Shown: positions 1-64,000 of the stretch, one piece after another
How positions within the stretch are numbered: position 1 is the stretch's first letter
How the letters are laid out: every line of letters starts with the position of its first letter
Assembly: GCA_050187355.1 (NCBI GenBank)
Contig: JBFWXO010000005.1
Span: 146,502-210,501, forward strand
Length of the DNA stretch: 64,000 nt
Direction: 5' to 3'
Origin: Vicinamibacterales bacterium
GTDB taxonomy: Bacteria; Acidobacteriota; Vicinamibacteria; Vicinamibacterales; UBA2999
The notes under the pieces: generated by a model
The model's database searches: none
What the model saw: the letters and a program-made list of their open reading frames with translations, nothing else
What the model was told of the DNA's origin: nothing
Position numbers and translations under genes: made by a program

Positions 1-428
1 CGGCCCTGGGGCGTCAGCAGCAGGTGCTCAGGACCGAGCGCCCCGCTGGCCACGTCGCGCGCCTGGGTCGAGAGCAGCGCCGCCGTGGGCAGGAGCTGGC
101 GCAGCAGCAGCATGACCACGCCGATGTCCAGCGTGAGGTTCTCGGACTCGGCCACGTCGAGGACGTCGGCCAGGCGCCACGCCGGCACGTAGTCCGAGAC
201 GACCGCGACGCTGGGGCCGTCCACCTCCACGCGGTGCACGCGGGCGTAGGAGGTCAGGCGCTTGCCCTGCAGTTGCACGGCGCGGTCCTGCAGCGCGGTC
301 CGGAACCCGTCGTGGCCCGCCAGGGCCTGGTCCAGGAGCAGGTACTCGGCGAACGCGGGCTCGCCGCCGCTCGAGCGGACGACGCGCCGGCCGAAGCCGT
401 CGGCGAAGACTGGGGACGACGCGCTCAT
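1..428 (-). CDS. Protein-kinase-like (possibly pseudokinase) domain protein. Only the N-terminal part is present because the 3' end runs off the window.
   Basis: There is a reverse-strand ATG at 426-428. My own translation is MSASSPVFADGFGRRVV...VSDYVPAWRLADVLD...LLRQLLPTAALL...GALGPEHLLLTPQGR. GC3 is high. A kinase-lobe-like 'L.PE.LLL' segment is present but no HRD motif. The ORF is open at the window edge, so it is absent from the ORF track. Confidence 0.45.
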   Translation of the reverse strand, partial: MSASSPVFADGFGRRVVRSSGGEPAFAEYLLLDQALAGHDGFRTALQDRAVQLQGKRLTSYARVHRVEVDGPSVAVVSDYVPAWRLADVLDVAESENLTLDIGVVMLLLRQLLPTAALLSTQARDVASGALGPEHLLLTPQG

Positions 429-717
429 CCGATGGGGTTATCGGCTCCGTCATCAAAGTCCGCACCACCCCGGCGCGCATCGCCGGAAGGCGCAGCCTCG
501 GGCAGGGCCGGGCCGCCCGCGCCTCGCCAGCTGGCCAGCGCCGGCGCCCCGGGCACGTCGTCGCCGACAATACTGGCAGCGGTCCGACGGTTTCGTCATC
601 GACGGGGATCAGAATTCGCCGCCGGCGGGCGGCGGCGCTGCTACACTGCCAGGAACTGCACGGTTCTGCCGGAAACCTCGCGCGGCAGCCACGGCCAGGC
701 CGCGCCCCTGACGACCC

Positions 718-2232
718 ATGGACTCGATGGCGCTGATGGCACTGGTGGCGGGATTGGCGCTGGGCGCCCTGGCGGCCTGGGTACTCGCCCGGGTCCAGTT
801 CCGGCGCGAGCTGACCGAGTCGCTCTCCACCCACCAGGCCACGGTGAGCGCCGCGCAGGCACTCTTCCACCAGACCACGCGCCGCCTCGGCGAGGTGCAG
901 ACCGAGCTGTCGCGGGCGCGCGACGACGTCGACCGCGCGCGGGCCGAGAGCGCGTCGCTGCGCGAGGACCTGGCCCGGACGGGCGCGGAACTCGCGCACG
1001 AGCGCGAGGTGGTGCCGAAGCAGCTCCAGGTGCTCACCCAGGCGCAGGACCAGCTGCGCGACAGCTTCCAGGCGCTGGCCGGGGCGGCGCTCAAGACGAG
1101 CAGCGACGAGTTCCTCAAGCTCGCGCAGGAGCGCCTGACGAGCGTCGGGCACCGCGCCATCACCGAGATCGACCGCAAGCAGGACGCCTTCGACGCGCTG
1201 GTCGCGCCCATCCGCGACGTGCTCAAGCAGGTGGACCTGAAGCTGGGCGAGGTGGAGAAGAACCGCGCGGAGACGGGCGCCGAGATCTCGGCCCTGCTCG
1301 AGGCCATCGGCCGCAGCCAGACCCAGCTGCGGGCCGAGACGACGAACCTCGTCCGGGCGCTCCGCACGCCCACCGTGCGCGGCCGCTGGGGCGAGATGCA
1401 GCTGCGCCGCGTCGTCGAGATGGCCGGCATGCTCGAGTACTGCGACTTCGACGAGCAGACCACCACCGCCACCGACGGCGGGCGGATCCGGCCCGACCTG
1501 CTCGTGCGCCTGCCCGGCGGCCGCACGGTGGTGGTCGACGCGAAGGCGCCGCTCGAGGCCTACCTCGACGCGCAGGAGGCGCACGACGACCAGACGCGCG
1601 AGCGAAAGCTGGCCGACCACGCCCGCCAGGTCCGCGATCACATGTCCAAGCTGGGCGCGAAGGCCTACTGGGAACAGTTCCACCCCTCGCCGGAGTTCGT
1701 GGTGATGTTCCTGCCCGGCGAGGCGATCTTCCAGGCGGCACTGCAGCAGGACGCGCGGCTCATCGAGTTCGGGGTGGGCGCGCAGGTGTTCCCGGCGAGC
1801 CCGCTCACGCTCATCGCGCTCCTTCGGGCCGTCGCGCACGGCTGGCGCCAGGAGCGGCTGACGCGCAACGCCGAGCAGGTGAGCCGGCTCGGCCGTGAGC
1901 TATACGACCGGGTGCGGACCCTGACGGACCGCATGGAGACGCTGCGCGGACGCCTCGACGGCACCGTGCGCGCCTTCAACGAGACGGTGGCCACCTACGA
2001 GGGCCGGGTGCTCGTCACGGCACGCCGATTCCGCGATCTGGGCGCCGCGACGGGCGACGAGATCGGACTGGTGGGCGCCGTGGACTCGACGCCGCGCTCG
2101 CCCCACGGGGTCGCGCGCCTGTTCCTGGCCCACGGGAACGCATCGGAGGGCGACGCGGCGGACGCCGGGGAGCCGGACGCACGTCAGCCGTCGGATATGA
2201 TGACCCCAGCCGCCATCGGCCGCGACCGATAG
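718..2232 (+). CDS. rmuC: DNA recombination protein RmuC
   Basis: 504-aa ORF. It has an N-terminal membrane anchor (LMALVAGLALGALAAWVL) and a long coiled-coil region. The C-terminal RmuC-type core shows RGRWGEMQLRRVVEMAGMLEYCDFDEQ and VVVDAKAPLEAY. Confidence 0.85.
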   Translation: MDSMALMALVAGLALGALAAWVLARVQFRRELTESLSTHQATVSAAQALFHQTTRRLGEVQTELSRARDDVDRARAESASLREDLARTGAELAHEREVVPKQLQVLTQAQDQLRDSFQALAGAALKTSSDEFLKLAQERLTSVGHRAITEIDRKQDAFDALVAPIRDVLKQVDLKLGEVEKNRAETGAEISALLEAIGRSQTQLRAETTNLVRALRTPTVRGRWGEMQLRRVVEMAGMLEYCDFDEQTTTATDGGRIRPDLLVRLPGGRTVVVDAKAPLEAYLDAQEAHDDQTRERKLADHARQVRDHMSKLGAKAYWEQFHPSPEFVVMFLPGEAIFQAALQQDARLIEFGVGAQVFPASPLTLIALLRAVAHGWRQERLTRNAEQVSRLGRELYDRVRTLTDRMETLRGRLDGTVRAFNETVATYEGRVLVTARRFRDLGAATGDEIGLVGAVDSTPRSPHGVARLFLAHGNASEGDAADAGEPDARQPSDMMTPAAIGRDR

Positions 2233-2254
2233 CCGGCATCCACGGAGCTCCCCC

Positions 2255-3244
2255 ATGTTCCGACCGTGCGTCGTCACGGCCGCACTCGCCGTCGTAGTGA
2301 GCCTCTCGGCGTGTGGCTCGAATTCCCCGTCCCCATCGTCGACGGACGCGGCCGCCCCTGGCGCCGCCGCGACGCCGACTCCCGCGCCGGTCGAACCCGA
2401 GGCGCGGGGAATCATGGGCGACCCGCTCGTGCCCATGACGCTGCCCGAGGCCGAGCGGCAGCGCCTCGAGGCCAACCTCGCGGCGGCGGAAGCCGAGCTG
2501 GCGAAGTCGCCGGACAGCGCCGACGCCCTCATCTGGGTCGGCCGGCGGCAGGCGTACCTCTGGCAGTACCGCAAGGCCGTCGCGACCTTCACGAAGGGCA
2601 TCGACCGCTTCCCGAGCGACCCGCGCTTCTACCGGCACCGCGGCCACCGCTACATCACGCTGCGCAACTTCGACGCCGCCATCTCCGACTTCGAGAAGGC
2701 CGTGCTGCTCATCGCCGGCACCAAGGACGAAGTCGAACCGGACGGCGCCCCCAACGCGAAGGGCATTCCGCGCAGCACCCTGCACTTCAACATCTGGTAT
2801 CACCTGGGCCTGGCGTATTACCTGCGCGGCGACTTCGCCAACGCGCGGCGCGCGTTCGATCAGTGCCTGGACGTCTCCAAGAACGACGACTCCATCGTCG
2901 CGACCAGCGACTGGCTGTGGATGACGAACATGCGCATGGGCGACAAGGCCGCCGCGGCGAAGGTGCTCGAGCGCATCTCGCCCACGATGGACATCCTCGA
3001 GAACCAGTCGTACCACCGCCGCCTGCTCATGTACAAGGGCGTCGAGAAGCCCGAGGCCCTGCTGGACACGGCCAACGCGGACGACCTGACCATCGCCACG
3101 CAGGGGTACGGCGTCGCCAACTACTACCGCGTGACGGGCGACCTGGCCAAGGCCACCGCGATCTACGACAAGGTGCTCGAGGGCCGTCAGTGGGCGGCCT
3201 TCGGCTACATCGCCGCGGAAGTGGACCGGTCCAAGCTGCCGTAG
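2255..3244 (+). CDS. TPR-repeat lipoprotein
   Basis: Signal peptide with lipobox (VVSLSAC). TPR-like repeats are visible (YRHRGHRYITLRNFDAAISDFEKAV; WYHLGLAYYLRGDFANARRAFDQCL). Confidence 0.7.
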   Translation: MFRPCVVTAALAVVVSLSACGSNSPSPSSTDAAAPGAAATPTPAPVEPEARGIMGDPLVPMTLPEAERQRLEANLAAAEAELAKSPDSADALIWVGRRQAYLWQYRKAVATFTKGIDRFPSDPRFYRHRGHRYITLRNFDAAISDFEKAVLLIAGTKDEVEPDGAPNAKGIPRSTLHFNIWYHLGLAYYLRGDFANARRAFDQCLDVSKNDDSIVATSDWLWMTNMRMGDKAAAAKVLERISPTMDILENQSYHRRLLMYKGVEKPEALLDTANADDLTIATQGYGVANYYRVTGDLAKATAIYDKVLEGRQWAAFGYIAAEVDRSKLP

Positions 3245-3269
3245 TGCGGGCGCGGGGGCGGGCCCGCCC

Positions 3270-4073
3270 TCAGCGCTCGAGCGTGCTGGCGATGCTGGCC
3301 AGGAACTCGTCGGCGATGCGCCGGTAGCCGGCCTCGGTCGGATGCAGGCCGTCCACGCCGATATAGCGGTTCAGGTCCTGCGACAGGGCCGCGTAGAGAT
3401 CCACGCCCACCGCGCCCTCGCCGCGCACGACGATGGAGAGCTGGTCGTTGTAGCTGCGAATCGCGGCGTCGGGCACCGAACGCTGCCGGCCCTGGATCGA
3501 CGGCGGCAGGTAGGCGATGAACACCCGGGCGCCGCGGCGCCGGCCCTCGCGGGCGAGTTCGTTCATGCCGCCGATGGCGGCCGACACGCCGTTGGCGCCG
3601 TAGTTCAACAGGTCCTCCGCGCCGTCGAGCAGCAGGAGCGCGTCGGCCCCGCGCGCGGCGTTGGCGAGCAGGTCGGCGAGCCGGGGCGCCGCGGCGCTGG
3701 CCAGTTCCGGCGCGCCGGCGTTCATCACCGAGATCTGCCCTGCCTGCGACGTGTAGCGCGAGCGCAGCCGGTCCTGCAGCTGGGCGGGATAGGAGGCCGA
3801 CGGGACGACCACGAAGGGCACGGCGCCGACGCCGTTGACGGGCGCGGTGACCTCTCCCGCCGTGATGCTGTCGCCGAAGGCCAGGAACCGGGTGCCCGAC
3901 AGCGTGGCCGTCGTGGGCGGCAGGCTGGAGCCGGCGCCGCCGCCGGGATCGTCGGTGCCCGTCGCCGACGTGGGGGACTCGTCGCACGCGCCCGTCGCCA
4001 GTCCCGCCGCGAGCACGAGAACGCCGGCCGCCGCGGCCCACCTGCTCCTCGCGATCCGATGCCCGCTGCTCAT
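3270..4073 (-). CDS. SGNH/GDSL-family hydrolase lipoprotein
   Basis: GDSL block FLAFGDSITAGE. Lipobox LATGAC after a signal anchor. The start was moved to the internal ATG at 4071-4073, which is preceded by GGAGG. The ORF-track start at 4220 would overlap the divergent gene. Confidence 0.8.
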   Translation of the reverse strand: MSSGHRIARSRWAAAAGVLVLAAGLATGACDESPTSATGTDDPGGGAGSSLPPTTATLSGTRFLAFGDSITAGEVTAPVNGVGAVPFVVVPSASYPAQLQDRLRSRYTSQAGQISVMNAGAPELASAAAPRLADLLANAARGADALLLLDGAEDLLNYGANGVSAAIGGMNELAREGRRRGARVFIAYLPPSIQGRQRSVPDAAIRSYNDQLSIVVRGEGAVGVDLYAALSQDLNRYIGVDGLHPTEAGYRRIADEFLASIASTLER

Positions 4074-4205
4074 CACGCCGCCTCCTGCCAGTCCCGTGGA
4101 TGACCGGCGTGCCGGGCCCTCGGCGCGCGACGGGTAGCAGCGCGACGCCGGGGCGGGGGAGGCCTCACGCGTCCCCGACTGTAGTGCAAAACGCGCCGGC
4201 GCCGG

Positions 4206-4211
4206 TAGACT
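4206..4211 (+). promoter_or_regulatory. -10-like hexamer TAGACT, 7 nt upstream of the ATG at 4219. This suggests a possible leaderless mRNA.
   Basis: The sequence reads ccggTAGACTggcgcgcATG, and no SD lies between the hexamer and the start codon. Confidence 0.3.
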
Positions 4212-4218
4212 GGCGCGC

Positions 4219-5742
4219 ATGCCGCGCCTCCTGCCGTCCCGGTTGCTCGCGCTCGCGGCCGTGGTCCTCGCGGCGGCGTCCGCCGGCGCGCAGCCCGCGC
4301 CCCTGTCCGGCTTCGACGGCTACGTCGAACGCGCCGTCCGCGAGTGGAAGATCCCGGGCCTGGCGGTGGCCGTCGTGAAGGACGGCGAGATCGTCTTCGC
4401 CAAGGGCTACGGCGTCCGCCGCCTGGGCTCGCCCGAGCCGGTGGACGATCGAACGCTCTTCGCGATCGGCTCGACCACGAAGGCCATGACGGCCGCCGCC
4501 CTCGGCATGCTGGTGGACGAGGGGACGCTGCACTGGGACGACCGCGTCGTGACCCACCTGCCGTGGTTCGCGCTGAAGGATCCCTACGCCACGCGCGAGC
4601 TGCGCATTCGCGACCTGCTCACCCACCGGGGCGGGCTGCCCAACACCGACGCGCTCTGGTACGAGCAGCCGCGCAGCGCCCGCCAGGTGATCGAGGGCCT
4701 GCGCGAGGTGGACCTCGAGACGTCCATGCGGTCCCACTTCACCTACCAGAACGTGATGTACGCGACGGCCGGCGAAGTGGTGGCCGCGGTCAGCGGCATC
4801 CCGTGGACGGAGTTCGTCACGACGCGGATCTTCAAGCCGCTCGGCATGACCGGGACGATCGCCACCGCGGCCACGCTCGATCGGCAGCCCAACGTGGCGC
4901 AGCCGCACTTCGAGATCGACGGGACGGTCGAGGTCATCAGGAACGCCAGCGTGGACAGCGTGGCCCCGGCCGGCGCGGTGTGGTCCAGCGTCCGCGACAT
5001 GGCGCGCTGGTCGGCGCTGCTGCTGGCGGGCGGCGTCGTGACGGGCACCGGCAGCGCAGGCCCGCGGCTGCTGAGCGAGAAGGTCGTCACGGAGCTCTTC
5101 ACGCCCCAGACGATGGTCGGGCCGGACGGCTTCTACCCGACGGCGCGCCTCACCCGGCCGCGCTGGACCACCTACGGCCTGGGGTGGTTCCAGGAGGACT
5201 ACGCCGGGGAGAAGGTGGATTTCCACACCGGCAGCATCGACGGGATGGTGGCCATCCACGGACTGATCCGGGACCGCAACCTGGGCGTGTTCGTCCTGGC
5301 CAACCTGGACCACGCCGAGCTGCGGCACGCGCTGATGTACCGGGTGTTCGATGCCTATCTCGGCCGGCCGGCCCGCGACTGGAGCGCCGACGTGCACGCG
5401 CTCTACGACGGACTGGCGAAGGAAGGCGAGGCGCAGCGGAAGAAGGCCGAGGCCGTGCGCGTCGCCGGCACGTCCCCGTCACTGCCGCTCGACCGCTACG
5501 CCGGCACCTACGAGCACCCGGCCTACGGATCGCTCACCGTCGCGCGCGACGGCCCGGGCCTGCGCCTGGGGTTCGGCGCCGGCTACGCCGGGCCGCTCAC
5601 CCACTTCCACTACGACACGTTCACGGCCACGTGGGACGCCCGCTGGCGCGGCACCGACCGGGTGACGTTCCAGATCGACGGCCAGGGCCTGGCCGCCGCC
5701 ATCGTGACGCCGTTCGGCACCTTCACGCGGCGACAGCCGTAA
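4219..5742 (+). CDS. Serine hydrolase of the beta-lactamase / penicillin-binding-protein-like family (class C-like), secreted
   Basis: Signal peptide is present. The S-x-x-K active-site motif occurs in FAIGSTTKAMTAAALGMLVDEG. The protein is 507 aa with a C-terminal extension typical of this family. Confidence 0.8.
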   Translation: MPRLLPSRLLALAAVVLAAASAGAQPAPLSGFDGYVERAVREWKIPGLAVAVVKDGEIVFAKGYGVRRLGSPEPVDDRTLFAIGSTTKAMTAAALGMLVDEGTLHWDDRVVTHLPWFALKDPYATRELRIRDLLTHRGGLPNTDALWYEQPRSARQVIEGLREVDLETSMRSHFTYQNVMYATAGEVVAAVSGIPWTEFVTTRIFKPLGMTGTIATAATLDRQPNVAQPHFEIDGTVEVIRNASVDSVAPAGAVWSSVRDMARWSALLLAGGVVTGTGSAGPRLLSEKVVTELFTPQTMVGPDGFYPTARLTRPRWTTYGLGWFQEDYAGEKVDFHTGSIDGMVAIHGLIRDRNLGVFVLANLDHAELRHALMYRVFDAYLGRPARDWSADVHALYDGLAKEGEAQRKKAEAVRVAGTSPSLPLDRYAGTYEHPAYGSLTVARDGPGLRLGFGAGYAGPLTHFHYDTFTATWDARWRGTDRVTFQIDGQGLAAAIVTPFGTFTRRQP

Positions 5743-5806
5743 CCCGACGCCCGCGGCCCGGCGCCGTCCAGGGGTCCCGGAAGCGGCGCTCCGGGCGCCC
5801 GGCCGT

Positions 5807-6529
5807 TCACGCCGGCGCCCGTTCTCCCGCCGGCGCCGGCCGCGCCGTCCCCGACGCGGGGCGGACGCTGATCCGGTAGCCGCTCCACGTCATCAGCATG
5901 CCGATGAGCTCGGTGACGTACAGCACCTCCACGTGCCCCATCCGCGTGGCCGTCCCGCCGATGCCCGGCAGGAGCGCGCCCACGGCGATGAGCACGTTGG
6001 CCCACATGCGGTGGCGGGTGGCCGGATCGCTGCTGTACTTCACGGCCGAGAGGATCGCGCCCCCGATCAGGAAGATGACGGCGTAGATGTTCACGATCGG
6101 GCTGAAGAGGCGCACCCACTGCCACTCGAAGACCCGGCCGCTCAGGCGGTACGTCTCCACGGCGCTGTAGTCGATGGGCGACAGGCACACGGCCACCGAC
6201 GCCGCGATCACGTAGACGATGAGCAGCGTCGTGAGCGCGTGCGCCGCCTTCCGGCCGAGCATCAGGTAGACGGTGCCCTGGGCCAGCGGCGCGCCGCCGA
6301 GGAGCGCGCCCGAGATGTACCAGGCCCGGAACACGACTGGGTTCCAGCCCAGGAGCGTCGTCGTCGCCTCGGTGAAGGTGCCGATGCCGTAGGTGGCGAT
6401 GCCGATCGCCCACCAGAGCAGGTGCAGGCGATCGGGGAACTGCCGGTAGCGCCGGAAGATCTCCAGCGAGAACGGCACCGCGAGCACCGTCGTGACGATC
6501 GGAATGAAGTGGACGGCCGAGGGACCCAT
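5807..6529 (-). CDS. Polytopic inner-membrane protein of unknown function
   Basis: There are several hydrophobic helices (IPIVTTVLAVPFSLEIF, LLWWAIGIATYGIG, IVYVIAASVAVCL, IYAVIFLIGGAIL...). The start was moved to the ATG at 6527-6529, which is preceded by GAGGAG. Confidence 0.65.
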   Translation of the reverse strand: MGPSAVHFIPIVTTVLAVPFSLEIFRRYRQFPDRLHLLWWAIGIATYGIGTFTEATTTLLGWNPVVFRAWYISGALLGGAPLAQGTVYLMLGRKAAHALTTLLIVYVIAASVAVCLSPIDYSAVETYRLSGRVFEWQWVRLFSPIVNIYAVIFLIGGAILSAVKYSSDPATRHRMWANVLIAVGALLPGIGGTATRMGHVEVLYVTELIGMLMTWSGYRISVRPASGTARPAPAGERAPA

Positions 6530-6554
6530 GTTCGTGCTCCTCTCGCTGTGACGG

Positions 6555-9194
6555 TCAGAAGGCGCCGATGTTGAGGCCGACCGTGAAGCTCCGGCCCCGC
6601 GCGGGCGCGAACTGGAACTGCTCACGGTAATAGCGGTCGCCCAGGTTCTCGACGGCGAAGGTCACGCCGACACGGTGGCGATCGCGGGACAGGTTCACGC
6701 CCCACGCCAGGCGGTGCACCGCGAAGCCGTCGAGCGCCAGCAGATCCTGCGGAATGATGAACGGCGAGTCCAGCAGCGTCAGGGCCACGCGGTCCACCTT
6801 GCCCTGCGCCCGCACGCCGTACTCGACCCAGTAGCGGCCGCGGGGCTCGGTGTAGCGCGCCGACGCCACGACCTTCGACGGCGTGATGTTGTCGGCGGGC
6901 GTGTCGGCCAGGTCCTGGCCGGTCGGGCCCTGCCCCTTGGTGATGGTCCCGCGGGTGAAGGCGGTCGAGACCCCCAGCGACCACACCCCGTAGGTCGTGA
7001 CGATGGGCGCGTCCAGGGAGGCCTCGACGCCGCGGATGCGGACGTCGCCGAAATTCAGGGCCTGGGCGAGCGGCCCGGCCGGCGTGGTGGCCACGACCAG
7101 ATCCTGGGCGATGAAGTTCTTGTACTGGTTCACGAATCCATAGATGCCGCCGGTGACGCGGCCGGTCGCGAACTTGGCGCCGATGTCGAAGTTGTTGCCG
7201 GTCTCGGGCTTCACCTTGATGTTCGGCGCCAGGTTGCCCGCCGTGGCCGGGCCGGCGAAGAGCAGCTCCTCGAGGTTCGGGTGGCGGTAGCTCCGGCCGA
7301 AGCGCACGAAGGGGCTGACCGCGCCGCCGGGGTTCCCCACGAGGCCGATGTCGCCAGTGAGGGCGTTCCTGGTGATCGACTCGCCGGCCGGGTCGGGCAG
7401 CGTCGCGGGATCGACGGCGGGCGTGGCCCCGGCGACCACCGGCGCCACGTCGTAGCCGGGCGTGTTCTTCGTGGTCACGTCGTAGAAGTCGCCGCGCAGG
7501 CCGCCGATGATCGACAGGCGCGGCGCGACCCGCCATTCGTCCTGCGCGAAGACCGCGACATCGCGCAGCGCCGCGTCCGGCACGCGCACCGGGTGCGCCA
7601 CCGACGGCGGTCCGAGCTGCACGGGCGACGGGAAGACGACGGGCGCGGGGCCGCGGGCGCCGAGAATCACCTGCCCGAGCATCGAGGTGGTGGTGGAGGT
7701 CGTGCGGCGATCGCTGCTCCGGTCGCGGTAGAACGTCAGGCCCGTCGTCAGCACGTGGTTCGACGCCGGCGTCAGCACCGCCTGCAGGTCCACGCCCGGC
7801 GTCCAGACGCGCTGTTCGGTCTGGGAGAGGATCGACAGCCGGAACACCGTGATCGGGAAGAACGTGGCCGCCGTCGGCGCCGGGAACTGCACCGGCAGCG
7901 TGTTCTCCAGCAGGCGTTCCACGCGCTGGTAGTACGCCGTCAGCGAGAGGTTCGCCAGCCAGGGCGTGATCGCCTGGGCCTCGTAGCGCGCCGAGATCTT
8001 GTCGAGGCTGCTGTTGGGCAGCGAGGTGGCGTTGAAGAAGTACGGCTGGGCGAAGTCGGGGAAGCCGATGTCCTCCACGCGGCGCCGCTGGTAGCGGACG
8101 CGCAGGCGCCGGTTGTCCCCCAGGCGGACCAGCCCGGTGGCGTTCACGAAGTTCCCCTTGGCCTGCGAGTTGGGCACCGTGTTGTCGGTGCGCACGTAGG
8201 GCGTGTTGAAGGGGTCGGGGAACGCGCGGAAGTTGAACCCGAAGTTCGAGTCGATCGTGTCCGCCTGGACGATCTGGCGGGACGCGAAGAACGGGTTCGT
8301 GTCCTCCACGTCGAGGCTGCCCGCCTTGTAGTTGTCGTACGCCTCGGCGCCGGCCTGCAGCCGGAAGGCGTAGCGCGGCGCGGTGGCGCCGATGGACACG
8401 CTGCCGCGGCGGCCGTTCTCGTTCGAGCTGTAGAAGCTGTTCAGGCCGTAGATCCACTGCGTGGACGGGCTGAAGCCGGGTTCGTTGGTGACGATGTTGA
8501 CCGTGCCGGCCAGCGCGTCCGACCCGTAGAGCAAGGTGCCGGCGCCGTTGACGATCTCGATGCGGTTGATGCTGTCGGTGGGAATGAGGCCCACCTCCGC
8601 GCCCGTGCGGTCCGTGGCCTGGCGCGCCGTGTTCAGGCGCTCCCCGTCCACCAGCACCAGCATGCGCGTGGAGTCGAGGCCGCGCAGGCGCGGCCGCACG
8701 CCGAACGGGCCGTTGCCCACCGGGGTGACGTTGGGCGCCATCGACAGCGCGTCGCCCGTGGACAGGGGGTTGGCCTGCTCGATGGCCGCGGCCCCCAGCG
8801 ATTCCACGTGCAGCGGGATCTGCTTGATCTCGCGCTCGGCGCGCGCGGCCGTCACGCTGACGGCGCTCGCGAAGGACCCGAGCTCCAGCGTGAGCGTCAG
8901 GTCGACGGCCGCGTCATCCGTGTCGAGCGTCACCGTCCGCGCGGCTTCGGCGAAGGCGGCCCGCTCGACGAGCACCAGGTAGGTGCCGGCCCCCGGCGCC
9001 TGGATCTCGAAGCGGCCGTCCGCCCCCGACTGTCCTTCCACTTCCTGGCCCGAGGCCACCGACCGCACCACGACGCGGGCGTCGGGCAGGGCCGCGCCGG
9101 TCGAATCGGTGACCACGCCCCGCACGGTGGCGGCCGACGCCGGCAGCACACCAAGCACCATCGCCACGAACGTTCCGAGAATACGCGCACGCAT
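6555..9194 (-). CDS. TonB-dependent receptor with an N-terminal carboxypeptidase-regulatory-like domain
   Basis: Signal peptide MRARILGTFVAMVLGVLPASA. CarboxypepD_reg-like segment TVRGVVTDSTGAALPDARVVV...GRFEI. Plug-like region (RIEIVNGAGTLLYGSDALAGTVNIV). Long beta-barrel ending in ...FTVGLNIGAF with a terminal Phe. Confidence 0.85.
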   Translation of the reverse strand: MRARILGTFVAMVLGVLPASAATVRGVVTDSTGAALPDARVVVRSVASGQEVEGQSGADGRFEIQAPGAGTYLVLVERAAFAEAARTVTLDTDDAAVDLTLTLELGSFASAVSVTAARAEREIKQIPLHVESLGAAAIEQANPLSTGDALSMAPNVTPVGNGPFGVRPRLRGLDSTRMLVLVDGERLNTARQATDRTGAEVGLIPTDSINRIEIVNGAGTLLYGSDALAGTVNIVTNEPGFSPSTQWIYGLNSFYSSNENGRRGSVSIGATAPRYAFRLQAGAEAYDNYKAGSLDVEDTNPFFASRQIVQADTIDSNFGFNFRAFPDPFNTPYVRTDNTVPNSQAKGNFVNATGLVRLGDNRRLRVRYQRRRVEDIGFPDFAQPYFFNATSLPNSSLDKISARYEAQAITPWLANLSLTAYYQRVERLLENTLPVQFPAPTAATFFPITVFRLSILSQTEQRVWTPGVDLQAVLTPASNHVLTTGLTFYRDRSSDRRTTSTTTSMLGQVILGARGPAPVVFPSPVQLGPPSVAHPVRVPDAALRDVAVFAQDEWRVAPRLSIIGGLRGDFYDVTTKNTPGYDVAPVVAGATPAVDPATLPDPAGESITRNALTGDIGLVGNPGGAVSPFVRFGRSYRHPNLEELLFAGPATAGNLAPNIKVKPETGNNFDIGAKFATGRVTGGIYGFVNQYKNFIAQDLVVATTPAGPLAQALNFGDVRIRGVEASLDAPIVTTYGVWSLGVSTAFTRGTITKGQGPTGQDLADTPADNITPSKVVASARYTEPRGRYWVEYGVRAQGKVDRVALTLLDSPFIIPQDLLALDGFAVHRLAWGVNLSRDRHRVGVTFAVENLGDRYYREQFQFAPARGRSFTVGLNIGAF

Positions 9195-9332
9195 GACAGG
9201 ACTCCGCTTGTGTTCGGGCGCGCCCATCGGCACACCCTGGCGCGCCGTCGCGCGCCCTTGAACCCGCTGCTCTCGCTCGCCCGCATGTCCGCGGGCGGCG
9301 TCTTCCGAAGGGATCCCCGGCCGGGGAGGGAC

Positions 9333-9806
9333 CTAGGCGACCGGCGGCGGGCGGGGCAGGAAGTGCGGGCCGGCCTTGCAGCGATCGGGGCCGGCGGGCG
9401 GGAGGGCGCAGGGCGCCCACGCGAGCGCGGGCGGGAGGGTGTTGCGGGCCGTCAGCGCCAGCGCCGCGGCCACCAGGAGGCCGAGGCCGGCCACCGAGAG
9501 CAGGGCCTGCGCCAGGCTGGTGACCGCTTCCGGCACGGCCGGCGTCGCGAACCGATCGGCGTCGGCGGCCAGGGCCGGGCCGTGCAGCAGGGCGGCGAGC
9601 ACCCAGATGGCCACGGACTGCCGGCCCAGGACCGGAATGCCACGGTGCCGACAGAGCACGAGGCCGGCTGCGAGGGCCACGCCCAGCGCCCAACGGCCGA
9701 TCGTCGCGGGGTCGGCGAGCTGGCCGCTCCAGGCCTGCTGCCCGAAGAGCCACAGGTGGAACGTGCCGAGCAGCGCGCCGACGGCGAACGCCGAGCGACG
9801 AATCAC
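9333..9806 (-). CDS. Hypothetical membrane protein
   Basis: 157-aa ORF with about 4 hydrophobic segments and high GC3. It is divergent from qhpG. Confidence 0.5.
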   Translation of the reverse strand: MIRRSAFAVGALLGTFHLWLFGQQAWSGQLADPATIGRWALGVALAAGLVLCRHRGIPVLGRQSVAIWVLAALLHGPALAADADRFATPAVPEAVTSLAQALLSVAGLGLLVAAALALTARNTLPPALAWAPCALPPAGPDRCKAGPHFLPRPPPVA

Positions 9807-9951
9807 CCGGATATTCTAGCGGGACTTCCACGCCGCTTACAGCTTTGTCGGGAGCGGACGGGCGCCGGGCTGGCGACAGGTGGTGTCGGACCGTGCACGT
9901 CGTTTTGGCGAAGCGTGGGGCTTTCCGCGACACTGGGGGTCGACGTCCGCG

Positions 9952-11382
9952 ATGTCGTTCGAACGGCTCCCCTGCGAGGTCCTCGTGATTGGCGGCGGCC
10001 CGGCCGCCGGCACGGCCGCACGGCTGCTCGCGCGGTGGGGGCGCGCTGTGACCGTCGTCGCCCGGCCGGCGGGCACGGACCCGGCGCTCCCGGAGTCCCT
10101 GACGCCGAGTTGCGGCAAGTTCTTCGATCTGCTGGAGATCCGCGAGGACATCGACCGCCTCGGGTTCGTGCGGAGCACCGGGCACACGGTGTGGTGGGGC
10201 TCGGCCGAGACCCGGTCCGAGGCGTTTGCGGAGGGGGCCGAGGGCTGGCAGGTCTCGTCCGCTCGTCTGTCCGAGGCCATGCTGGACCTGGCGGCCCGGG
10301 CGGGCGCCCGGGTGGAGCGCGCGGCCGTGACCGCCGAGGAGGCCCTGGCCTGGCCCGCCCGGTACCGCCTGGACTGCACCGGCCGGGCCGGAGCGCTGGC
10401 CAGGGCCGTGGCGGTCCGACGCTACGAACCGGGGCATCGCACCGTCGCCCTCATCGGAACCTGGACCGGCCCCCCGTGGCCCGTGCCCGATCCCAGCCAC
10501 ACGCTGCTCGAGTCCTACGTCGACGGCTGGGCGTGGTCGATCCCCCTGGAGTCGGGGCAGCGGGCCGTCGCCGTGATGGTGGACCCACGGGTGACGGCGC
10601 TGGCGCGCGGCGATGGGGCGAAGGCCACCTACCTGGCCGAAGTGGACAAGACGCGGCACCTGCGCGCGCTGACCGCCGGCGCGACGCTCGCGGGCGGGCC
10701 CTGGGGGTGGGACGCCTCCATGTACTCGACGCCGGCGGTGACCGGAGACGGGTGGCTGCTCGTCGGGGATGCCGCGTCGTTCGTGGATCCGCTGTCGTCG
10801 GCGGGCGTCAGGAAGGCCATGGCGTCGGCCTGGCTGGCGGCCGTCACCGTGAACACGGCGCTCGAAACGCCGGCCCTGGCGGCCGCCGCGTGCGACCTCT
10901 TCGCCGCGCGCGAGGCCGAGACGTACCGGCAGTTCCTGGCGCTGACGCGCCGGTTCCTGGCGGAGGCCGGCGGACCGCCCGAGGGCGTCCATCCGTTCTG
11001 GAGCGAGCGGAGCGAGGGGCCCGGCACGGCCGAGGCGGCGGGGGCGGCGGACCGCGCCCGGGTGGAGCGGGCCTACGAGCGCATCCGCCAGGCCCCGGAT
11101 CCCCGGCTCCGGCCCCATCCCCAGGTCCGCGTGGAGGCCCGGCCGACCCTGGGCGAGCGGCGCATCACGCTGGAGCCGCACCTCGTCACCGCTCAGGATC
11201 CCGAGGGGGTCCGGTTTGTCCTGGACATCGACGTCGTCGGCCTGGTGCGCGCCGCCGGAGCGGGCCGGAACGTGCCTGAACTGCACGCGGCGTACGTCGC
11301 GGAAAACGGTCCGACCGCGTGGCCGTCGTTCCTGACCGCGCTGGCGACGGCCGTCGCCCGGAACTGGCTCATCCTGCCATGA
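9952..11382 (+). CDS. qhpG: FAD-dependent monooxygenase with a halogenase-like fold, probably QhpG (hydroxylase of the CTQ-precursor tryptophan)
   Basis: GxGxxG motif (VIGGGPAAG). WxWxIP motif (GWAWSIPL, nt 10528-10545). GDAASFVDPLSSAGV block. The gene lies immediately upstream of qhpA with a 25-bp gap. The start was moved to the ATG at 9952. Confidence 0.7.
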   Translation: MSFERLPCEVLVIGGGPAAGTAARLLARWGRAVTVVARPAGTDPALPESLTPSCGKFFDLLEIREDIDRLGFVRSTGHTVWWGSAETRSEAFAEGAEGWQVSSARLSEAMLDLAARAGARVERAAVTAEEALAWPARYRLDCTGRAGALARAVAVRRYEPGHRTVALIGTWTGPPWPVPDPSHTLLESYVDGWAWSIPLESGQRAVAVMVDPRVTALARGDGAKATYLAEVDKTRHLRALTAGATLAGGPWGWDASMYSTPAVTGDGWLLVGDAASFVDPLSSAGVRKAMASAWLAAVTVNTALETPALAAAACDLFAAREAETYRQFLALTRRFLAEAGGPPEGVHPFWSERSEGPGTAEAAGAADRARVERAYERIRQAPDPRLRPHPQVRVEARPTLGERRITLEPHLVTAQDPEGVRFVLDIDVVGLVRAAGAGRNVPELHAAYVAENGPTAWPSFLTALATAVARNWLILP

Positions 11383-11407
11383 GTTTTCGTGCTACAACTG
11401 ACCGCTC

Positions 11408-13135
11408 ATGGCCATGTCGAATACCCGAATCCCGGCCCTGGCCCTCGCGGGGGCCTGGGTAATCGCGCTCGCTCTCCCGGCCGCTCCGTCGGCGCAAGCC
11501 CCCGCGCAGCCTCAAGCGGCCATGGCCGCTCCGGAGACGGGCATCCCGGTCACCGACGACACGGTCCGCAAGGCCTGCGGCGGCTGCCATCGGCCCGACG
11601 ACAAGCAGCAGATGTCGCGCATCTCCTTCCGCCGGACGACGCCGGAAGGGTGGGAGCGCACCATCACGCGGATGATGGCCCTCAACGGCCTGAAGATCGA
11701 CGCGCAGACCGCGCGCGCCGTCGTCAAGTCGCTCTCGAACAGCCACGGCCTCGCGCCTGAAGAAGCGCGGCCGACGATGTACGAGGTGGAGAAGCGCATC
11801 GACGACGAACAGAACAAGCCCAAGGACCTGGCCGGCACGTGCGATGCGTGCCACAGCCTGGGCCGCATCCTCTACCAGCGCCGCACGGCGCCCGACTGGA
11901 AGCTGCTCGTCGCCATGCACCGCGGCTTCTATCCGATCATCGACCGCCAGACGTTCCGGCGCTCGGGTCCGCTGTCGCACGAGCGCGACGCCGAGGGCCG
12001 GATGCCCGACGAGCGTCATCCGTCCGAGCGCGCGGCCGACTACCTCGGCAAGGCGCAGGGCCTCGAGTCGAAGGAGTGGGCGGCGTGGACGGCCGCGATG
12101 CGGCCCGCGCGCATCGCCGGCGCCTGGGCGATCTCCGGGTGGGAGCCCGGCAAGGGCCCCGTGTACGGCACGGTCACGATCACCCCGGCCGGCGGCGCCA
12201 CCGACGAGTTCACCACCCAGATCGCCTACGTCTACGCCCGTACCGGGCAGCAGGTGTCGCGCGAGGGCCGCGTGACGATCTACACCGGGTTCCAGTGGCG
12301 GGGCCGGTCCACCGTAGGCGGTGCGGCCGACTCCGCGCTCCGCGAGGTGATGTTCGTCGAGCCCGACTGGTCGAAGATCGAGGGCCGCTGGTTCGGCGGC
12401 GGCTACGACGAACTGGGCCTCGACGTGTCGCTGACGCGCATCGGCCGGGACTTCACCGTGGTCGGCCTCGATCACAAAGCCCTGAAGGCCGGCGGCAGCG
12501 GCCAGACGATCAAGATCTACACGGCCAATCCGCCGGCGTCGGTCACGGCGCGCGACCTCGACTTCGGCGCGGGCATCACGACCACCGCGGCCAGCCTGGC
12601 GGGCAACGTCATCTCGGCCACCGTGGATGTCGCCTCCGGCGCGGCCGAGGGCCCGCGGACGCTCGTGGCCGGCACCACGACGGTGCCGGACGCCGTGGCC
12701 GTCTACACCGCCGTGGACTCCATCCGCGTGTCGCCGTCGTGGAACATGGCGCGCACGGGCGGCGTGGTGTTCCCGAAGCGCCTGGCGGTCTTCGACGCCT
12801 GGGCCTACGCCAACGGCGCCGACAAGAAGCCGGGCACGGACGACGACGTGCGGCTCGACGCCGTGGCGGCGCAGTGGAGCATCGAGGAGTACAAGGCCAC
12901 GCTGAACGACGAGGACATCAAGTACGTCGGCACCATCGACGCGGCGTCCGGCGTCTTCACGCCGAACGTGGAGGGCCCGAACCCGGAGCGCGTCGGCGAG
13001 CGCAACAACATCGGTGACGTGTGGGTGGTGGCGAGCTTCACGCCCGCCGGCGCCTCGGCGCCGCTCAAGGCGCGGTCGCACCTCCTGGTCGCACCGCCGC
13101 TCTACATCAAGTTCGATCCGACGGTGACGCCGTGA
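11408..13135 (+). CDS. qhpA: Quinohemoprotein amine dehydrogenase alpha subunit (di-haem cytochrome c)
   Basis: Signal peptide is present. There are two CxxCH haem-c motifs: CGGCH at nt 11576-11590 and CDACH at nt 11840-11854. The 575-aa size and the context with qhpD/C/B support the call. Confidence 0.85.
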   Translation: MAMSNTRIPALALAGAWVIALALPAAPSAQAPAQPQAAMAAPETGIPVTDDTVRKACGGCHRPDDKQQMSRISFRRTTPEGWERTITRMMALNGLKIDAQTARAVVKSLSNSHGLAPEEARPTMYEVEKRIDDEQNKPKDLAGTCDACHSLGRILYQRRTAPDWKLLVAMHRGFYPIIDRQTFRRSGPLSHERDAEGRMPDERHPSERAADYLGKAQGLESKEWAAWTAAMRPARIAGAWAISGWEPGKGPVYGTVTITPAGGATDEFTTQIAYVYARTGQQVSREGRVTIYTGFQWRGRSTVGGAADSALREVMFVEPDWSKIEGRWFGGGYDELGLDVSLTRIGRDFTVVGLDHKALKAGGSGQTIKIYTANPPASVTARDLDFGAGITTTAASLAGNVISATVDVASGAAEGPRTLVAGTTTVPDAVAVYTAVDSIRVSPSWNMARTGGVVFPKRLAVFDAWAYANGADKKPGTDDDVRLDAVAAQWSIEEYKATLNDEDIKYVGTIDAASGVFTPNVEGPNPERVGERNNIGDVWVVASFTPAGASAPLKARSHLLVAPPLYIKFDPTVTP

Positions 13136-14622
13136 CGCCCGCCAGCCCCGCGGCGGAAAGCGTGGCCACGGCCCGCCGCCTGGTGGTGGCCGAGTTCCAC
13201 CCGTTCGAGTCGGGCGGCCAGCGCTTCGCCTACCTCGTGCCGAGCGCGGCGGTCTTCGCGTTCGACGACTGCTCGGCCGCCGTCGTGGAGCTGCTGGGCG
13301 GGGGACCGCGGACGCCCGACGAGGTGATCGCGGCCCTGGCGGACCGGCACGGCGCCGCGCAGGTGCGCGAGGCGCTCGTGGAACTGCACCGCGTCCGGGC
13401 GATCGAGGAGCACGCCGCGAAGGCCCCGGCGCCCAAGATCATCCCGCTGGCGCCGATGCCCATCCAGACGCTGGTCGTGAACGTCACGAACCAGTGCAAC
13501 CTGAGCTGCGAGTACTGCTACGAGTACGGCGAAGACAAGATCGTCGATACCGAGAACGGCACCCAGCCGAAGTTCATGAGCGCCGAGACGGCCCGCGCGG
13601 CCGTGGATCTCGCGCTGAAAGAAGCCGCGCCGGGCAAGACGGCCCACATCACGTTCTTCGGCGGCGAGACCCTGATGAACTTCAAGGTGCTCAAGGCCAC
13701 TGTCGGGTACGCCCGCGAGACCGCCGCCGCGCAGGGCAAGCAGGTGGACTTCAGCCTCACCACCAACGCGACGCTGCTGCAGCCGGACGTGATCGACTTC
13801 CTGGCCGACGAGCGGATCGGGGTCACGATCTCCATCGACGGCCCGCAGGACATCCAGGACAAGTTCCGGGTGTTCAGCAACGGCCAGGGCAGCTACGACA
13901 TGGCGGCGCCCAAGATCAAGGCGCTGCTCAAGCGGCACACCAAGCGCCCGATCGGCGCGCGCGTCACGCTCACGCGGCAGACGCTCGACGTCAAGCGCAT
14001 CTACGCTCACCTGTTCGAGGACATGGGCTTCTGGGAAGTGGGCTTCGCGCCGGTCACGACGGCGCCGCAGCGCGGCCACGCGATCAGCGACGGCGGGTAC
14101 GACCACCTGCTGGCGCAGTTCCGGGCGCTGGCCGCCGACTGGCTCCAGGCCACGCTGCAGGGCCGGCACCACGGCTTCTCGAACGTCCGCGAGACGCTGC
14201 AGGAGATCCACTACGGCCACGCGAAGGCCTACCCGTGCGGCGCCGGCATCGGCCTGCTCGGCGTGGCCACCGACGGCGAGGTCTCGCTGTGCCACCGCTT
14301 CGCCGGCTCGGACGGCCACCGCTTCGGGTCGGTCACCGAGGGCATCGACCGCACGAAGCAGACGCAGTTCCTCGAAGACCACCACATCGCCCACAAGACC
14401 GACTGCAGCCAGTGCTGGGCGCGTCCGATCTGCGGCGGCGGCTGCTACCACGAGGCGCACACGCGCTACGGCGACACGACGCGCCCGAACCTGCACTACT
14501 GCGAGTGGATCCGCGGCTGGACCCACACGTGCCTGGAGATCTACGGCGAGCTCGCCGTGAAGAACCCCGCGTTCCTGAAGCAATTCGACGGAGACGACGA
14601 TGAAGCACCTCAGCGCCATTAA
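13132..14622 (+). CDS. qhpD: Radical SAM/SPASM peptide maturase QhpD (forms the thioether crosslinks in QhpC)
   Basis: CxxxCxxC motif (CNLSCEYC, nt 13495-13518). C-terminal SPASM-like Cys cluster (CSQCWARPICGGGCYHEA). The GTG start at 13132 overlaps the qhpA stop (GTGA). Confidence 0.85.
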   Translation: MTPASPAAESVATARRLVVAEFHPFESGGQRFAYLVPSAAVFAFDDCSAAVVELLGGGPRTPDEVIAALADRHGAAQVREALVELHRVRAIEEHAAKAPAPKIIPLAPMPIQTLVVNVTNQCNLSCEYCYEYGEDKIVDTENGTQPKFMSAETARAAVDLALKEAAPGKTAHITFFGGETLMNFKVLKATVGYARETAAAQGKQVDFSLTTNATLLQPDVIDFLADERIGVTISIDGPQDIQDKFRVFSNGQGSYDMAAPKIKALLKRHTKRPIGARVTLTRQTLDVKRIYAHLFEDMGFWEVGFAPVTTAPQRGHAISDGGYDHLLAQFRALAADWLQATLQGRHHGFSNVRETLQEIHYGHAKAYPCGAGIGLLGVATDGEVSLCHRFAGSDGHRFGSVTEGIDRTKQTQFLEDHHIAHKTDCSQCWARPICGGGCYHEAHTRYGDTTRPNLHYCEWIRGWTHTCLEIYGELAVKNPAFLKQFDGDDDEAPQRH

Positions 14623-14941
14623 CAGGAAGGCCGCGCGGATCGTGGGCGTGACCGAGCCCGACGTCGTGGCCCTGCAGCAGCAGGGGCCGCCGCAGCAGCC
14701 CGAGGGGCCGCACATTCCGGCCGGCTGCTCGACGGTGTTCTCGCCGGGCTGGGAGGCCGACCGCGCGGGCGGCACCGCCGGGCTGTGCTCGCCGGTGGAG
14801 CGCGACCTCTTCGACTGCCACATGGGCTGCTTCTGGCCGGCCCACGTGCCCGACCAGCTCAATCACGCGCCCGACTGGACGGCCAAGTGCGCCGTGGCCC
14901 AGAAGGACTGGCGCAAGATCGACCTCGTGTTCCCGGGATGA
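14600..14941 (+). CDS. qhpC: Quinohemoprotein amine dehydrogenase gamma subunit precursor (CTQ-bearing, crosslinked peptide)
   Basis: 113 aa. The core is ...GCSTVFSPGWEADRAGGTAGLCSPVERDLFDCHMGCFWPAHVPD.... Its spacing matches Cys7-Glu16, Cys27-Asp33, Cys41-Asp49 and Cys37/Trp43 of characterised gamma subunits. A GGAG lies 9 nt upstream of the ATG. The gene overlaps the qhpD 3' end. Confidence 0.85.
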   Translation: MKHLSAINRKAARIVGVTEPDVVALQQQGPPQQPEGPHIPAGCSTVFSPGWEADRAGGTAGLCSPVERDLFDCHMGCFWPAHVPDQLNHAPDWTAKCAVAQKDWRKIDLVFPG

Positions 14942-16098
14942 GGCACGCCATGCGCCGTCACCTGATCCTCGCGGCCCTCGCGGCCGCCGCCGCCGTGGCC
15001 CTCGCGCCGCCGGTGTCCGCCCAGCGTCGGGGCGCGAAAGCGCCGACGGCGACGGGCGGCGACGGCACGCTCTACATCGGCACCTACAAGGGCGAGATCG
15101 AGATCTACGACGAGGCCGCCGAGAAGCTCGAGGGCACGATCAAGCTGAAGACCGGCATTCCGCGGTCGCTCACGCCATCGCCCGACCGGACGCGCTTCTA
15201 CGCCCTGAACTCCTGGTTCGAGGAGATCGAGGTCATCGACATCGCCACGCGCACCACGCTGGACAGCTTCAAGCTGTCGCAGGGCAACAAGCGCGTGCGC
15301 GTGAACAGCCTCGTCCCGAGCCCCGACAACAAGTCGCTGATCCTGCTCTACAAGACCGCGACGAAGCTCATCGACCGCTGGGAGATCGGGCCGCCGACGG
15401 TGCAGCAGTTCGACCTGGCGACCAAGCAGTTCACCCACGTCGTGCCGTGGCCCAAGGGCGAGCCGCGCGAGCGGCTCGACATGCGCTTCGGGCCCGACGG
15501 CAAGCACCTGTACCTCTTCGGCGACGACGTGACGGTGCTCGAGACCACCAACTTCACGCAGGTGGGCTCGTGGCCGTACGCGCAGCCCGAGGAGGACGGC
15601 CTGGGCCGGATCAGCCTCGGACCGTCGTTCGACTTCTTCGACCCGCCGGGCACGTTCACCGGCCTCTTCACGATGCAGGACGCCATCGAGCACCGCCGGC
15701 TGATGGGCATCGGCCGGGTGGATCTCGACGCCCGCAAGGTGACGTTCGATCCGCTGGGTCCGGCCTCGCCCGTGGGATCGTTCGCGAAGTCGCCGGACGG
15801 CAAGCGGGCCTACGGCCTCATCCAGGACATCGGCAACTACCAGATGTGGACGTTCGACCTCGAACACAACCAGGTCATCAAGCGCACCGAGTTCGAGGGG
15901 CGGCCGCGCATGGGCCTGCGCGTGAGCTCGAACGGCAAGTTCATCTACGTGTACGTGGCCGGCGCCACCGTGGACCTCTGGGACGCCGCGACGCACACCT
16001 ACGTGCGCACGCTGCACCTCGGCGGCGACCAGACGACCGAGCTCTTCGTGGTGCCGTCGAAGACGGGCGCCCCGAAGCCGACCGCGGAGGGCCGCTGA
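14938..16098 (+). CDS. qhpB: Quinohemoprotein amine dehydrogenase beta subunit (beta-propeller)
   Basis: The ATG at 14938 overlaps the qhpC stop (ATGA). Signal peptide MRHAMRRHLILAALAAAAAVALAPPVSA. The repeated beta-strand-rich sequence is consistent with a 7-bladed propeller. Operon position also supports the call. Confidence 0.75.
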   Translation: MRHAMRRHLILAALAAAAAVALAPPVSAQRRGAKAPTATGGDGTLYIGTYKGEIEIYDEAAEKLEGTIKLKTGIPRSLTPSPDRTRFYALNSWFEEIEVIDIATRTTLDSFKLSQGNKRVRVNSLVPSPDNKSLILLYKTATKLIDRWEIGPPTVQQFDLATKQFTHVVPWPKGEPRERLDMRFGPDGKHLYLFGDDVTVLETTNFTQVGSWPYAQPEEDGLGRISLGPSFDFFDPPGTFTGLFTMQDAIEHRRLMGIGRVDLDARKVTFDPLGPASPVGSFAKSPDGKRAYGLIQDIGNYQMWTFDLEHNQVIKRTEFEGRPRMGLRVSSNGKFIYVYVAGATVDLWDAATHTYVRTLHLGGDQTTELFVVPSKTGAPKPTAEGR

Positions 16099-16117
16099 CC
16101 CGCCGCCCCGCGGCGCC

Positions 16118-17884
16118 TTGCGCCGCCGGAGCCCGACCGTGACGTCCCGAGCGCCCGACGCCGATCTGCGTCGGGCGTTCGCGTTCCTGCGCCCGTACTG
16201 GCGCCGCCTCGTGCTGGTCATGGTCATCAGCCTGGTCAGCACGGCGATGTCGCTGGCCACGCCGTACCTCACGAAGGACCTCGTCGACCGCGCGCTCGTC
16301 GGCCGCAACCTGGCCGCGCTGTGGCGCATCGTCGGCATCTTCGCGGCGCTCGGCCTCGGCAGCTACGTCCTGAACGTGGTGAGCGGCCTGCGCTACACGC
16401 GCGTGTCGGCCGAGGTGCTCTTCGACATGCGCCTGGCGGTCTACGCGCACCTGCAGCGGCTGTCGCCGCGGTTCTACGCGCGGACGCGGCTCGGCGACAT
16501 CGTCTCGCGCCTGAACAGCGACATCGGCGAGATTCAGCGCGTGGCCGCCGAGGCCGCGCTGGCCTGGGTGGGCAACGTGCTGTTCCTGGCCGGCTGCCTG
16601 ATCATGCTCCTGTGGCTCGACTGGCGGATGGCGCTGCTGTCGTTCGCGCTCACGCCGCTCAGCCTGTGGACGCTCGTGCACTACCGCCGCCGCCTCGAGG
16701 GGCGGGTCGCCGACCTGCGCCAGCGCAGCGCCGACATCGGCAGCTTCCTGATCGAGACGCTGCAGGCCACGACGCTCATCGTGACGTCGAACGCCGAGGC
16801 GCGTGAGCGCTCGCGCTTCGCGTCCCTGAACGACCGCTTCGTGGACGCGCTGATGGGCATGCAGCGCCTCAGCTACCTGGCCGGCGGCCTGCCGGGGCTC
16901 ATCGGCTCGCTCGGGGCGTCGGCCGTGTTCCTCTACGGCGGGGCGCGGGTCGTGGGCGGCACCCTCACGCTGGGCACGTTCGCGGCGTTCCTGGCGTACC
17001 AGATGCGGATCATGGCGCCCATCCAGGCGCTGATGGGCCTCTACACGTCGCTTGCGACCGCCAAGGTGTCGTGGCGGCGGGTGCTGCAGCTCCTCGACGC
17101 GCCCGTCGAGGTGCAGGAAGCCGCGGACCCGCAGCCGATCGAGCGCGTGCGCGGAGCCCTCGTCTTCGAGCACGTGTCCCTGACGACCGAGCGGGGACTG
17201 GCCGTGCTCGACGACTTCTCGCTCGAGGTGGCGCCGGGCACGTCGGTGGCGATCGTCGGCGCCAGCGGCAGCGGCAAGTCGACGCTCGCCTACCTGCTGC
17301 TCCGCCTCCTCGATCCCGACACCGGGCGGATCCTGCTGGACGGCCGGGACCTGAGGACGCTCGGCCTGGCCGATCTCCGGCGGCACGTGGTGCTCGTGGA
17401 GCAGGAGCCGACGCTCTTGAACGCGTCCATCGCCGAGAACATCCGCTACGCCAGGCCGGACGCCACCGACGCGGAGGTGGCGCGCGCGGGCGAGGCCGCC
17501 GGCCTGACGTCGTTCCTGGCGCGCACCGCGCAGGGCTACGCCACCGTGGTCGGGGAGCGCGGCCAGCAGGTGTCGGCGGGCGAACGGCAGCGCATCGCGC
17601 TGGCGCGCGCGTTCCTCGTGGGGCCGTCGCTGCTCGTCCTCGACGAGCCGACCGCGGCGCTCGATCCGGTGGCCGAACGCCAGATCGTGGACGGCTACCG
17701 CGCGGTGATGCGCGGCCGGACGACCGTGATCATCTCGCACCGCGTGGCCGTGGCCGAGACGGCCGACCAGATCGTGGTGCTCGACGGCGCGCGCGTGGCG
17801 GAGGCCGGGACGCCGCGGGCCCTGGCGGCCTCGGGCGGGGCGTACGCCCGGCTCTTCGCCACCGCGGGCCGCGTCACGGCATGA
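16118..17884 (+). CDS. qhpF: ABC exporter (fused permease and ATPase), QhpF-like
   Basis: N-terminal 6-TM exporter domain. Walker A GASGSGKST, signature VSAGERQRIALAR, Walker B LLVLDEPT. The start is uncertain: TTG at 16118 or GTG at 16139. Confidence 0.8.
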   Translation: MRRRSPTVTSRAPDADLRRAFAFLRPYWRRLVLVMVISLVSTAMSLATPYLTKDLVDRALVGRNLAALWRIVGIFAALGLGSYVLNVVSGLRYTRVSAEVLFDMRLAVYAHLQRLSPRFYARTRLGDIVSRLNSDIGEIQRVAAEAALAWVGNVLFLAGCLIMLLWLDWRMALLSFALTPLSLWTLVHYRRRLEGRVADLRQRSADIGSFLIETLQATTLIVTSNAEARERSRFASLNDRFVDALMGMQRLSYLAGGLPGLIGSLGASAVFLYGGARVVGGTLTLGTFAAFLAYQMRIMAPIQALMGLYTSLATAKVSWRRVLQLLDAPVEVQEAADPQPIERVRGALVFEHVSLTTERGLAVLDDFSLEVAPGTSVAIVGASGSGKSTLAYLLLRLLDPDTGRILLDGRDLRTLGLADLRRHVVLVEQEPTLLNASIAENIRYARPDATDAEVARAGEAAGLTSFLARTAQGYATVVGERGQQVSAGERQRIALARAFLVGPSLLVLDEPTAALDPVAERQIVDGYRAVMRGRTTVIISHRVAVAETADQIVVLDGARVAEAGTPRALAASGGAYARLFATAGRVTA

Positions 17885-18585
17885 CCCGGCGGCTGGACGC
17901 CCTGGGAGCCGGCCGGCTCACCCGCGCGATGTATCCGGGAGCGACCGGACGCGGCATCCGCGTGGCCGTGGTGGACAGCGGCGTACATCCGGGGCATCCC
18001 CACGTCGGCGCCGTCGAGGCCGGGATCGCCTTCGACGCCGACGGCGCGCCGGCCGACGACGTCGTGGATCGCCTGGGCCACGGCACCGCGGTCGCGGCGG
18101 CCATCCGGGAGAAGGCGCCCGACGCCGCGATCGTGCCCGTGAAGGTGTTCCACCGCGAGCTGCGGGCGACGGCCGACGTCCTCGTCGCCGCCATCGACTG
18201 GGCCGTCGCGGCGGGCGTGCACCTCATCAACTTGAGCCTGGGCACGACCAACCAGGCCCACCGGCTCCCCTTGGGCGAGGCCGTCGTGCGCGCGGCGCGC
18301 GCGGGCGCCATCGTCGTCGCCGCGGCCGAACAGCCCGGTGCCGTCTGGCTTCCGGGCAGCCTCCCCCTCGCCGTGGGCGTCGTCCTCGACTGGACGCTGC
18401 CGCGCGAGGAGGCGACGGTCGACGTGGCGCTGGAAGGTGCCGTGCGCCGCATCCGCGTGCACGCCAGCGGCTACCCTCGCCCGATTCCCGGCGTGCCCCC
18501 CGAACGCAACCTGAAGGGCGTCAGCTTCGCCGTGGCCAACGCCACGGGCCTGTTGTGCCTGCACCTGTCGCACCGCGCGCGATGA
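17881..18585 (+). CDS. qhpE: Subtilisin-like serine protease, QhpE-like (leader peptidase of QhpC)
   Basis: The ATG at 17881 overlaps the qhpF stop (ATGA). Asp box VAVVDSGV, His box GHGTAVAAAI and Ser-containing GVSFAVANATG are present. It is short (234 aa), like QhpE. Confidence 0.75.
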   Translation: MTRRLDALGAGRLTRAMYPGATGRGIRVAVVDSGVHPGHPHVGAVEAGIAFDADGAPADDVVDRLGHGTAVAAAIREKAPDAAIVPVKVFHRELRATADVLVAAIDWAVAAGVHLINLSLGTTNQAHRLPLGEAVVRAARAGAIVVAAAEQPGAVWLPGSLPLAVGVVLDWTLPREEATVDVALEGAVRRIRVHASGYPRPIPGVPPERNLKGVSFAVANATGLLCLHLSHRAR

Positions 18586-19292
18586 CGACCTCCGACGCCT
18601 GCGCGGCCCACACGTTCACGGCCAGGGGCCTCGCCCGCGGTGCCTCGGCCAGCGTCGCCCTCGGCCTGGCCTCGTCGGTGCTCGGCGCGGGCGTGGGCGT
18701 GGCGGCGCGGCAGGCAGGGTTGCCCCTCTGGGGGACGGTGCTGATGAGCGGCTCCGTGTTCGCCGGCGCGGCCCAGTTCGCGGCGCTGACGCTGTGGGTG
18801 GCGCCGCTGCCCTACGCGCCCATCTGGCTCTCCACCTTCGCCGTGAACGCGCGCTTCGCGCTCCTCACCGCGTCGCTCTCGCCGTGGCTGCGCCATTACC
18901 GCGGCTGGGTGCAGGGCCTGTCGACGTTCCTGATGGGCGAGGGCCAGTGGGCCATCGCCTCCAACGCGCACCTGCGCGGCGAGCGCGACATCGGCGTCTT
19001 CGTCGGCAGCGGGCTGGTCGTCTGGTTCGTGTGGATGACGGGGACGACGGTGGGCTACCTGGCGGCGCCGGTCCTCGGCGATCCCCGCCGGCTCGGCCTG
19101 GACCTGGTGCTGGTCCTCTTCTTCGCGGCCACGCTGACCACCACGTGGCGCGGCCGGCGCGATCTGGTGCCGTGGGGCGCGGCGGCGCTGGCCACGCGCC
19201 TCTCGCCGTGGATGGTCCCGCCGGAATGGCAGGTTCTCGTGGCCGCCCTCGTCGGCGCCACCGTCGGAGCATGGCGTGACGCCCACCGCTGA
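18582..19292 (+). CDS. azlC: AzlC-family branched-chain amino-acid exporter subunit
   Basis: SGSVFAGAAQFAALTLW and multiple TM helices. The ATG at 18582 overlaps the qhpE stop (ATGA). Confidence 0.75.
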   Translation: MTTSDACAAHTFTARGLARGASASVALGLASSVLGAGVGVAARQAGLPLWGTVLMSGSVFAGAAQFAALTLWVAPLPYAPIWLSTFAVNARFALLTASLSPWLRHYRGWVQGLSTFLMGEGQWAIASNAHLRGERDIGVFVGSGLVVWFVWMTGTTVGYLAAPVLGDPRRLGLDLVLVLFFAATLTTTWRGRRDLVPWGAAALATRLSPWMVPPEWQVLVAALVGATVGAWRDAHR

Positions 19293-19575
19293 CGCCGCCG
19301 TCCTGGCCATCGCGGGCATGGCCGCCCTGACCTATCTGGGACGCGCCGGCGGCCTCGTGATCGCCCGTGTGCTGCCGCCGACGCCCTTCGCCACGGCGTT
19401 CCTGAAGCACCTGGGCACCTGCGTCATCGTCGCCCTCGTGACGTCCACCGTCGCCCGCAGCGACGGGCCCGGCCTGATCGCCACCGTGGTGACCGTGGCC
19501 GCCGCCTCGCGCGGGTGGCCGACCTCGGCGATGCTGGCGGGCATGGCGGTGGCCGCAGTCCTGCGCGCGATGTGA
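19276..19575 (+). CDS. azlD: AzlD-family small membrane protein
   Basis: 99 aa with AIAGMAALTYLGRAGG at the N-terminus and 3-4 TM helices. The GTG start overlaps the azlC 3' end by 17 nt. Confidence 0.7.
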   Translation: MTPTADAAVLAIAGMAALTYLGRAGGLVIARVLPPTPFATAFLKHLGTCVIVALVTSTVARSDGPGLIATVVTVAAASRGWPTSAMLAGMAVAAVLRAM

Positions 19576-19641
19576 GCCGGCGTAAGTGCATGCCCAGGGG
19601 AGTCGAACCGTTCTCTACAGTCCGCCGGGGTCCCAAGGGCC

Positions 19642-20996
19642 TCACCGCACTGGCCCCGCCGTCAGCCGCTTCAGGTCCTCGACCCAGTTCAGCACCAGAT
19701 TGAGGTTGCCGAAGCCGGACGAGCGTTCGAGCATCACGAAGCCGCCCTTGGGCATGACGTCGTACTGGGCGAACGTTATTCCCGTGCCGTAGTTGAACTC
19801 GCGATCGAACAGTTGGACCGGTCGGCCCAGCCGCAGGCCGTCCGATCCGGCGACCACCGGCACGGCGAGCATCCTCGATCGACTGCGATAGAAGATCTCC
19901 TTTCCATCGCGGCTCCACATCGGCTGCGTGCCGCCATCGACGGAGACCGACCACTTCCGCGTCGGCTCCGGAAAATGGACGCGCTTCCATCGGCATTGCC
20001 GATGCGAAGTCCCGCGGCCGTCCTGAACACCAGCCGCTTGCCGTCGGGCGTCCAGACGCCATAGGAGTTCCCGTACGAACTTCCGATGGCGCTCTCGGAT
20101 GTCATCCGAGACATCGTCGAGCGCACGAGGTCGAGCAGGCGTCGGTCGCGGCGAGCACCCGGCTCTCGCGCGCCCACAGGTCACGCACGTACAGGCGCGG
20201 GGGCGCGCATCGGCACCGGTCTGAATGCGAGCGCGCTCGCAGCCGCCGCCGCGACGGCCGCAGCGAGCCACGCCACGCCTGCGCCAGGGAATTTCCCGGG
20301 TCGGGATGCGGAGGAGGCGGACGGCGCAGGCTCGACGTCCGTCAGGTCCAGGCGGGCGTCTCCGAAATGCTGCAATCGTCGCCGTGGGTCTTTCACGAGA
20401 CAGCGCCGCAGGAGGCGCTGTACGTTCGGCGGCGTATCTACTGGCAGGCGGGTCCAGTCCGGGTCTGCCTTGAGCACCTCGCCAATCAGCTCGGCCACCG
20501 AGCTGACGCGGAATGGCGGAGTGCCAATCAGCATCTCGAACAACACGCATCCGAACGCCCAGAGGTCGGCCGGTCGACCTGCGTCCTCGCCGCGAGCCTG
20601 CTCCGGCGCCATGTACGCCGCCGTCCCCAGCACGATTCCCAGGCCGGTCGACTGAGCCGGGCCGGTCGTCGTCGGTGCGTGTGCAGCGTCAGGCCCGCTC
20701 GCTGACTTCGCTCGGGCGTCCACCAATTTCGCCAGACCGAAATCCAGAACCTTCACGGTGCCATCCGGACGCACCTTGACGTTCGCGGGCTTGAGGTCAC
20801 GATGGACGATTCCGCGGTCGTGCGCAGCCTCGAGGCCGTCGGCGATCTGCGCCGCCAGCCGTACGGCGTCGTCCGGGGGCCGTACTTCTCCGTCAGCGCC
20901 GGCCACTCCCCGCGACAGGTAACCGGCACCACGGTCAATTCGCCGCGATAGGTGTTCGCCGCTCACTTTCCCCTTGACAGTCTTTTCAGGCTGCAC
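19642..20996 (-). pseudogene. Decayed Ser/Thr protein kinase fused to a TolB-like beta-propeller. It is 5'-truncated, frameshifted and internally deleted.
   Basis: The kinase C-lobe is intact in one frame (VHRDLKPAN at nt 20781-20807, then DFGLAK and APE). No Gly-loop or VAIK N-lobe is present. The TolB-like blades are split over two other frames (YGVWTPDGKRLVF at 19776-20177; PMWSRDGKEIFYRS...NLVLNWVEDLKRL at 19642-~19990). Only about 0.6 kb is left for a domain that is normally much longer. Confidence 0.75.
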
Positions 20997-21146
20997 CGCG
21001 ATTCAGCGCGAGAGTGCGCGCAGAACCGCTGCATGCGTCGCCCGACCGGCCCGTAGGCCACGAACTGAAGCCATGACCGCGTTCGGCGTGTTTTGGCTGG
21101 CGCTCTCGAGCCAGAGGCAATCCTGAGCGACCAGCTTCGGCGTCCG

Positions 21147-21152
21147 TATGAT
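21147..21152 (+). promoter_or_regulatory. -10-like hexamer TATGAT, 5 nt upstream of the ATG at 21158
   Basis: The sequence reads cgtccgTATGATggggaATG with no SD. Confidence 0.25.
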
Positions 21153-21157
21153 GGGGA

Positions 21158-22495
21158 ATGACGCCCCCGATCGCTCTCGACGTTCCCTCGACGACCGCGG
21201 CTGACACGTCGCTCGTTCCTGCCGCCTCCTCCACGAACGACCTCGGCGAAGCCATCGCCGAACTGGCCACGAAGCTTCACGCCGCCACGTATCAGTTGCT
21301 CGTGCTCCTGCGCGAGTTCGACGCACGTCGCGGTTGGAACGATGGGTTCCTGTCGTGCGCCCACTGGCTCCATTGGCGCACGGGCATCGACCTCGGCGCC
21401 TGCCGCGAGAAGGTGCGCGTGGCCCGGGCGCTTGCTGCGCTGCCGCTCACCAGTATGACTATGGAGGCCGGTCAGGTGTCGTACGCCAAGGTGCGCGCCA
21501 TCACGCGCGTGGCCACGCCGGAGAACGAGCGTCGACTCGTGGATCTGGCCCTCGCCGGGACGGCGGCACAGGTCGAGCGGGTGGTGCGCGCCTGGCGCCG
21601 TGCGGATCTGGCAGAGGAACGGGCACACGAGAATCAGCGGCATCTTCGGCGACACCTGACGACGTGGGTGGACGACGACGGCATGGTGGTCATCCGCGGC
21701 CGGCTTTCGCCCGAGGTCGGCGCCGTCGTACAGCGCGCGCTCGAGGTGGCCGCTGACATGCTGCGCGGGGAGGGCGTCGGTGTGCCGCCCGCTGCCACAC
21801 TGGAGGAAGACGTGACGCCTACGCAGCGCCGGGCGGACGCACTCGGACGCCTGGCGGAGGTGGCGCTAACCGCCTCGCTCGACCGCGGCTCCTCCGGGGA
21901 TCGCTATCAGGTGGTGCTGCACGTCGAACAGGGCGCCACTGAGAGTTCGGCAATTGCGATGGGCGGCGTCATCGAGATGGATGGTGTGCCGGTCTGCGTT
22001 TCCGCGGAAACGTCGCGGCGCCTCGCGTGCGATGCGGCGGTTATCGAGATGGCGCACGACGCCTCCCGTACGCCACTGGATGTCGGCCGCCGGACGCGCC
22101 CCATCCCATCGGCGATTCGGCGAGCCCTCGACGCACGAGACCGGCACTGCCGGTTCCCCGGCTGCACCTCGCGGCGGTGCGACGCCCATCACGTCGAGCA
22201 CTGGATGGATGGCGGCGCGACGAGCCTGTCGAACCTCGTGCTGCTCTGCCGCCGCCATCATCGGGCGATTCACGAGGGTGGATACGGGGTGTCGATGGAC
22301 CGCGACGGCGCCACCGTCTTCAGGCGCCCTGACGGATCGGGAATCGAAGCGGCCCCTCGAATGCCCCTGACACCTGGCGACCTCCAGCGGCCCGCAGCAC
22401 CTCGGCGCCTGCCCACGTGGGACGGGACGCCGCTGGACGTCGCGTGGGCAGTCGACATGCTGCGGTCCCGCCAAGGCCCCACGACGGTCGGTTGA
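21158..22495 (+). CDS. DUF222-type HNH endonuclease (REP13E12-like family)
   Basis: N-terminal DUF222-like helical region (ATYQLLVLLREFDARRGW...CAHWLHWRTGIDLGACREKVRVARAL). C-terminal HNH motif CRFPGC..RCDAHHVEHW..GG.T.L.NLVLLCRRHHRAIHEG. Confidence 0.8.
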   Translation: MTPPIALDVPSTTAADTSLVPAASSTNDLGEAIAELATKLHAATYQLLVLLREFDARRGWNDGFLSCAHWLHWRTGIDLGACREKVRVARALAALPLTSMTMEAGQVSYAKVRAITRVATPENERRLVDLALAGTAAQVERVVRAWRRADLAEERAHENQRHLRRHLTTWVDDDGMVVIRGRLSPEVGAVVQRALEVAADMLRGEGVGVPPAATLEEDVTPTQRRADALGRLAEVALTASLDRGSSGDRYQVVLHVEQGATESSAIAMGGVIEMDGVPVCVSAETSRRLACDAAVIEMAHDASRTPLDVGRRTRPIPSAIRRALDARDRHCRFPGCTSRRCDAHHVEHWMDGGATSLSNLVLLCRRHHRAIHEGGYGVSMDRDGATVFRRPDGSGIEAAPRMPLTPGDLQRPAAPRRLPTWDGTPLDVAWAVDMLRSRQGPTTVG

Positions 22496-22562
22496 CGACG
22501 GTCGGAGCCCGCCCCGGCCCATCGATGAAGTCCTGCGCCCGCACGCTCGTCGGAGGGCCTCG

Positions 22563-23936
22563 ATGCCCTATCCTCAACCGATGAGCTCGAGCGCAGCTCC
22601 CCGTCACCGACATCCTCGACGCCTGCGGCCGCACGCCCGCGGGCGCTCTTCGTGGGCGTCCGCGTGTGGGCGCTGGCCCGTCGCGGCGCTCGCCGCCGGG
22701 CTGATCGCGGCCCTGGCGGCATCGCCCGCCGCCCGCCAGCCGTCGCAGGCTCCGGCACCCGGTAGTTCTACCCGCATCGTCAAGATCGCGGGCGACGCGC
22801 ACAAGCTGCTGCTGCGGGCCGACGGCACGGTGGCCGGATGGGGCACCTACATCTCGGGGCAGCTCGGCCCCGTGGCCGCCATCCCAGGCGCCAACAGCCG
22901 GGCCACGGCCCTCGTCGCGATCGCGCTGCCCGCCAAGGCGGTGGACATCGCCGCGAACGCCGATGCGTCCTACGCCGTGCTCGACGACGGCACCGTGATG
23001 GCGTGGGGCCGCGCCGATGCCGGACAGCTCGGCAACGGCCAGGGGCAGGCGCCGCGGCTCGCGACGAGCACGCAGTCGTCGGAGTATCGCGGCGTCGAGA
23101 CCCCGACGCGTATCGAGGGCCTGAGCGATGTCGCGAGCGTGGCAGCCGACGGCACGTCGGCGTACGCCGTACTCACCGACGGCACCGTGCGCGCGTGGGG
23201 CGGCCGCAACATCGGCGATGGCCGTGCCAAGAGCGACTACACCGGGCCGCCGAGCACGGCCGGCCCGGCGTACCGGCCTGTCGAGGTGCCGGGCCTCACC
23301 GGTGTGGTCGCCGTGTCGGCCGGAGGGGGATGTGTCCTGGCGCTCACGAAGGACGGCCGCGTCGTCTCGTGGGGCTCGAACTTCTACGGGGCGCTCGGAC
23401 GTCCGCCGCGCGTGGAGCTCGCGCTCGACAACCCTGGGGAGATTCCTGGACTGACCGACGTCGTGCAGGCCGTGGCCGGCGCCGGGATTTCGACCGCGGT
23501 GAAGAAGGACGGCACCGTCTGGGTGTGGGGCTCGAACTGGCAGCAGCAGTTCGGGTTCCCGGCACCCACGGTGCAACCCGGCCCGGACCGCGGCTTCGTC
23601 CTCGAACCCCAGCAGGTGCCGGGCCTCACGACCGTCACCGCGGTGGCGCTCGGCGTCAACGGGCGCCACACGCTGGCGCTCCTGAAGGACGGCACGCTGC
23701 GCGTCTGGGGCAACCAGGACTGGGGACAGGCGGGAACGGGCGCCGGACCCGGCTACCACCCCCGGCCACTCACACCGAAGATCGCGGGCGTCGCGGCGGT
23801 GTTCGCGGCCGGCAACAACTCGTTCGCCGTGCTGCGCGACGGCACGCTGTGGGCGTGGGGCAGCGGCGGCGCCGGCCAGTTCCCCCTGACCTCCAACGTC
23901 CGCGTGCCGACGCCCGCGCCGGCCGGACTCAGGTGA
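22563..23936 (+). CDS. Secreted RCC1-repeat (beta-propeller) protein
   Basis: N-terminal hydrophobic anchor. About 7 repeats of the ...DGTV.AWG.N..GQLG... type (GTVAGWGTYISGQLG, GTVMAWGRADAGQLG, GRVVSWGSNFYGALG, GTVWVWGSNWQQQFG, GTLRVWGNQDWGQAG, GTLWAWGSGGAGQ). Confidence 0.75.
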   Translation: MPYPQPMSSSAAPRHRHPRRLRPHARGRSSWASACGRWPVAALAAGLIAALAASPAARQPSQAPAPGSSTRIVKIAGDAHKLLLRADGTVAGWGTYISGQLGPVAAIPGANSRATALVAIALPAKAVDIAANADASYAVLDDGTVMAWGRADAGQLGNGQGQAPRLATSTQSSEYRGVETPTRIEGLSDVASVAADGTSAYAVLTDGTVRAWGGRNIGDGRAKSDYTGPPSTAGPAYRPVEVPGLTGVVAVSAGGGCVLALTKDGRVVSWGSNFYGALGRPPRVELALDNPGEIPGLTDVVQAVAGAGISTAVKKDGTVWVWGSNWQQQFGFPAPTVQPGPDRGFVLEPQQVPGLTTVTAVALGVNGRHTLALLKDGTLRVWGNQDWGQAGTGAGPGYHPRPLTPKIAGVAAVFAAGNNSFAVLRDGTLWAWGSGGAGQFPLTSNVRVPTPAPAGLR

Positions 23937-24040
23937 GGCGGAACGCGGGCGCACCGGCAGCGGGCACGAGCCAGTAGCACGGAACGCCGAGCGCCACCTC
24001 GCGGCCCTCGGGATTCGGCCAACGGTCCCCACCGTCCCGT

Positions 24041-24065
24041 CGCGAATCAACCTCAACGATTCGCG
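24041..24065. terminator. 8-bp perfect hairpin at the convergent junction of the RCC1 gene and malQ. It spans the malQ stop codon.
   Basis: cgcgaatc-aacctcaac-gattcgcg. No clear U-tract follows, so function as a terminator is uncertain. Confidence 0.25.
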
Positions 24066-25630
24066 GCGGCGCACCAGTCGTGCAGGGCCTGGGCCCGCTC
24101 GACCCACTGCGGCGAGTCACGCCACCGGTCGACGGGTATCGGCACCTTCCACGTCCAGTTGGCGTCGCCCACGGTGGCCGGCGTGTTGATGCGGGCCTCC
24201 CAGCCGAACACGTCCTGGAGGGGCAGCATGACATAGCGCGCGGGGCTGGCGAGGAGCGCGCGAAGGATCGCGTCGCGGACGTCCGGCACGAACGGCCGCG
24301 CGTGCTCCACCGGCCACGGGCCGCTCGCGGCGAGGCCGGACAGCGCCAGCACGTCCGCCCGGTGCGCCTCGCTCAGGTCCCGCCACCACTCGGCCAGCGT
24401 CTCGGTGTCGTGCGTCCCCGTGAGCGCCACCGACACCTCGGGGTACGCGGACGGGTCCACGAAGGGCTGGCCCTCTTCGGTCCACGCGCGCTCCCAGCGC
24501 ATGACCTTGAAGCCGGGGACGCCCAGGCGCGCCATGGACCACCGGACGAAGTCGGGCACGGTGCCCAGATCCTCGGCGACGATCTCGAGGCCCGTGCCGA
24601 GATAGATGTTGAGGAGCCGCGCGCCGAGGCGGCTCTGCATCGTCTCGTCCGGCGGGGAGAAGACGCGGGGCTGGGTGTCGTCGTGCGGCCGGACGTAGAT
24701 GCGGTAGAGCCCTACCAGGTGATCGACACGCAGCCCGTCGAAGAGCGCGGCCAGCCGCCGGGCCCGGGCTCGCATCCACTTGAAGCCCGTGTCCTGCATC
24801 GGCTCCCAGCGCCAGGGCGGCAGCCCCCAGTCCTGCCCGCTGTCGGAGAAGGCATCCGGCGGCACCCCGACCGAGGCGTCGAGCATGAACTGCTCGCGCC
24901 GCTCCCACACGTCGGGACTGTCGCCCGAGATCATGAACGGCAGGTCGCCGAACATCCGCACGCCCGCCGACGCCCGGCGCGCCGCCTGCCACTGATCCTC
25001 CGCGATCCATTGCAGGTAGGCGCGATACCCGCGTTCCTCGTCGAGCGCCCCGGCCGCCTGCGCGACGGCCCCGCGATCGCACGACGCCAGCGCCGGCGGC
25101 CACTGCCACCACGCCTTCTCGTCCTGCGACGCGTGGATCGCCCGGAAGGTGGTGTAGGCGTCGAGCCACCACGCCTCGCGGGCGATGTAGGCGCCGAACG
25201 CCCGGGCCCGCGCCGTGTCGTGGGCGAGTTCGTCGCGCCTGAACCGCGCGTACGCGCGCCGCATCACCTGCGACTTCAGCGCCCGGACATCGGCGTAACG
25301 GACGCCCGCCGACGCGCGGACCGCCTCGAGGCGCTCGCGCTCGGCGGCGCCGAGCGCCGCCTCTCCGCCCAGGGCCGCCACGTCGGGCACGCCGGGGACG
25401 TGGATGTACAGCGGATCGAGCGCCATCGCCGACATCGACGAGTACGGCGACGTCTCGCCCGGCGAGATCTCGTTGAGCGGCAGGAGCTGGACGTACCGCT
25501 GGCCGGCCTCGCGGCACCAGGCCGCGAACGCCGGCAGGTCGGTGAACTCGCCCAGGCCCCAGCCCGTGGACGACGCCAGCGAGAACAGCGGGACGCCGAT
25601 GCCGCTCTGGCGCGTCGGCCGCGCGCTCAC
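24053..25630 (-). CDS. malQ: 4-alpha-glucanotransferase (amylomaltase, GH77)
   Basis: GIGVPLFSLASSTGWGLGEFTDL...YVQLLPLNE...SPYSSMSAMALDPLYI and VDHLVGLYRIY. The GTG start at 25630 overlaps the upstream stop (GTGA). Confidence 0.85.
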   Translation of the reverse strand: MSARPTRQSGIGVPLFSLASSTGWGLGEFTDLPAFAAWCREAGQRYVQLLPLNEISPGETSPYSSMSAMALDPLYIHVPGVPDVAALGGEAALGAAERERLEAVRASAGVRYADVRALKSQVMRRAYARFRRDELAHDTARARAFGAYIAREAWWLDAYTTFRAIHASQDEKAWWQWPPALASCDRGAVAQAAGALDEERGYRAYLQWIAEDQWQAARRASAGVRMFGDLPFMISGDSPDVWERREQFMLDASVGVPPDAFSDSGQDWGLPPWRWEPMQDTGFKWMRARARRLAALFDGLRVDHLVGLYRIYVRPHDDTQPRVFSPPDETMQSRLGARLLNIYLGTGLEIVAEDLGTVPDFVRWSMARLGVPGFKVMRWERAWTEEGQPFVDPSAYPEVSVALTGTHDTETLAEWWRDLSEAHRADVLALSGLAASGPWPVEHARPFVPDVRDAILRALLASPARYVMLPLQDVFGWEARINTPATVGDANWTWKVPIPVDRWRDSPQWVERAQALHDWCAAANR

Positions 25631-26811
25631 GCCCCCGCCTCCGTCGCCCTGGCGAGCAGGCGGGCGATGGCGGTGTCGAACTGCGCGGGGTCCACCAGCA
25701 GGCTCACGATCACGAAGGCCTCGCGCGGAAAGTCGAAGAAGTAGCCCGGATGCACCAGGACGCCGTCCCGTTCGAGGAGATCCAGGACCAGGCGCTCCTC
25801 GCTCCTCACGGCCGGAACCTGGAGGACGGCGCACCAGCCCCCCGCGGGCGGCAGGAGCGTCACGGCCGGATGCGCGTGCACGGCGTGCCTGAGCGCCTGG
25901 AGGTTGCGGCCGGTCCGGTCGCGGATGGCGTCACGCACGACGGCTCCCCTCGACAGGAGGGACGGCAGCGCGACCTGGACCGGGGTGGACACCGACAGAT
26001 ACGTGTCGGCGACGACCTCGAGGCCCTGCAGCGCGTCGTCCACGGCGGCCTCCGGTCCGGCCACGCCGATCCACCCGAGCTTCACCTGCGGCAACCCCAC
26101 GGTCTTCGACAGACCGCCGAGCGCGAAGGCGAGCGCCCGCGACTGCTGCGCCACCGAGGGCGCGGGGGCAAGGCCGTCCAGGCGGTAGTCCGCGAACACC
26201 TCGTCGCCCACGAGCGCCACGTCGCGCGCGGCGCAGACCTCGGCCAGGTGATCGAGCTCATCGCCGTCCAGCACCGATCCGGTCGGGTTGTTGGGCGACA
26301 CGACGAGGACGGCCTTCGTGCGCTCGTCGATCTGGCGCGCCAGCGCGGCCACGTCGAGCCGCCAGTGGCCGTGCAGGTCCAGTTCGTACGGCGACGCCTC
26401 GACCGCCTCGAGCGACGTGAGGTGCTCGAACAGCGGATAGCTCGGACGCGGCACGAGCACGCGATCGCCCGGCTCGCAGAGCAGCTTGAAGAGCCACGAG
26501 TACGCTTCGCTCGTGCTGGCGGTGAGGCACACGCGGCCGGCGGGCACGTCCACGCCGCGGCGGGCGAAGTCGGATGCGGCGGCGGCGCGCGCCGAGGGCA
26601 GGCCCAGCGCCTGCGGCTCGTAGCGGGTGGCGGCCTCGCTGGCAAGCGGCGCCAGGAGGTCGTCGGGGTACGGCAGCCCGACGCGCGTGGGGTTCGATTC
26701 GGTCAGGTCGATCGGCGGCGGGCCGGACGCGCGCCGCCGCGCGATGGCCTCCGAGAGCCGGTTCGGGGCGAGGTCCCGTGGCAGCCGTGACGATCGGACC
26801 GGCGCCGGCAT
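25627..26811 (-). CDS. Pyridoxal-phosphate-dependent aminotransferase (class I/II)
   Basis: LVVSPNNPTG, and GGLSKTVGLPQVKLGW with the PLP-binding Lys. The ATG at 26809-26811 overlaps the upstream stop (ATGA). The upstream 720 aa of the ORF-track 1118-aa ORF is antisense read-through. Confidence 0.8.
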   Translation of the reverse strand: MPAPVRSSRLPRDLAPNRLSEAIARRRASGPPPIDLTESNPTRVGLPYPDDLLAPLASEAATRYEPQALGLPSARAAAASDFARRGVDVPAGRVCLTASTSEAYSWLFKLLCEPGDRVLVPRPSYPLFEHLTSLEAVEASPYELDLHGHWRLDVAALARQIDERTKAVLVVSPNNPTGSVLDGDELDHLAEVCAARDVALVGDEVFADYRLDGLAPAPSVAQQSRALAFALGGLSKTVGLPQVKLGWIGVAGPEAAVDDALQGLEVVADTYLSVSTPVQVALPSLLSRGAVVRDAIRDRTGRNLQALRHAVHAHPAVTLLPPAGGWCAVLQVPAVRSEERLVLDLLERDGVLVHPGYFFDFPREAFVIVSLLVDPAQFDTAIARLLARATEAGA

Positions 26812-28967
26812 CACCGGCCCGGGCCGTCCACGAGCTCGACCTTCGTCATGACGTCGCCCTCGAGGACGCGGTCGGCCACGTCCATGCCGCGCTCGACGAC
26901 GGCGAACACGGTGTAGGCGTGATCGAGCCGGGGCGAGTCCACGAGGTTCACGAAGATCTGGGCGTCGCCGGTATCGCGGCCGCGCGTCGAGATGCCGACC
27001 GTGCCGCGCAGGTGCGCCACGCCGGGTTCGTCGCGCATGTACGGTCCGTCGCCCATGTACTCGTTGGCGCCGGGACTCCCGCCCTGCAGCACGAACGTCG
27101 GCTCCACGCGGTGGAACGTCAGGCCGTCGTAGTAGCCCTTGGACGCCAGCGCGGCCACGCGCGCCACCGTCGCCGGCGCCTCGTCGGCCAGCAGACGCAA
27201 CTCCATCACGCCGCCGCCCGCCATGGTGATGCGCAGGCGCTGGCCCGACGCCCGCTGCAGCATCTCCAGGTCGGGCCCGACCAGGCGGCGCGCGCGAGGG
27301 GTGGCCTGCCGCGGCTCCCCCGTCCACCGCTCGAGGGCCTTGGCGGCCTGGTCGGCCACGCGCGGTTCCGGATCGGTGAGGAAGCCCGAGATGGCCTCGA
27401 CGTCGGACCGGCTGCCCACGTCGGCGAGCGCGGTCAGGATCGCCACGCGGGGATCGCGCGAGGTGTCGCGCCCCTGGAGCGAGAGCCGCACCAGCGCGGT
27501 GACGAGCGCCTTGGCGGCCCTGGCCCGCTCGGGCTCCGCCGTGAGCGCCCGGGCGGCCGTCATGATGAGCTGATAGTCGTTGCGATCGAGCGCGGCGTAG
27601 GCCACCGCGAGGGCCTCGGGCCGCTGCAGCCGCGCGAGCTCGTCGAGGGCGGCGTTCCGGACGTTGTCCCGGTCGTCGGCGCCCAGGCGGGTCAGCGTGT
27701 CGATCGACGCCGCCTGACCGGCGGCCCGGGCGGCGTACATCCGGACCTGCCACGTGGGGTGGCCGGCGAAGCGCGGCAGCAGCGGGCGCGCCGCGTCGGG
27801 CGCCACCCTGGCCAGGCTGACGACGGCGTGCGCGGCCCGGTGCCAGGCACCGGCGGCCGGGGGCAGCGCCGACGCCTCCTTGCCGAGTGCGGCGGCCACG
27901 GGCGTGGCCGGGCCGCACCCGCCGCCGAGCAGATCGAGAGCCAGGAGCGCGACGTGCGGGCTGGGATCCTGGAGCGCCGCCAGGACCGGCTGACAGGTGC
28001 GCACCTGCAGGTGGCGCCCCCAGCCGCCGAGCGCCTCGTAGCGCACGCGGGGCTCGGGGTCCTTCAGCGCCGCCGCGAGGATGGCCTCGCGCACGTCGGC
28101 CGGCACGAGCGACGGCGCCTCGGCGGTCACGGCGGCACCGGCGGCACCCACCGCCAGGCGCCGCACCTCGTCGTCTGGGTCCCGGGCGGCGACTCGAAGG
28201 AGATCGCCGTCCACGGCGCGGGCGTTGCGCAGGGCCTGCAGCGCGAGGCGCCGGGCGCGCACGAGCGCCTGCGAGCCTGGCGCGTCGGGAGTCTCCACGA
28301 CCAGGGCCAGGCGCGCGCGTCCGTCGGCGCTCAGGGCGTGCACCTTGCCGCTCACTCTCGTGAGCGCCTCGAGACCGCGGGCCGCGCCCTCGGTCCTCAC
28401 GGCGGCGCCGGCGGCCGCCGCGCCGGCCGCGGGCACGGCGCGCCGGGGCGCGCGGACCACCTGGGGCGACGAGGCCGGCGCGGGCAGGCCCGTCAGGATC
28501 GCCTGCTCCACCTGGTGGAACTGGTCCTCGGTGACCACGGGGATCCGCCCGACCGACGCGGCGAACTCGGCCCAGTCGGCGGCCTCGGCGGCGGGCATCA
28601 CGCGGACGAGCGTCTCGAGGGCCTCCATGCCGAAGACGCGGGCGGAGCTGGCCGCGGCGATGGCCGCCCACCGGCGGACGTTGGCGTCCCGATCGGCCAG
28701 GAGCGGCAGGACGTCGAAGATGAGCGCCGGCGTCTCGAAGCGGCCGGCGGCCCGGACGGCCTGCGCGCGGACCTTCGGGTCGGGGCTCTTCATGCCCTCG
28801 ACGAAGAGTGCCTGCGTCTCGGGCGTGAGCTGCCGGGCATCCTCGGCCTGGAGGAGACGGACCTCGATGGGCTCCTGCGCGCGGCCGGCCGGCGCGGTCG
28901 CGGCCAGCGCGGCGGCGGTCAGCGCCACGTACGTACGAAGGCGGACGATCAGGGAGGCGCCGGACAT
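26811..28967 (-). CDS. Secreted HEAT-repeat protein fused to a C-terminal cyclophilin-type peptidyl-prolyl isomerase
   Basis: Signal peptide. Many HEAT-like repeats (DPKVRAQAVRAAG, DANVRRWAAIAAA, DPEPRVRYEALGG, DNVRNAALDELA...). The C-terminus has YYDGLTFHRVEPTFVLQGGSP...GTVGISTRGRDTGDAQIFVNL, which is a cyclophilin fold signature. Confidence 0.75.
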   Translation of the reverse strand: MSGASLIVRLRTYVALTAAALAATAPAGRAQEPIEVRLLQAEDARQLTPETQALFVEGMKSPDPKVRAQAVRAAGRFETPALIFDVLPLLADRDANVRRWAAIAAASSARVFGMEALETLVRVMPAAEAADWAEFAASVGRIPVVTEDQFHQVEQAILTGLPAPASSPQVVRAPRRAVPAAGAAAAGAAVRTEGAARGLEALTRVSGKVHALSADGRARLALVVETPDAPGSQALVRARRLALQALRNARAVDGDLLRVAARDPDDEVRRLAVGAAGAAVTAEAPSLVPADVREAILAAALKDPEPRVRYEALGGWGRHLQVRTCQPVLAALQDPSPHVALLALDLLGGGCGPATPVAAALGKEASALPPAAGAWHRAAHAVVSLARVAPDAARPLLPRFAGHPTWQVRMYAARAAGQAASIDTLTRLGADDRDNVRNAALDELARLQRPEALAVAYAALDRNDYQLIMTAARALTAEPERARAAKALVTALVRLSLQGRDTSRDPRVAILTALADVGSRSDVEAISGFLTDPEPRVADQAAKALERWTGEPRQATPRARRLVGPDLEMLQRASGQRLRITMAGGGVMELRLLADEAPATVARVAALASKGYYDGLTFHRVEPTFVLQGGSPGANEYMGDGPYMRDEPGVAHLRGTVGISTRGRDTGDAQIFVNLVDSPRLDHAYTVFAVVERGMDVADRVLEGDVMTKVELVDGPGR

Positions 28968-29001
28968 ACCTCCTCAGTGTCACCCAAGTGGGCGCTGGTG
29001 C

Positions 29002-29673
29002 CTACGTGGTGGCCGCGGGCGCGGCGGACGGCTCAGGCGGACACGGCGCGTTGCTGTACCCGGACCGGAAGGCCGTCACCGCCCCGGTCGCCGGTTCGAA
29101 CCGGTGGCGCCACACGCACGCGGTGTCGTTGGCCAGGAGGTGAATGGACACCGACGGCCCGTCCGAGACGGTCTTCACGTAGTGGATGTCGTCGCGGGGC
29201 GGCAGCAGGGCGTAGAACTCGCCCGTGTCCATCAGGGCGGTGCGGGACACCTCGAGATCCGCGCGCGAGGCATCGGCCCCGTCGTCGAGCCGGCGATACA
29301 CCGTCTCCTGCTGGCGCCCGCGGTAGACGCCGATGAGCCCCCAGGCCAGGTGGTCGTGGACGGGCGTCTCGGCGCCGGCCGGGATGACCAGCGAGAAGAG
29401 CGTGAGCGACCCGTCCTCCGCGCGATAGAGCGCGTACTGCCCGATCCCGCTGCCCATCCCGCTCGTGAGGTCAGGCGCCCCGTAGGCGTCCGGCAGCCAG
29501 CCGTCCGCGGCCAGCAGGCGCGCGAAGGCGGCCTTCAGCGCCTCCACCCTCGCCGCGACGTCGTCGACACTGGCCGTCAGCCGCCGCGTCTCGTCGATGA
29601 GCCCGCGGATCTCGGGCGTGTCGACGAGGTAACCGAAAGCCTCATGGTCGTGGGCGCGGCCGAAATCACACAT
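29002..29673 (-). CDS. Cysteine-dioxygenase-like cupin protein
   Basis: ETPVHDHLAWGLIGVYRG...SIHLL arrangement, typical of type-I CDO / mercaptopropionate dioxygenase-like cupins. Confidence 0.55.
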   Translation of the reverse strand: MCDFGRAHDHEAFGYLVDTPEIRGLIDETRRLTASVDDVAARVEALKAAFARLLAADGWLPDAYGAPDLTSGMGSGIGQYALYRAEDGSLTLFSLVIPAGAETPVHDHLAWGLIGVYRGRQQETVYRRLDDGADASRADLEVSRTALMDTGEFYALLPPRDDIHYVKTVSDGPSVSIHLLANDTACVWRHRFEPATGAVTAFRSGYSNAPCPPEPSAAPAATT

Positions 29674-29764
29674 GCGCGGACTCTAGCATGGGGCCGCCCC
29701 GGCCCCGATTCAGCCGGCGCGGCCCGGGCGCTGGGGGGATGCACCACTTTCTGCGCCGGACCGA

Positions 29765-30193
29765 TTGACCTCGCTGGAGCGCGGTGCCACGCTGTGGGCC
29801 GTGACGCTCGGGACCGCGCTCGCCGCCGAGTTCGACCGCCGCCGGCGGCACAACCCTCGCTACTCGCTGCGTGCGTTCGCGCGGTCGCTCGGCGCCTCGC
29901 ACTCCGCGGTGAGCCGCCTGCGGCGGCAGGAATGCCGGCCCTCCGATCGCACCCTCGCCGTGCTCGGCGGCCGCCTGGGGTGGAGCGCGCCCGAGGTTGT
30001 CGCCGCGCAGCGCCGCGAGCGCGTCGATCGGCTGCGGGCGCTGGCCGCCGCGCCAGGGTTCGCGGCCGACGCGCGGTGGATCGCCCAGCGGACCGCGATG
30101 TCGCTCGACGAGGTCCAGGTGGCGCTGCAGGAGGCGCTCCGCCTGGGAACGCTGGCGATGCCGGCCGCCGATCGCTGGCGCGTGGAGGAGTGA
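29765..30193 (+). CDS. Hypothetical protein with an HTH-like segment (resembles the TIGR02147/DUF4423 N-terminus)
   Basis: NPRYSLRAFARSLGASHSAVSRLRR. GC3 is high. Only a TTG start is available at 29765, so the start is uncertain. Confidence 0.45.
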   Translation: MTSLERGATLWAVTLGTALAAEFDRRRRHNPRYSLRAFARSLGASHSAVSRLRRQECRPSDRTLAVLGGRLGWSAPEVVAAQRRERVDRLRALAAAPGFAADARWIAQRTAMSLDEVQVALQEALRLGTLAMPAADRWRVEE

Positions 30194-30564
30194 TGGGAGC
30201 CCCGGTCGTCCGCTGGCAGATCGTCTCGCCCCGCCCGGACGAGGTGGTCCGGTTCTACGGGGCGGTGTTCGGATGGGTGGAACGCCGCGACAACGCCCTG
30301 GGCTATCGGGCGCTTCAGACGGGCGGCGGCATCCAGGGCGGCGTCTGGCCGGCCCCCGCCGATGCCGCCACGTTCGTCCAGCTCTTCGTCGAGGTGGACG
30401 ATGTGGACGCCGCGATCGAGGCCGCGCTCGCCCACGGAGGCGCCGTGGTGGTGCCGCGGTCGGTCCTGCCGGACGGCGACGTGATGGCCATCCTGCGCGA
30501 CCCGCTGGGCACGAGCGTCGGCCTGGTCACTCCCGCTTCCCGGACCGCCGCGCCCAATAGCTGA
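30193..30564 (+). CDS. VOC (glyoxalase/bleomycin-resistance) family protein
   Basis: 123 aa. RWQIVSPRPDEVVRFYGAVFGW......VDDVDAAIEAALAHGGAVVVP.....GDVMAILRDPLG. The ATG at 30193 overlaps the previous stop. Confidence 0.7.
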   Translation: MGAPVVRWQIVSPRPDEVVRFYGAVFGWVERRDNALGYRALQTGGGIQGGVWPAPADAATFVQLFVEVDDVDAAIEAALAHGGAVVVPRSVLPDGDVMAILRDPLGTSVGLVTPASRTAAPNS

Positions 30565-30793
30565 ACTCGGGCTGGTAGCAGACCCCCTCCAGGTCGGTGA
30601 CGCGGTCCTGGAAGTAGCGCTGAGCATCGCCGATGGCGCGGTTGTAGACCACGGCCCCCACCTCGGCCAGGCAGAACTCCAGGAAGAGCGCCGCCTTGAG
30701 GTCGCCGATCTCCTCGTCGAGGTGCTCGGCGCAGAACTTCTTGATGGACGTGTGCAGCTGTCTGGTGACCTCGGGCGGGAGCGTGACGGGCAT
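30527..30793 (-). CDS. DUF2164-family small protein
   Basis: 88 aa. IKKFCAEHLDEEIGDLKAALFLEFCLAEVGAVVYNRAIGDAQRYFQDRVTDLEG is typical of DUF2164. Confidence 0.6.
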   Translation of the reverse strand: MPVTLPPEVTRQLHTSIKKFCAEHLDEEIGDLKAALFLEFCLAEVGAVVYNRAIGDAQRYFQDRVTDLEGVCYQPEFSYWARRSGKRE

Positions 30794-30853
30794 CCGTCAA
30801 TTGTGGCGCGGACGCGGGCCCGGACCGGACCCGGGGCCGCGGCCCGGCGGTCC

Positions 30854-31486
30854 ATGGCACACTGGCGGGCCGTGGCGCCCGTTATCCCGAACCCGGCCGC
30901 GATCCGCGCCTTCACGACCGGGCGCGCGTTCGAGGCGTGGCTCCGCGCGAACCACGCGCGGGCCGACGAGATCTGGCTCCGCCTCTACAAGAAGCACTCG
31001 GGCACGAAGAGCATCACGGCGGCCCAGGCGCTCGACGCGGCCCTGTGCTGGGGATGGATCGACGGTCTTCGCAAGGCGTGGGACGACACGTCGTTCCTGC
31101 AGCGCTACACGCCCCGGCGGCCGCGCAGCGTGTGGAGCCAGGTGAACCGTGACCACGTGGCGCGGCTGACGAAGGCCGGCCGCATGCAGCCGGCGGGCCT
31201 CCGGCAGGTGGACGCCGCCAAGGCCGATGGCCGCTGGGACGCGGCATACGCGCCCATCCGATCCGCCTCGCGGGAGGCGCTCCCCGAGGACCTGCGGGCG
31301 GCCATCGACGCCAACCCCCGCGCCCGGACGACGTTCGCGACCCTGAACCGCATGAACCTCTTCGCGCTCGCCTTCCGGACGGCGGCGATGCGGACGCCGG
31401 CCGGCCGCGCGCGCAAGATCGCGGCGCTCGTCGCGATGCTGGCGCGCGGGGAGACGATCGTCCCGGCGCGCTCGAAGACGCCGTAG
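30854..31486 (+). CDS. YdeI/OmpD-associated family protein
   Basis: FEAWLRANHARADEIWLRLYKK.SG..SIT..QALDAALCWGWIDG. The start was moved to the ATG at 30854. Confidence 0.65.
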   Translation: MAHWRAVAPVIPNPAAIRAFTTGRAFEAWLRANHARADEIWLRLYKKHSGTKSITAAQALDAALCWGWIDGLRKAWDDTSFLQRYTPRRPRSVWSQVNRDHVARLTKAGRMQPAGLRQVDAAKADGRWDAAYAPIRSASREALPEDLRAAIDANPRARTTFATLNRMNLFALAFRTAAMRTPAGRARKIAALVAMLARGETIVPARSKTP

Positions 31487-31497
31487 CGGCGCCGCCG

Positions 31498-32625
31498 ATG
31501 CCGCGAACGGCCAGGAACCCGCCGCCGATGACCACCGCCCGGACGACGTTCGTGCTCGTGATGGGGACGGGCTTCGCCAACGCGGCCAAGCGCCGCGCGG
31601 CCCGCCTGATCGGCGGCATGCTGGCCGACGCCGGCTTCGGCCTCGTCACCGGCAACTCGACCGGCGTGGACTACTGGGTGGCCCGGAGCTTCTGCGATGC
31701 GATCGCCGAACGCGGCGGGTCGCCGGAAGGCGCCGTCTGGCAGGTGTCCCTGGGCGCCAGCCGGATCCTGCGGCGAGGCGGGTGGCCCCTGCCGGGCTTC
31801 GCCGCCCCGCGTGCGTGCCGGGTGGCCGTCACCGATGTCGAGACCTGGAAGCGCGAGGCCGTGTCACGAGCCGACGCGGGCGTGATGGTGGGCGGCGGGC
31901 GCGGCGCGCTCGACATCGCGCGCCGCATGCTGGACCGCGGACGCCCCGTCTTCCCGCTGCCCTTCATGGGCGGGCTGACCGGCAACTCCGACGAGGTGTT
32001 CCAGGACATCCTCCGGACGTGGGAGGCGCACCCGGTGCCGGGCGTCAGCCGTTCGCAGTACCTGCGGCTGGCCGAGCCCTGGGTGAGCGGCACCGGCGAG
32101 CTCGCGAACCTGCTCCGGGGCACGCTGGCCGAGCGGCCCGACATCTTCGTGTCCTACCGGCGCAGCGACGCGCCGGCCGCCGCCGGGCGGATCGCGCACG
32201 AACTGGCCGAGCACTTCGGATCGCGGCGGGTGTTCTTCGACGTCAGCGGGATCGCGCCGAGCCACGCGTGGGACGAGACCATCAGGCAGGCGGTCGACGC
32301 GTGCGCCGTCGGCGTGGTCGTGATCGGACGGTCGTGGCTGGCACGGGGACCCGGCGGCGAACCTCCCCGGCTCCACCAGCCGAACGACGTCGTCCGGGGG
32401 GAGATCGAGGCGCTGATCGCCGGCAGGAAGGTGCTCTTCCCGGTCGTGGTGGAAGGCGCGAGGCTCCCCGACGCGGCCGACCTGCCGGAGTCGCTCGCGG
32501 CGCTGCCGCGCTTCCAGGCCGTCACGCCCGCCAACGGCGACTGGGACGTCACGATCGGGCTGCTCGTCCGCGAGATCGAGGCCGTCCTCCACCATCCGGA
32601 CCGGCATCGTCGCCCGCCGCCGTAA
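31498..32625 (+). CDS. Two-domain protein: an N-terminal SLOG-like (LOG/DprA-type Rossmannoid) domain fused to a C-terminal TIR-like domain
   Basis: N-terminal domain: FVLVMGTG..., GLVTGNSTGVD (nt 31639-31671) and VGGGRGALDIARRMLDRGRPVFPLP (nt 31888-). C-terminal domain: DIFVSYRRSD...RVFFD...VVVIGRSWL...NDVVRGEIEALIAGRKVLFPVVV, which follows the TIR pattern with a conserved Glu at nt 32401-32403. Confidence 0.6.
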   Translation: MPRTARNPPPMTTARTTFVLVMGTGFANAAKRRAARLIGGMLADAGFGLVTGNSTGVDYWVARSFCDAIAERGGSPEGAVWQVSLGASRILRRGGWPLPGFAAPRACRVAVTDVETWKREAVSRADAGVMVGGGRGALDIARRMLDRGRPVFPLPFMGGLTGNSDEVFQDILRTWEAHPVPGVSRSQYLRLAEPWVSGTGELANLLRGTLAERPDIFVSYRRSDAPAAAGRIAHELAEHFGSRRVFFDVSGIAPSHAWDETIRQAVDACAVGVVVIGRSWLARGPGGEPPRLHQPNDVVRGEIEALIAGRKVLFPVVVEGARLPDAADLPESLAALPRFQAVTPANGDWDVTIGLLVREIEAVLHHPDRHRRPPP

Positions 32626-32679
32626 TTGCTACGATGGCGCGGGTCGAGCGAGCCCGCCGCCAACCGCCCGGGGCCGCGC

Positions 32680-35600
32680 ATGAGCGCCATCTTCATCAGC
32701 CACAGCTCGAAAGACAGCGCGTTGGCGCGCGCCGTCGAGCAGCGTCTCAGCGGCCAGGACTTCCACTCGGTCTTCCTCGACCTCGATCCCGCGAAGGGCA
32801 TCGTCGGAGGCCAGAGCTGGGAGCGGACCCTTTACCGCAAGCTCCGGGCGTGCCGCGCCGTCATTGCGATCTGCACCGCCGAGTACCTGCGATCGCACTG
32901 GTGCTTCGCCGAAATCGCCCTGGCCAGGATGGAGGGCAAGCCCGTGATCGGCCTGCTGGCCGGTCCGCTGCCCGCCGACGCCGCGCTGCCGGCCATCCTG
33001 ACCGAGCGGCAGCTGATCGATCTGGGTCGCGGCGAGGACGACGCCTACGGGCGGCTCTGGCGCGCGCTCGAGGCGCTGGACCTCACCGGCGTCGCCACGA
33101 ACTGGAATCCGAAGGAGCCGCCGTATCTCGGGCTGAGCGCGTACCAGGAAGATCACGCGCCCGTGTTCTTCGGGCGTGAGGACGAAGCGCTCGCGGCCCT
33201 CGAACTGCTCGATCGGGGCGCCCCGCCGGTCGTGCTGGTGCTGGGGGCCTCGGGCAGCGGCAAGTCGTCCCTCGTCCGCGCCGGGGTGCTCCCGCGCCTG
33301 CGGGCCCGCGAGGACTGGCTGATCGTGGACCCGTTCCGGCCCGGCCGCGATCCCTGGGCGGAGCTGACCGAGTCGTTCGGCCGCGCCTTCGACCGCTACG
33401 CGCCCGATCACCTCGACGAGGCGGGTCGGCGACGCCAGTTGCGCGAGCGGCTGAGTGCCGCATGGACGCCTCCTGCCGCCGCCGAACCCGAGCCGGCACC
33501 GGACCCCGCCGGCGAGCGGGCCCCCGATGAGCGCCTGCGCCGCCTGATCGAGGTGCTGGAACGCGTGCGCCAGGACCCGCCGCCACTCACGCCGCGTGTA
33601 CGCAACTATCTCGAGTGGAGCCTCGACGACCTCCGCCGCCTGTCGGCTGGGCCGGCGCCGCCGGGCGAGACGATCGCCGCGCCCGGAACGACACCCCTCG
33701 TCGAGGCCGCGCTCGACCTGCGCCGCCTCTCGCGGCACCGCGACGCGCGAGTCCTCGTGGTCATCGACCAGTTCGAGGAGCTGCTCGGACGGGACGAGCC
33801 GGCCGTGCACGACTTCCTCGCGATGCTCCACGCATCGGTGGAGGCCGCACACAGTCCCGTGACGATCGTCGGCACGCTGCGGTCCGACTTCCTCGGGCTG
33901 TTCCAGCACCACCCCGCCCTCCACGGCGTGGACTTCGAGAGCCTGTCCCTGGGACCCATGCGGGCGGACGGCATGCGGCGCGTCGTCACGATGCCGGCGC
34001 GGCTCGCGGCCATCGAGATCGAGGACGGCCTCGTCGATCGTCTGCTGGCCGACACCGGCACGCCGGACGCGCTGCCGATGCTGTCTTTTACGTTGTCGGT
34101 GATGTGGCGGGATCGGCGCGGGGACGAGCCGCTCACGCTCGCCGCCTATGAGCGGCTCGGCGGCCTGCAGGGCACGATCGCGCGCGAGGCCGAGGCCGTG
34201 CTCGCCACGGCCGTCCGGGAACGGAAGGAGGACGCCCTCCGGCGGGCCCTGCTGCAGATGGCGCGGCTCGGTGACGACGGCACGTACGCGCGCCGGCCCG
34301 TGGACTGGGACCACGCCGACATCCAGCGCGTTCACGACCTGCTGACCACGTTGGTGGACCGCCGGGTGCTCGTCACGCGCTTGGACGGCGATCGCCGGAT
34401 CGTGGAGGTGGCGCACGAGGCGCTGTTCCGCGCCTGGACGCCGCTGCAGGCGTGGCTCACCAATGCGCGGTCCGAGCTGCTCCTGGCGCAGCAGATCGAG
34501 CGCGACGCCGCCGCCTGGCACGACGCCGGCCGGCCCGGCGATGTGTTGTGGCGGGGCGGCCGCCTGCTCCAGGCCCACGAGCTCCTGCGCGCCGACGACC
34601 GGCGCGCGGGTCGCGCGGACGCCCCGACCGCGTTCGTGCGCGCTGGCATGGCGAGACGCCGGTGGCAGCGCGTGCTCGTAACGGGTGCCGCCGTCAGCGT
34701 CCTGGCGGTGCTCGGCGCGTTCCTGGCGTTCGCCGTGATCCAGGCGGCGCGGGCCACGCGCGAACAGGTCCGGGCCCTCGACATCGCACGCGTGGCCGTC
34801 GCGGGCGAATGGCTTCCGCGCGACCCCACCAGCGCCGCCCTCGTGCTCCTGGAACTGCAGAACCCGACGGCCACGCGCTTCGCGCCCCGGCGACTCGGTG
34901 AGGCCCTGCGCCGCCCCCTCGTCCGCACCGAGCTTCGCCACGAGCACGCCGTCCACAGCGTCGCGCTCGACACGAACGGCACGCGCGTCGTCACGACGTC
35001 CGGGTCGTCGGCGACGGTGTGGGACGCCGTGACGGGGCGCGCGATCCGCGTCCTGGGCCACGACGAGGCCGTCGTGGCCGCGACGATCGACCCGACGGGC
35101 CGTCTGGTGGCGGTGCGGACGGGCACCGTGGGTGAGGAGTACTATCGCGACGCCGCGGGAACGGCGGTGCACGTCTGGGACCTGGACGCGGGCACCCGGC
35201 GGTTCAGCGTGACCCACGCCGACGCCGTCAACGGCGCAGCCTTCGCGCCAGACGGGCGCCTGGTGCTGACGTGGGGGAAGGACGGCACGGTGCAGCTGTG
35301 GGACGCGGAGGGCGGCGTGCGGCGTCGCACCTGGACGCAGGGGAACGACGTCAGGGACGCCACCTTCAATCCGGCGGGCACCCTCGTCGTGGCCGTGACC
35401 GCGGATGGCGCCCGGGTGTGGTCGGTGGACGCGGATCTCCCGATCGCCACGCTGCCAACCGACCGCCCGATCCAGACCGCGGCCTTCAACCCGGACGGCA
35501 CGCTCCTGGTGACGGCCGGCGACGGAGGCCTCGTAACGTGGGCCGTCGATGGCTGGACGCGGCAGCACCAGTTGGAAGCGCCCTTCACCAGACGCGTCGC

Positions 35601-37311
35601 GTTCAGCGCCGACGGCCGGCTGCTGCTCGGCGTGTCGTTCGACGAGGTCCGCGTCTGGGACGTCGCCGGTGGCGGCCCGCTGGTCCGCGATCCCATCGTC
35701 CACCGCGGACTCGTTGCGGCCGGCTTCACGGCGGATGGGTCGCTCGTCGTCACGGCCGACGGACACGAGGATCGGCGCGCCTACGGCTCGCCGCCAGCGG
35801 CGGGCGCCGTGCGCTTCTGGCGCGCGCGCTCCGGCGACCTCCTGGAGGAGCGCGTGCTGACCTTCGGGTCGGAGGTCATGCACGTGGCGTTCGGTCCGCG
35901 GATGGAGTCGGTCGCGATCACGTCCGCGCGGCGCGTCGGCAGCGGGCGCCCCGAGACGTTCGAGGAGGAGACCGTGGCGCGCCTGTGGGATCTCTCGCTC
36001 GGCGACCATCGGACGCTCTGGGGGGCGGAGCGGGCGGATCCGGTGACGACGGTGGCCTTCAGTCCGGACGGCCGACACGTCCTGAACGTCGCGGGCCGCA
36101 CCGCGTGGCTCTCCGACCCCGCAACCGGCGCGCCGACGGCCACGCTGCAGCACGACGCTGACATCCTGTCGGCTGTCTTCGACGCCGACGGCACGGTGGT
36201 CGTCACCGCCAGCCGCGACATGACGGCGCGCGTGTGGGACGTGGCAACCGGGCGCGAGCGCTTCCGTGCCCTGCACGACGACGCCGTCGAGCAGGCCCTC
36301 CTGGTGGCCGGCGACCGCTTTCTGGCCACGCGCACGTCGTCCACGGCGCGGCTCTGGACGCTCGCCTCCGGTGTGGCCGATCGGGGCTCGGCGCGGTTCG
36401 AGACGCCGGACGGCGGCGATCCCACGGGTCGGAACGACTGGCGGGACGACTTCAGCCCGGACGGCGGGCTGATGGCCCCGCGGCACGACCAGAGCGTCAC
36501 GATCGTCGACACGGCGACGGGCAAGGTCCTCCACACGCTGGTGCACGGCGGCTACGTCCGCTTCACCGCGTTTGCCGACGGCGGGCGGCTGCTCGTGACC
36601 GGCGGAGACGAGAAGGTCGCCCGCGTCTGGGACGTGGCCAGCGGCACCACCCGTTTCACGCTGGAGCACGGGGCGCAGCTCACCGATCTCGTCCTTGGTC
36701 CGGATGGGCGGACGATCCTGTCGGTGGACGAGAGCGGCACGGGCCACCTGTGGGACGGCACGACCGGCACTCACCTGGCGGGCCTGCCGCACGGATGCAG
36801 CGCGCGCGACGGATGGTTCGTGGCCGACGGGTCACTGGTCGTGACCCGATCCCTGGGCGGCGGAACCCTGGGGTGTGAGGCGAACGTGACGGTCTGGGAC
36901 GCGGCGACCGGGGCACGGCGGTCCTCGATGCCCGTCTCCGGCGACAGGCCAGTAGGATTCAACGGCGGCGGCACCGTGATGTGGGAGGCCATGCGGGAAG
37001 TGGAGGCGGCCCAGCGCGACGGAATTCGCACCTGGGATGTCGACACCGGCGAACCGCGCCTCAGCGAGCCCTACTGGACCGGCACGGACGTCCGGACCGC
37101 GGCGGCCAGCCCGGACGGCGCGCGCGTGGTGACGGCGGCGGGACCGGCGCTCACCATGTGGGCCACGGGCGGAGCGCTGCTTCAGGAGCGGCTGTCGGCC
37201 GTCACCACCGCGTGTCTGTCGCCCGAGTTCCGCCGCCAGAATCTCGGGGAGTCGGCGGATGCCGCCTCACGGGCCCACGACGCGTGCGAGCGCCGGCGAG
37301 GTCGCCGGTAG
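32680..37311 (+). CDS. TIR domain / STAND-type P-loop NTPase / single hydrophobic helix / multi-blade WD40 protein (1543 aa)
   Basis: TIR: MSAIFISHSSKDSALA...AVIAICTAEYLRSHWCFAEIALA (Glu at nt 32911-32913). Walker A GASGSGKSS (nt 33244-33267). Walker B-like VLVVIDQFEELL (nt 33751-33780). Hydrophobic helix at nt 34672-34740. About 14-17 WD40-like blades follow (recurrent ..H...V.......G..V.T...D.TARVWD...G), roughly nt 34930-37150. The start was moved from TTG 32626 to ATG 32680. Confidence 0.8.
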   Translation: MSAIFISHSSKDSALARAVEQRLSGQDFHSVFLDLDPAKGIVGGQSWERTLYRKLRACRAVIAICTAEYLRSHWCFAEIALARMEGKPVIGLLAGPLPADAALPAILTERQLIDLGRGEDDAYGRLWRALEALDLTGVATNWNPKEPPYLGLSAYQEDHAPVFFGREDEALAALELLDRGAPPVVLVLGASGSGKSSLVRAGVLPRLRAREDWLIVDPFRPGRDPWAELTESFGRAFDRYAPDHLDEAGRRRQLRERLSAAWTPPAAAEPEPAPDPAGERAPDERLRRLIEVLERVRQDPPPLTPRVRNYLEWSLDDLRRLSAGPAPPGETIAAPGTTPLVEAALDLRRLSRHRDARVLVVIDQFEELLGRDEPAVHDFLAMLHASVEAAHSPVTIVGTLRSDFLGLFQHHPALHGVDFESLSLGPMRADGMRRVVTMPARLAAIEIEDGLVDRLLADTGTPDALPMLSFTLSVMWRDRRGDEPLTLAAYERLGGLQGTIAREAEAVLATAVRERKEDALRRALLQMARLGDDGTYARRPVDWDHADIQRVHDLLTTLVDRRVLVTRLDGDRRIVEVAHEALFRAWTPLQAWLTNARSELLLAQQIERDAAAWHDAGRPGDVLWRGGRLLQAHELLRADDRRAGRADAPTAFVRAGMARRRWQRVLVTGAAVSVLAVLGAFLAFAVIQAARATREQVRALDIARVAVAGEWLPRDPTSAALVLLELQNPTATRFAPRRLGEALRRPLVRTELRHEHAVHSVALDTNGTRVVTTSGSSATVWDAVTGRAIRVLGHDEAVVAATIDPTGRLVAVRTGTVGEEYYRDAAGTAVHVWDLDAGTRRFSVTHADAVNGAAFAPDGRLVLTWGKDGTVQLWDAEGGVRRRTWTQGNDVRDATFNPAGTLVVAVTADGARVWSVDADLPIATLPTDRPIQTAAFNPDGTLLVTAGDGGLVTWAVDGWTRQHQLEAPFTRRVAFSADGRLLLGVSFDEVRVWDVAGGGPLVRDPIVHRGLVAAGFTADGSLVVTADGHEDRRAYGSPPAAGAVRFWRARSGDLLEERVLTFGSEVMHVAFGPRMESVAITSARRVGSGRPETFEEETVARLWDLSLGDHRTLWGAERADPVTTVAFSPDGRHVLNVAGRTAWLSDPATGAPTATLQHDADILSAVFDADGTVVVTASRDMTARVWDVATGRERFRALHDDAVEQALLVAGDRFLATRTSSTARLWTLASGVADRGSARFETPDGGDPTGRNDWRDDFSPDGGLMAPRHDQSVTIVDTATGKVLHTLVHGGYVRFTAFADGGRLLVTGGDEKVARVWDVASGTTRFTLEHGAQLTDLVLGPDGRTILSVDESGTGHLWDGTTGTHLAGLPHGCSARDGWFVADGSLVVTRSLGGGTLGCEANVTVWDAATGARRSSMPVSGDRPVGFNGGGTVMWEAMREVEAAQRDGIRTWDVDTGEPRLSEPYWTGTDVRTAAASPDGARVVTAAGPALTMWATGGALLQERLSAVTTACLSPEFRRQNLGESADAASRAHDACERRRGRR
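34672..34740 (+). other. Predicted transmembrane helix inside the TIR-STAND-WD40 ORF
   Basis: VLVTGAAVSVLAVLGAFLAFAVI, flanked by RRRWQR upstream and QAARATRE downstream. Confidence 0.5.
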
Positions 37312-37454
37312 GCGCCGGGAGCCTCCACGCATCGTAACAGCGAGAAGCTCGAGGGAACCTCGTCTACCAGGCCGTGGTGGAGTGATCGGGGCCAGGCTCG
37401 CGGGGGCCGATCCCGTGCCGTTCCCGGCCGATGCGAGCCGGCGGGCCGCGTCGT

Positions 37455-39419
37455 CTACGCCCGCCGGTGGGCGGAGTAGGCCAGCATCTGCGCCGCGAAA
37501 TCGCAGGAGTAGGACACCATCACGTCCGTGATGGCCCCATGGGCGTCGTGCACGGGCGTCAGCGTCGGCATGACGAACGCGGTGTAGGACGGCAGGTTCA
37601 GCGCGTCCACCCGCGCGACGATCTCGTCGCGCAGCGACGCGTCGAAGTGCACGCCGTAGGTGTCGAACAGCTCGCGCGCGGCGGCGTAGTCGCCCTCGGA
37701 CTTGATCCGCTGCACCTCGTGCAGCATCCGGGCGACGCCCTCGCGGAACTCCGCCACGCTGTCGACGACGTGGTAGGTGCGCCCGTTCCTGATGCGCACC
37801 GAGATCGCGCGCGTGTGGGCCAGCAGCCAGTGCACGATGGCCTGCCGGTTGCGCATGTGGTCTTCTTCGAGCTGCGTGCCCTCGCGGACGCGCCGGAGCT
37901 GGACGAGCGCGGTGCGCGCGTAGGACTCGTACTCGGTCCGGACGACGTCGGCGAACTCGTCCGCCTGGACGAGCCCGAGCTCGACCATCATCGGGTCGGC
38001 GCAGAAATACAGGGCCACGAGGTCGGCCCGCGTCTCCTCGAGCGCCGAGTACTGCTCGCGCAGCAGCTCCTGCGGCTGGGCCTGCGCGGCGGCGTTCATC
38101 CGCCCCGAGCCGTGGCCCAGCACCTCGTGGATCTCGGTGGCGATCTCGCTCGCCATGCCGCCCCAGCGCTTCGCGCGCTGGAACTCCTCGTCGGACCATG
38201 CGAACTCGCGGCGGTACTCGTCGGTGGTACTCAACTCGTACGCCTCGGTCACGTTGGCCAGGGTCACGGACTTGCTGCCGTAGGCCTCGCGCACGCGCTG
38301 GTCGTTCGGCAGGTTGACGCCGATCGGCGTGATCGGGCCCGCGTCGCCCGTCTCGATCACGACCTCGATCGCGCTCGCCGTCACGCCCTGCACGACCGGC
38401 TTGCGGTACATCGGCGCGATGGGCATCCGGTCCTCGAACCACTGCGCGTGGGCGGCCAGCGCCTCGATGCGGGCGGTCTTGGCGCGGTTCACGTAGTAGA
38501 CCATGCCCTCCCACGCGCCCTTCATGCCGCGGGCGTCCATGTAGACCTCGATGAAGCCGTTCATGGTGTCCACGGGGGAATCGGTGGCGGTCACCCACGC
38601 GACGTCGAAGGCGGCGCGGTCCTCGTCGTCGCCGGAGCGATACCAGCGGACCAGCGCCTCGAGCGCGCCGGCGAATCGCGGCGGGGCCCAGCGGATAGCC
38701 GCCTCCAGGTGCTCGACGACCTGGGCCAGCTCGGCGCCGTAGCGGCCGCCGACGCGGTACACCTCTTCGACGAGCACGCCGTCGCGCTTGACCAGCCGCG
38801 AGTTCAGCGGATGGCGCTCGACGACGCTCTCGAGGTCCGCCATCGTCACGCCGTCGTACAGGTTGTTCGCGCTGTCGCGCAGGATGTCGCCGCCGGCGCC
38901 CGGGGACTTGTTCGTGACCATCGGGTCCACGGACGGATCGAGCAGGTACGGCGCGAGCCGGCGGGCCAGGTCGCCCGGGGCCTCGCCGGGCCGGCAGGCG
39001 AAGCGGGCGCCCGCGGCGGCGGCGGCGGTGGCGGCCGCCACCAGCGCCTCGACGCTCAGCCGCAGCACGAACTTCCTCGCGGTGAGGTTGTTGAACGGCC
39101 CGGAGTTGATCCAGAAGAGCTTGGTGTAGCGCCAGACCTCGCGCGCCACGTCCGGCGCCAGCGCCGACTCCCGCAGCACCAGCGCCTCGAGGAAGTCGCG
39201 CATCTCCAGCGCATGCCGGTAGCGCTGGTCGGTGTAGATGTCCCGGCCGGCCAGCGCCGCCTGGTACAGGTGCCAGACGAGCGTCTTCTGATCGAGGGTG
39301 AGCTGGTCGAAGCCGTCCGCGTACAGCTGGACGATGGCGGCGTCGTCCACGCGCTCCAGGAGATAGCGGCGGGACGCCACAGCGGTAGCGTCGTGGCGGG
39401 TCGAGGCGTCGTGCGGCAT
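37455..39419 (-). CDS. Dipeptidyl-peptidase III-like zinc metallopeptidase (M49 family)
   Basis: HEVLGH (HExxGH) followed by EETRAD (EExRAE/D), the two M49 zinc-binding motifs. 654 aa. Confidence 0.75.
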   Translation of the reverse strand: MPHDASTRHDATAVASRRYLLERVDDAAIVQLYADGFDQLTLDQKTLVWHLYQAALAGRDIYTDQRYRHALEMRDFLEALVLRESALAPDVAREVWRYTKLFWINSGPFNNLTARKFVLRLSVEALVAAATAAAAAGARFACRPGEAPGDLARRLAPYLLDPSVDPMVTNKSPGAGGDILRDSANNLYDGVTMADLESVVERHPLNSRLVKRDGVLVEEVYRVGGRYGAELAQVVEHLEAAIRWAPPRFAGALEALVRWYRSGDDEDRAAFDVAWVTATDSPVDTMNGFIEVYMDARGMKGAWEGMVYYVNRAKTARIEALAAHAQWFEDRMPIAPMYRKPVVQGVTASAIEVVIETGDAGPITPIGVNLPNDQRVREAYGSKSVTLANVTEAYELSTTDEYRREFAWSDEEFQRAKRWGGMASEIATEIHEVLGHGSGRMNAAAQAQPQELLREQYSALEETRADLVALYFCADPMMVELGLVQADEFADVVRTEYESYARTALVQLRRVREGTQLEEDHMRNRQAIVHWLLAHTRAISVRIRNGRTYHVVDSVAEFREGVARMLHEVQRIKSEGDYAAARELFDTYGVHFDASLRDEIVARVDALNLPSYTAFVMPTLTPVHDAHGAITDVMVSYSCDFAAQMLAYSAHRRA

Positions 39420-39440
39420 CGCGGCGGATTGGACCGTGTT

Positions 39441-40832
39441 CTACAGAGGAACAGGCACACGTTCCCCGTGCCGCGGAACTTGCACGTTCCAGGCCAGCTC
39501 GTGCTCGATGCGGGATTTCAGGGCGTCCTGGGCCGAGGGCTCGCCGTGCACGAGGTAGGTCGTGCGCGGCGGCGACGGGAACGTGCGCAGCCATCGCACG
39601 ATTTCGCTCGCGTCTGCATGGGCCGACATCCCGTTCAGCTTCTCCACGCGCGCGTGCACGGGAACCTGCTGCCCGTAGATCTTGACCTCCTGGGCGCCCT
39701 CGATCAGGTGTCGGCCGCGCGTCCCGGCGGCCTGGAACCCGACAAATAGTACGGTGTTCCTCGGATCGGGCAGCGCCTTGGCCAGGTGGTGAAGAACTCG
39801 CCCCCCCGTCGCCATCCCGCTCGACGAGATCACGATGGCGGGTCCCGACCGGTTGACCACGTCCTGGGACTCCCGGGACGATGCCACCGGGGTGAACCGC
39901 GCCGTACAGAAGGCGGACACCTCGCCGCGGTGGCGGCCGATGTCCCCGTCCAGCTCGTGGGCCCGGCGCTCGTAGAACTTCAGCGCGTGCAGCGCCATCG
40001 GGCTGTCCACGAACACCGGCAGCGCCGGGACCGCGCCGCCGTCCTCCAGCTTCTTGATGGCGTACAAGACTTCCTCCACCCGGCCTATCGCAAACGACGG
40101 GATGACGAGCTTCCCGCCGCGCTCGGACGTTTCCCGTATAAGCGTCGCGAGGCGTTCGGTCTCATCACCGTCGGGGTGAAGACGGTCGCCGTAGGTGGAT
40201 TCGACGAGCAGGACGTCGGCGGCGGTCCCCGCCGACGGGTCCGGCAGCACGGGCCGGTTGTAGCGGCCGAGGTCGCCGCCGAAGATGACGGGGCCGCCGC
40301 TCCCGTCCGCCCGCCGCATCCGGACGTAGGCGGCGCCGAGGAGGTGGCCCGTCGGGATGAACTCCGCTTCGAGGCCGTTGGCCACGGGCACGGGGCGGTG
40401 ATAGCCGACCGGCTGGAGCCGCGAGAGGGTGGCGACAGCCTGGTCTTCGGTGAAGAGCGGCTTGGCCGGATGGTGCTTGGAATAGCCGCCGCGATTGGCG
40501 CGGTCCGCCTCCTCTTCCTGGAGCCGACCGGCGTCCGGCAGCACCAGGCTGCACAGATCCTGGGTACCGGGCGTGCAGAAGATCCGGCCCTTGAACCCCT
40601 GGGCCACCAGCCGCGGGAGCATGCCGACGTGATCCAGGTGGGCGTGCGTGACGACCACGGCGTCGATGGCCGCGGCCGGCACGGGCGACGGCGCCCAGTT
40701 CCTGAGGCGCAGTTCCTTGAGGCCCTGGAACATCCCGCAGTCCACCAGCACGCGCCGGCCCGAAGACTCCACCAGGTAGCGGGAGCCGGTCACCGTGCGC
40801 GCCGCCCCCAGGAACGTCAGCGTCGCCGTCAT
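39441..40832 (-). CDS. MBL-fold / beta-CASP metallo-hydrolase (RNA-metabolising family)
   Basis: LTFLGAARTVTGSRYLVE, VTHAHLDHVG, and a C-terminal RNA-specificity-like region. The start was moved to the ATG at 40830-40832. Confidence 0.8.
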   Translation of the reverse strand: MTATLTFLGAARTVTGSRYLVESSGRRVLVDCGMFQGLKELRLRNWAPSPVPAAAIDAVVVTHAHLDHVGMLPRLVAQGFKGRIFCTPGTQDLCSLVLPDAGRLQEEEADRANRGGYSKHHPAKPLFTEDQAVATLSRLQPVGYHRPVPVANGLEAEFIPTGHLLGAAYVRMRRADGSGGPVIFGGDLGRYNRPVLPDPSAGTAADVLLVESTYGDRLHPDGDETERLATLIRETSERGGKLVIPSFAIGRVEEVLYAIKKLEDGGAVPALPVFVDSPMALHALKFYERRAHELDGDIGRHRGEVSAFCTARFTPVASSRESQDVVNRSGPAIVISSSGMATGGRVLHHLAKALPDPRNTVLFVGFQAAGTRGRHLIEGAQEVKIYGQQVPVHARVEKLNGMSAHADASEIVRWLRTFPSPPRTTYLVHGEPSAQDALKSRIEHELAWNVQVPRHGERVPVPL

Positions 40833-40929
40833 ACTCGGATGGGACTGTACCAGACCCGCCGCCCGGCGGCCGAATGGCGGCGTCAACCCCCGCCACGGGC
40901 TGCTAAGCTCGGGGGGCGGGCGGAGCGGC

Positions 40930-42375
40930 ATGAAGCGTCGGGCGGCATCGAAGCAAGCGCGGTGGGTCGTCACCGCCGGTCTCATGGCGGCGGCCGGCCT
41001 GTTCACAGCCGACGCGGCCCCCGGGCAGCCGGTGGCGGCGCCGGCGCGGACGATCGCCCTGGCCGACATCAGCGCCTCGTTCGAGGCGCTGGCCGCCCAG
41101 GTCGGCAGCGGCACCGTCCAGGTCCTGGCCAGCGGCCTGGCCGGAGATCCCGCCGACACCTCCGGCGACGGGATGGTGGAGCGCCGCCGATCCGCCGGGT
41201 CCGGCGTGATCGTCGACACCGCCGGCTATGTGATGACGAACTACCACGTCGTCGAAGGAGCGCGGCGCGTGCAGGTCGTGCTGGCGTCGCGTCCCGCCGG
41301 CACCTCGATCGTCCGTCCGCGCGGCCGGACGCTGGAGGCCTCGGTGGTGGGCGTGGACGAGGAAACCGACCTGGCGCTCCTGCAGGTCGACGGCCGCGGG
41401 CTCAGGCTGCAGGCGCTGCCCCTCGGCGACTCCGACACGCTCCGACCCGGTCAGCTCGTCTTCGCGCTCGGCAGTCCGCTCGGTCTCGATAACACGGTGA
41501 CGATGGGCGTCGTGAGCGCGGTGGGCCGCCAGCTCGAACCCGACGATCCCATGGTCTACATCCAGACCGACGCGCCCATCAATCCGGGCAGCAGCGGCGG
41601 ACCGCTCGTGGACGCGAACGGGCGCGTGGTCGGCATCAACACCCTGATCCTGTCGCAGGGCGGCGGCAACGAAGGGCTGGGATTCGCCGCGCCGAGCAAC
41701 ATCGTGCGCACGGTGTTCGAGCAGCTCAAGGCGTACGGCCTCGTCCGGCGCGGCACGATCGGCGCCGTCGTCCAGTCGATCACGGCGCCGCTGGCCAGGG
41801 GCCTCGACCTGCCGCAGGAGGACGGGGCGCTCGTGGCCGACGTCGACCCGGACGGCCCCGCCGGCCAGGCGGGTCTGAAGATCGGGGACATCGTCGTGGC
41901 GCTCGACGGCAAGCCGATCGAGAACGGCCGTCAGCTCGACGTCAACCTGTACCGCCGGCCCGCGGGGGCGAAGGCCACCCTGGCGGTGCTGCGCGGCGGC
42001 CAGCGAATCACGCTGACGGTGGCCATCGAGGAGCGCCAGGACGACCCGGCGCGCTTCGCCGGGCTCGTCTCGCGCACGGAGAACCTCGTGCCGAGGCTCG
42101 GCGTGCTGGCCCTGACGCTCTCCGACGAGCTTCGCGAGCAGCTCGGCGTGGATGACACGATCTCGGGCGCGCTGGTGGCGTCGCGGGCGGGCGAGCAGGC
42201 GGCCGAGCTCGGCATCGAGGCCGGCGATCTCATCGTGGCCGTGAACCGGGCGCCGGTGAGGACCCTGGAGGATCTGAAGCGGCACGTGGCCCGTCTGGCG
42301 CCGCGCGCGGCGTGCGCCCTGCAGATCGTCCGGCAGGGACAGTTCCTGTATCTGGCCTTCGAGATCGAGGAGTGA
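40930..42375 (+). CDS. htrA: HtrA/DegP-family periplasmic serine protease with two PDZ domains
   Basis: Signal anchor. TNYHVV (His), a conserved Asp region (DLALLQV) and GNSGG-type PGSSGGPLV (Ser). There are two PDZ-like segments (GLKIGDIVVALDG; GIEAGDLIVAVNR). Confidence 0.85.
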   Translation: MKRRAASKQARWVVTAGLMAAAGLFTADAAPGQPVAAPARTIALADISASFEALAAQVGSGTVQVLASGLAGDPADTSGDGMVERRRSAGSGVIVDTAGYVMTNYHVVEGARRVQVVLASRPAGTSIVRPRGRTLEASVVGVDEETDLALLQVDGRGLRLQALPLGDSDTLRPGQLVFALGSPLGLDNTVTMGVVSAVGRQLEPDDPMVYIQTDAPINPGSSGGPLVDANGRVVGINTLILSQGGGNEGLGFAAPSNIVRTVFEQLKAYGLVRRGTIGAVVQSITAPLARGLDLPQEDGALVADVDPDGPAGQAGLKIGDIVVALDGKPIENGRQLDVNLYRRPAGAKATLAVLRGGQRITLTVAIEERQDDPARFAGLVSRTENLVPRLGVLALTLSDELREQLGVDDTISGALVASRAGEQAAELGIEAGDLIVAVNRAPVRTLEDLKRHVARLAPRAACALQIVRQGQFLYLAFEIEE

Positions 42376-43295
42376 ACGACCACCTGGCCGCCGCGCCCTC
42401 CTCGGCGCCCGCCGTGGACGACGCGGCCCTCGACGCCCTGTACGACCGATCGAACGCCAGCCGATGGGGCCTCACGCGCGAGGCCTTCGGCGCCGGCGTG
42501 CTCGACGCGCTTCACGCGCGGGCGCCCTCAGCCGGCCACGTCCGCGGGCTCGTGCCGCTCGACACCCACCACGCCGAGGACCTGGGGCTGGCCATCGCCT
42601 GCGCGGAGGGCCTGTCCGGTGCGTGGGACCACTTCGTGCTCACCTATCGGCCGGAGCTGTACCGCGCGGCGCGCGCCATGACCGACGAGGCGACGGGCCG
42701 TGAGCTGGCCGATTCGCTCTACGCCGATCTCTACGGCCTCGGCGAGCGGGACGGGCAGCGGCGGTCGCTGTTCCGCTACTACCACGGGCGGGCGAAGCTC
42801 TCGACGTGGCTGCGCAGCGTGCTGGCGCAGCGCCACGTCGATGTCGTGCGCGCCCGCAGGCGGATCGACTCCCTGGACGACGACCAGGCACGCCCGGCCG
42901 ATGCGCGACTGGCGGCGCCGGCCGGGCCCGATCCCGACGACGCGGCGGCCATGCGCACGGCCGCCGCCGCCGTGACCGCGGCCCTGGTCGTGCTGTCGGC
43001 GGACGACCGGCGCCTGATAGCGTGGTACTACGTCCACGGCGTGAAGCTGGCCGCCATCGGCCAGGCCGCCGGCGTCAGCGAGGCCACGGCGTCGCGCCGG
43101 CTGGACAAGGTGCGGCAGACGCTGCGCGCCACGATCGAGCGCGAACTCGAGGCGCGCGGCATGTCATCCCGTGAGGTCGACGACTGGGCCGCCGTCGCGC
43201 GGCAGGCCTGGGATGCGGCGCTGGCCGACGCCCTCGGGGTCTCGCCGCCGCAAGAGTCGGGATCGCCCACGTTCACAGGAAAGAGGACGCCGTGA
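42372..43295 (+). CDS. Sigma-70-family (ECF-like) RNA polymerase sigma factor with a long N-terminal extension
   Basis: The GTG at 42372 overlaps the htrA stop (GTGA). Region-2-like LADSLYADLY...YHGRAKLSTWLRSVLAQRHVD. Region-4 HTH LSADDRRLIAWYYVHGVKLAAIGQAAGVSEATASRRLDKVRQTLR. Confidence 0.75.
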   Translation: MNDHLAAAPSSAPAVDDAALDALYDRSNASRWGLTREAFGAGVLDALHARAPSAGHVRGLVPLDTHHAEDLGLAIACAEGLSGAWDHFVLTYRPELYRAARAMTDEATGRELADSLYADLYGLGERDGQRRSLFRYYHGRAKLSTWLRSVLAQRHVDVVRARRRIDSLDDDQARPADARLAAPAGPDPDDAAAMRTAAAAVTAALVVLSADDRRLIAWYYVHGVKLAAIGQAAGVSEATASRRLDKVRQTLRATIERELEARGMSSREVDDWAAVARQAWDAALADALGVSPPQESGSPTFTGKRTP

Positions 43296-44332
43296 GCCTG
43301 CCCAAGGACATCGTGCCCGACCGCGACGAGGCCCTGCGTCGGCAGCTGGCCGATCCGCTCGTGGCCTCCGTGGCGGGTGCCGCCGAGGCCGCGGGCCTCA
43401 CCGCGTGTCCCGACGCCGAGGATCTGGCGCTGTACGCGGAACGCCAGCTCGGCGCGGCGGAACGCGGGCTGGTCGAGCCCCACCTGCACTCGTGCGAGCG
43501 CTGCCAGGCGATCGTGGCGGCGTACGAGGCGGCGAGCGCGGACGCGCCGGATCGGCTGGTTTCCCCGGCGGCACGCGTGACCGCCGCGGGGCCCTGGACG
43601 TGGCTGGCGGGCTGGCGGTGGCTCGTGCCGGTGGCGTCGCTGGCGGCGGTGGCCGTGATCGCCGTCTGGATCGGGCGGCCGGCGCCCGCCGACAGGCCAG
43701 CGCCCACCGCGGCCGGCGCGCTCGAGGCGACACAGGCGGCCCGGCAGCAGGCACCTCTGGAAGAGGCACCGGCATCGCCGCCTGCTCCGGTGGACACCCG
43801 ACTCGCGGACGCCCCGGCCCCGACGCGCACGGCCCAGCCGCCGGCGGCCGGCGGCGCCACCGCGGCGACGGAGGCGAAGCAGGTGGCAAGTGCCGAGCGG
43901 CAGGACGCCTTGGAACGCTCGCGCCTGTCGCAGGCCCGCGTGGCCGTGAACGCACCAGCGCCTCCTGCAGCGGCGGCGCCGGCTCCGAGTGCCGTCGCCG
44001 TGCCCGCGGCCAAGGCCGAGGACCTCGCCGCCGCCCGGACCGAGCGCGCGCGCGAGAACGTCAATGCCGGGGCACCCGCTCCGGAGCCGGCGGCAGACGC
44101 GGCCGGAGTCCGGGCGTTGGGTGCCGCCATGGCGGCCAGTCCGTGGCGCGTGCGCGACGGCCGCCTCGAACGCACTGCCGACGGCGGCCGCACGTGGACG
44201 CGAGTGGACGTGCCGACGACGGAGGCCTTCACGTCGGTGACCGTGAGGGCGCCGGATCGGATCGTCGCGACGACCGTGTCCGGGCGTACCTGGACCTCGA
44301 CCGACGACGGCGCCACGTGGCGCACACCGTGA
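43292..44332 (+). CDS. Anti-sigma factor (zf-HC2 type), single-pass, with an Ala/Pro-rich linker and C-terminal Asp-box (BNR) repeats
   Basis: The GTG start overlaps the sigma-factor stop. H-x3-C-x2-C motif (HLHSCERCQ). TM segment WLVPVASLAAVAVIAVWI. C-terminal TADGGRTW and STDDGATW Asp-boxes. Confidence 0.75.
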   Translation: MSLPKDIVPDRDEALRRQLADPLVASVAGAAEAAGLTACPDAEDLALYAERQLGAAERGLVEPHLHSCERCQAIVAAYEAASADAPDRLVSPAARVTAAGPWTWLAGWRWLVPVASLAAVAVIAVWIGRPAPADRPAPTAAGALEATQAARQQAPLEEAPASPPAPVDTRLADAPAPTRTAQPPAAGGATAATEAKQVASAERQDALERSRLSQARVAVNAPAPPAAAAPAPSAVAVPAAKAEDLAAARTERARENVNAGAPAPEPAADAAGVRALGAAMAASPWRVRDGRLERTADGGRTWTRVDVPTTEAFTSVTVRAPDRIVATTVSGRTWTSTDDGATWRTP

Positions 44333-44535
44333 GCCGGCACCCCGCCTGACCCCGGCGGCCCGGGGCCCGCGCGCCGATCCGCCTCGTCCTTACACCGGTC
44401 GAGACCGCGATCGAGTGCATGGCGTGACATGGCCGCCGTCGCCCCCGCGCTATCATTTCGGTTCCTCGGCTGCCGTCCTTCGATCTCGGTGCCTCGGTTC
44501 GGTTGCCGGTGTATTTCCCGGCCGGTCCACCCGCG

Positions 44536-46806
44536 ATGCCGCTCATGACACGTCCCTCGTGTGCCTGCGCGATCGCCGCCCTGTTCGTCGTGGCGGCCCC
44601 GGCCGCGACGCGCGCGCAGGACGCCGCCGGGGCCCCCGCCGGTCCCGTGATCGATGCCGCGCCGCTGCACGAGGGCGAAGTGATCGCCCTCGACGGTATC
44701 CTCGACGAGCCCGTGTGGAAGCGCGCGGTGCCGGCCACCGACTTCCGGCAGCGCGATCCGCGCCCCGGCGCGCCGGCGACGGAGCGCACCGAAGTGCGCA
44801 TCGCCATCGACGGCCGCCGGCTGCTCCTCGGCGTGATCTGCTACGACTCGGAGCCCGATCGCCTCCTGGCCAACCAGATGCAGCGCGACGAGCCGCTGAG
44901 CGGCGACGACCGGTTCATGTGGGGGCTCGACACCTACCTCGACGGCCGGACGGGCTACTTCTTCGAGATCAACCCGGCGGGCGCGATGGGCGACGGCCTG
45001 GTCACGGGTCCCGGCGGAAGCGGCGGCGGCCGGGGCGGCGGAGGGGGCGGGGGCCAGTTCGGCGCGCCCATGAACAAGTCGTGGGACGGCATCTGGATCG
45101 CCCGCGTCCGGCGCAACGCCACCGGCTGGACCGCAGAGGTGGAGATTCCGTTCCGCACGCTGAACCTCAATGCCGCGTCGGACGAGTGGGGCGTGAACTT
45201 CCAGCGCACCGTGCGGCGGAAGAACGAGGAGAGCCTGTGGACGGGCTGGCAGCGCACCGAGGGGCTGCTGCGGATGAGCAACGCCGGCCGCCTGCGGGGC
45301 GTGCACGTGGAGTCGCACGGCCTGGGTCTCGAGGTGAAGCCGTACGGGATCGCGTCGGTCGGGAGCGCGCCGGGCAGCGGGCTGCCCGCCGCGACGGGCG
45401 ACGCCAGCGCCGGCATGGACGTGTTCTACAACGTCACGCCCGGACTGCGCGCCAACTTCACCGTCAACACGGACTTCGCGGAAACCGAGGTCGATCAGCG
45501 GCGGACGAACCTCACGCGCTTCCCGCTCTTCTTTCCCGAACGCCGCGGCTTCTTCCTGGAAGGGTCGAGCTTCTTCGACTTCCCGCCCGGCGACGGATCG
45601 CCGTTCTTCTCGCGCCGGATCGGCCTGAACGACGGGCAGCCGCAGCGCGTGCTCCTCGGCGCCAAGCTCACGGGCCAGATCGGCCAGCAGGACGTGGGCG
45701 TCCTGCACGTGCGCACCGGCGAGGACGACGGCGCGCCGGGCACGGACACGCGGCTGGCGGCCGAGGACTTCACCGCCCTGCGCCTCAAGCGCCGGCTGGG
45801 GCGGCAGTCGTTCGCGGGGCTGCTGTACACGCGGCGTGCCGGCGTGGACGGCGCCAGCGGTCTCGTCGACCAGCACACGCTGGGCTACGACGTCACGTTC
45901 TCCACGCCGTCGTTCCTCGGATCCAACAAGAACTTCGAGACCGGCGGCTACTTCATCCACACCACCGGTCTGGCGGACGTGGCCGGCGGGTCCAACGCCT
46001 ATGGCGCGCGCGTGGTGTACAACAACGAGCCGCTGTCCACGAGCGTGTTCTTCCGCGAGGTGGACCCGGCCTACGACGCCGCCGTCGGCTTCACGCCGCG
46101 CGTCAACTTCCGCCGGTGGAACTCGCGGCTGGAATACGCGCCGCGCATCAACCGGGGCGGCGTCCGCGAGCTGCAGTTCGGGGCCAACATGGAGCTGTCC
46201 ACGCTGCCGGACAACACGCTCATCACCCGGCAGTTCTTCCTCACGCCGCTCGAGGTCCTCTTCGAGAGCGGCGACCGCCTCCAGGCGCAGGTGTTCCAGG
46301 TGACCGAGCAGCTGGAGGTGGACTTCGAGATCGACGACGGCATCCTCCTGCCCTTCGGCAGCCGCTACGCCTGGCGGCGCCAGCAGCTCACGTTCGACTC
46401 GGCCGAGAACCGGCCGATCTCGACCCGCGCGGAGTACTCGTTCGGCGACTTCTACTCGGGCAGCCGGCGCGAGTTCAACCTGAACGTGCGACTGCGGCCC
46501 AAGGCCGGCGTCTACCTCCAGGCCACCACCGAGTTCAACGACGTCCACCTGGCCGAGGGCGCCTTCACGACGAAGCTGTATCGCCTGGACGGCAGCGTCC
46601 AGTTCAGCCCCTGGATCTCGCTGACGAACAACGTGCAGTTCGACACGCAGAGCCAGTCGCTGGGCTGGCAGATGCGCTTCCGCTGGATCCGGCGGCCGGG
46701 CAACGACCTGTTCGTGGTCTACACCCACAATTGGCTGGACAGCGACCGGTGGACGACGCTGGACCGGAAGGCGGCCGTGAAGCTCGTGCAGACGTTCCGT
46801 TTCTGA
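44536..46806 (+). CDS. DUF5916-family outer-membrane protein with an N-terminal CBM9-like domain
   Basis: Signal peptide. DGILDEPVW..A....F.Q..P..G.P....TEV.... motif. The long beta-rich C-terminus ends in ...KLVQTFRF (terminal Phe). The start is ambiguous: 44503, 44536 or 44545. Confidence 0.7.
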   Translation: MPLMTRPSCACAIAALFVVAAPAATRAQDAAGAPAGPVIDAAPLHEGEVIALDGILDEPVWKRAVPATDFRQRDPRPGAPATERTEVRIAIDGRRLLLGVICYDSEPDRLLANQMQRDEPLSGDDRFMWGLDTYLDGRTGYFFEINPAGAMGDGLVTGPGGSGGGRGGGGGGGQFGAPMNKSWDGIWIARVRRNATGWTAEVEIPFRTLNLNAASDEWGVNFQRTVRRKNEESLWTGWQRTEGLLRMSNAGRLRGVHVESHGLGLEVKPYGIASVGSAPGSGLPAATGDASAGMDVFYNVTPGLRANFTVNTDFAETEVDQRRTNLTRFPLFFPERRGFFLEGSSFFDFPPGDGSPFFSRRIGLNDGQPQRVLLGAKLTGQIGQQDVGVLHVRTGEDDGAPGTDTRLAAEDFTALRLKRRLGRQSFAGLLYTRRAGVDGASGLVDQHTLGYDVTFSTPSFLGSNKNFETGGYFIHTTGLADVAGGSNAYGARVVYNNEPLSTSVFFREVDPAYDAAVGFTPRVNFRRWNSRLEYAPRINRGGVRELQFGANMELSTLPDNTLITRQFFLTPLEVLFESGDRLQAQVFQVTEQLEVDFEIDDGILLPFGSRYAWRRQQLTFDSAENRPISTRAEYSFGDFYSGSRREFNLNVRLRPKAGVYLQATTEFNDVHLAEGAFTTKLYRLDGSVQFSPWISLTNNVQFDTQSQSLGWQMRFRWIRRPGNDLFVVYTHNWLDSDRWTTLDRKAAVKLVQTFRF

Positions 46807-46840
46807 CGGACGTCGGCGCCGCGTGGCAGAATCCCGGGCG

Positions 46841-47896
46841 ATGAATTTCGCCAGCGACAACGTCCACGGCGTGGACGACGCCATCCTCGACGCCCTCCGC
46901 GACGCCAACGGCGGCACCGCCCGGGCCTACGGCTACGACCCGCTCACGGCCGCGGCCGAGCAGCGGCTCCGCGACGTGTTCGGCTGCGACCTGGCCGCCT
47001 ACCTGGTGGTGACGGGCACGGCCGCCAACTCCCTGGCCCTCGCGGCGTGCTGCCCGCCGTACGGCGCCGTCATCTGCCACGCCGAGGCCCACATCACGAC
47101 CGACGAGTGCGGCGCGCCGGAACTCTACACGGGCGGCGCCAAGCTCATGGGCGTCCGGGGACCGGCCTGCAAGCTCACGCCCGCGGCCGTCACCGCGATG
47201 CTGGCGACCATGGGCCGGGGCGAGCACGAGCAGCGGCCCCACGTCCTCTCCCTGGCGAACGCCACCGAGCTCGGCACCGCCTACACGCCGGCCGAGGTCG
47301 CCGCGCTCTCGACGCTGGCGCGCGAGCGGGGCCTGCGGGTGCACATGGACGGCGCCCGCTTCGCCAACGCCGTCGCGCGCCAGGGGTGCACGCCGGCGGA
47401 GCTGTCGTGGCAGGCGGGCGTGGACGTCCTCTCTTTCGGTGCGACCAAGAACGGGGCGCTCGGCGTGGAGGCCGTGGTCTTCTTCGACAAGGCGCTGGCG
47501 GACGACTTCGTGTACCTGCGCAAGCGGACCGGACAGCTGGTGTCGAAGAGCCGCTTCCTCGCGGCGCAGATTCTGGCCTACCTGGAGGGCGACCGCTGGC
47601 TGGCGAACGCGCGCCGCGCGAACGCCGCGGCGGATCGCCTGGCGGCCGGCCTCGCCGGACTGGCCGGCGTGCGCCTGCCGCTCCCGGTGGACGCCAACGC
47701 CGTGTTCGCCATCGTGCCGCGCGCGCTGCACGAGCACCTGCTCGCCGGCGGCGCGCGGTATCTCGTGTGGCCGGGCGAGGGCCCGGGCACCGACGTGGTC
47801 GGCCCCGGCGAGGTGTTCATCAGGCTGCTGACGTCGTTCCGCACGACGGACGCCGACGTGGACGCGCTCGTGGCGCTCGCCGCCCGGCGGGGCTGA
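46841..47896 (+). CDS. ltaE: Low-specificity threonine aldolase / beta-eliminating lyase family (PLP-dependent)
   Basis: MNFASDN.., VVTGTAANSLAL, and SFGATKNG with the PLP-binding Lys. Confidence 0.8.
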   Translation: MNFASDNVHGVDDAILDALRDANGGTARAYGYDPLTAAAEQRLRDVFGCDLAAYLVVTGTAANSLALAACCPPYGAVICHAEAHITTDECGAPELYTGGAKLMGVRGPACKLTPAAVTAMLATMGRGEHEQRPHVLSLANATELGTAYTPAEVAALSTLARERGLRVHMDGARFANAVARQGCTPAELSWQAGVDVLSFGATKNGALGVEAVVFFDKALADDFVYLRKRTGQLVSKSRFLAAQILAYLEGDRWLANARRANAAADRLAAGLAGLAGVRLPLPVDANAVFAIVPRALHEHLLAGGARYLVWPGEGPGTDVVGPGEVFIRLLTSFRTTDADVDALVALAARRG

Positions 47897-47905
47897 GGCC
47901 GCGGC

Positions 47906-48151
47906 CTACAGCTCGAGGACGTAGCGCATCACGTCGCCGATCGCGTCGGCGATGGCCCGGACCAGCGGCCACGGATCGCCGGTGGCCGCCACGTCGGCCG
48001 CCAGTGCGGGGTCGGTGACCAGCAGCCAGGCGCCAATCGCCACGATCGGCGTCACGCACACCGCCGCCACGCCCAGCCACGTCGCGGTGCGCGACGTCCA
48101 GACCTCGGTGCGGGACGGTTTGACGCGGGGGATGTCCATGGAACCCGCCAT
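47906..48151 (-). CDS. Small hypothetical membrane protein (81 aa)
   Basis: One TM helix (WLGVAAVCVTPIVAIGAWLLV). Codon GC3 is strongly biased in this frame. Confidence 0.5.
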   Translation of the reverse strand: MAGSMDIPRVKPSRTEVWTSRTATWLGVAAVCVTPIVAIGAWLLVTDPALAADVAATGDPWPLVRAIADAIGDVMRYVLEL

Positions 48152-48359
48152 CCGCGCAGGCGAGGAGCGTGCCAGGGGGACACCCGGCGACCCGCCTGCC
48201 CATGTCGTGGCGACCAGCGGTTTCCGGCCTGTTTTTCACCGTTCCACCCCGACGGCCAGCCGGCCGGCCCCGGGGATGACGGCCGCATGACGAGCGGGTG
48301 TCCGGATTCGGAACGAAGACGTCCGGCGTCGCACCGGCTCCGACCGGGGTGGGACGAGT

Positions 48360-50113
48360 TCAGGGGCGAATGACGCCGGGGCCGTCGTCGTAGAGGCCAT
48401 CCACGAGCGCCTGCCGCCGCGCCAGCACCGCCCGCTGATTGATGTAGCCCTTGTCCGTGATCTCGCCGCCGTCGATGGACGGAGGCTCGTCGAGCACCAG
48501 GAGGCGCGCCGGAGTGGCCGCGCTGCCGGCGCCCTCGGCGGCCAGCGCGCGAAGCATGCCGGCGAGCCGCGCGTGCACGTCGGGCCGTGGGAGGTCGCGC
48601 GCGGCCGGGGACAGGAAGACGAGCGCCCCCACCTCGTCGCGGTCGTGACCGGTGATGACGGCGTCCTGAATCAGGGGGTCGCCGGCCGCGACGAGGCGCA
48701 CCCGCACCGCGCCGGCACTCACCCACGTGCCGGTCAGCAGCTTGAAGTCCTCGGACACCCGGCCGTCGAACACCAGCCCGCGCGCCGGATCGGCCGGGTC
48801 CGCGAAGCGGACGGCGTCCCCGATCCGGTAGAAGCCCTCCTCGTCGAAGGCGTCGGCGGTGAGGTCCGGCTGGCGGAAGTAGCCGGGAGTCACGTGCGGG
48901 CCCTGCACCCGCACCTCGAGCTTGTCGCCGGCCGGCACGAGCTTCAGCGTCGTGCCCGCCACCGGCAGCCCGATCACGCCGGCCCGCTCGATCGGGAAGT
49001 GCACCTGGGTGGCGAGCGGCGACGTCTCGGTCGATCCCCACCCGGACAGCATCGCGAGGGTCCACCCGTCTCGGCCGCGGCGAGGGCCTCCAGGCGCCGC
49101 CACAGGTTGTCCGGCAGCGCGGCCGCCGCGTAGAACACGGCGTCCAGGTCGTGGAAGAAGCGGCGGCGGAGCGCGGCGTCGCGCTCGAGGCACGGCAGCA
49201 GGAGGTCGAACCCGCGCGGCACGTTGAAGTAGATCGTCGGCGACACGTCGGCCAGGTTGCGGGCGGTCGTCTCGATGCGGCCGGGCGCGGGCCGGCCGCC
49301 GTCGATGTACAACGTGCCGCCGTTGCGCAGCACGAGGTTGAAGTTGTGGTTGCCGCCGAAGGTGTGGTTCCAGGGCAGCCAGTCCACGACGACCGGCGGG
49401 CGCCGTTCGAGGAACGGCCAGCCCTGCGCGAGCATCTGCTGGTTCGCGGTCAGCATGCCGTGCGTGTTGATGACGCCTTTGGGCGCGCCCGTGGATCCGG
49501 ACGTGAAGAGCACCTTCGCGACCGCATCCGGGCCGACGGCGGCATGGGCCCTGTCCACCGCCGGACCGGGCGTCGACTCGAGCAATCCGGCCACCGTCGG
49601 CGGCCGCGGCGCCCCCACCGCGGCCAGCGCGGGCGCGAAGGCGTCGGGGTCGGACGTCCAGACCAGGCCGGGCTCGACGAGCGCGACGATGTGCCGCAGC
49701 TTGGCGTGGTCGCCGGACAGGAGCGAGTAGGCCGGCGACACAGGGACGACGGGCACGCCGACATGGAGGGCGCCGAGCGTCAGGAGGCCGTGGTCCACCG
49801 AGTTGTCCGACAGGATCGCCAGCGGCCGGTCGGCCGAGAGTCCCCGGTCCAGGAGCGCCTGCCCGAGACGCCGCGCGGCATCGAGCGCCTGCCCGTAGGT
49901 GACGGTCCGCCACCCGGCGCCGTCCCGCTCCGCGAGCAGCGGCCGATCGGGAACGCGGGCCGCCCACGACACGAGCCACTCGGTGAGGCGGCGGGCCGAC
50001 GGGCCGAGCGGCTGCGGGCATCGGAGGTACACGACGCCGCCGTCGCGGCGCTCCATCTCCACGGCGGCCGGGGCGAACATCGGACGGCGCATCGCGGGGC
50101 GAGCGTACCCCAT
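48360..50113 (-). pseudogene. AMP-dependent acyl-CoA synthetase (feruloyl-CoA-synthase-like) carrying a 1-nt frameshift
   Basis: The N-terminal 2/3 is in frame 48974-50113 (AMP-binding motif LFTSGSTGAPKGV). The C-terminal 1/3 is in frame 48360-~49075 (SGWGSTETSP..., YRIGD, GRVSEDFKL). The two frames meet near 49055-49090. Confidence 0.75.
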
Positions 50114-50157
50114 CACCAGCCCGGGTGCGGGCCAACGGCCATGGTAGTGTGCCGGGC

Positions 50158-51495
50158 ATGACGACGCGAACGACACGACGCCGGCGCTGGCGGCTGTGCG
50201 TGGGCCTTCTCGCCGCCGCGGCCGGCGCCCTCCCGTCGTCCGGCGCCAGCGCCCGCAGCGCGGGCCAGCCCGGCGCGGGCGACTCGGTGCTGGTCAAGGC
50301 CGCCCGCGTGATCGACGGCCGGGGCGGCGCGCCGATCGCCAACGGCGCGATCCTGATTCGCGGCGACCGGATCGAGCGCGTGGGGCCGGCGGCCGGCATG
50401 ACCGGCGACCGCGTGATCGACCTCGGCTCGGCCACCGTCCTGCCCGGCCTCATCGATCTCCACACGCACCTCACCGACGAGGTCGGCACGAACTGGGAGT
50501 CGAACCTGCTCACGACCACGCCGGGGCGCGCCGCCATCTACGGCGCCGTGAACGCGCGGACGACGCTGCTGGCCGGGTTCACGACCACGCGCGACATGGG
50601 CCCGACGTGGCCCTACGTGGACATCGACCTGCGCTACGCCATCGACAAGGGCTCCATTCCCGGGCCTCGCCTGCAGGTGGCCGGCAACTACGTGTCGGCC
50701 ACGGGCGGCGCCGGCGACGCGCGCCAGTTCTCGATCTACGTGGACGTGCCGATCGTGAGGAACCTCGCCGACGGCGTCGACGAGGTGCGCAAGGCCGTGC
50801 GCACGAACCTCAAGAACGGCGCCGACTTCATCAAGATCCTGGCGACGGGCGCGGTGATGTCGAAAGGCATCCCGCCCGGCGCGCAGCAGTACTCGGACGA
50901 AGAGCTCGCCGTCGCCGTGCAGGAGGCGTCCCGCTGGGGCCGGTTCGTCGCCTCGCACGCCCATGGCACCGAGGGCATCAAGGCCGCGATCCGCGCCGGC
51001 GTGCGGACGATCGATCACGGGTCGATGCTCGACGACGAGGGCGCGCGCATGATGAAGGCGCGCGGCACCTACTTCGCGCCGACCCTGTACGTGGGGCACG
51101 CCATCCTGCACGACAACGACGCGCTGAACATCCCGGCGCACCAGGTGGAGCGCGAGCAGGCGATGCAGGGCACGCAGGAGAAGGCGTTCAAGATCGCGCT
51201 GGCGCACCAGCTGAAGATCGCGTTCGCCACCGACGCGGGCGTCTTCCCGCATGGCGACAACGCGCGGGAGTTCGCGCTCCGCGTGGGCCTCGGCCAGTCG
51301 CCGATGGCCGCCATCGAAGGCGCGACGCGAATCGCCGCCGAGGCGATGGGCTGGGACGATCGCGTCGGGACGCTCCAGCCCGGGCGCTTCGCCGATCTCA
51401 TTGCCGTCGCCGGCGATCCGCTGGCCGACATCACCGAGCTCGAGCGCGTGCGCTTCGTGATGAAGGGCGGCGTCGTCTACAAGGGCGGATCGTGA
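50158..51495 (+). CDS. Secreted amidohydrolase-family metallo-hydrolase
   Basis: Signal peptide. VLPGLIDLHTHL (HxH), later H...H and D residues (ASHAHG; FATDAG). The start was moved to the ATG at 50158. Confidence 0.8.
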   Translation: MTTRTTRRRRWRLCVGLLAAAAGALPSSGASARSAGQPGAGDSVLVKAARVIDGRGGAPIANGAILIRGDRIERVGPAAGMTGDRVIDLGSATVLPGLIDLHTHLTDEVGTNWESNLLTTTPGRAAIYGAVNARTTLLAGFTTTRDMGPTWPYVDIDLRYAIDKGSIPGPRLQVAGNYVSATGGAGDARQFSIYVDVPIVRNLADGVDEVRKAVRTNLKNGADFIKILATGAVMSKGIPPGAQQYSDEELAVAVQEASRWGRFVASHAHGTEGIKAAIRAGVRTIDHGSMLDDEGARMMKARGTYFAPTLYVGHAILHDNDALNIPAHQVEREQAMQGTQEKAFKIALAHQLKIAFATDAGVFPHGDNAREFALRVGLGQSPMAAIEGATRIAAEAMGWDDRVGTLQPGRFADLIAVAGDPLADITELERVRFVMKGGVVYKGGS

Positions 51496-51532
51496 CGACG
51501 GCAGGACGGCGGACGCGGCGGCGCGGGCCCCC

Positions 51533-51561
51533 TTGACACCGGCCGACACGAGGCGTAGGGT
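51533..51561 (+). promoter_or_regulatory. Sigma-70-like promoter: TTGACA, 17-nt spacer, TAGGGT
   Basis: A perfect -35 hexamer at 51533-51538, a 17-nt spacer, and a -10 at 51556-51561 that keeps the T1, A2 and T6 positions. It lies inside the 493-bp non-coding gap. Confidence 0.4.
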
Positions 51562-51648
51562 GGCGACAGATGCGTTGATCGCCGCACGGCGAGGGGCCCG
51601 GCGCATCGGTCCAAACCAAGGCCCCGGTTCGGAAAGGAGGACCACGAG

Positions 51649-51699
51649 ATGACCGAAGTCTCGAGCGGCGATCCCCCGGGCTTTCACCGGCCGTCGTGA
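51649..51699 (+). CDS. 16-codon mini-ORF (MTEVSSGDPPGFHRPS) with a consensus SD
   Basis: AAGGAGG at 51634-51640, 8 nt before the ATG. The stop codon is embedded in a 9-bp hairpin (51687-51706). It is too short to judge coding status. Confidence 0.25.
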   Translation: MTEVSSGDPPGFHRPS

Positions 51700-51880
51700 C
51701 GGCCGGGTCGTAGCCGCCACCTCGTCTTTGCGTCCCGAGTTGAGTCGCGCCTGTGGGCTGGATGCCCGCTCCCGTGCCGTCAGGCCGGGGGGTCGCGCTG
51801 GACGGATTCGGTTGACACGCTGACAGCACAGGGAGCGGCGCGCGGCGCGGTGACGCCACGCGGTCTTGCGATCGTGAGTC

Positions 51881-51918
51881 GAACGGGCACCTGGGTTCCG
51901 GGTGCCCGTTCGCATTTT
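51881..51918 (+). terminator. Rho-independent terminator
   Basis: Perfect 11-bp stem gaacgggcacc / ggtgcccgttc, a 9-nt loop, then gcaTTTT. The orientation is specific for the + strand. Confidence 0.6.
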
Positions 51919-51988
51919 GGGGGCCGCCGCCGGTGGCGGCGGACGGGGCGCCGCGGTAGACTCCGCCCACCCACCCGGAGGAGGCCGC

Positions 51989-54091
51989 ATGGCGCGTCGC
52001 TCGATCGTCCTCGCCGCTCTCGTCGTACTGGCCGCTGGCGCGCCGCGCGCGCAGTCCACGGGCCGCCCTTTCGATCTGCCCGACTACTACCGCGTCGAAT
52101 CCACCGGCGGCACCGCGCTGTCGCCCGACGGGCGCACCGTGGCCTTCGTGCGGACCGTCATCGTCGAGGCGGAGAACCGGCGCCACAGCGAGATCTGGAC
52201 CGCACCGGCCGACGGGTCGGCGCCGCCGCGCCGGCTGACGAATCCCGGCGTGTCGTCGACCGCGCCGCGCTGGAGCCCCGACGGCACGCTGCTGGCGTTC
52301 ACATCCCGCCGGCCCGTGGCGGGATCCGCGGGTCCCTCGGCCGGGTCGGTCTGGTTCCTGCGCATGGATCGCCCGGGCGGCGAGGCGTTCCAGATTCCGG
52401 GCGTCGACGGCACGCCCGTCTTCAGCCCGGACAACAAGTGGATCGCCTTCACGAAGGCGGTGCCGCCGTCGGCGCCGCGGCCCGCGGTCCTCAAGACGCC
52501 CTTCGAGACGCTGACCGACACGCGCTTCACGGGCCGCATCTATGACTGGATGAACGCGCGCTTCGACGGCCGGGGGTACCTGCCGGATCCGCGCAATCCC
52601 TACGCGACCCCGCCCGACGAGCTCTTCGTGGTGGCGCGCGAGGGCGGCGAGCCGCGGCAGCTCACGGCCCAGGGCGTGGACGTACAGGCGCCGTCATGGC
52701 GCGCGGACAGCCGGGCGCTCGTCTTCACGTCGAACCTCTTCGCCCGGGACGAGCACGTCTACGAGCGCGCCGACATCTTCACGGTGGACCTCGACGCGAA
52801 GGTCACGCGCGTGACCGACGACGGCTTCGACCACGACTCGGCGGTGTGGGCCGCCGACGGCTCCATCCTGGCGCGGCGGCAGCAGAACCTGGACGACGTC
52901 ATCCGAACGCGGCAGGGATTCGGCTCGCCCACCGACGTCTACCGGTTCCCGCCGGGCGGCGGAGCGCCCGTCAACCTCACGGCGGGCTGGGATCTCATAC
53001 CGAGCCTGCCCATGGTGGCGCCCGAGGGCCGCACGGTCTACTTCACGGCAGGCACGGCCGGGTCCACGCACGTCTTCCGCGTGGGGCTCACGGGCGGCGC
53101 CGTCGAGCAGGTGACGCGCGGGGAACGCCGGCTGTCGAACCTCTCGGTGGCCTGGGCGGCCGACCGCGTGGCGTACACGGGCGGCGACGCGACGCACCCC
53201 GCCGAGGTGCACGTCGCGGCGCTCGACGGGTCCGGTGAACACCGGCTGAGCGGCTTCAACGACGCGCTCCTGGCCGAGGTCGCGCTGCGGCCGGCCGAGA
53301 AGGTCACGTTCCCGAGCAAGGACGGCACGCCGATCGACGGCTGGCTGATCCAGCCGATGGGCGCGACGGTCGCCTCGCCGGCGCCGCTCATCCTCTCCAT
53401 CCACGGCGGCCCGCACGGCGCCTACGGCAACGACTTCTCCGCGCAGTTCCAGTACTGGGCCGCCAACGGCTATGCCGTGCTCTACACCAACCCGCGCGGC
53501 TCCACCGAGTACGGCGAGAAGTTCCTCTGGGGCACGTGGGGCGGCTGGGGCGGCAAGGACTACGAGGACGTGATGGCGGGCGTGGACCACGTGATCGCCC
53601 GCTACCCGGTCGATCCGAAGCGGCTCGGCGTGACCGGCTACTCGTACGGGGGCTTCCTGACCAACTGGGTGATCACCCAGACCCCGCGCTTCGCCGCCGC
53701 CATCGTCGGCGCCGGGATCTCGAACTGGGTGAGCGACTACGGCACGGCCGACATCCCGCGCACGAAGGAGAGCGAGTTCGGGGGCACGCCGTGGGACGCC
53801 ACGGGCCTGGCGAACCTGCTGGCGGCCTCGCCGGTGACGCACGCCGGCAAGGTCTCGACGCCGACGCTCTTCGTGCACGGCGAGGCGGACATGCGCGTGC
53901 CGATCGAGCAGGGCGAGCAGATGTACACCGCGCTCCGCAAGCAGAAGGTCCCGGCGATGTTCATCCGCTACCCGGACAGCTACCACGGCGGCTGGACGCC
54001 CTGGAACACCGTGCACCGGTATCAGCACGAGCTGCAGTGGTGGCGGCGCCACCTGGCGGGCCCCGCGCCGTCGGACCGCCTGCCGGACTGA
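51989..54091 (+). CDS. S9-family serine peptidase (acylaminoacyl-peptidase / prolyl-oligopeptidase type) with an N-terminal TolB-like propeller
   Basis: A GGAGGA SD precedes the ATG at 51989. Signal peptide. WSPDG-type blades. Catalytic GYSYGG, later FVHGEADMRVP (Asp) and ...YHGG (His). Confidence 0.85.
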   Translation: MARRSIVLAALVVLAAGAPRAQSTGRPFDLPDYYRVESTGGTALSPDGRTVAFVRTVIVEAENRRHSEIWTAPADGSAPPRRLTNPGVSSTAPRWSPDGTLLAFTSRRPVAGSAGPSAGSVWFLRMDRPGGEAFQIPGVDGTPVFSPDNKWIAFTKAVPPSAPRPAVLKTPFETLTDTRFTGRIYDWMNARFDGRGYLPDPRNPYATPPDELFVVAREGGEPRQLTAQGVDVQAPSWRADSRALVFTSNLFARDEHVYERADIFTVDLDAKVTRVTDDGFDHDSAVWAADGSILARRQQNLDDVIRTRQGFGSPTDVYRFPPGGGAPVNLTAGWDLIPSLPMVAPEGRTVYFTAGTAGSTHVFRVGLTGGAVEQVTRGERRLSNLSVAWAADRVAYTGGDATHPAEVHVAALDGSGEHRLSGFNDALLAEVALRPAEKVTFPSKDGTPIDGWLIQPMGATVASPAPLILSIHGGPHGAYGNDFSAQFQYWAANGYAVLYTNPRGSTEYGEKFLWGTWGGWGGKDYEDVMAGVDHVIARYPVDPKRLGVTGYSYGGFLTNWVITQTPRFAAAIVGAGISNWVSDYGTADIPRTKESEFGGTPWDATGLANLLAASPVTHAGKVSTPTLFVHGEADMRVPIEQGEQMYTALRKQKVPAMFIRYPDSYHGGWTPWNTVHRYQHELQWWRRHLAGPAPSDRLPD

Positions 54092-54121
54092 GGGCCGCGC
54101 CGCGCGGCGGCACGGGCGCGC

Positions 54122-54607
54122 CTACGCGCGCTCGAACGTGGCGGTCTCGCGGTTCTTGCGCACCTGGTCCCAGGCGAAGAACTGGCCGTTCATGGCCACG
54201 TAGACGCCGGGCGGGAGCACCTGGGCGAAGCTGAGGGCGCTGCCCAGGTTGAAGAGCCCGTCGGAGCTCCCGAAGGCATACGGGATCATGGCGCCGGTGA
54301 AGACCACCGTCTTGTCCGTCAGCGCCGCGGCCGCCACCGCCGCCGCCGTCTCCACCATCGTGTCGGTCCCGTGGGTGACCACGAGCCGCTGTTCCGGACT
54401 GCGGCGGCAGTGCTCCACGACCAGCGCCCGATCGGCGTCGGTCATGTCGAGGCTGTCGATCATCAGCAGGCGCTCGACCGCCACCGGCACCCTGGACCGG
54501 CCTTTCGCGAGCATCTCGGGCACGTGGGTGTCCTTGAAGAACAGGCGCCCGCGCACTTCGTCGTACTCCTTGTCGAACGTGCCGCCGGTGATGAGGATGC
54601 GGATCAT
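54122..54607 (-). CDS. Asparaginase-domain protein (short form, N-terminal domain only)
   Basis: MIRILITGGTFD (nucleophile Thr region) and VVTHGTDTM. 161 aa. The start was moved to the ATG at 54605-54607. Confidence 0.65.
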   Translation of the reverse strand: MIRILITGGTFDKEYDEVRGRLFFKDTHVPEMLAKGRSRVPVAVERLLMIDSLDMTDADRALVVEHCRRSPEQRLVVTHGTDTMVETAAAVAAAALTDKTVVFTGAMIPYAFGSSDGLFNLGSALSFAQVLPPGVYVAMNGQFFAWDQVRKNRETATFERA

Positions 54608-54668
54608 GCAGAGCGGCCAGCGCCTGGGACTGGCGGCCGGGAACGCCTCCGGAGATAATCGGCGCGCC

Positions 54669-54980
54669 ATGTACGCCATCGCCATTGTCCGCTATCGCCG
54701 GCCCATCCAGGAAGTGGAGGCCGTCACTCCCGAGCATCGCGTGTATCTGCGCCAGCTGAAGGCCGAGGGCCGCCTGGTGGCGTCCGGGCCGATGGACCCG
54801 CGCTACGGCGGTGTCTTCCTGTTGAAGGTGTCGGACGACAACCCGCAGCGCGACCTCGACGCCATCCGCGACGGGGACCCGTTCTTCCAGCAGCACATCG
54901 CGCAGTACGAGCTCATCGCGTGGAACGTGGTCGTCGGCAAGGAGGACCTGGACCGGATCGCCGCGCCGCCGCCGGCCTGA
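54669..54980 (+). CDS. YciI-family protein
   Basis: 103 aa. ...HR.YL..L...G.L..SGP.......G.F...V.......I..DPF.......YEL..W pattern. Confidence 0.65.
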   Translation: MYAIAIVRYRRPIQEVEAVTPEHRVYLRQLKAEGRLVASGPMDPRYGGVFLLKVSDDNPQRDLDAIRDGDPFFQQHIAQYELIAWNVVVGKEDLDRIAAPPPA

Positions 54981-55025
54981 CCGCGGGGAGCGCGCGGCAC
55001 CGGCCGCGCGCCGCCGGCGCCGGGC

Positions 55026-57554
55026 TCAGACGGCCGCGACCGCCGGCCGCCGGCGGGTGCCGCTCGCGCGGCGCGTGGGCACCTGGATCGAGGGCGGGCC
55101 GCTGGTCGCCGGCGCCGCCGGCTTGGCGAAGTAGTACCCCTGGCCCGACTGACAGCCGAGTTCACGCAGGTAGTCCACGTGCTCGGCGGTCTCGGTGCCC
55201 TCGGCGATGATCTCGAGGCCGAGCGTGCGCGCGAGCCCGACCACGAGCTTCACGATCTCCCGCTTGTCCTCGTCGGTCCCGATGCCCGTCACGAACGACC
55301 TGTCGATCTTCAGGACGTCGAGCGGCAGCGCCTGCAGGTAGCTGAGCGAGCTGTACCCCGTGCCGAAGTCGTCCAGGCTGATGCGGACGCCGAGGCGGCG
55401 CAGGTGGGCCAGGACCGTGCGTGCGCGCTCCGGGTCCTTGATGGCCGCGCCCTCCGTGATCTCCAGGCGCAGGCACGCGGGCGGACAGCCCGTCTCCTTC
55501 AGCACGTTCGTGACGCGCTGGACCAGTGCCTCCTGGGCGAACGCCTTCGCGGACAGGTTCACCGAGACCGTGAAGGCCGGCGCCACGACGCCGGCCCGGC
55601 GCCAGGCCGCGGCCTGGCGGCACGACTCGGCCAGCACCCACTCGTCGATCTGGGTGATGAGCCCGACCTCCTCCGCCACGTCGAAGAACTCGCCGGGCAT
55701 GACCAGGCCGCGCCCGGGGTGCTGCCAGCGCACGAGCGCCTCCACGCCGACCACGGCGAACGTGTCGAGGGACACGATGGGCTGGTACCAGACGACGAAC
55801 TCGCGGCGATCCACGGCCCGCCTGAGGTCGGTCTCGAGCCGGAGGCGGCGCACGGCCTCTTCGTGCAGGGCCGCGTCGAAGACCGAGTAGCCGCCGCCGC
55901 TGTGCTTGGCGCGATACATCGCCAGGTCGGCGTCGCGGATGATGTCCTCGCCGGAGCGGTGCGCGTCGGTGGCAACGGCCACGCCGATGCTGGCCGTGGT
56001 GAACACGTCCTGTCCGTCGAGCGAGAGCGGCTGGCTGGCCGCTTGCTGGACGCGTTCCGCCACGCGCACCGCGTCGATGGGCTCGCGGATGGCGTCGAGG
56101 AGCACCGCGAACTCGTCGCCGCCGAAGCGCGCCAGGGTGGGCTCGGGCACCGTGGCCGCGCCGGGCATCCGCGACACGACGTCCTCGGCGCGCACGGCCG
56201 AGGCGAGCCGCTCGGCGAACATCATCAGCAGTCGGTCGCCCGCCGTGTGGCCCAGGCTGTCGTTCACGTGCTTGAAGCGGTCGAGGTCCACGAAGAGCAC
56301 GGCGAACTGGTAGTCCTTCCGGCGCGCCCGGCGGGCCAGCGCCCGATCCAGCCGGTCCTTGAAGTGGGCGCGGTTGGGCAGCTGCGTCAGATGGTCGTGG
56401 ATGGCGTCGTGCACGAGGCGGTCGTGGGCGCTTCGCAGGCTGACGCTCATCGCGTTGAAGGCCCGCGCCACCGTGATCGCCTCCGCCGTCCCGCGCTCCG
56501 GCAGCTGGCGGGCGAGGTGGCCTCCCGCAATCTCGGTCGCCGCCGAGGCGATGTCGCGCATCGGACGGGTGAGATGGCGGCTGAGCAGCACGCCGCCCGC
56601 GAGCGCCAGGGCGAGCGCCACGAGGCCCGCCACCGCGAAGCGCACCGACAGGCCGTCGAGGAAGCGCTGGGTGGACGCCCAGTCCGACAGCACGAGCAGC
56701 TGGACGTCGTCGCCGCCCGGCAGGGCACGCTCCAGCGAGTACACGCCCGCGACGAACTTCCGGCCGCCCAGCGTCAGGGCGTCGTCGCGGACGCCGTCCG
56801 TCGTCATCGTCGCCCGCGCCAGTTCGTCGGCATCGATCGCGGTGCCGCTGTCGAAGCTCGCGGCCACGGGCCGGCCGTGGACGACCAGCGCGAGGTCCAC
56901 GCGCGCCAGCCGCGCCATTTCGCGGACCACGTCGTCGGTGATGCGCGAGCCGACGACGAGCGTCCCGGCCACCCGGCCGTCCAGCCGCACGGGCACCGCC
57001 GACGCCAGGTACAGGTCGCGGCCCCGCGGGACGAGCGCGCCGGTGGACGCCCCGGACAGGGCCCGGTGCTGGGCGTCGCGCATCACCGGCGCCGCGCTGC
57101 CCGTCGGGTCGGTCCAGCCCGACGTGCCCAGCCACGTCCCCGCCGGGTCGGCAATCACGACGAAGTCCGCGTGGGTCGGCGACCGCTGGGCGGCCGCCGC
57201 GGCCGCGCCCGCCTGGCGGGTCGGCCACGCCAGCAGGCCGCGCATGGAGGGACTGGCGGCGGCCAGCTCCGCCAGGTCCGTCAGCGCGTCCGTGCGCAGG
57301 TCCACCACCCCCTGCAGGACGGCGCGGGCCATGTGCAATTCCGACGCGACGCGGTCCGCGGACTGCGCGTTCACCACCCTGAGGGTGGCGAGGATGACGG
57401 CGCCGAGAGCGGCCGCGACCAGGAGCGCCACCGCCGCGGCGACGCGCGCCTCGAGGCGGCGGTGCCACGGGAGCGCATCGAACGCAACCGTGGGGGCGGC
57501 GGCCGGAGTGGCAGGCATGGACGGGGGAACCGGGGGGCACGCCCGCGCGTCCAT
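55026..57554 (-). CDS. Membrane sensor diguanylate cyclase/phosphodiesterase (periplasmic sensor, HAMP, GGDEF, EAL)
   Basis: Two TM segments flank an approximately 270-aa extracytoplasmic region. HAMP-like linker. RFGGDEFAVLL (GGDEF). EALVRWQHP..., DDFGTGYSSL and EGTE (EAL). Confidence 0.85.
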   Translation of the reverse strand: MDARACPPVPPSMPATPAAAPTVAFDALPWHRRLEARVAAAVALLVAAALGAVILATLRVVNAQSADRVASELHMARAVLQGVVDLRTDALTDLAELAAASPSMRGLLAWPTRQAGAAAAAAQRSPTHADFVVIADPAGTWLGTSGWTDPTGSAAPVMRDAQHRALSGASTGALVPRGRDLYLASAVPVRLDGRVAGTLVVGSRITDDVVREMARLARVDLALVVHGRPVAASFDSGTAIDADELARATMTTDGVRDDALTLGGRKFVAGVYSLERALPGGDDVQLLVLSDWASTQRFLDGLSVRFAVAGLVALALALAGGVLLSRHLTRPMRDIASAATEIAGGHLARQLPERGTAEAITVARAFNAMSVSLRSAHDRLVHDAIHDHLTQLPNRAHFKDRLDRALARRARRKDYQFAVLFVDLDRFKHVNDSLGHTAGDRLLMMFAERLASAVRAEDVVSRMPGAATVPEPTLARFGGDEFAVLLDAIREPIDAVRVAERVQQAASQPLSLDGQDVFTTASIGVAVATDAHRSGEDIIRDADLAMYRAKHSGGGYSVFDAALHEEAVRRLRLETDLRRAVDRREFVVWYQPIVSLDTFAVVGVEALVRWQHPGRGLVMPGEFFDVAEEVGLITQIDEWVLAESCRQAAAWRRAGVVAPAFTVSVNLSAKAFAQEALVQRVTNVLKETGCPPACLRLEITEGAAIKDPERARTVLAHLRRLGVRISLDDFGTGYSSLSYLQALPLDVLKIDRSFVTGIGTDEDKREIVKLVVGLARTLGLEIIAEGTETAEHVDYLRELGCQSGQGYYFAKPAAPATSGPPSIQVPTRRASGTRRRPAVAAV

Positions 57555-57633
57555 ACGCCGCGGCGGACGAGCCCTTGGTTCTTGTATCGGGTGGCGGCGA
57601 GGTCCGATTAGGCGGCGCCTGCACAGGGACTGC

Positions 57634-57639
57634 TAGGAT
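57634..57639 (+). promoter_or_regulatory. -10-like hexamer TAGGAT, 8 nt upstream of the ATG at 57648. This suggests a possible leaderless or very short-leader mRNA.
   Basis: The sequence reads tgcTAGGATttcgcactATG with no SD. Confidence 0.3.
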
Positions 57640-57647
57640 TTCGCACT

Positions 57648-59603
57648 ATGCGACGACCGCGCCCGCTCGTCCTCCTCCTCGCCCTCGTCACCCTCCTCGC
57701 CGCCGGGCCCGCCGCCCGGCGCGGCCTCCTGGCCCAGCGCGGCCCCCGCGCCGGCGACTGGCCGTATCACGGGGGCGACGCGGGCAGCACCAAGTACTCG
57801 CCGCTCGATCGCATCACGGCGGCCAACGTCGCGACGCTTCGCGTGGCGTGGCGGCGTCCCGGCGTCGATCCCGCGCTCCTCCGCGCGCATCCGGACCTGG
57901 TGGTGCCCCGCAACTTCCGCGCGACGCCGCTCATGGCGGGAGGGCTCCTGTTCGCCACCAACGCGCTGGGCCTGGCCGAAGCCTTCGACCCGGCCACGGG
58001 CGCGACGGTGTGGGCGCAGGCCGCGGAGGCCGGCGACCTGGGGGGCGCGGGCGCGAGCCGCGCCGTCGCCTACTGGGCGGGGCCGGACGGCGGGCGCGTG
58101 TTCGCGGTCCGCGGACGCTACCTCTACGCCCTGGACGCACGCACGGGCCGCACCGCGGAGGGCTTCGGCGCCGCCGGCCGCGTGGACCTCATCTCGGGCC
58201 TGGGGGCGAAGACGACGTCGTTCCGCTGGAGCGCGCCCGGCCCCCTCGTGGTGAAGGACGTGGTGGTGGTGGGCGGCCAGGGCTGGACCGATTCGGGCAC
58301 GCAGGCCGACATCCCGCCCGGCGACGTGCGCGCGTACGACGTCCGCACGGGCGCCCTGCGCTGGACGTTCCACGTCATTCCCCGTCCGGGCGATCCCGGC
58401 ATCGAGTCCTGGGAGCAGCGCTCGTGGCGCGAGACCGGCAGCGCGAAGGCCTGGAACCTGATGAGCGCCGACGAGGACCTGGGCCTGCTCTACGTGCCGC
58501 TCAGCAGCGCCGCCAACGAGTGGTACGGCGGCCAGCGGCCGGGCGCGAACCTGTTCTCGGACAGCCTGGTGTGCCTCGACGCCCGCACGGGCGCGCTCAA
58601 GTGGCACTACCAGACGGTGCACCACGATCTCTGGGACTACGACAACCCGACGGCGCCGGTCCTGGCCGACATCACCGTGGACGGCCGCCGGATCAAGGCC
58701 GTGGTCCAGGTGACGAAGCAGGCCGTCGCGTTCGTCTTCGACCGCGTCACCGGCAGGCCCGTCTGGCCAATCGAGGAGCGGCCGGTGCCGACGTCCACCG
58801 TGCCCGGCGAGTGGACCTCGCCCACGCAGCCCTTCCCCACGCGGCCGGCGCCTTTCGACAGGCAGGGCCTCACCGACGACGACCTCATCGACTTCACGCC
58901 GGAGCTGAAGGCCGAGGCCCGCGAGATCGTGAGGCAGTGGACCATCGGGCCCATGTTCACGCCGCCCACGCTGGAAGGCACGGCGCCGGGCGAGAAGAAG
59001 GGCACGATGTACCTGCCGGGCTGGGTCGGCGGCGCCAACTGGGGCGGCGCGGCGCTGGATCCCGACACGGGCGTGCTCTACGTGCCGTCGGTCACGTTCC
59101 CCTGGCTCGGCGCGCTCGTGAAGGGCTCGGGCCGCTTCACCTACCAGCAGACGCGCAAGCGGCTCGACCGCGAGCCCGGCCCCGGACCGCGGGGCCTGCC
59201 GATCACGAAGCCGCCGTACGGCCGCGTGACGGCCATCGACCTCAACACGGGCGATCACGTCTGGATGGCCGCCAACGGCGACGGTCCCCGCGACCACCCG
59301 GCGCTCAAGGACCTGAACCTGCCGCCGCTCGGGCAGCCCGGACGCGCGGCGCCGCTCCTGACCCGAACGCTGCTCTTCGTGACCGAGGGCAGCCCCGCCG
59401 GCCTCAGCATCCCGCCTGGTGGGGGCGGCCCGCGCCTGCGGGCCTTCGACAAGGCCACCGGACGGGTGGTGGCCGAGATTCCGCTCCCGGCGGGCGCCAC
59501 CGGCGCGCCGATGACCTACCTGCACGAGGGCCGGCAGTACATCGTCGTGGCGGTGGCCGACGAGGATCACGCCCCGGAGATCGTGGCCCTCGCCCTTCCC
59601 TGA
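57648..59603 (+). CDS. PQQ-dependent dehydrogenase (glucose/quinate-type quinoprotein beta-propeller), secreted
   Basis: Signal peptide. DWPYHGGDAGSTKYSPLDRI at the N-terminus. Repeated W-motifs. 651 aa. Confidence 0.75.
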   Translation: MRRPRPLVLLLALVTLLAAGPAARRGLLAQRGPRAGDWPYHGGDAGSTKYSPLDRITAANVATLRVAWRRPGVDPALLRAHPDLVVPRNFRATPLMAGGLLFATNALGLAEAFDPATGATVWAQAAEAGDLGGAGASRAVAYWAGPDGGRVFAVRGRYLYALDARTGRTAEGFGAAGRVDLISGLGAKTTSFRWSAPGPLVVKDVVVVGGQGWTDSGTQADIPPGDVRAYDVRTGALRWTFHVIPRPGDPGIESWEQRSWRETGSAKAWNLMSADEDLGLLYVPLSSAANEWYGGQRPGANLFSDSLVCLDARTGALKWHYQTVHHDLWDYDNPTAPVLADITVDGRRIKAVVQVTKQAVAFVFDRVTGRPVWPIEERPVPTSTVPGEWTSPTQPFPTRPAPFDRQGLTDDDLIDFTPELKAEAREIVRQWTIGPMFTPPTLEGTAPGEKKGTMYLPGWVGGANWGGAALDPDTGVLYVPSVTFPWLGALVKGSGRFTYQQTRKRLDREPGPGPRGLPITKPPYGRVTAIDLNTGDHVWMAANGDGPRDHPALKDLNLPPLGQPGRAAPLLTRTLLFVTEGSPAGLSIPPGGGGPRLRAFDKATGRVVAEIPLPAGATGAPMTYLHEGRQYIVVAVADEDHAPEIVALALP

Positions 59604-59616
59604 CGCGGCGGTCCGC

Positions 59617-60636
59617 TCAGTGGAAGAGCGCCTTCGCGATCGACGCGTGGACGCCCTTGGTGGCGTCCACAGTCTGCGTCACGTGCAGGTCGGCCGCGAG
59701 CGACGCGAGCATGTACGCGTCGTCCCGCGACAGGCCCTTCTCGGCCACCAGGAATTCGACCAGCTCGCGCACGGCCAGCCGGGCCGCCTCGTCGAGATCC
59801 TCGGACAGGCCCATGCTGATGTAGTGGGTGGGCGTCTCGGCCCGCGGCCACTTCAGCCGCCGCCCCTTGTGGAGCCGCACTTCGATCCGCGCGGTCAGGG
59901 ACGTCTCGAGCGCCGTGCCCGACACCTCGCCGTGTCCCTGCAGCGCGTGGCCATCGCCGATCGACAGGAGCGCCCCGCGCACGTGCACGGGCAGGAAGAG
60001 CGTGGATCCCGCCACGAGATCCTTGTTGTCGAGATTGCCGCCGTGGAAGGCGGGCGCGCGGCTGGACAGGCGGCCCGTGAGCGGGGGCGGCGCGACGCCG
60101 ATCGAGCCGAAGAAGGGCGCGAGCGGCACCGAGATGCCCGGCGCGAACTCCACCGAGGTGGCCCCCGGGGCCCAGCGCAGCAGCTTCAGCCCGGCGTACG
60201 GGAAGTCGTCGGGAATCGTGCCGCCGCCCGGGGCGAAGGCATTGATGCCGAACGTGTGGAGGTAGCCGATCGAGAGGAACCGGACCTCGAGCGCGTCGCC
60301 GGGCTCGGCGCCCTCGACGTAGATCGGCCCCGTCATGGGGTGCGCGCCAGGCCCGCGGTCCGTGATGGCGCTCTCCACGGCCCGGAGCGAGGCCGGGATC
60401 TCGCTGTCGGCCACGCCGAGCATCCGGAGGCGCGTCAGCCCGCCGGCAATCATCGTCTCGACGTCCACACGGTCGCCGGGCGCCACGCGCAGCACGGGCG
60501 CCAGCCGCGCGTCGTAATAGCCCCAGTGGATGGTCGACGGCGACACCTTCAGCGCGTGAACGCGCGGCGCCTGCGCGACCAGCGGCACGTGGGCGACGAG
60601 CAGCAGCGGGATCCAGACGAGCGCACGTCGTGCCAT
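59617..60636 (-). CDS. Acetamidase/formamidase-family protein, secreted
   Basis: Signal peptide. TIHWGYYD, HPMTGPIYVEGAEPGD.LEV, and GGNLDNKDL...G..LFLPV.V.GALLS.GDGHA.QG.GEV.G.A.E. A GAGGAGG SD precedes the ATG at 60634-60636. Confidence 0.75.
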   Translation of the reverse strand: MARRALVWIPLLLVAHVPLVAQAPRVHALKVSPSTIHWGYYDARLAPVLRVAPGDRVDVETMIAGGLTRLRMLGVADSEIPASLRAVESAITDRGPGAHPMTGPIYVEGAEPGDALEVRFLSIGYLHTFGINAFAPGGGTIPDDFPYAGLKLLRWAPGATSVEFAPGISVPLAPFFGSIGVAPPPLTGRLSSRAPAFHGGNLDNKDLVAGSTLFLPVHVRGALLSIGDGHALQGHGEVSGTALETSLTARIEVRLHKGRRLKWPRAETPTHYISMGLSEDLDEAARLAVRELVEFLVAEKGLSRDDAYMLASLAADLHVTQTVDATKGVHASIAKALFH

Positions 60637-60782
60637 GGGCCTCCTCGGGAGCGAGGGGCCGATTGTCGCACGCACCCGCCGCCCGGCACGCGGGCGCGCC
60701 CGACTTTCACCCGGGTAACTCCGGCGCGCCCCGGGACGCGTCATACTGCGGAGTTGGCCGCCCGTCGGCGGCCGCCAGCATC

Positions 60783-62651
60783 ATGACCGGCATCGACGAG
60801 CGGCGACTGGGGCCCCTGGCGCTCGGCGCCCTGGGGGTCGTCTACGGCGACATCGGCACGAGTCCGCTGTACGCCATCCGCGAGTGCTTCTACGGGCCGC
60901 ATGCCGTCGAACCGACGGCGGACAACGTGCTCGGCGTGCTGTCGCTCATCGTGTACGCCCTGGTGGTGGTCATCTCCATCAAGTACGTCGCGGTGGTGAT
61001 GCGCGCCGACAACCGCGGCGAAGGCGGCATTCTCGCGCTGACGGCGCTCCTGCCCGGTCCCGACACGGGGCGCCGCACGTCCGCGCTGGTGCTCCTGGGC
61101 CTGTTCGGGGCGGCCCTGCTCTACGGCGACGGCATGATCACGCCGGCCATCACCGTGCTGAGCGCGGTCGAGGGCCTCAACGTCGCGACACCGCTCTTCG
61201 AGCCGTACGTCGTGCCGATCGCCGTCGCGATCCTCGTCGGCGTCTTCTCCATCCAGAAGCACGGGACCGAGCGGGTGGGCCGGCTGTTCGGGCCGATCAT
61301 GCTGGTGTGGTTCGGGACGCTCGCCGCGCTGGGGATCGCCTGGCTCGCGACCGCGCCGTTCGTCCTGGGGGCACTCGACCCGAGGCACGCCGTGCGGTTC
61401 CTGATCGAGCACGGCTGGCACGGCGTGGTGGTGATGGGCGCCGTGTTCCTCGTCGTCACGGGCGGCGAGGCCCTCTACGCCGACATGGGCCACTTCGGCC
61501 GCCGGCCGATCAGCGTCGCCTGGTTCGGGCTGGTGCTGCCGGCACTCCTCCTCAACTACTTCGGGCAGGGCGCGCTGCTGCTGGCCCATCCCGACGCCGC
61601 GGCCAACCCGTTCTTCGCCCTGACGCCGTCATGGCTGCTCATGCCGATGGTGGGCCTGGCCACGCTGGCCGCCATCATCGCGTCGCAGGCCCTCATCTCG
61701 GGGGCGTTCTCCCTGACGCAGCAGGCCGTGCAGCTGGGCTACTCGCCCCGGCTCACCATCGATCACACGTCGTCGGCGGAGGCGGGCCAGATCTACTCGC
61801 CGGAGGTGAACCGCGCCCTCATGATCTGCACGCTGGCCGTCGTCGTGGGCTTCGAGTCGTCGGCGGCGCTGGCCGCCGCCTACGGCATCGCCGTCACGCT
61901 GACCATGATCATCACGGCGCTCCTGCTGCACGCGGTCGCCGTGCACCGGTGGCACTGGCCCGTGGCGGCCGCCGCCGCCATGACCGGCGGCTTCCTGGCG
62001 ATCGACCTCACGTTCCTGGCCGCCAACAGCGTGAAGATCGCGCAGGGCGGCTGGCTGCCGCTGGTGGTGGGCGCCGTCCTCTTCACGCTCATGACCACCT
62101 GGAAGGCCGGGCGCCGCGTGGTGGCGTCGCGGCTGCTGGAGCGGGCCGAGCCGATCGAGGCCTTCCTGGCCCGCATCCAGGCGTCGCCCCCCGTGCGCGT
62201 CCCCGGCACGGCGGTGTTCATGACCGCGCAGCCGAAGGGCACGCCGCCGGCCCTGGCGCACAACCTGCGCCACAACAAGGTGCTCCACGAGCACGTGATC
62301 ACGCTGCTCGTCACGACGATGCCCTGGCCGTACGTCGACGACGTGGAGCGGTGCAGCATCCGCCCCCTCGGGGCGGGCCTCTACGCGGTGACCCTCTACT
62401 ACGGCTTCATGCAGGCGGCGAACGTGCCGGCCGCGCTCGGGCGGGCGGCGCTCGACGGGCTCCCGTTCGACGCCGACGACGTCACGTACTTCCTGGGCCG
62501 GGAGACGTTGATCCGCACGGCCGCGCCGGGCATGGCGGCCTGGCGCGAGGAGCTCTTCATCTTCATGGCCAAGAACGCGCGGCGCGCCACGGGCTACTTC
62601 CGCCTGCCGGCCGAGCAGGTCGTGGAGCTGGGTGTGCAGGTGGAGATCTGA
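60783..62651 (+). CDS. kup: KUP/HAK/KT-family potassium transporter
   Basis: GALGVVYGDIGTSPLYA, ADNRGEGGILAL, TGGEALYADMGHFG. 12-TM core plus a cytosolic C-terminal domain. The start was moved to the ATG at 60783. Confidence 0.9.
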   Translation: MTGIDERRLGPLALGALGVVYGDIGTSPLYAIRECFYGPHAVEPTADNVLGVLSLIVYALVVVISIKYVAVVMRADNRGEGGILALTALLPGPDTGRRTSALVLLGLFGAALLYGDGMITPAITVLSAVEGLNVATPLFEPYVVPIAVAILVGVFSIQKHGTERVGRLFGPIMLVWFGTLAALGIAWLATAPFVLGALDPRHAVRFLIEHGWHGVVVMGAVFLVVTGGEALYADMGHFGRRPISVAWFGLVLPALLLNYFGQGALLLAHPDAAANPFFALTPSWLLMPMVGLATLAAIIASQALISGAFSLTQQAVQLGYSPRLTIDHTSSAEAGQIYSPEVNRALMICTLAVVVGFESSAALAAAYGIAVTLTMIITALLLHAVAVHRWHWPVAAAAAMTGGFLAIDLTFLAANSVKIAQGGWLPLVVGAVLFTLMTTWKAGRRVVASRLLERAEPIEAFLARIQASPPVRVPGTAVFMTAQPKGTPPALAHNLRHNKVLHEHVITLLVTTMPWPYVDDVERCSIRPLGAGLYAVTLYYGFMQAANVPAALGRAALDGLPFDADDVTYFLGRETLIRTAAPGMAAWREELFIFMAKNARRATGYFRLPAEQVVELGVQVEI

Positions 62652-62655
62652 CTAG

Positions 62656-62681
62656 GGACTGGGGACCATGGACTGGGGACC
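62656..62681. repeat. Two 12-nt direct repeats (ggactggggacc) 14 nt apart. The second overlaps a 10-bp palindrome, ggaccggtcc (62677-62686).
   Basis: Read directly from the sequence. The copies are at 62656-62667 and 62670-62681, in the convergent gap after the kup stop. Confidence 0.6.
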
Positions 62682-62706
62682 GGTCCTGTCACACTGTCGC
62701 GCTGTC

Positions 62707-62826
62707 TCACTGCTTGCGGCGGCGCTTGGTGGTCTTGCGCTGACGCAGGGCTTCGCCGAGGAGCCAGGAGACGAAGAGCACGGCCGTCACCAGGAGCAGC
62801 ACGACCAGCAGGGGCCGGGTGGCCAT
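62707..62826 (-). CDS. 39-aa single-TM peptide with a basic tail, immediately downstream of the SSS transporter gene
   Basis: MATRPLLVVLLLVTAVLFVSWLLGEALRQRKTTKRRRKQ. GC3 is high. The ATG lies 5 nt after the SSS stop codon. Confidence 0.45.
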   Translation of the reverse strand: MATRPLLVVLLLVTAVLFVSWLLGEALRQRKTTKRRRKQ

Positions 62827-62831
62827 GCGGG

Positions 62832-64000
62832 TCAGGCTTCCTTCGGTTCCGGGCGGCCGCCGGTGGCCGCGCTCACCACGAGGCCCACGACGCAGACGGC
62901 GATGGCCCCGACGGCGTTCAGCCAGAGGTACTCCACGCGGGTCTGGGTGGCGAAGTACCACACGGCGGCCATCCCGCCGAGCAGGCCGGCGAACGCCCCG
63001 TGGCCGTTGGTCCGCCGGAAGGCGAGGGCGAGGATGAAGACGCCCAGCAGCGATCCGTAGAAGTAGGAGCCGAAGCGGTTCACGACCTCGATGAGCGATC
63101 CGAGGTTGGCCGCGTAGATGGCGACGACGCTCGCGAACAGGCCCCAGAATCCCGTGGCCAGGCGGGACACGAAGAGCAGCTGGGTCTCCGGCGCGTCGGC
63201 GGCCACCCAGCGGCGGTAGAAGTCGATGACGCTGGCGGTCGAGAGCGACGCGAGCTCGGCCGAGATCGTGGACATGGCCGCCGCCAGGATCGCCGCGATG
63301 AGCAGGCCGACGAGGCCGATCGGCATCTGGGAGAGGACGAAGGTCGGGAACACGAAGTTGACATCGCTGTAGGCGGCGTCGCCCGTGACGTCCTTCACGA
63401 TGGCCACCGCGTCCGCCCGCGCCGCCCGCATGTCGGCGCCGGCGCGCCGGAACTCGTCGGCGTACTCGGCCTGCCCGGCCGTGTCGCCGTCGTGGTGGGT
63501 GCGCGCCAGGTTGGCCCCCGCCTCGCGCTGGGCCTCGAAGGCGGCCGAGAACCGGCCTTCCGCGGCCTGGTATTCCGCGGCCCTCGCGCTGGTGCGCACC
63601 TGGCCGTCGTGCGCGGCGTTGAACAGCATCGGCGGCTTCGTGAACACGAAGAACACGAACATCAGCACGCCCACGAGCAGCACGAGCGCCTGCAGCGGAA
63701 TCTTCCAGTAGGCGCTGACGAGGAGGGACGTGCGCGCTTCGTCGACCGAACGCGCGGTGAGATACCGCTGCACCTGGCTCTGGTCGGTGCCGAAGTAGGA
63801 GAGGAACAGGAAGATCGCGCCGATCGTGCCGGACCAGAACGTGTAGCGGTCGGTGAAGTCCAGGCGGAAGTCGAACATCTGCATCCGGCCGGTGGCGCCC
63901 GCCAGGTGCAGGGCGTCGCCGAGGCCCACGCCGTCGGGCAGGCCCAGGACCAGCACGACCACGGCGGCCGCCAGGCCGCCCACGATCAGCACCATCTGCT
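62832..64000 (-). CDS. Sodium:solute symporter (SSS) family transporter. Only the C-terminal part is present because the 5' end lies beyond the window.
   Basis: Multiple TM helices. SSS-like blocks (TDQSQVQRYLTARS; AAILAAAMSTISAELASLS). The ORF is open at the window edge. Confidence 0.75.
   Translation of the reverse strand, partial: QMVLIVGGLAAAVVVLVLGLPDGVGLGDALHLAGATGRMQMFDFRLDFTDRYTFWSGTIGAIFLFLSYFGTDQSQVQRYLTARSVDEARTSLLVSAYWKIPLQALVLLVGVLMFVFFVFTKPPMLFNAAHDGQVRTSARAAEYQAAEGRFSAAFEAQREAGANLARTHHDGDTAGQAEYADEFRRAGADMRAARADAVAIVKDVTGDAAYSDVNFVFPTFVLSQMPIGLVGLLIAAILAAAMSTISAELASLSTASVIDFYRRWVAADAPETQLLFVSRLATGFWGLFASVVAIYAANLGSLIEVVNRFGSYFYGSLLGVFILALAFRRTNGHGAFAGLLGGMAAVWYFATQTRVEYLWLNAVGAIAVCVVGLVVSAATGGRPEPKEA

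Follow-up and report, generated by a model that had tools for sequence, protein, structure and literature searches.

Two neighbouring genes of a Vicinamibacterales bacterium, of which gene 1 encodes a SLOG-TIR protein and gene 2 a TIR-nSTAND1-TM-WD40 protein, raise the question of whether they form one dedicated immune module or merely stand next to each other. The initial annotation, made on the window (the whole stretch of 64,000 nucleotides analysed here), had proposed the former, a sensor-amplifier pair of a kind not yet described. The two genes are probably autonomous single-gene TIR-based conflict modules, predicted to act in anti-phage defence or abortive infection, which lie side by side by chance in a variable slot.

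Both ORFs are located on the forward strand (31498-32625 and 32626/32680-37311). With the gene 2 ATG at 32680 they are 54 bp apart, as first described, and an independent public gene call on a Logan contig of the same sequence agrees with the resulting length of 1543 aa. The same gene call places the start of gene 1 at Met11 (nt 31528, not 31498), which gives a product of 365 aa. The gap was searched and no terminator-like site was found, which, together with the same-strand spacing, suggests co-transcription of the two genes in this genome. The GC3 values of 0.94 and 0.91 are like those of the flanking genes and thus give no sign of recent acquisition. A summary of the features is given in Table 1.

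Table 1. Features of the gene pair and of the slot in which it lies (positions are those of the window)
Feature	Coordinates	Strand	Basis and remarks
DUF2164 gene, conserved backbone, left border of variable slot	30527..30793	-	69% identity to the DUF2164 of L170
OmdA/YdeI gene, 210 aa	30854-31486	+	PF13376; independent gene call DUF8412+OmdA
Gene 1, SLOG(cluster 4)-TIR protein	31528..32625	+	ORF, translation, independent gene call; longest ORF from 31498 = 375 aa
Gene 1 SLOG domain (LOG/DprA-like Rossmannoid)	31549..32133	+	PF18306, Foldseek, 7UXT match
Gene 1 TIR domain, SARM1-like	32134..32592	+	TIR_2, SARM1 profile match, Foldseek; Glu302 codon 32401-32403
Gene 2, TIR-nSTAND1-TM-WD40 protein, 1543 aa	32680..37311	+	Translation, Pfam, independent gene call
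Gene 2 TIR domain	32689..33057	+	TIR_2; motif SHWCFAEIALA; Glu78 codon 32911-32913
Gene 2 nSTAND1 NTPase module	33121..34536	+	PF20703 E 5e-91, motif conservation
Gene 2 Walker A, GASGSGKSS	33244-33270	+	Conserved in family alignment
Gene 2 Walker B, VLVVIDQFEE	33751-33780	+	Conserved in family alignment
Gene 2 single predicted transmembrane helix, residues 665-687	34672..34740	+	Hydropathy peak 2.5; RRRWQR just before
Gene 2 WD40 beta-propeller region, ~15 blades	34927..37179	+	WD40 and many beta-propeller Pfam models
M49 (dipeptidyl-peptidase III) gene, conserved backbone, right border of slot	37455..39419	-	PF03571

The LOG/DprA-type domain initially read at the N-terminus of gene 1 was confirmed. 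SLOG cluster 4 (PF18306) reaches 26.0 bits, just under the Pfam cutoff of 26.3, and is matched by 53/66 and 29/34 of the relatives found with the gene 1 SLOG domain profile. Of all solved structures, the Streptococcus equi ThsA SLOG (7UXT, E 7e-4) is the top match of this profile. In the AlphaFold2 model of gene 1 (pLDDT 87.7, pTM 0.84) the N-terminal half superposes on LOG, DprA and TT1465 with TM 0.5-0.67 (Foldseek), and the domain carries the conserved glycine-rich loops GNSTGVD (52-58), GGGRG (132-136) and PVFPLPFMGG (150-159). The LOG motif reads PGGxGTxxE. Its Glu position is Ile140 in gene 1 and Ile, Leu, Met or Val in homologues (family alignment), and the adjacent Asp139 is not conserved across the family. 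The hydrophobic residue argues against LOG-type hydrolysis and, as judged from the sequence, for a sensor rather than an enzyme. Among 66 surveyed proteins the commonest partner of SLOG cluster 4 is TIR (42 TIR_2 and 9 TIR); other fusions are to SEFIR, CHAT, caspase, trypsin, pYEATS and EAD1, and some proteins join it to a CHAT protease plus an AAA_5/nSTAND3 NTPase. This swapping among effectors fits a regulatory or sensor module.

The C-terminal domain of gene 1 is a TIR, as had been proposed (TIR_2, residues 216-325, E 1e-11), and this half of the model superposes on the SARM1 TIR with TM 0.85-0.88 and an rmsd of 2-2.9 A (Foldseek). The family profile matches the SARM1 TIR with E 3.5e-14, the family 'kEI' being aligned to the SARM1 'KEI' segment, the Glu of which we take to be the catalytic E642. 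The corresponding E302 of gene 1 is invariant in 31 sequences. Its codon, like that of E78 in gene 2, had been correctly located.

The domain reading of gene 2 was likewise sustained. TIR_2 covers residues 4-126 (E 1e-17), and all of 23 homologues retain W74, C75, F76, A77 and E78. The nSTAND1 model (PF20703) is matched over its full length by residues 148-619, with 306 bits against a cutoff of 27. The single hydrophobic helix noted earlier is a predicted transmembrane segment. Of the 20 aligned homologues that extend this far, 19 share a helix of this kind with Arg/Lys residues clustered ahead of it. By the positive-inside rule the WD40 region is predicted to lie outside the cytoplasm. It contains 15 xWD-type blade ends, in line with the 14-17 blades first estimated, and internal repeats at the DNA level. 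The TIR-nSTAND1 N-terminal region recurs in more than 1000 homologue clusters, whose C-terminal sensors are interchangeable (WD40, FGE-sulfatase, TPR, pentapeptide).

The block of OmdA/YdeI, gene 1 and gene 2 lies between the M49 and DUF2164 genes, which are directly adjacent in two of three related Vicinamibacterales genomes (L168 and L170; in L170 DUF2164 directly follows M49) and separated by one extra 162-aa ORF in the third (L169). The M49 orthologues are 77-80% identical, and in L168 and L170 their RNase J-M49-DUF2164 surroundings are syntenic. The order RNase J-M49-DUF2164-...-223-aa protein-HEAT/cyclophilin-MalQ is conserved in all three relatives, and the cargo just beyond DUF2164 differs in each. 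The adjacency in relatives, set against the block found here, marks the slot as a variable hotspot in an otherwise syntenic housekeeping region. The OmdA/YdeI gene is co-directional with gene 1 and stops 41 bp short of it; no homologue of it was found next to gene 1 orthologues elsewhere. The remainder of the window consists of housekeeping genes, with no strong defence-specific PADLOC match and a few generic-domain matches (RmuC, ABC ATPase, radical SAM, trypsin). No link of either gene to a mobile element was found. Since no recognisable defence island surrounds them in the window, and searches of phages, plasmids and IMG/VR contigs did not turn up gene 1, the predicted immune role is drawn from domain logic.

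The gene 1 family comprises 114 homologue clusters of 40-79% identity in Acidobacteriota and Betaproteobacteria, and an identical sequence in a Vicinamibacterales MAG carries a TIR-protein annotation. About 40 orthologue loci were examined (34 genome and 6 metagenome loci, from Accumulibacter, Piscinibacter, Thauera and Acidobacteriota). Gene 1 orthologues are often monocistronic and have no conserved neighbour across these loci; frequent flanks are opposite-strand housekeeping genes (SNF2, sulfate permease, PBP1, ketopantoate reductase, CLC channel). A gene 2 orthologue adjoins gene 1 in none of them. The exact pairing, with a TIR on both partners, was thus not encountered elsewhere, an outcome that the initial annotation had named as refuting its proposal. 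A SLOG domain was likewise found in 0/83 loci of gene 2 relatives (profile HMM, E<=1), 43 of which have room for an upstream gene. A TIR or STAND gene lies <=10 kb from the gene 1 orthologue at four of the ~40 loci (L008, L010, L022, L034), which belong to different clades and differ in neighbour order and orientation. At two of these four an nSTAND1 NTPase lies within 2.5 kb. As random placement is roughly estimated at well under 1-2% per locus, some association between gene 1 and TIR/STAND genes exists, possibly a loose one of defence-island type or a facultative cross-talk.

Comparative genomics thus gives no support to the proposal of one sensor-amplifier module. The two look like separate predicted immune genes rather than a dedicated two-gene system, each gene family being almost always found without the other. 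As for novelty, neither protein matches a PADLOC system model, as the initial annotation would lead one to expect, but the components have already been described computationally by the Aravind laboratory. These descriptions cover nSTAND1 effector-NTPase-repeat proteins (PMC8195603) and predicted 'SLOG-TIR' systems (PMC7824862, PMC9503650, citing Burroughs et al. 2015). For this reason, and because SLOG cluster 4 is fused to TIR more often than to anything else, the claim of novelty for the pair is overstated. Literature searches turned up neither experiments on a fused SLOG-TIR protein nor biochemical data for either family.

It is unlikely that the two genes work as a coupled relay, in which gene 2 would sense an envelope or periplasmic cue and make an ADPR-derived messenger, and the gene 1 SLOG would bind it so that its TIR depletes NAD+ as amplifier. 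The co-directional arrangement with its short, terminator-free gap, the ThsA match to a messenger-binding SLOG, the TIR and/or STAND genes at the four loci and the proteins joining SLOG cluster 4 to CHAT and an NTPase are consistent with such a relay. However, a gene 1 orthologue is paired with a TIR-nSTAND1 gene at no other locus, no TIR was detected in the nSTAND1 neighbour at L022, none of the 83 loci of gene 2 relatives holds a SLOG domain, and ~90% of gene 1 loci lack a TIR/STAND gene within 10 kb; the variation in clade, order and orientation is the pattern of defence-island clustering and not of an operon. In a more general form of the relay, SLOG-TIR genes that stand alone would work in trans with any TIR signal generator present in the same genome. 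Enzymatic action of the gene 1 SLOG itself, as an active LOG- or Cap17-like N-glycosidase that processes the TIR product or depletes a nucleotide, is very improbable. Its fold is like that of LOG enzymes, and residues 120-157 weakly match an ATP nucleosidase Cap17-like N-terminal domain (E 1e-3) and the PADLOC 'PN-superfamily' effector (E 1e-4), but both matches are under curated thresholds, the LOG-motif Glu gives way to hydrophobic residues throughout the family, Asp139 varies, and no solved structure is closer in sequence than the ThsA SLOG, which is non-catalytic. Action of some SLOG domains on ADPR derivatives has been predicted by the Aravind laboratory (PMC9503650).

Non-immune roles are also improbable. 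On this view the host, a soil bacterium with a large genome, would use gene 2 as a receptor in envelope or developmental signalling and gene 1 to regulate dormancy or the homeostasis of NAD+ and nucleotides, and the two would be neighbours by accident. The housekeeping surroundings without a defence island, the GC3 values, the lack of a mobile-element link and the predicted extracytoplasmic sensor agree with this. Yet both families are patchy, cross-phylum and found in variable contexts, as accessory conflict genes usually are; close relatives of gene 2 exchange the C-terminal sensor, the SLOG module is fused to cell-death effectors (TIR, CHAT and caspase, with SLATT as a neighbour), and the catalytic Glu is kept in both TIR domains.

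If the genes are two autonomous modules, gene 1 would work like a ThsA whose SIR2 has been replaced by a SARM1-type TIR NADase. Its non-catalytic SLOG would bind a nucleotide or ADPR-derived ligand, which would free or oligomerise the TIR, and the TIR, to judge from its conserved catalytic Glu and its likeness to SARM1, would then hydrolyse NAD+. Since no source of the ligand is encoded next to gene 1 in most genomes, it may be supplied in trans, by its own TIR or by infection. Gene 2 would be a membrane-anchored, outside-in STAND receptor, whose predicted periplasm-facing propellers may bind a cue. By analogy with other STAND proteins the nSTAND1 NTPase would then oligomerise, and the clustered N-terminal TIRs would turn into active NADases or signal generators. 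Cross-talk between the two proteins is possible.

Among known systems, gene 1 resembles the type I Thoeris protein ThsA (SIR2-SLOG) in joining a SLOG, best matched by that of S. equi ThsA, to an NAD+-consuming effector domain, and in having a TIR-containing gene, here gene 2, as its neighbour. It differs from ThsA in its SARM1-type TIR and in the reversed order, with SLOG N-terminal. Unlike Thoeris, the locus has no small ThsB, the adjoining TIR heading a 1543-aa STAND receptor, and the partner of gene 1 is not conserved; PADLOC ThsB models reach only E 0.003-0.03, and NCBIfam Thoeris type III ThcB4 only 25-30 bits against a cutoff of 220. With SARM1, gene 1 shares the aligned FISYRR and (D)xVxKEI Glu and, by analogy only, a ligand-sensing allosteric domain fused to TIR (ARM in SARM1, SLOG in gene 1), but it is without SAM or ARM domains and only ~25% identical. 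Gene 2 has the same tripartite logic as Avs/AVAST and bNACHT proteins, i.e. effector, STAND NTPase and repeat sensor, but belongs to a different NTPase clade and has no PADLOC Avs match (best 'mad8', E 2e-6). Characterised Avs proteins are known to sense cytosolic phage proteins, whereas the gene 2 sensor is predicted to sit beyond the TM helix, on the non-cytoplasmic side. The predicted 'SLOG-TIR' systems (PF18306, STALD), as cited in PMC7824862 and PMC9503650, have the same domain pair as gene 1. The nSTAND1 effector-NTPase-repeat proteins (Kaur et al. 2021, eLife), among whose effectors PMC8195603 and PMC10907252 count TIR, match gene 2 in their N-terminal effector, NTPase and C-terminal repeats with no essential difference, gene 2 having a very long propeller region (~15 WD40 blades) that follows a conserved transmembrane helix.

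The two genes are the SLOG-TIR gene (gene 1) and the gene of a TIR-nSTAND1-TM-WD40 protein (gene 2). Their positions, and those of the other features discussed, are listed in the table below. The G+C content of the window is approximately 73%, as is that of the genome, and consensus scans for promoters and terminators were uninformative. Public records of proteins identical to those of gene 1 and the M49 peptidase assign them to a metagenome-assembled genome of Vicinamibacterales (Acidobacteriota). The independent gene call used for comparison is that of a publicly available assembly from this organism (Logan contig).

Coordinates of the features discussed, in nucleotides of the sequence named in the first column
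Sequence	Feature	Position	Strand	Remarks
Window	RmuC-family gene	718-2232		PADLOC match
Window	Region without GC3-filter gene call	17884-24053		Approximately 6 kb
Window	ORF from longest-ORF list	22320-24107	-	595 aa
Window	ORF	29765-30193		142 aa
Window	Glyoxalase/VOC gene	30188-30564	+	Public gene call, 123 aa
Window	DUF2164 orthologue	30527-30793		69% identity to relative
Window	OmdA/YdeI gene	30854-31486	+	Public gene call; co-directional with gene 1, ends 41 bp before it
Window	Gene 1	31498-32625	+	ORF; public gene call starts at Met11 (nt 31528), 365 aa
Window	Gene 2	32680-37311	+	ORF, 54 bp after gene 1; same public gene call, 1543 aa
L017 (Rhodocyclaceae MAG)	Tandem gene-1 family copies	8746-11119	Same strand	391 and 383 aa
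L022 (QEVT01000031.1)	Conflict-gene cluster	1000-16600		Around a gene-1 orthologue
L169 (related genome)	ADP-ribosylglycohydrolase gene	12890-13816		Cargo beyond DUF2164

The C-terminal half of gene 1 is a TIR domain (Pfam TIR_2, PF13676, residues 216-325; 45.6 bits, E 1e-11, curated cutoff 28). An AlphaFold2 model built from 31 homologues was confident (pLDDT 87.7, pTM 0.84), and in a Foldseek search of the model against the PDB this half was superimposed on the TIR domain of SARM1 (E 2e-9, TM 0.85-0.88). The gene-1 family profile also matched the SARM1 TIR (E 3.5e-14). Glu302 is invariant across 31 sequences and is aligned with the catalytic E642 of SARM1, in its 'KEI' segment.

The N-terminal half reached 26.0 bits against the SLOG cluster 4 model (PF18306, cutoff 26.3), over residues 18-66 only. 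In the Foldseek search it matched members of the SLOG superfamily at E 2e-6 to 3e-5 and TM 0.31-0.67, namely LOG (1ydh, 5its, 5zbk) and TT1465 (1wek) at TM 0.5-0.67 and DprA (3maj, 3uqz) at TM 0.31-0.37. The model thus predicts a LOG/DprA-type Rossmannoid fold. The best solved-structure match of a SLOG-only profile was the SLOG domain of ThsA from Streptococcus equi (7UXT, E 7e-4). The LOG catalytic motif is PGGxGTxxE; its Glu position is occupied by Ile140 in gene 1 and is hydrophobic family-wide, and the glycine-rich SLOG loops are invariant in the family. Because this Glu is replaced and the loops are kept, we infer that the domain would act as a ligand sensor rather than as an enzyme.

An exhaustive search with the SLOG-domain profile retrieved 642 representatives at E<=1e-3, of which 353 also passed E<=1e-10. 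PF18306 was matched at E<=1e-3 by 53 of 66 mid-sized relatives and by 29 of 34 further profile-retrieved ones. Among the 66 mid-sized proteins the partner domain was TIR_2 in 42, TIR in a further 9 and SEFIR in 5, the others including CHAT, FGE-sulfatase, pYEATS and EAD1; this SLOG clade thus occurs most often as SLOG-TIR. Large proteins with the module include SLOG-SLOG-CHAT-AAA_5/nSTAND3, REC-SLOG-pYEATS and SLOG-caspase. Its movement among cell-death-type effectors is consistent with a regulatory sensor. An unusual multi-SLOG array was seen in a 2057-aa protein from outside the window (P0235), in which six tandem SLOG-profile matches (E 4e-106) are followed by TIR_2 and a C-terminal FGE-sulfatase (C-lectin-like) domain.

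Gene 2 begins with a TIR_2 domain (residues 4-126; 65.2 bits, Pfam cutoff 28), in which Glu78 of the WCFAE motif is invariant in 23 sequences. An nSTAND1 NTPase (PF20703) follows at residues 148-619 (E 5e-91, 306.5 bits, cutoff 27.1), the match spanning positions 1-377 of the 379-position profile, with conserved Walker A (GASGSGKSS) and Walker B (DQFEE) motifs. A hydrophobic helix at residues 665-687, preceded by an Arg cluster, is also present in 19 of the 20 aligned homologues long enough to cover it, and approximately 15 WD40 blades occupy residues ~750-1500. Applied to the Arg cluster and the helix, the positive-inside rule predicts a periplasmic location for the WD40 region. Homologues of the N-terminal TIR-nSTAND1 region fall into more than 1000 clusters and carry exchangeable sensors at the C-terminus (WD40, FGE-sulfatase, TPR, pentapeptide); the region gave no match to the sequences of solved structures. 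The gene-2 protein itself, although called on the public Logan contig, was missing from the large protein search (best match 63% identity), probably through a limit of the candidate word-index step.

The initial annotation had described two same-strand ORFs in close succession, and the ORFs together with the independent public gene call show that this observation is real, apart from minor corrections such as the gene-1 start. Its domain readings also proved right, for gene 1 (N-terminal SLOG/LOG-type, C-terminal TIR) and for gene 2 (TIR, STAND NTPase, hydrophobic helix and WD40 blades).

The rest of the window encodes housekeeping functions, among them a K+ transporter, a PQQ dehydrogenase, MalQ, RNase J and HtrA. 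PADLOC matches elsewhere in the window were generic only (RmuC, an ABC ATPase as 'mad3', a radical-SAM protein as 'pVip', trypsin), and the genes concerned look like housekeeping genes. A backbone of RNase J, M49 peptidase, DUF2164, a 223-aa protein, HEAT/cyclophilin and MalQ is common to three related genomes (M49 77-78% identical); the 223-aa orthologue is also present in the window (82% identity). In two of the three relatives M49 and DUF2164 lie 120-200 bp apart, and in L169 a 162-aa ORF lies between them. In the window this space is occupied by OmdA, gene 1 and gene 2, on the opposite strand. Beyond DUF2164 the cargo differs between the relatives: a glyoxalase with an fn3 protein, an ADP-ribosylglycohydrolase, or nothing. 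The M49-DUF2164 region is thus a variable hotspot. The ADP-ribosylglycohydrolase gene of L169 represents another NAD/ADPR-related cargo. The interval between the 223-aa gene and DUF2164, likewise variable among relatives, holds a glyoxalase/VOC gene and a 142-aa ORF in the window.

No tRNA genes or meaningful flanking direct or inverted repeats were found as mobile-element borders of the slot. Composition gave no evidence of recent transfer, the coding-sequence GC3 of genes 1 and 2 (0.94 and 0.91) being like that of the flanking genes. Among phages, plasmids and IMG/VR contigs the gene-1 family was not found, the matches being at the level of the TIR domain only.

The gene-1 family comprises 114 clusters at 90% identity, most of them 60-70% identical to the window protein, though from Betaproteobacteria (Accumulibacter, Piscinibacter, Thauera). 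Its neighbourhood was sampled at approximately 40 loci, 34 of them from species-representative genomes and the others from metagenome relatives. Clustering of the flanking ORFs at the 34 loci gave no conserved neighbour and no cluster common to more than four loci. The orthologues are frequently bracketed by opposite-strand genes, and the few same-strand genes in operon-like positions are unrelated and have housekeeping functions. The gene also stands alone at the metagenome loci of the closest relatives (68-71% identity) and of two distant ones. One Rhodocyclaceae MAG carries two tandem family members followed by two DUF1538 genes.

Searching the 34 genome loci by tblastn with the gene-2 domains yielded essentially no gene-2 orthologue, a method too insensitive for divergent STAND and TIR proteins. 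A phmmer rescan with extra queries placed TIR and/or STAND genes within 10 kb of the gene-1 orthologue at four loci: DUF4062-NACHT-FGE and TIR-STAND in L008, nSTAND1 and a TIR protein in L010, TIR-NACHT-FGE and nSTAND1-FGE in L022, and two TIR-like ORFs in L034. By a rough estimate, four of approximately 40 exceeds random placement; the neighbours differ in clade, order and orientation. No hidden N-terminal TIR was detectable in the nSTAND1 neighbour of L022 (hhalign probability 1.4%, no solved-structure match). This locus, from the MAG 'bacterium isolate UCB3', is a dense conflict-gene cluster around a 46%-identity orthologue, with a two-TM SLATT_1/DUF4231 pore protein directly upstream of the SLOG-TIR gene and a 1997-aa DUF7379-CHAT-TPR-S protein directly downstream.

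The initial annotation had proposed the pair as a dedicated sensor-amplifier module and a new two-gene system, which the neighbourhoods do not bear out. None of the ~40 gene-1 loci has a TIR-nSTAND1 neighbour, and no SLOG domain was detected by tblastn and profile HMMs (SLOG profile at E<=1) in 83 loci of gene-2 relatives (3 annotated contexts and 80 metagenome loci, 43 of the 83 extending far enough to include a preceding gene). At one gene-2 relative (L085), a 365-aa LOG-like protein encoded 3.3 kb upstream was rejected, as BLASTP showed no relationship to gene 1 and it has no TIR. Thus the exact pairing is seen in this organism alone among all loci examined, and the orthologues are neighbours nowhere else in the sample; four loci show only a loose co-location of gene 1 with assorted TIR/STAND genes. 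Both architectures, moreover, were predicted computationally years ago, so the locus would not surprise a specialist.

The locus probably represents two autonomous immune genes, each predicted to target NAD+, in adjacent positions of a variable slot. A facultative relay linking the two is unlikely. It is quite improbable, too, that solitary SLOG-TIR proteins are portable amplifiers acting in trans on an ADPR-derived messenger from unlinked TIR generators, gene 2 being the generator here, although this would explain the solitary distribution, the TIR/STAND co-location at four of ~40 loci and the tight spacing in the window. If true, it would form an 'outside-in' Thoeris-like relay from a periplasmic cue to cytoplasmic NAD+ collapse.

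If the two genes are autonomous, the locus is one more predicted example of TIR-based immunity in Acidobacteriota, and it draws attention to the 114 clusters of the well-conserved SLOG/SARM1-like-TIR family, which no PADLOC v2 model matches and for which no experimental study was found in the literature. Being compact, this family offers a candidate example of how a SLOG sensor might control a TIR NADase in the same protein. The conserved TM helix of the gene-2 family suggests STAND receptors whose sensors face away from the cytoplasm; we know of no experimentally characterised anti-phage STAND protein that does so.

Neither protein reaches a PADLOC or NCBIfam system model. Gene 2 belongs to a known predicted class, that of the nSTAND1 conflict NTPases, having a full-length PF20703 match, Walker A and B motifs, an N-terminal effector and C-terminal repeats. 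Kaur et al. 2021 described the nSTAND1 domain and its layout of effector, NTPase and repeats, and PMC10907252 treats TIR or peptidase heads on nSTAND1 as well as STAND conflict systems whose sensors are periplasmic or cytoplasmic. Unlike Avs/AVAST proteins, gene 2 had no Avs model among its PADLOC matches at E<=0.1. Avs-type and standalone TIR proteins were expressly left out of a systematic survey of TIR signalling published in 2025.

Gene 1 likewise belongs to a predicted class, for which experimental characterisation was not found in the literature; 'SLOG-TIR' immune systems are named, with reference to Burroughs et al. 2015, in papers from the Aravind laboratory. In type I Thoeris, 3'cADPR is read by SLOG and SIR2 is activated, and type III consists of several TIR proteins and a SLOG effector. 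Gene 1, in contrast, lacks a SIR2 or Macro domain and matches neither the PADLOC ThsA model nor an NCBIfam Thoeris effector model, its sole Thoeris-related NCBIfam match being ThcB4 through the TIR domain (25.5 bits, cutoff 220). No dedicated ThsB-type TIR gene is conserved beside it at the ~40 loci, and PADLOC ThsB models reached E 0.003-0.03 only against the window proteins. Gene 1 is therefore outside Thoeris types I-III, though predicted to work like ThsA: where ThsA gates SIR2 by SLOG and SARM1 gates TIR by ARM, gene 1 combines SLOG and TIR in one polypeptide.

What the first reader, a model, noticed from the sequence alone, without database searches (positions are those of the whole stretch)
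31498..32625. Fusion of a SLOG-like ligand-binding or nucleotide-processing domain directly to a TIR domain
Seen in the sequence: residues ~15-190 show the strand-Gly-rich-loop pattern of the SMF/DprA-LOG (SLOG) superfamily. The three elements are FVLVMGTG, GLVTGNSTGVD at nt 31639-31671, and VGGGRGALDIARRMLDRGRPVFPLP at nt 31888 onward. Residues ~215-362 look like a TIR_2-type domain.

Established knowledge: in Thoeris type I the SLOG domain is fused to SIR2 or TM effectors and is activated by the TIR product.

Inference: here the putative sensor would be fused to the same enzyme class that makes the signal. That allows either feed-forward amplification or self-regulation of a TIR NADase. LOG-type domains can also be nucleotide-processing enzymes (phosphoribohydrolases), so the N-terminal domain might instead modify a TIR-derived nucleotide.
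Basis: partly seen in the sequence, partly recalled or inferred. Interest (0 to 1): 0.7.

Follow-up and report, generated by a model that had tools for sequence, protein, structure and literature searches.

The report
SLOG sensor fused to TIR NADase
This gene really does encode a nucleotide-binding SLOG domain fused to a SARM1-like TIR NAD-cleaving domain, but the fusion is a widespread, already catalogued (though biochemically untested) type of bacterial conflict protein and not a new kind of system.

Summary
ORF 31498-32625 (+), probably starting at nt 31528 (365 aa), encodes an N-terminal SLOG-fold domain, a conserved helical connector and a C-terminal TIR domain. The AF2 model is confident (pLDDT 91.5). 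The N-domain matches LOG, DprA, Moco-carrier and ThsA-SLOG structures. The TIR superposes on SARM1 TIR (TM 0.84-0.88), and its catalytic Glu (E302) is invariant.

The fusion is not fortuitous: there are more than 100 full-length homologue clusters in several phyla. It is also not new. The N-domain belongs to Pfam LDcluster4, and about half of 68 diverse LDcluster4 proteins carry TIR. [quoted passage not shown]

LOG's catalytic Arg and Glu align to W117 and I140, so a LOG-type enzyme is unlikely. The cyclase-linked aromatic of the TIR WxxxE motif is Val, so making its own cADPR-isomer signal is unlikely.

Best reading: a ligand-gated NAD+-depleting effector, with SLOG as sensor and TIR as hydrolase. 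The gene usually stands alone. The adjacent TIR-nSTAND1-WD40 gene in this window is not a conserved partner.

Verdict: new member of a known kind; modest interest.

The parts
31528..32625 (+). SLOG-TIR gene (365 aa from the annotated start M11; the longest ORF starts at 31498 and gives 375 aa; residue numbers in this report use the 375-aa frame)
31549..32016 (+). N-terminal SLOG-fold domain (residues 18-173), LDcluster4-type
   Evidence: Pfam LDcluster4 borderline on the single sequence. 58 of 68 relatives of the domain hit LDcluster4, best E 6.5e-13. AF2 plus Foldseek match LOG, DprA, MCP and ThsA-SLOG.
31639..31671 (+). GLVTGNSTGVD: strand 2 plus Gly loop. It ends in G56-V57-D58, which fits the GxD/E substrate-binding signature of the YpsA-like SLOG clade.
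   Evidence: G52 and G56 in 43/43, D58 in 42/43; GxD/E motif described
31846..31848 (+). W117, at the position of LOG's catalytic Arg (MHxRK)
   Evidence: hhalign against a genuine LOG; W in 41/43
31888..31926 (+). VGGGRGALDIARR: strand, Gly loop and helix, the counterpart of LOG's PGGxGTxxE. I140 (nt 31915-31917) replaces the catalytic Glu.
32017..32133 (+). Conserved helical connector (residues 174-212, consensus WxxxPVPGLSRxQFLRLAEPWVSGTGxLxNLLRGTL) with no Pfam coverage; a possible coupling element between sensor and effector
   Evidence: V180, G182, P194, L202 and L205 are invariant and W175, P179, P181, R185, Q187, L189, L191, W195, G198, T199 and G200 are nearly invariant; helices 164-173, 185-192 and 200-210
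32134..32592 (+). C-terminal TIR domain (residues 213-365), SARM1-like
32401..32403 (+). E302, at the catalytic-Glu position of TIR NADases; it aligns with the Glu of SARM1 'WVHKEI'
   Evidence: E in 43/43; alignment
32389..32391 (+). V298, at the position of the Trp in the TIR WxxxE motif
   Evidence: V31, I5, F3, Y2, E1, P1 among 43 sequences; link between an aromatic residue here and cyclisation
32680..37311 (+). Adjacent gene, 54 bp downstream with no terminator in between: TIR_2 - nSTAND1 NTPase - one TM helix (residues 665-687) - WD40 propellers, 1543 aa. Its TIR keeps the WxxxE motif (W74, E78). It is a possible signal-maker in this genome but not a conserved partner of the family.

Best explanation
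The gene encodes a self-contained, ligand-gated NAD+-consuming effector.

The N-terminal LDcluster4-type SLOG domain is a non-catalytic receptor for a small nucleotide-derived ligand, most plausibly an ADP-ribose-type molecule. Ligand binding is passed through the conserved helical connector and/or drives self-association. TIR domains then pair up to form composite active sites, and E302 catalyses hydrolysis of NAD+ to ADP-ribose and nicotinamide. The result is NAD+ depletion and growth arrest, or abortive infection.

The ligand is not made by this protein's own TIR. It would come in trans: from other nucleotide-generating immune sensors (in this window possibly the adjacent TIR-nSTAND1-WD40 protein), or from infection or stress metabolism in the many genomes where the gene stands alone.

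Shown: the two folds, the conserved pocket glycines and GxD motif, the conserved catalytic Glu, the absence of LOG catalytic residues, the absence of the cyclase aromatic, the wide distribution, and the lack of a fixed partner.

Inferred: ligand binding, the identity of the ligand, activation by oligomerisation, NADase activity, and the immune role.
For: 1. Folds and catalytic Glu. E302 is present in 43/43 sequences, and the FxSYRR motif shared with SARM1 is conserved (F217, S219, Y220, R222 in 43/43).

2. Nearest solved sequence relative of the N-domain profile: the 3'cADPR-sensing SLOG of SeThsA (7uxt_B, E 4.8e-4; identity of the entry). BcThsA-SLOG bound to 3'cADPR also superposes (TMq 0.62-0.63).

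3. LOG's catalytic Arg and Glu are replaced by W117 and I140. This points to a binder, not a hydrolase.

4. The same SLOG module is combined with interchangeable effector-type domains: TIR in either order, SEFIR, and CHAT protease. This is the pattern seen in known sensor-effector fusions.

5. The WxxxE position is aliphatic, whereas all cyclase TIRs have an aromatic residue there. This fits a hydrolase effector, not a signal maker.

6. In about 45 genomic contexts no neighbour family recurs in more than 5 of 36 loci. Identity is 60-70% between Acidobacteriota and Betaproteobacteria. Both fit an autonomous, horizontally moving single-gene cassette.
Against: There is no biochemical evidence for any LDcluster4 protein, and I could not read the 2015 paper that defined the family.

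By fold, the N-domain is no closer to ThsA than to LOG or Moco-carrier protein.

The Glu that binds the distal ribose of 3'cADPR in ThsA (E403) tentatively aligns to position 166, which is variable in this family. The ligand or the binding mode must therefore differ.

LDcluster4 also occurs N-terminal to WD40 and FGE-sulfatase domains (P0134, P0193). Those are positions usually held by effectors or signal generators, not sensors.

For most family members no signal-producing partner is identifiable. Most loci are not obvious defence islands.

A minority of family members carry F or Y at the WxxxE position (5/43).
Confidence: 0.5

Rival explanations
1. Two-gene Thoeris-like cascade specific to this locus. 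The downstream TIR-nSTAND1-TM-WD40 protein senses an invader through its propellers, oligomerises, and its WxxxE-type TIR makes an ADPR-derived second messenger. That messenger binds the SLOG domain of the upstream protein and switches on its TIR NADase.
For: The genes lie on the same strand, 54 bp apart, with no terminator-like site between them. The neighbour's TIR keeps the cyclase-linked Trp (W74xxxE78), whereas the SLOG-TIR has Val. A second TIR gene lies within 10 kb in 8 of 36 loci and is directly adjacent in L010 and L019. Five of those neighbouring TIRs show WxxxE. nSTAND1 relatives occur next to the gene in L024 and L012.
Against: The pairing is not conserved. Only the window plus 2 of 35 other loci have a STAND neighbour. 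The nearest relatives of the window protein (70-71% identity) are solo. L017-L019 are related genomes and count as one event. Clustering of TIR genes may only reflect defence islands. PADLOC recognises no Thoeris effector here.
Confidence: 0.2
2. The SLOG domain is an enzyme, not a sensor. It cleaves or modifies a nucleotide, for example the ADPR produced by the fused TIR, to make or destroy a signal or toxic metabolite. The protein would then be a two-step nucleotide-processing machine.
For: The SLOG superfamily includes true N-glycosidases (LOG), and the Foldseek hits include AMP-bound LOGs. The literature predicts that SLOGs in conflict systems act either as sensors or as nucleotide-processing enzymes. 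LDcluster4 occupies effector-like N-terminal positions ahead of WD40 or FGE-sulfatase domains, and occurs as six tandem copies in P0115.
Against: LOG's catalytic Arg and Glu align to W117 and I140, both conserved hydrophobic residues. The only near-invariant acidic residue in the pocket motifs is D58, in the GxD motif described as substrate-binding. D139 and E166 vary.
Confidence: 0.15
3. Self-amplifying or self-regulating NADase. The TIR's own product binds the fused SLOG domain and further activates or inhibits the enzyme.
For: The architecture places a putative ADPR-type receptor and an NAD+-cleaving domain in one chain. No external signal maker is conserved. ADPR itself, the expected hydrolysis product, could be the ligand.
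Against: The TIR lacks the aromatic residue found in all cyclase TIRs, so ThsA-type ligands (cADPR isomers) are unlikely products. Unconditional positive feedback on NAD+ destruction would be lethal without a separate trigger, and none is evident.
Confidence: 0.1
4. Not an immune protein. It is a housekeeping or stress-linked regulator of NAD+/nucleotide pools, or a dormancy switch, that senses a metabolic nucleotide.
For: Most loci lie among ordinary metabolic genes, not in defence islands. No full-length copies were found on phages or plasmids in the collections searched. SARM1, the closest TIR, is itself gated by a metabolite (text).
Against: The distribution is patchy and crosses phyla with high identity. 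Some copies lie near TA modules and other TIR or STAND genes. The domain's other partners (CHAT, SEFIR, STAND) are typical of conflict systems.
Confidence: 0.1

Closest known systems
LDcluster4 (Pfam PF18306) SLOG domains fused to TIR: the 'SLOG-TIR' conflict systems of Burroughs et al. 2015
   Same: Same domain family and same architecture. PF18306+PF13676 is precomputed on many homologues. 58 of 68 relatives of the N-domain hit LDcluster4 and about half carry TIR_2 or TIR.
   Different: This is one particular, tightly conserved subfamily, always in the order SLOG-connector-TIR. It has a family-specific connector and a non-aromatic WxxxE position. More distant LDcluster4-TIR proteins keep the Trp or have the reverse order, TIR-SLOG. 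No member has been studied experimentally as far as the searchable literature shows.
ThsA, the effector of type I Thoeris (SIR2 + STALD-type SLOG)
   Same: A SLOG domain joined to an NAD+-degrading domain. ThsA-SLOG is the best solved sequence relative of the N-domain profile and superposes at TMq 0.62-0.63. Its logic is ligand-activated NAD+ depletion.
   Different: The effector is TIR, not SIR2. The SLOG clade is LDcluster4, not STALD. There is no conserved ThsB partner. The position tentatively matching ThsA's ligand-binding E403 is variable. PADLOC finds no ThsA match.
SARM1 TIR domain (animal NAD+ hydrolase)
   Same: Closest solved TIR by sequence (E 2.4e-5) and by fold (TM 0.84-0.88). 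It shares the FxSYRR motif and the catalytic Glu. SARM1's TIR is also controlled by a separate ligand-sensing domain in the same chain (text).
   Different: SARM1 uses ARM and SAM domains, not SLOG. SARM1 has Trp at the WxxxE position (W638), whereas this protein has Val.
Cap17 and TPALS-family SLOG effectors of CBASS ('TIR- and PNP-associating SLOG')
   Same: An N-terminal SLOG-family domain fused to a metabolite-degrading effector. There are weak hits to Cap17-like_N (E 1e-3) and to a PADLOC PN-superfamily effector model (E 1.2e-4).
   Different: The scores are below threshold (18.8 bits against 26.6). No CD-NTase or other cyclase appears in any neighbourhood examined.
LOG cytokinin-activating phosphoribohydrolases
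   Same: Same fold and equivalent Gly-rich loops. They are the top Foldseek hits (1ydh_B E 1.5e-7, TMq 0.60).
   Different: The catalytic Arg (MHxRK) and Glu (PGGxGTxxE) are replaced by W117 and I140.
TIR-SAVED and TIR-STING CBASS effectors (from my own knowledge, not tested here)
   Same: A single chain combining a nucleotide sensor with a TIR NADase that is switched on by ligand-induced oligomerisation. This is the mechanism proposed here.
   Different: The sensor folds are unrelated, and those proteins are encoded in operons with a cyclase that makes the ligand.

Membership tests
SLOG (SMF/DprA-LOG) superfamily | Rossmannoid alpha/beta fold matching LOG, DprA and related structures | tested here: met
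   With the N-domain model (pLDDT 88.2), all 50 top PDB matches are SLOG-superfamily proteins, E down to 1.5e-7 and TM about 0.55-0.73. The full-length model gives the same result.
SLOG (SMF/DprA-LOG) superfamily | Gly-rich nucleotide-binding loops at the C-terminal ends of the core strands | tested here: met
   The motifs at residues 23-25, 52-56 and 132-136 follow strands 18-23, 48-51 and 127-131. The glycines are invariant or nearly so.
Pfam LDcluster4 (PF18306) | Score at or above the Pfam gathering threshold (26.3 bits) | tested here: inconclusive
   The window protein scores 26.0 bits, E 7.9e-6, and only residues 18-66 align. At family level, 58 of 68 proteins found with the N-domain profile match LDcluster4 (best E 6.5e-13), and PF18306 is precomputed on many close homologues.
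TIR-domain NAD+ hydrolases | TIR fold | tested here: met
   TIR_2 at 45.6 bits against a cutoff of 28; SARM1 TIR TM 0.84-0.88, rmsd 2.0-2.5 A.
TIR-domain NAD+ hydrolases | Catalytic glutamate in the alphaC helix | tested here: met
   E302 aligns with the Glu of SARM1 'WVHKEI' and is present in 43/43 sequences.
TIR-domain NAD+ hydrolases | Measured NADase activity | not testable with these tools
   Needs an enzyme assay.
cADPR-isomer-producing (cyclase) TIRs such as ThsB and AbTir | Aromatic residue (usually Trp) four residues before the catalytic Glu (WxxxE) | tested here: not met
   V298 in the window protein; V31, I5, F3, Y2, E1, P1 in the family.
Type I Thoeris (ThsA + ThsB) | Effector with a SIR2 NADase domain joined to a STALD-type SLOG domain | tested here: not met
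   There is no SIR2 domain. Pfam assigns LDcluster4, not STALD. PADLOC matches only ThsB-type TIR models, weakly (E 0.007).
Type I Thoeris (ThsA + ThsB) | Conserved adjacent ThsB (TIR) gene | tested here: not met
   A second TIR gene lies within 10 kb in 8 of 36 loci and is adjacent in 3. No neighbour family recurs in more than 5 of 36 loci.
Type I Thoeris (ThsA + ThsB) | 3'cADPR pocket residues of ThsA-SLOG (G289, S290, L326, Q359, R371, K388, G399, E403) | tested here: inconclusive
   Only part of the pocket could be mapped through the HMM alignment to SeThsA. The GGxSxE segment aligns, but the E403-equivalent position 166 is variable. No coordinate superposition was possible.
LOG phosphoribohydrolases | Catalytic Arg (MHxRK) and catalytic Glu of PGGxGTxxE | tested here: not met
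   hhalign against a genuine LOG from L066 places W117 and I140 at these positions. W is present in 41/43 and I/L/M/V in 43/43.
CBASS TPALS / Cap17-like effectors | TPALS-type SLOG domain above threshold, and an operon with a CD-NTase | tested here: not met
   Cap17-like_N scores 18.8 bits against a cutoff of 26.6. No nucleotidyltransferase appears in the annotated neighbourhoods.

The most novel reading that the evidence does not exclude
The protein is an autonomous, single-chain immune or stress switch, a bacterial functional analogue of SARM1. Its LDcluster4 SLOG domain would directly sense an infection- or stress-derived nucleotide without any dedicated signal synthase. In this particular genome it may additionally listen to a messenger made by the adjacent NLR-like TIR-nSTAND1-WD40 protein. 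The ligand would be a nucleotide signal distinct from the known Thoeris messengers, because the ThsA ribose-binding Glu is not conserved.
Probability: 0.2. Interest if true: 0.6.

Novelty: new member of a known kind. Interest (0 to 1): 0.3.

Why it matters
TIR and SLOG domains are central parts of NAD+-based immunity from bacteria to animals. This subfamily is compact (about 365 aa), highly conserved and models confidently. It appears to work without a fixed partner. That makes it a convenient entry point for two questions: what LDcluster4 SLOG domains bind, and how a SLOG receptor gates a SARM1-like TIR.

If the ligand proved to be a new nucleotide messenger, or a direct infection cue, that would extend the list of TIR-pathway signals. 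As it stands, the finding adds a well-defined but uncharacterised member to an architecture predicted computationally in 2015. It does not reveal a new kind of system.

Tried and rejected
- I tried twice to read Burroughs et al. 2015 (PMC4678834 and its DOI). The paper is not held, so the original description of LDcluster4 contexts could not be checked. I relied on later papers that cite it.
- A literature search for 'type III Thoeris / ThcA / ThcB' returned only cannabinoid papers. The weak NCBIfam ThcB4 hit (25.5 bits against a cutoff of 220) is only generic TIR similarity.
- I considered a conserved operon with the downstream TIR-nSTAND1-WD40 gene. Rejected: STAND relatives occur in only 2 of 35 other loci, and close homologues are solo.
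- I considered a CBASS or Pycsar-type effector. Rejected: no cyclase appears in any neighbourhood.
- I considered a LOG-type enzyme. Rejected on catalytic residues.
- I considered carriage on mobile elements. No full-length matches were found in the phage or plasmid collections, and the viral structure library gave only generic SLOG proteins.
The E403 to position 166 equivalence is therefore tentative.
- Rfam and tRNA scans of the window found nothing.
Full report
**1. What is there**

The window is about 73% G+C, so long spurious ORFs occur in every frame. The ORF at 31498..32625 (+) is nevertheless a real gene. An identical protein is annotated in a Vicinamibacterales MAG as a 'toll/interleukin-1 receptor domain-containing protein' (P0001, 365 aa). 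Independent gene calls on a matching contig start at M11, which is nt 31528.

**2. Domain check**

Pfam finds TIR_2 at residues 216-325 (E 1.2e-11). It also finds a borderline LDcluster4 ('SLOG cluster4 family') match at residues 18-66 (26.0 bits against a cutoff of 26.3), and a weak Cap17-like_N match. PADLOC and NCBIfam give only weak, generic TIR and Rossmann hits.

An AlphaFold2 model built on 43 homologues is confident (pLDDT 91.5, pTM 0.88).

- Against the PDB, the C-terminal half superposes on the SARM1 TIR domain (TM 0.84-0.88, rmsd 2.0-2.5 A). The N-terminal half matches LOG, DprA, Moco-carrier protein and TT1465.
- When the N-domain is modelled alone (pLDDT 88.2), all 50 best PDB matches are SLOG-superfamily structures. 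They include the B. cereus ThsA SLOG domain bound to 3'cADPR (7uxs, TMq 0.62-0.63) and the SLOG domain of TRPM channels.
- The three glycine motifs lie at strand ends and the following loops. They are invariant or nearly so.

**3. Distribution**

A search of the 5.8-billion-protein collection gave 114 clusters. Nearly all are full length at 40-79% identity. A scan of species-representative genomes gave 33 loci matching all or nearly all of the protein (L003-L035; three are cut by contig ends). Most are in Rhodocyclales and Burkholderiales (Accumulibacter, Thauera, Zoogloea, Piscinibacter), with others in Methylomirabilis, Devosia and Binatia. Identity of 60-70% between an acidobacterial protein and betaproteobacterial proteins points to horizontal spread.

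**4. Neighbourhood**

I called ORFs in 36 loci and clustered them. Apart from the gene itself and its shadow ORFs, no neighbour family recurs in more than 5 loci. Pfam-annotated contexts are unrelated to one another. They include fatty-acid oxidation genes, nitrate reductase and sulfate transport, peptidases, an MFS transporter, and in some cases a ParDE or HigB toxin-antitoxin pair.

In the window, the gene is followed after 54 bp by a 1543-aa gene, with no terminator-like site between them. That gene encodes TIR_2, an nSTAND1 NTPase, one transmembrane helix and WD40 propellers. The flanks are housekeeping genes.

STAND relatives neighbour the gene only in L024 and L012. A second TIR gene lies within 10 kb in 8 of 36 loci:

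- the window;
- L010, with an adjacent solo TIR;
- L012;
- L017, L018 and L019, with a TIR-multi-TM paralogue (adjacent in L019);
- L024;
- L035.

This looks higher than I would expect for a rare domain, although I measured no baseline. It is far from a fixed partnership, and L017-L019 are related genomes.

**5. Which SLOG, and sensor or enzyme?**

A profile of the N-domain (alignment A2) finds, among solved structures, the SLOG domain of S. equi ThsA as its best sequence match (7uxt_B, E 4.8e-4). TT1465, LOG and DprA follow. 7UXT is SeThsA according to Manik et al..

Against 1.84 billion representative proteins, the same profile finds 676 proteins at E <= 1e-3. Of 68 of these that I scanned, 58 match LDcluster4 (best E 6.5e-13), 33 match TIR_2, 7 TIR, 6 SEFIR, 7 pYEATS, 4 CHAT and 4 FGE-sulfatase.

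Individual architectures include:

- TIR-SLOG (the reverse order);
- SLOG-CHAT-AAA_5/nSTAND3;
- protein kinase-SLOG;
- iSTAND-SLOG;
- SLOG-WD40;
- SLOG-FGE-sulfatase;
- a 2057-aa protein with six SLOG-profile matches, a TIR domain and an FGE-sulfatase domain.

So the N-domain is a mobile LDcluster4 module, and TIR is its commonest partner.

An hhalign comparison with a genuine LOG gene (found in L066) places W117 at LOG's catalytic Arg and I140 at the catalytic Glu of PGGxGTxxE. Both positions are conserved and hydrophobic in the family. The near-invariant G56-x-D58 fits the GxD/E substrate-binding signature described for the YpsA-like SLOG clade.

These points favour a ligand-binding role, not a catalytic one. 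However, the Glu that holds the distal ribose of 3'cADPR in ThsA (E403) tentatively aligns to position 166, which is variable. The ligand need not be 3'cADPR.

**6. What kind of TIR?**

The TIR shares the FxSYRR motif with SARM1, and E302 aligns with SARM1's catalytic Glu.

Manik et al. report that an aromatic residue four positions before the catalytic Glu (WxxxE) is present in all cyclase TIRs. They also report that mutating it in AbTir cuts 2'cADPR output from 93% to 24%. In the window protein this residue is V298. Across the family it is V or I in 36 of 43 and aromatic in 5.

More distant LDcluster4-TIR proteins keep the Trp, and so do five of the neighbouring TIR genes, including the window's downstream gene, 'HWCFAE'. 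This TIR therefore looks like a plain NAD+ hydrolase, that is, an effector and not a signal maker.

**7. Mechanism**

The best-supported model is a ligand-gated NADase.

- The SLOG domain binds a nucleotide-derived ligand.
- The strongly conserved connector (residues 174-212) and/or ligand-induced self-association couple binding to assembly of TIR active sites.
- NAD+ is then hydrolysed.

The steps from ligand binding onward are inferred by analogy. The analogues are ThsA and, from my own knowledge, TIR-SAVED and TIR-STING.

The rivals are:

- a locus-specific Thoeris-like cascade with the downstream NLR-like TIR protein as signal maker;
- an enzymatic SLOG domain;
- product feedback on the protein's own SLOG domain;
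- a non-immune metabolic role.

**8. Comparison and novelty**

[quoted passage not shown] 2015. That work predicted SLOG domains in such systems to be either sensors or nucleotide-processing enzymes. Pfam already models LDcluster4, and the PF18306+PF13676 architecture is precomputed on these proteins.

I found no experimental study of an LDcluster4-TIR protein in the searchable library. I could not read the 2015 paper itself.

The finding is therefore a new, well-delimited member of a known, computationally predicted kind. What this analysis adds:

- evidence against LOG-type catalysis;
- evidence against cyclase-type TIR chemistry;
- the conserved connector;
- the demonstration that the gene is usually a stand-alone cassette.

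**9. Verdict**

Novelty: new member of a known kind. Interest: about 0.3.

Noticed in passing
window 32680-37311 (+): The downstream 1543-aa protein is TIR_2 - nSTAND1 NTPase - WD40 propellers. A single predicted transmembrane helix (residues 665-687, VLVTGAAVSVLAVLGAFLAFAVI) lies between the NTPase and the propellers. This would put the sensor repeats on the other side of the membrane from the TIR and NTPase. Its TIR keeps the WxxxE motif (W74, E78).
   Followed up: partly
L017 986-2002, L018 1003-2265, L019 8746-9921 (all +): Three Rhodocyclales/Zoogloeaceae genomes carry a second gene whose TIR domain is a close paralogue of the SLOG-TIR's TIR (E about 1e-43 with the family TIR profile). 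It has the WxxxE Trp and a C-terminal multi-pass hydrophobic region in place of a SLOG domain. It is adjacent to the SLOG-TIR gene in L019 and about 8 kb away in L017 and L018.
   Followed up: partly
L010 9300-9854 (-) and 4529-8116 (+): A 184-aa stand-alone TIR protein with WxxxE is encoded divergently, right next to the SLOG-TIR gene. A 1195-aa protein with an N-terminal TIR lies just beyond it, making a three-TIR cluster.
   Followed up: no
L024 1022-4093 (+) and 6300-9287 (-): Two large STAND-type proteins lie upstream of the SLOG-TIR gene. One has an N-terminal TIR and one is an nSTAND1 relative. Their C-terminal ends are closely similar to each other (both finish '...IGFRVCGSSPI'); they may be FGE-sulfatase-like, but I did not scan them.
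   Followed up: no
protein P0115 (2057 aa): A giant protein has six separate matches to the N-domain profile (tandem SLOG domains hitting LDcluster4, STALD, LD_cluster3, LSDAT_prok and Cap17-like_N), followed by a TIR_2 domain and an FGE-sulfatase domain.
   Followed up: partly
proteins P0127, P0140, P0155, P0131: The same LDcluster4 module is fused to a CHAT protease plus AAA_5/nSTAND3 ATPase, to a Ser/Thr protein kinase, and to prokaryotic YEATS domains. The SLOG-CHAT arrangement resembles that of the SAVED-CHAT proteases mentioned.
   Followed up: no
protein P0007 (421 aa; sequence); L013 and L015 also encode 414-421-aa forms: P0007 carries a roughly 40-residue tandem duplication of the conserved connector segment (…WEGHQVPGVSRAQFLQLAQPW… followed by …WDGHPVPGVKRGQFLQLGEPW…), so this element tolerates duplication. 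Whether the longer L013 and L015 forms carry the same duplication was not checked.
   Followed up: no
window 30722-31486 (+) and 30527-30793 (-): Directly upstream on the same strand is a YdeI/OmdA-family gene that ends 41 bp before the annotated SLOG-TIR start. A DUF2164 gene lies on the opposite strand. Neither recurs next to homologues elsewhere.
   Followed up: partly
window 32629-36792 (-) and many others: At 73% G+C the ORF list is full of very long spurious ORFs, for example a 1387-aa ORF antisense to the STAND gene and 800-1100-aa ORFs overlapping real genes. ORF length alone is not evidence of coding in this window.
   Followed up: yes
Rhizobium phaseoli plasmids NZ_CP013578.1 and NZ_CP013572.1, about 28387-28791: The SLOG half alone matches (33% identity) plasmid genes annotated as 'SAV_2336 N-terminal domain-related protein'. 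NCBI therefore names what may be a related N-terminal module after a Streptomyces protein.
   Followed up: no
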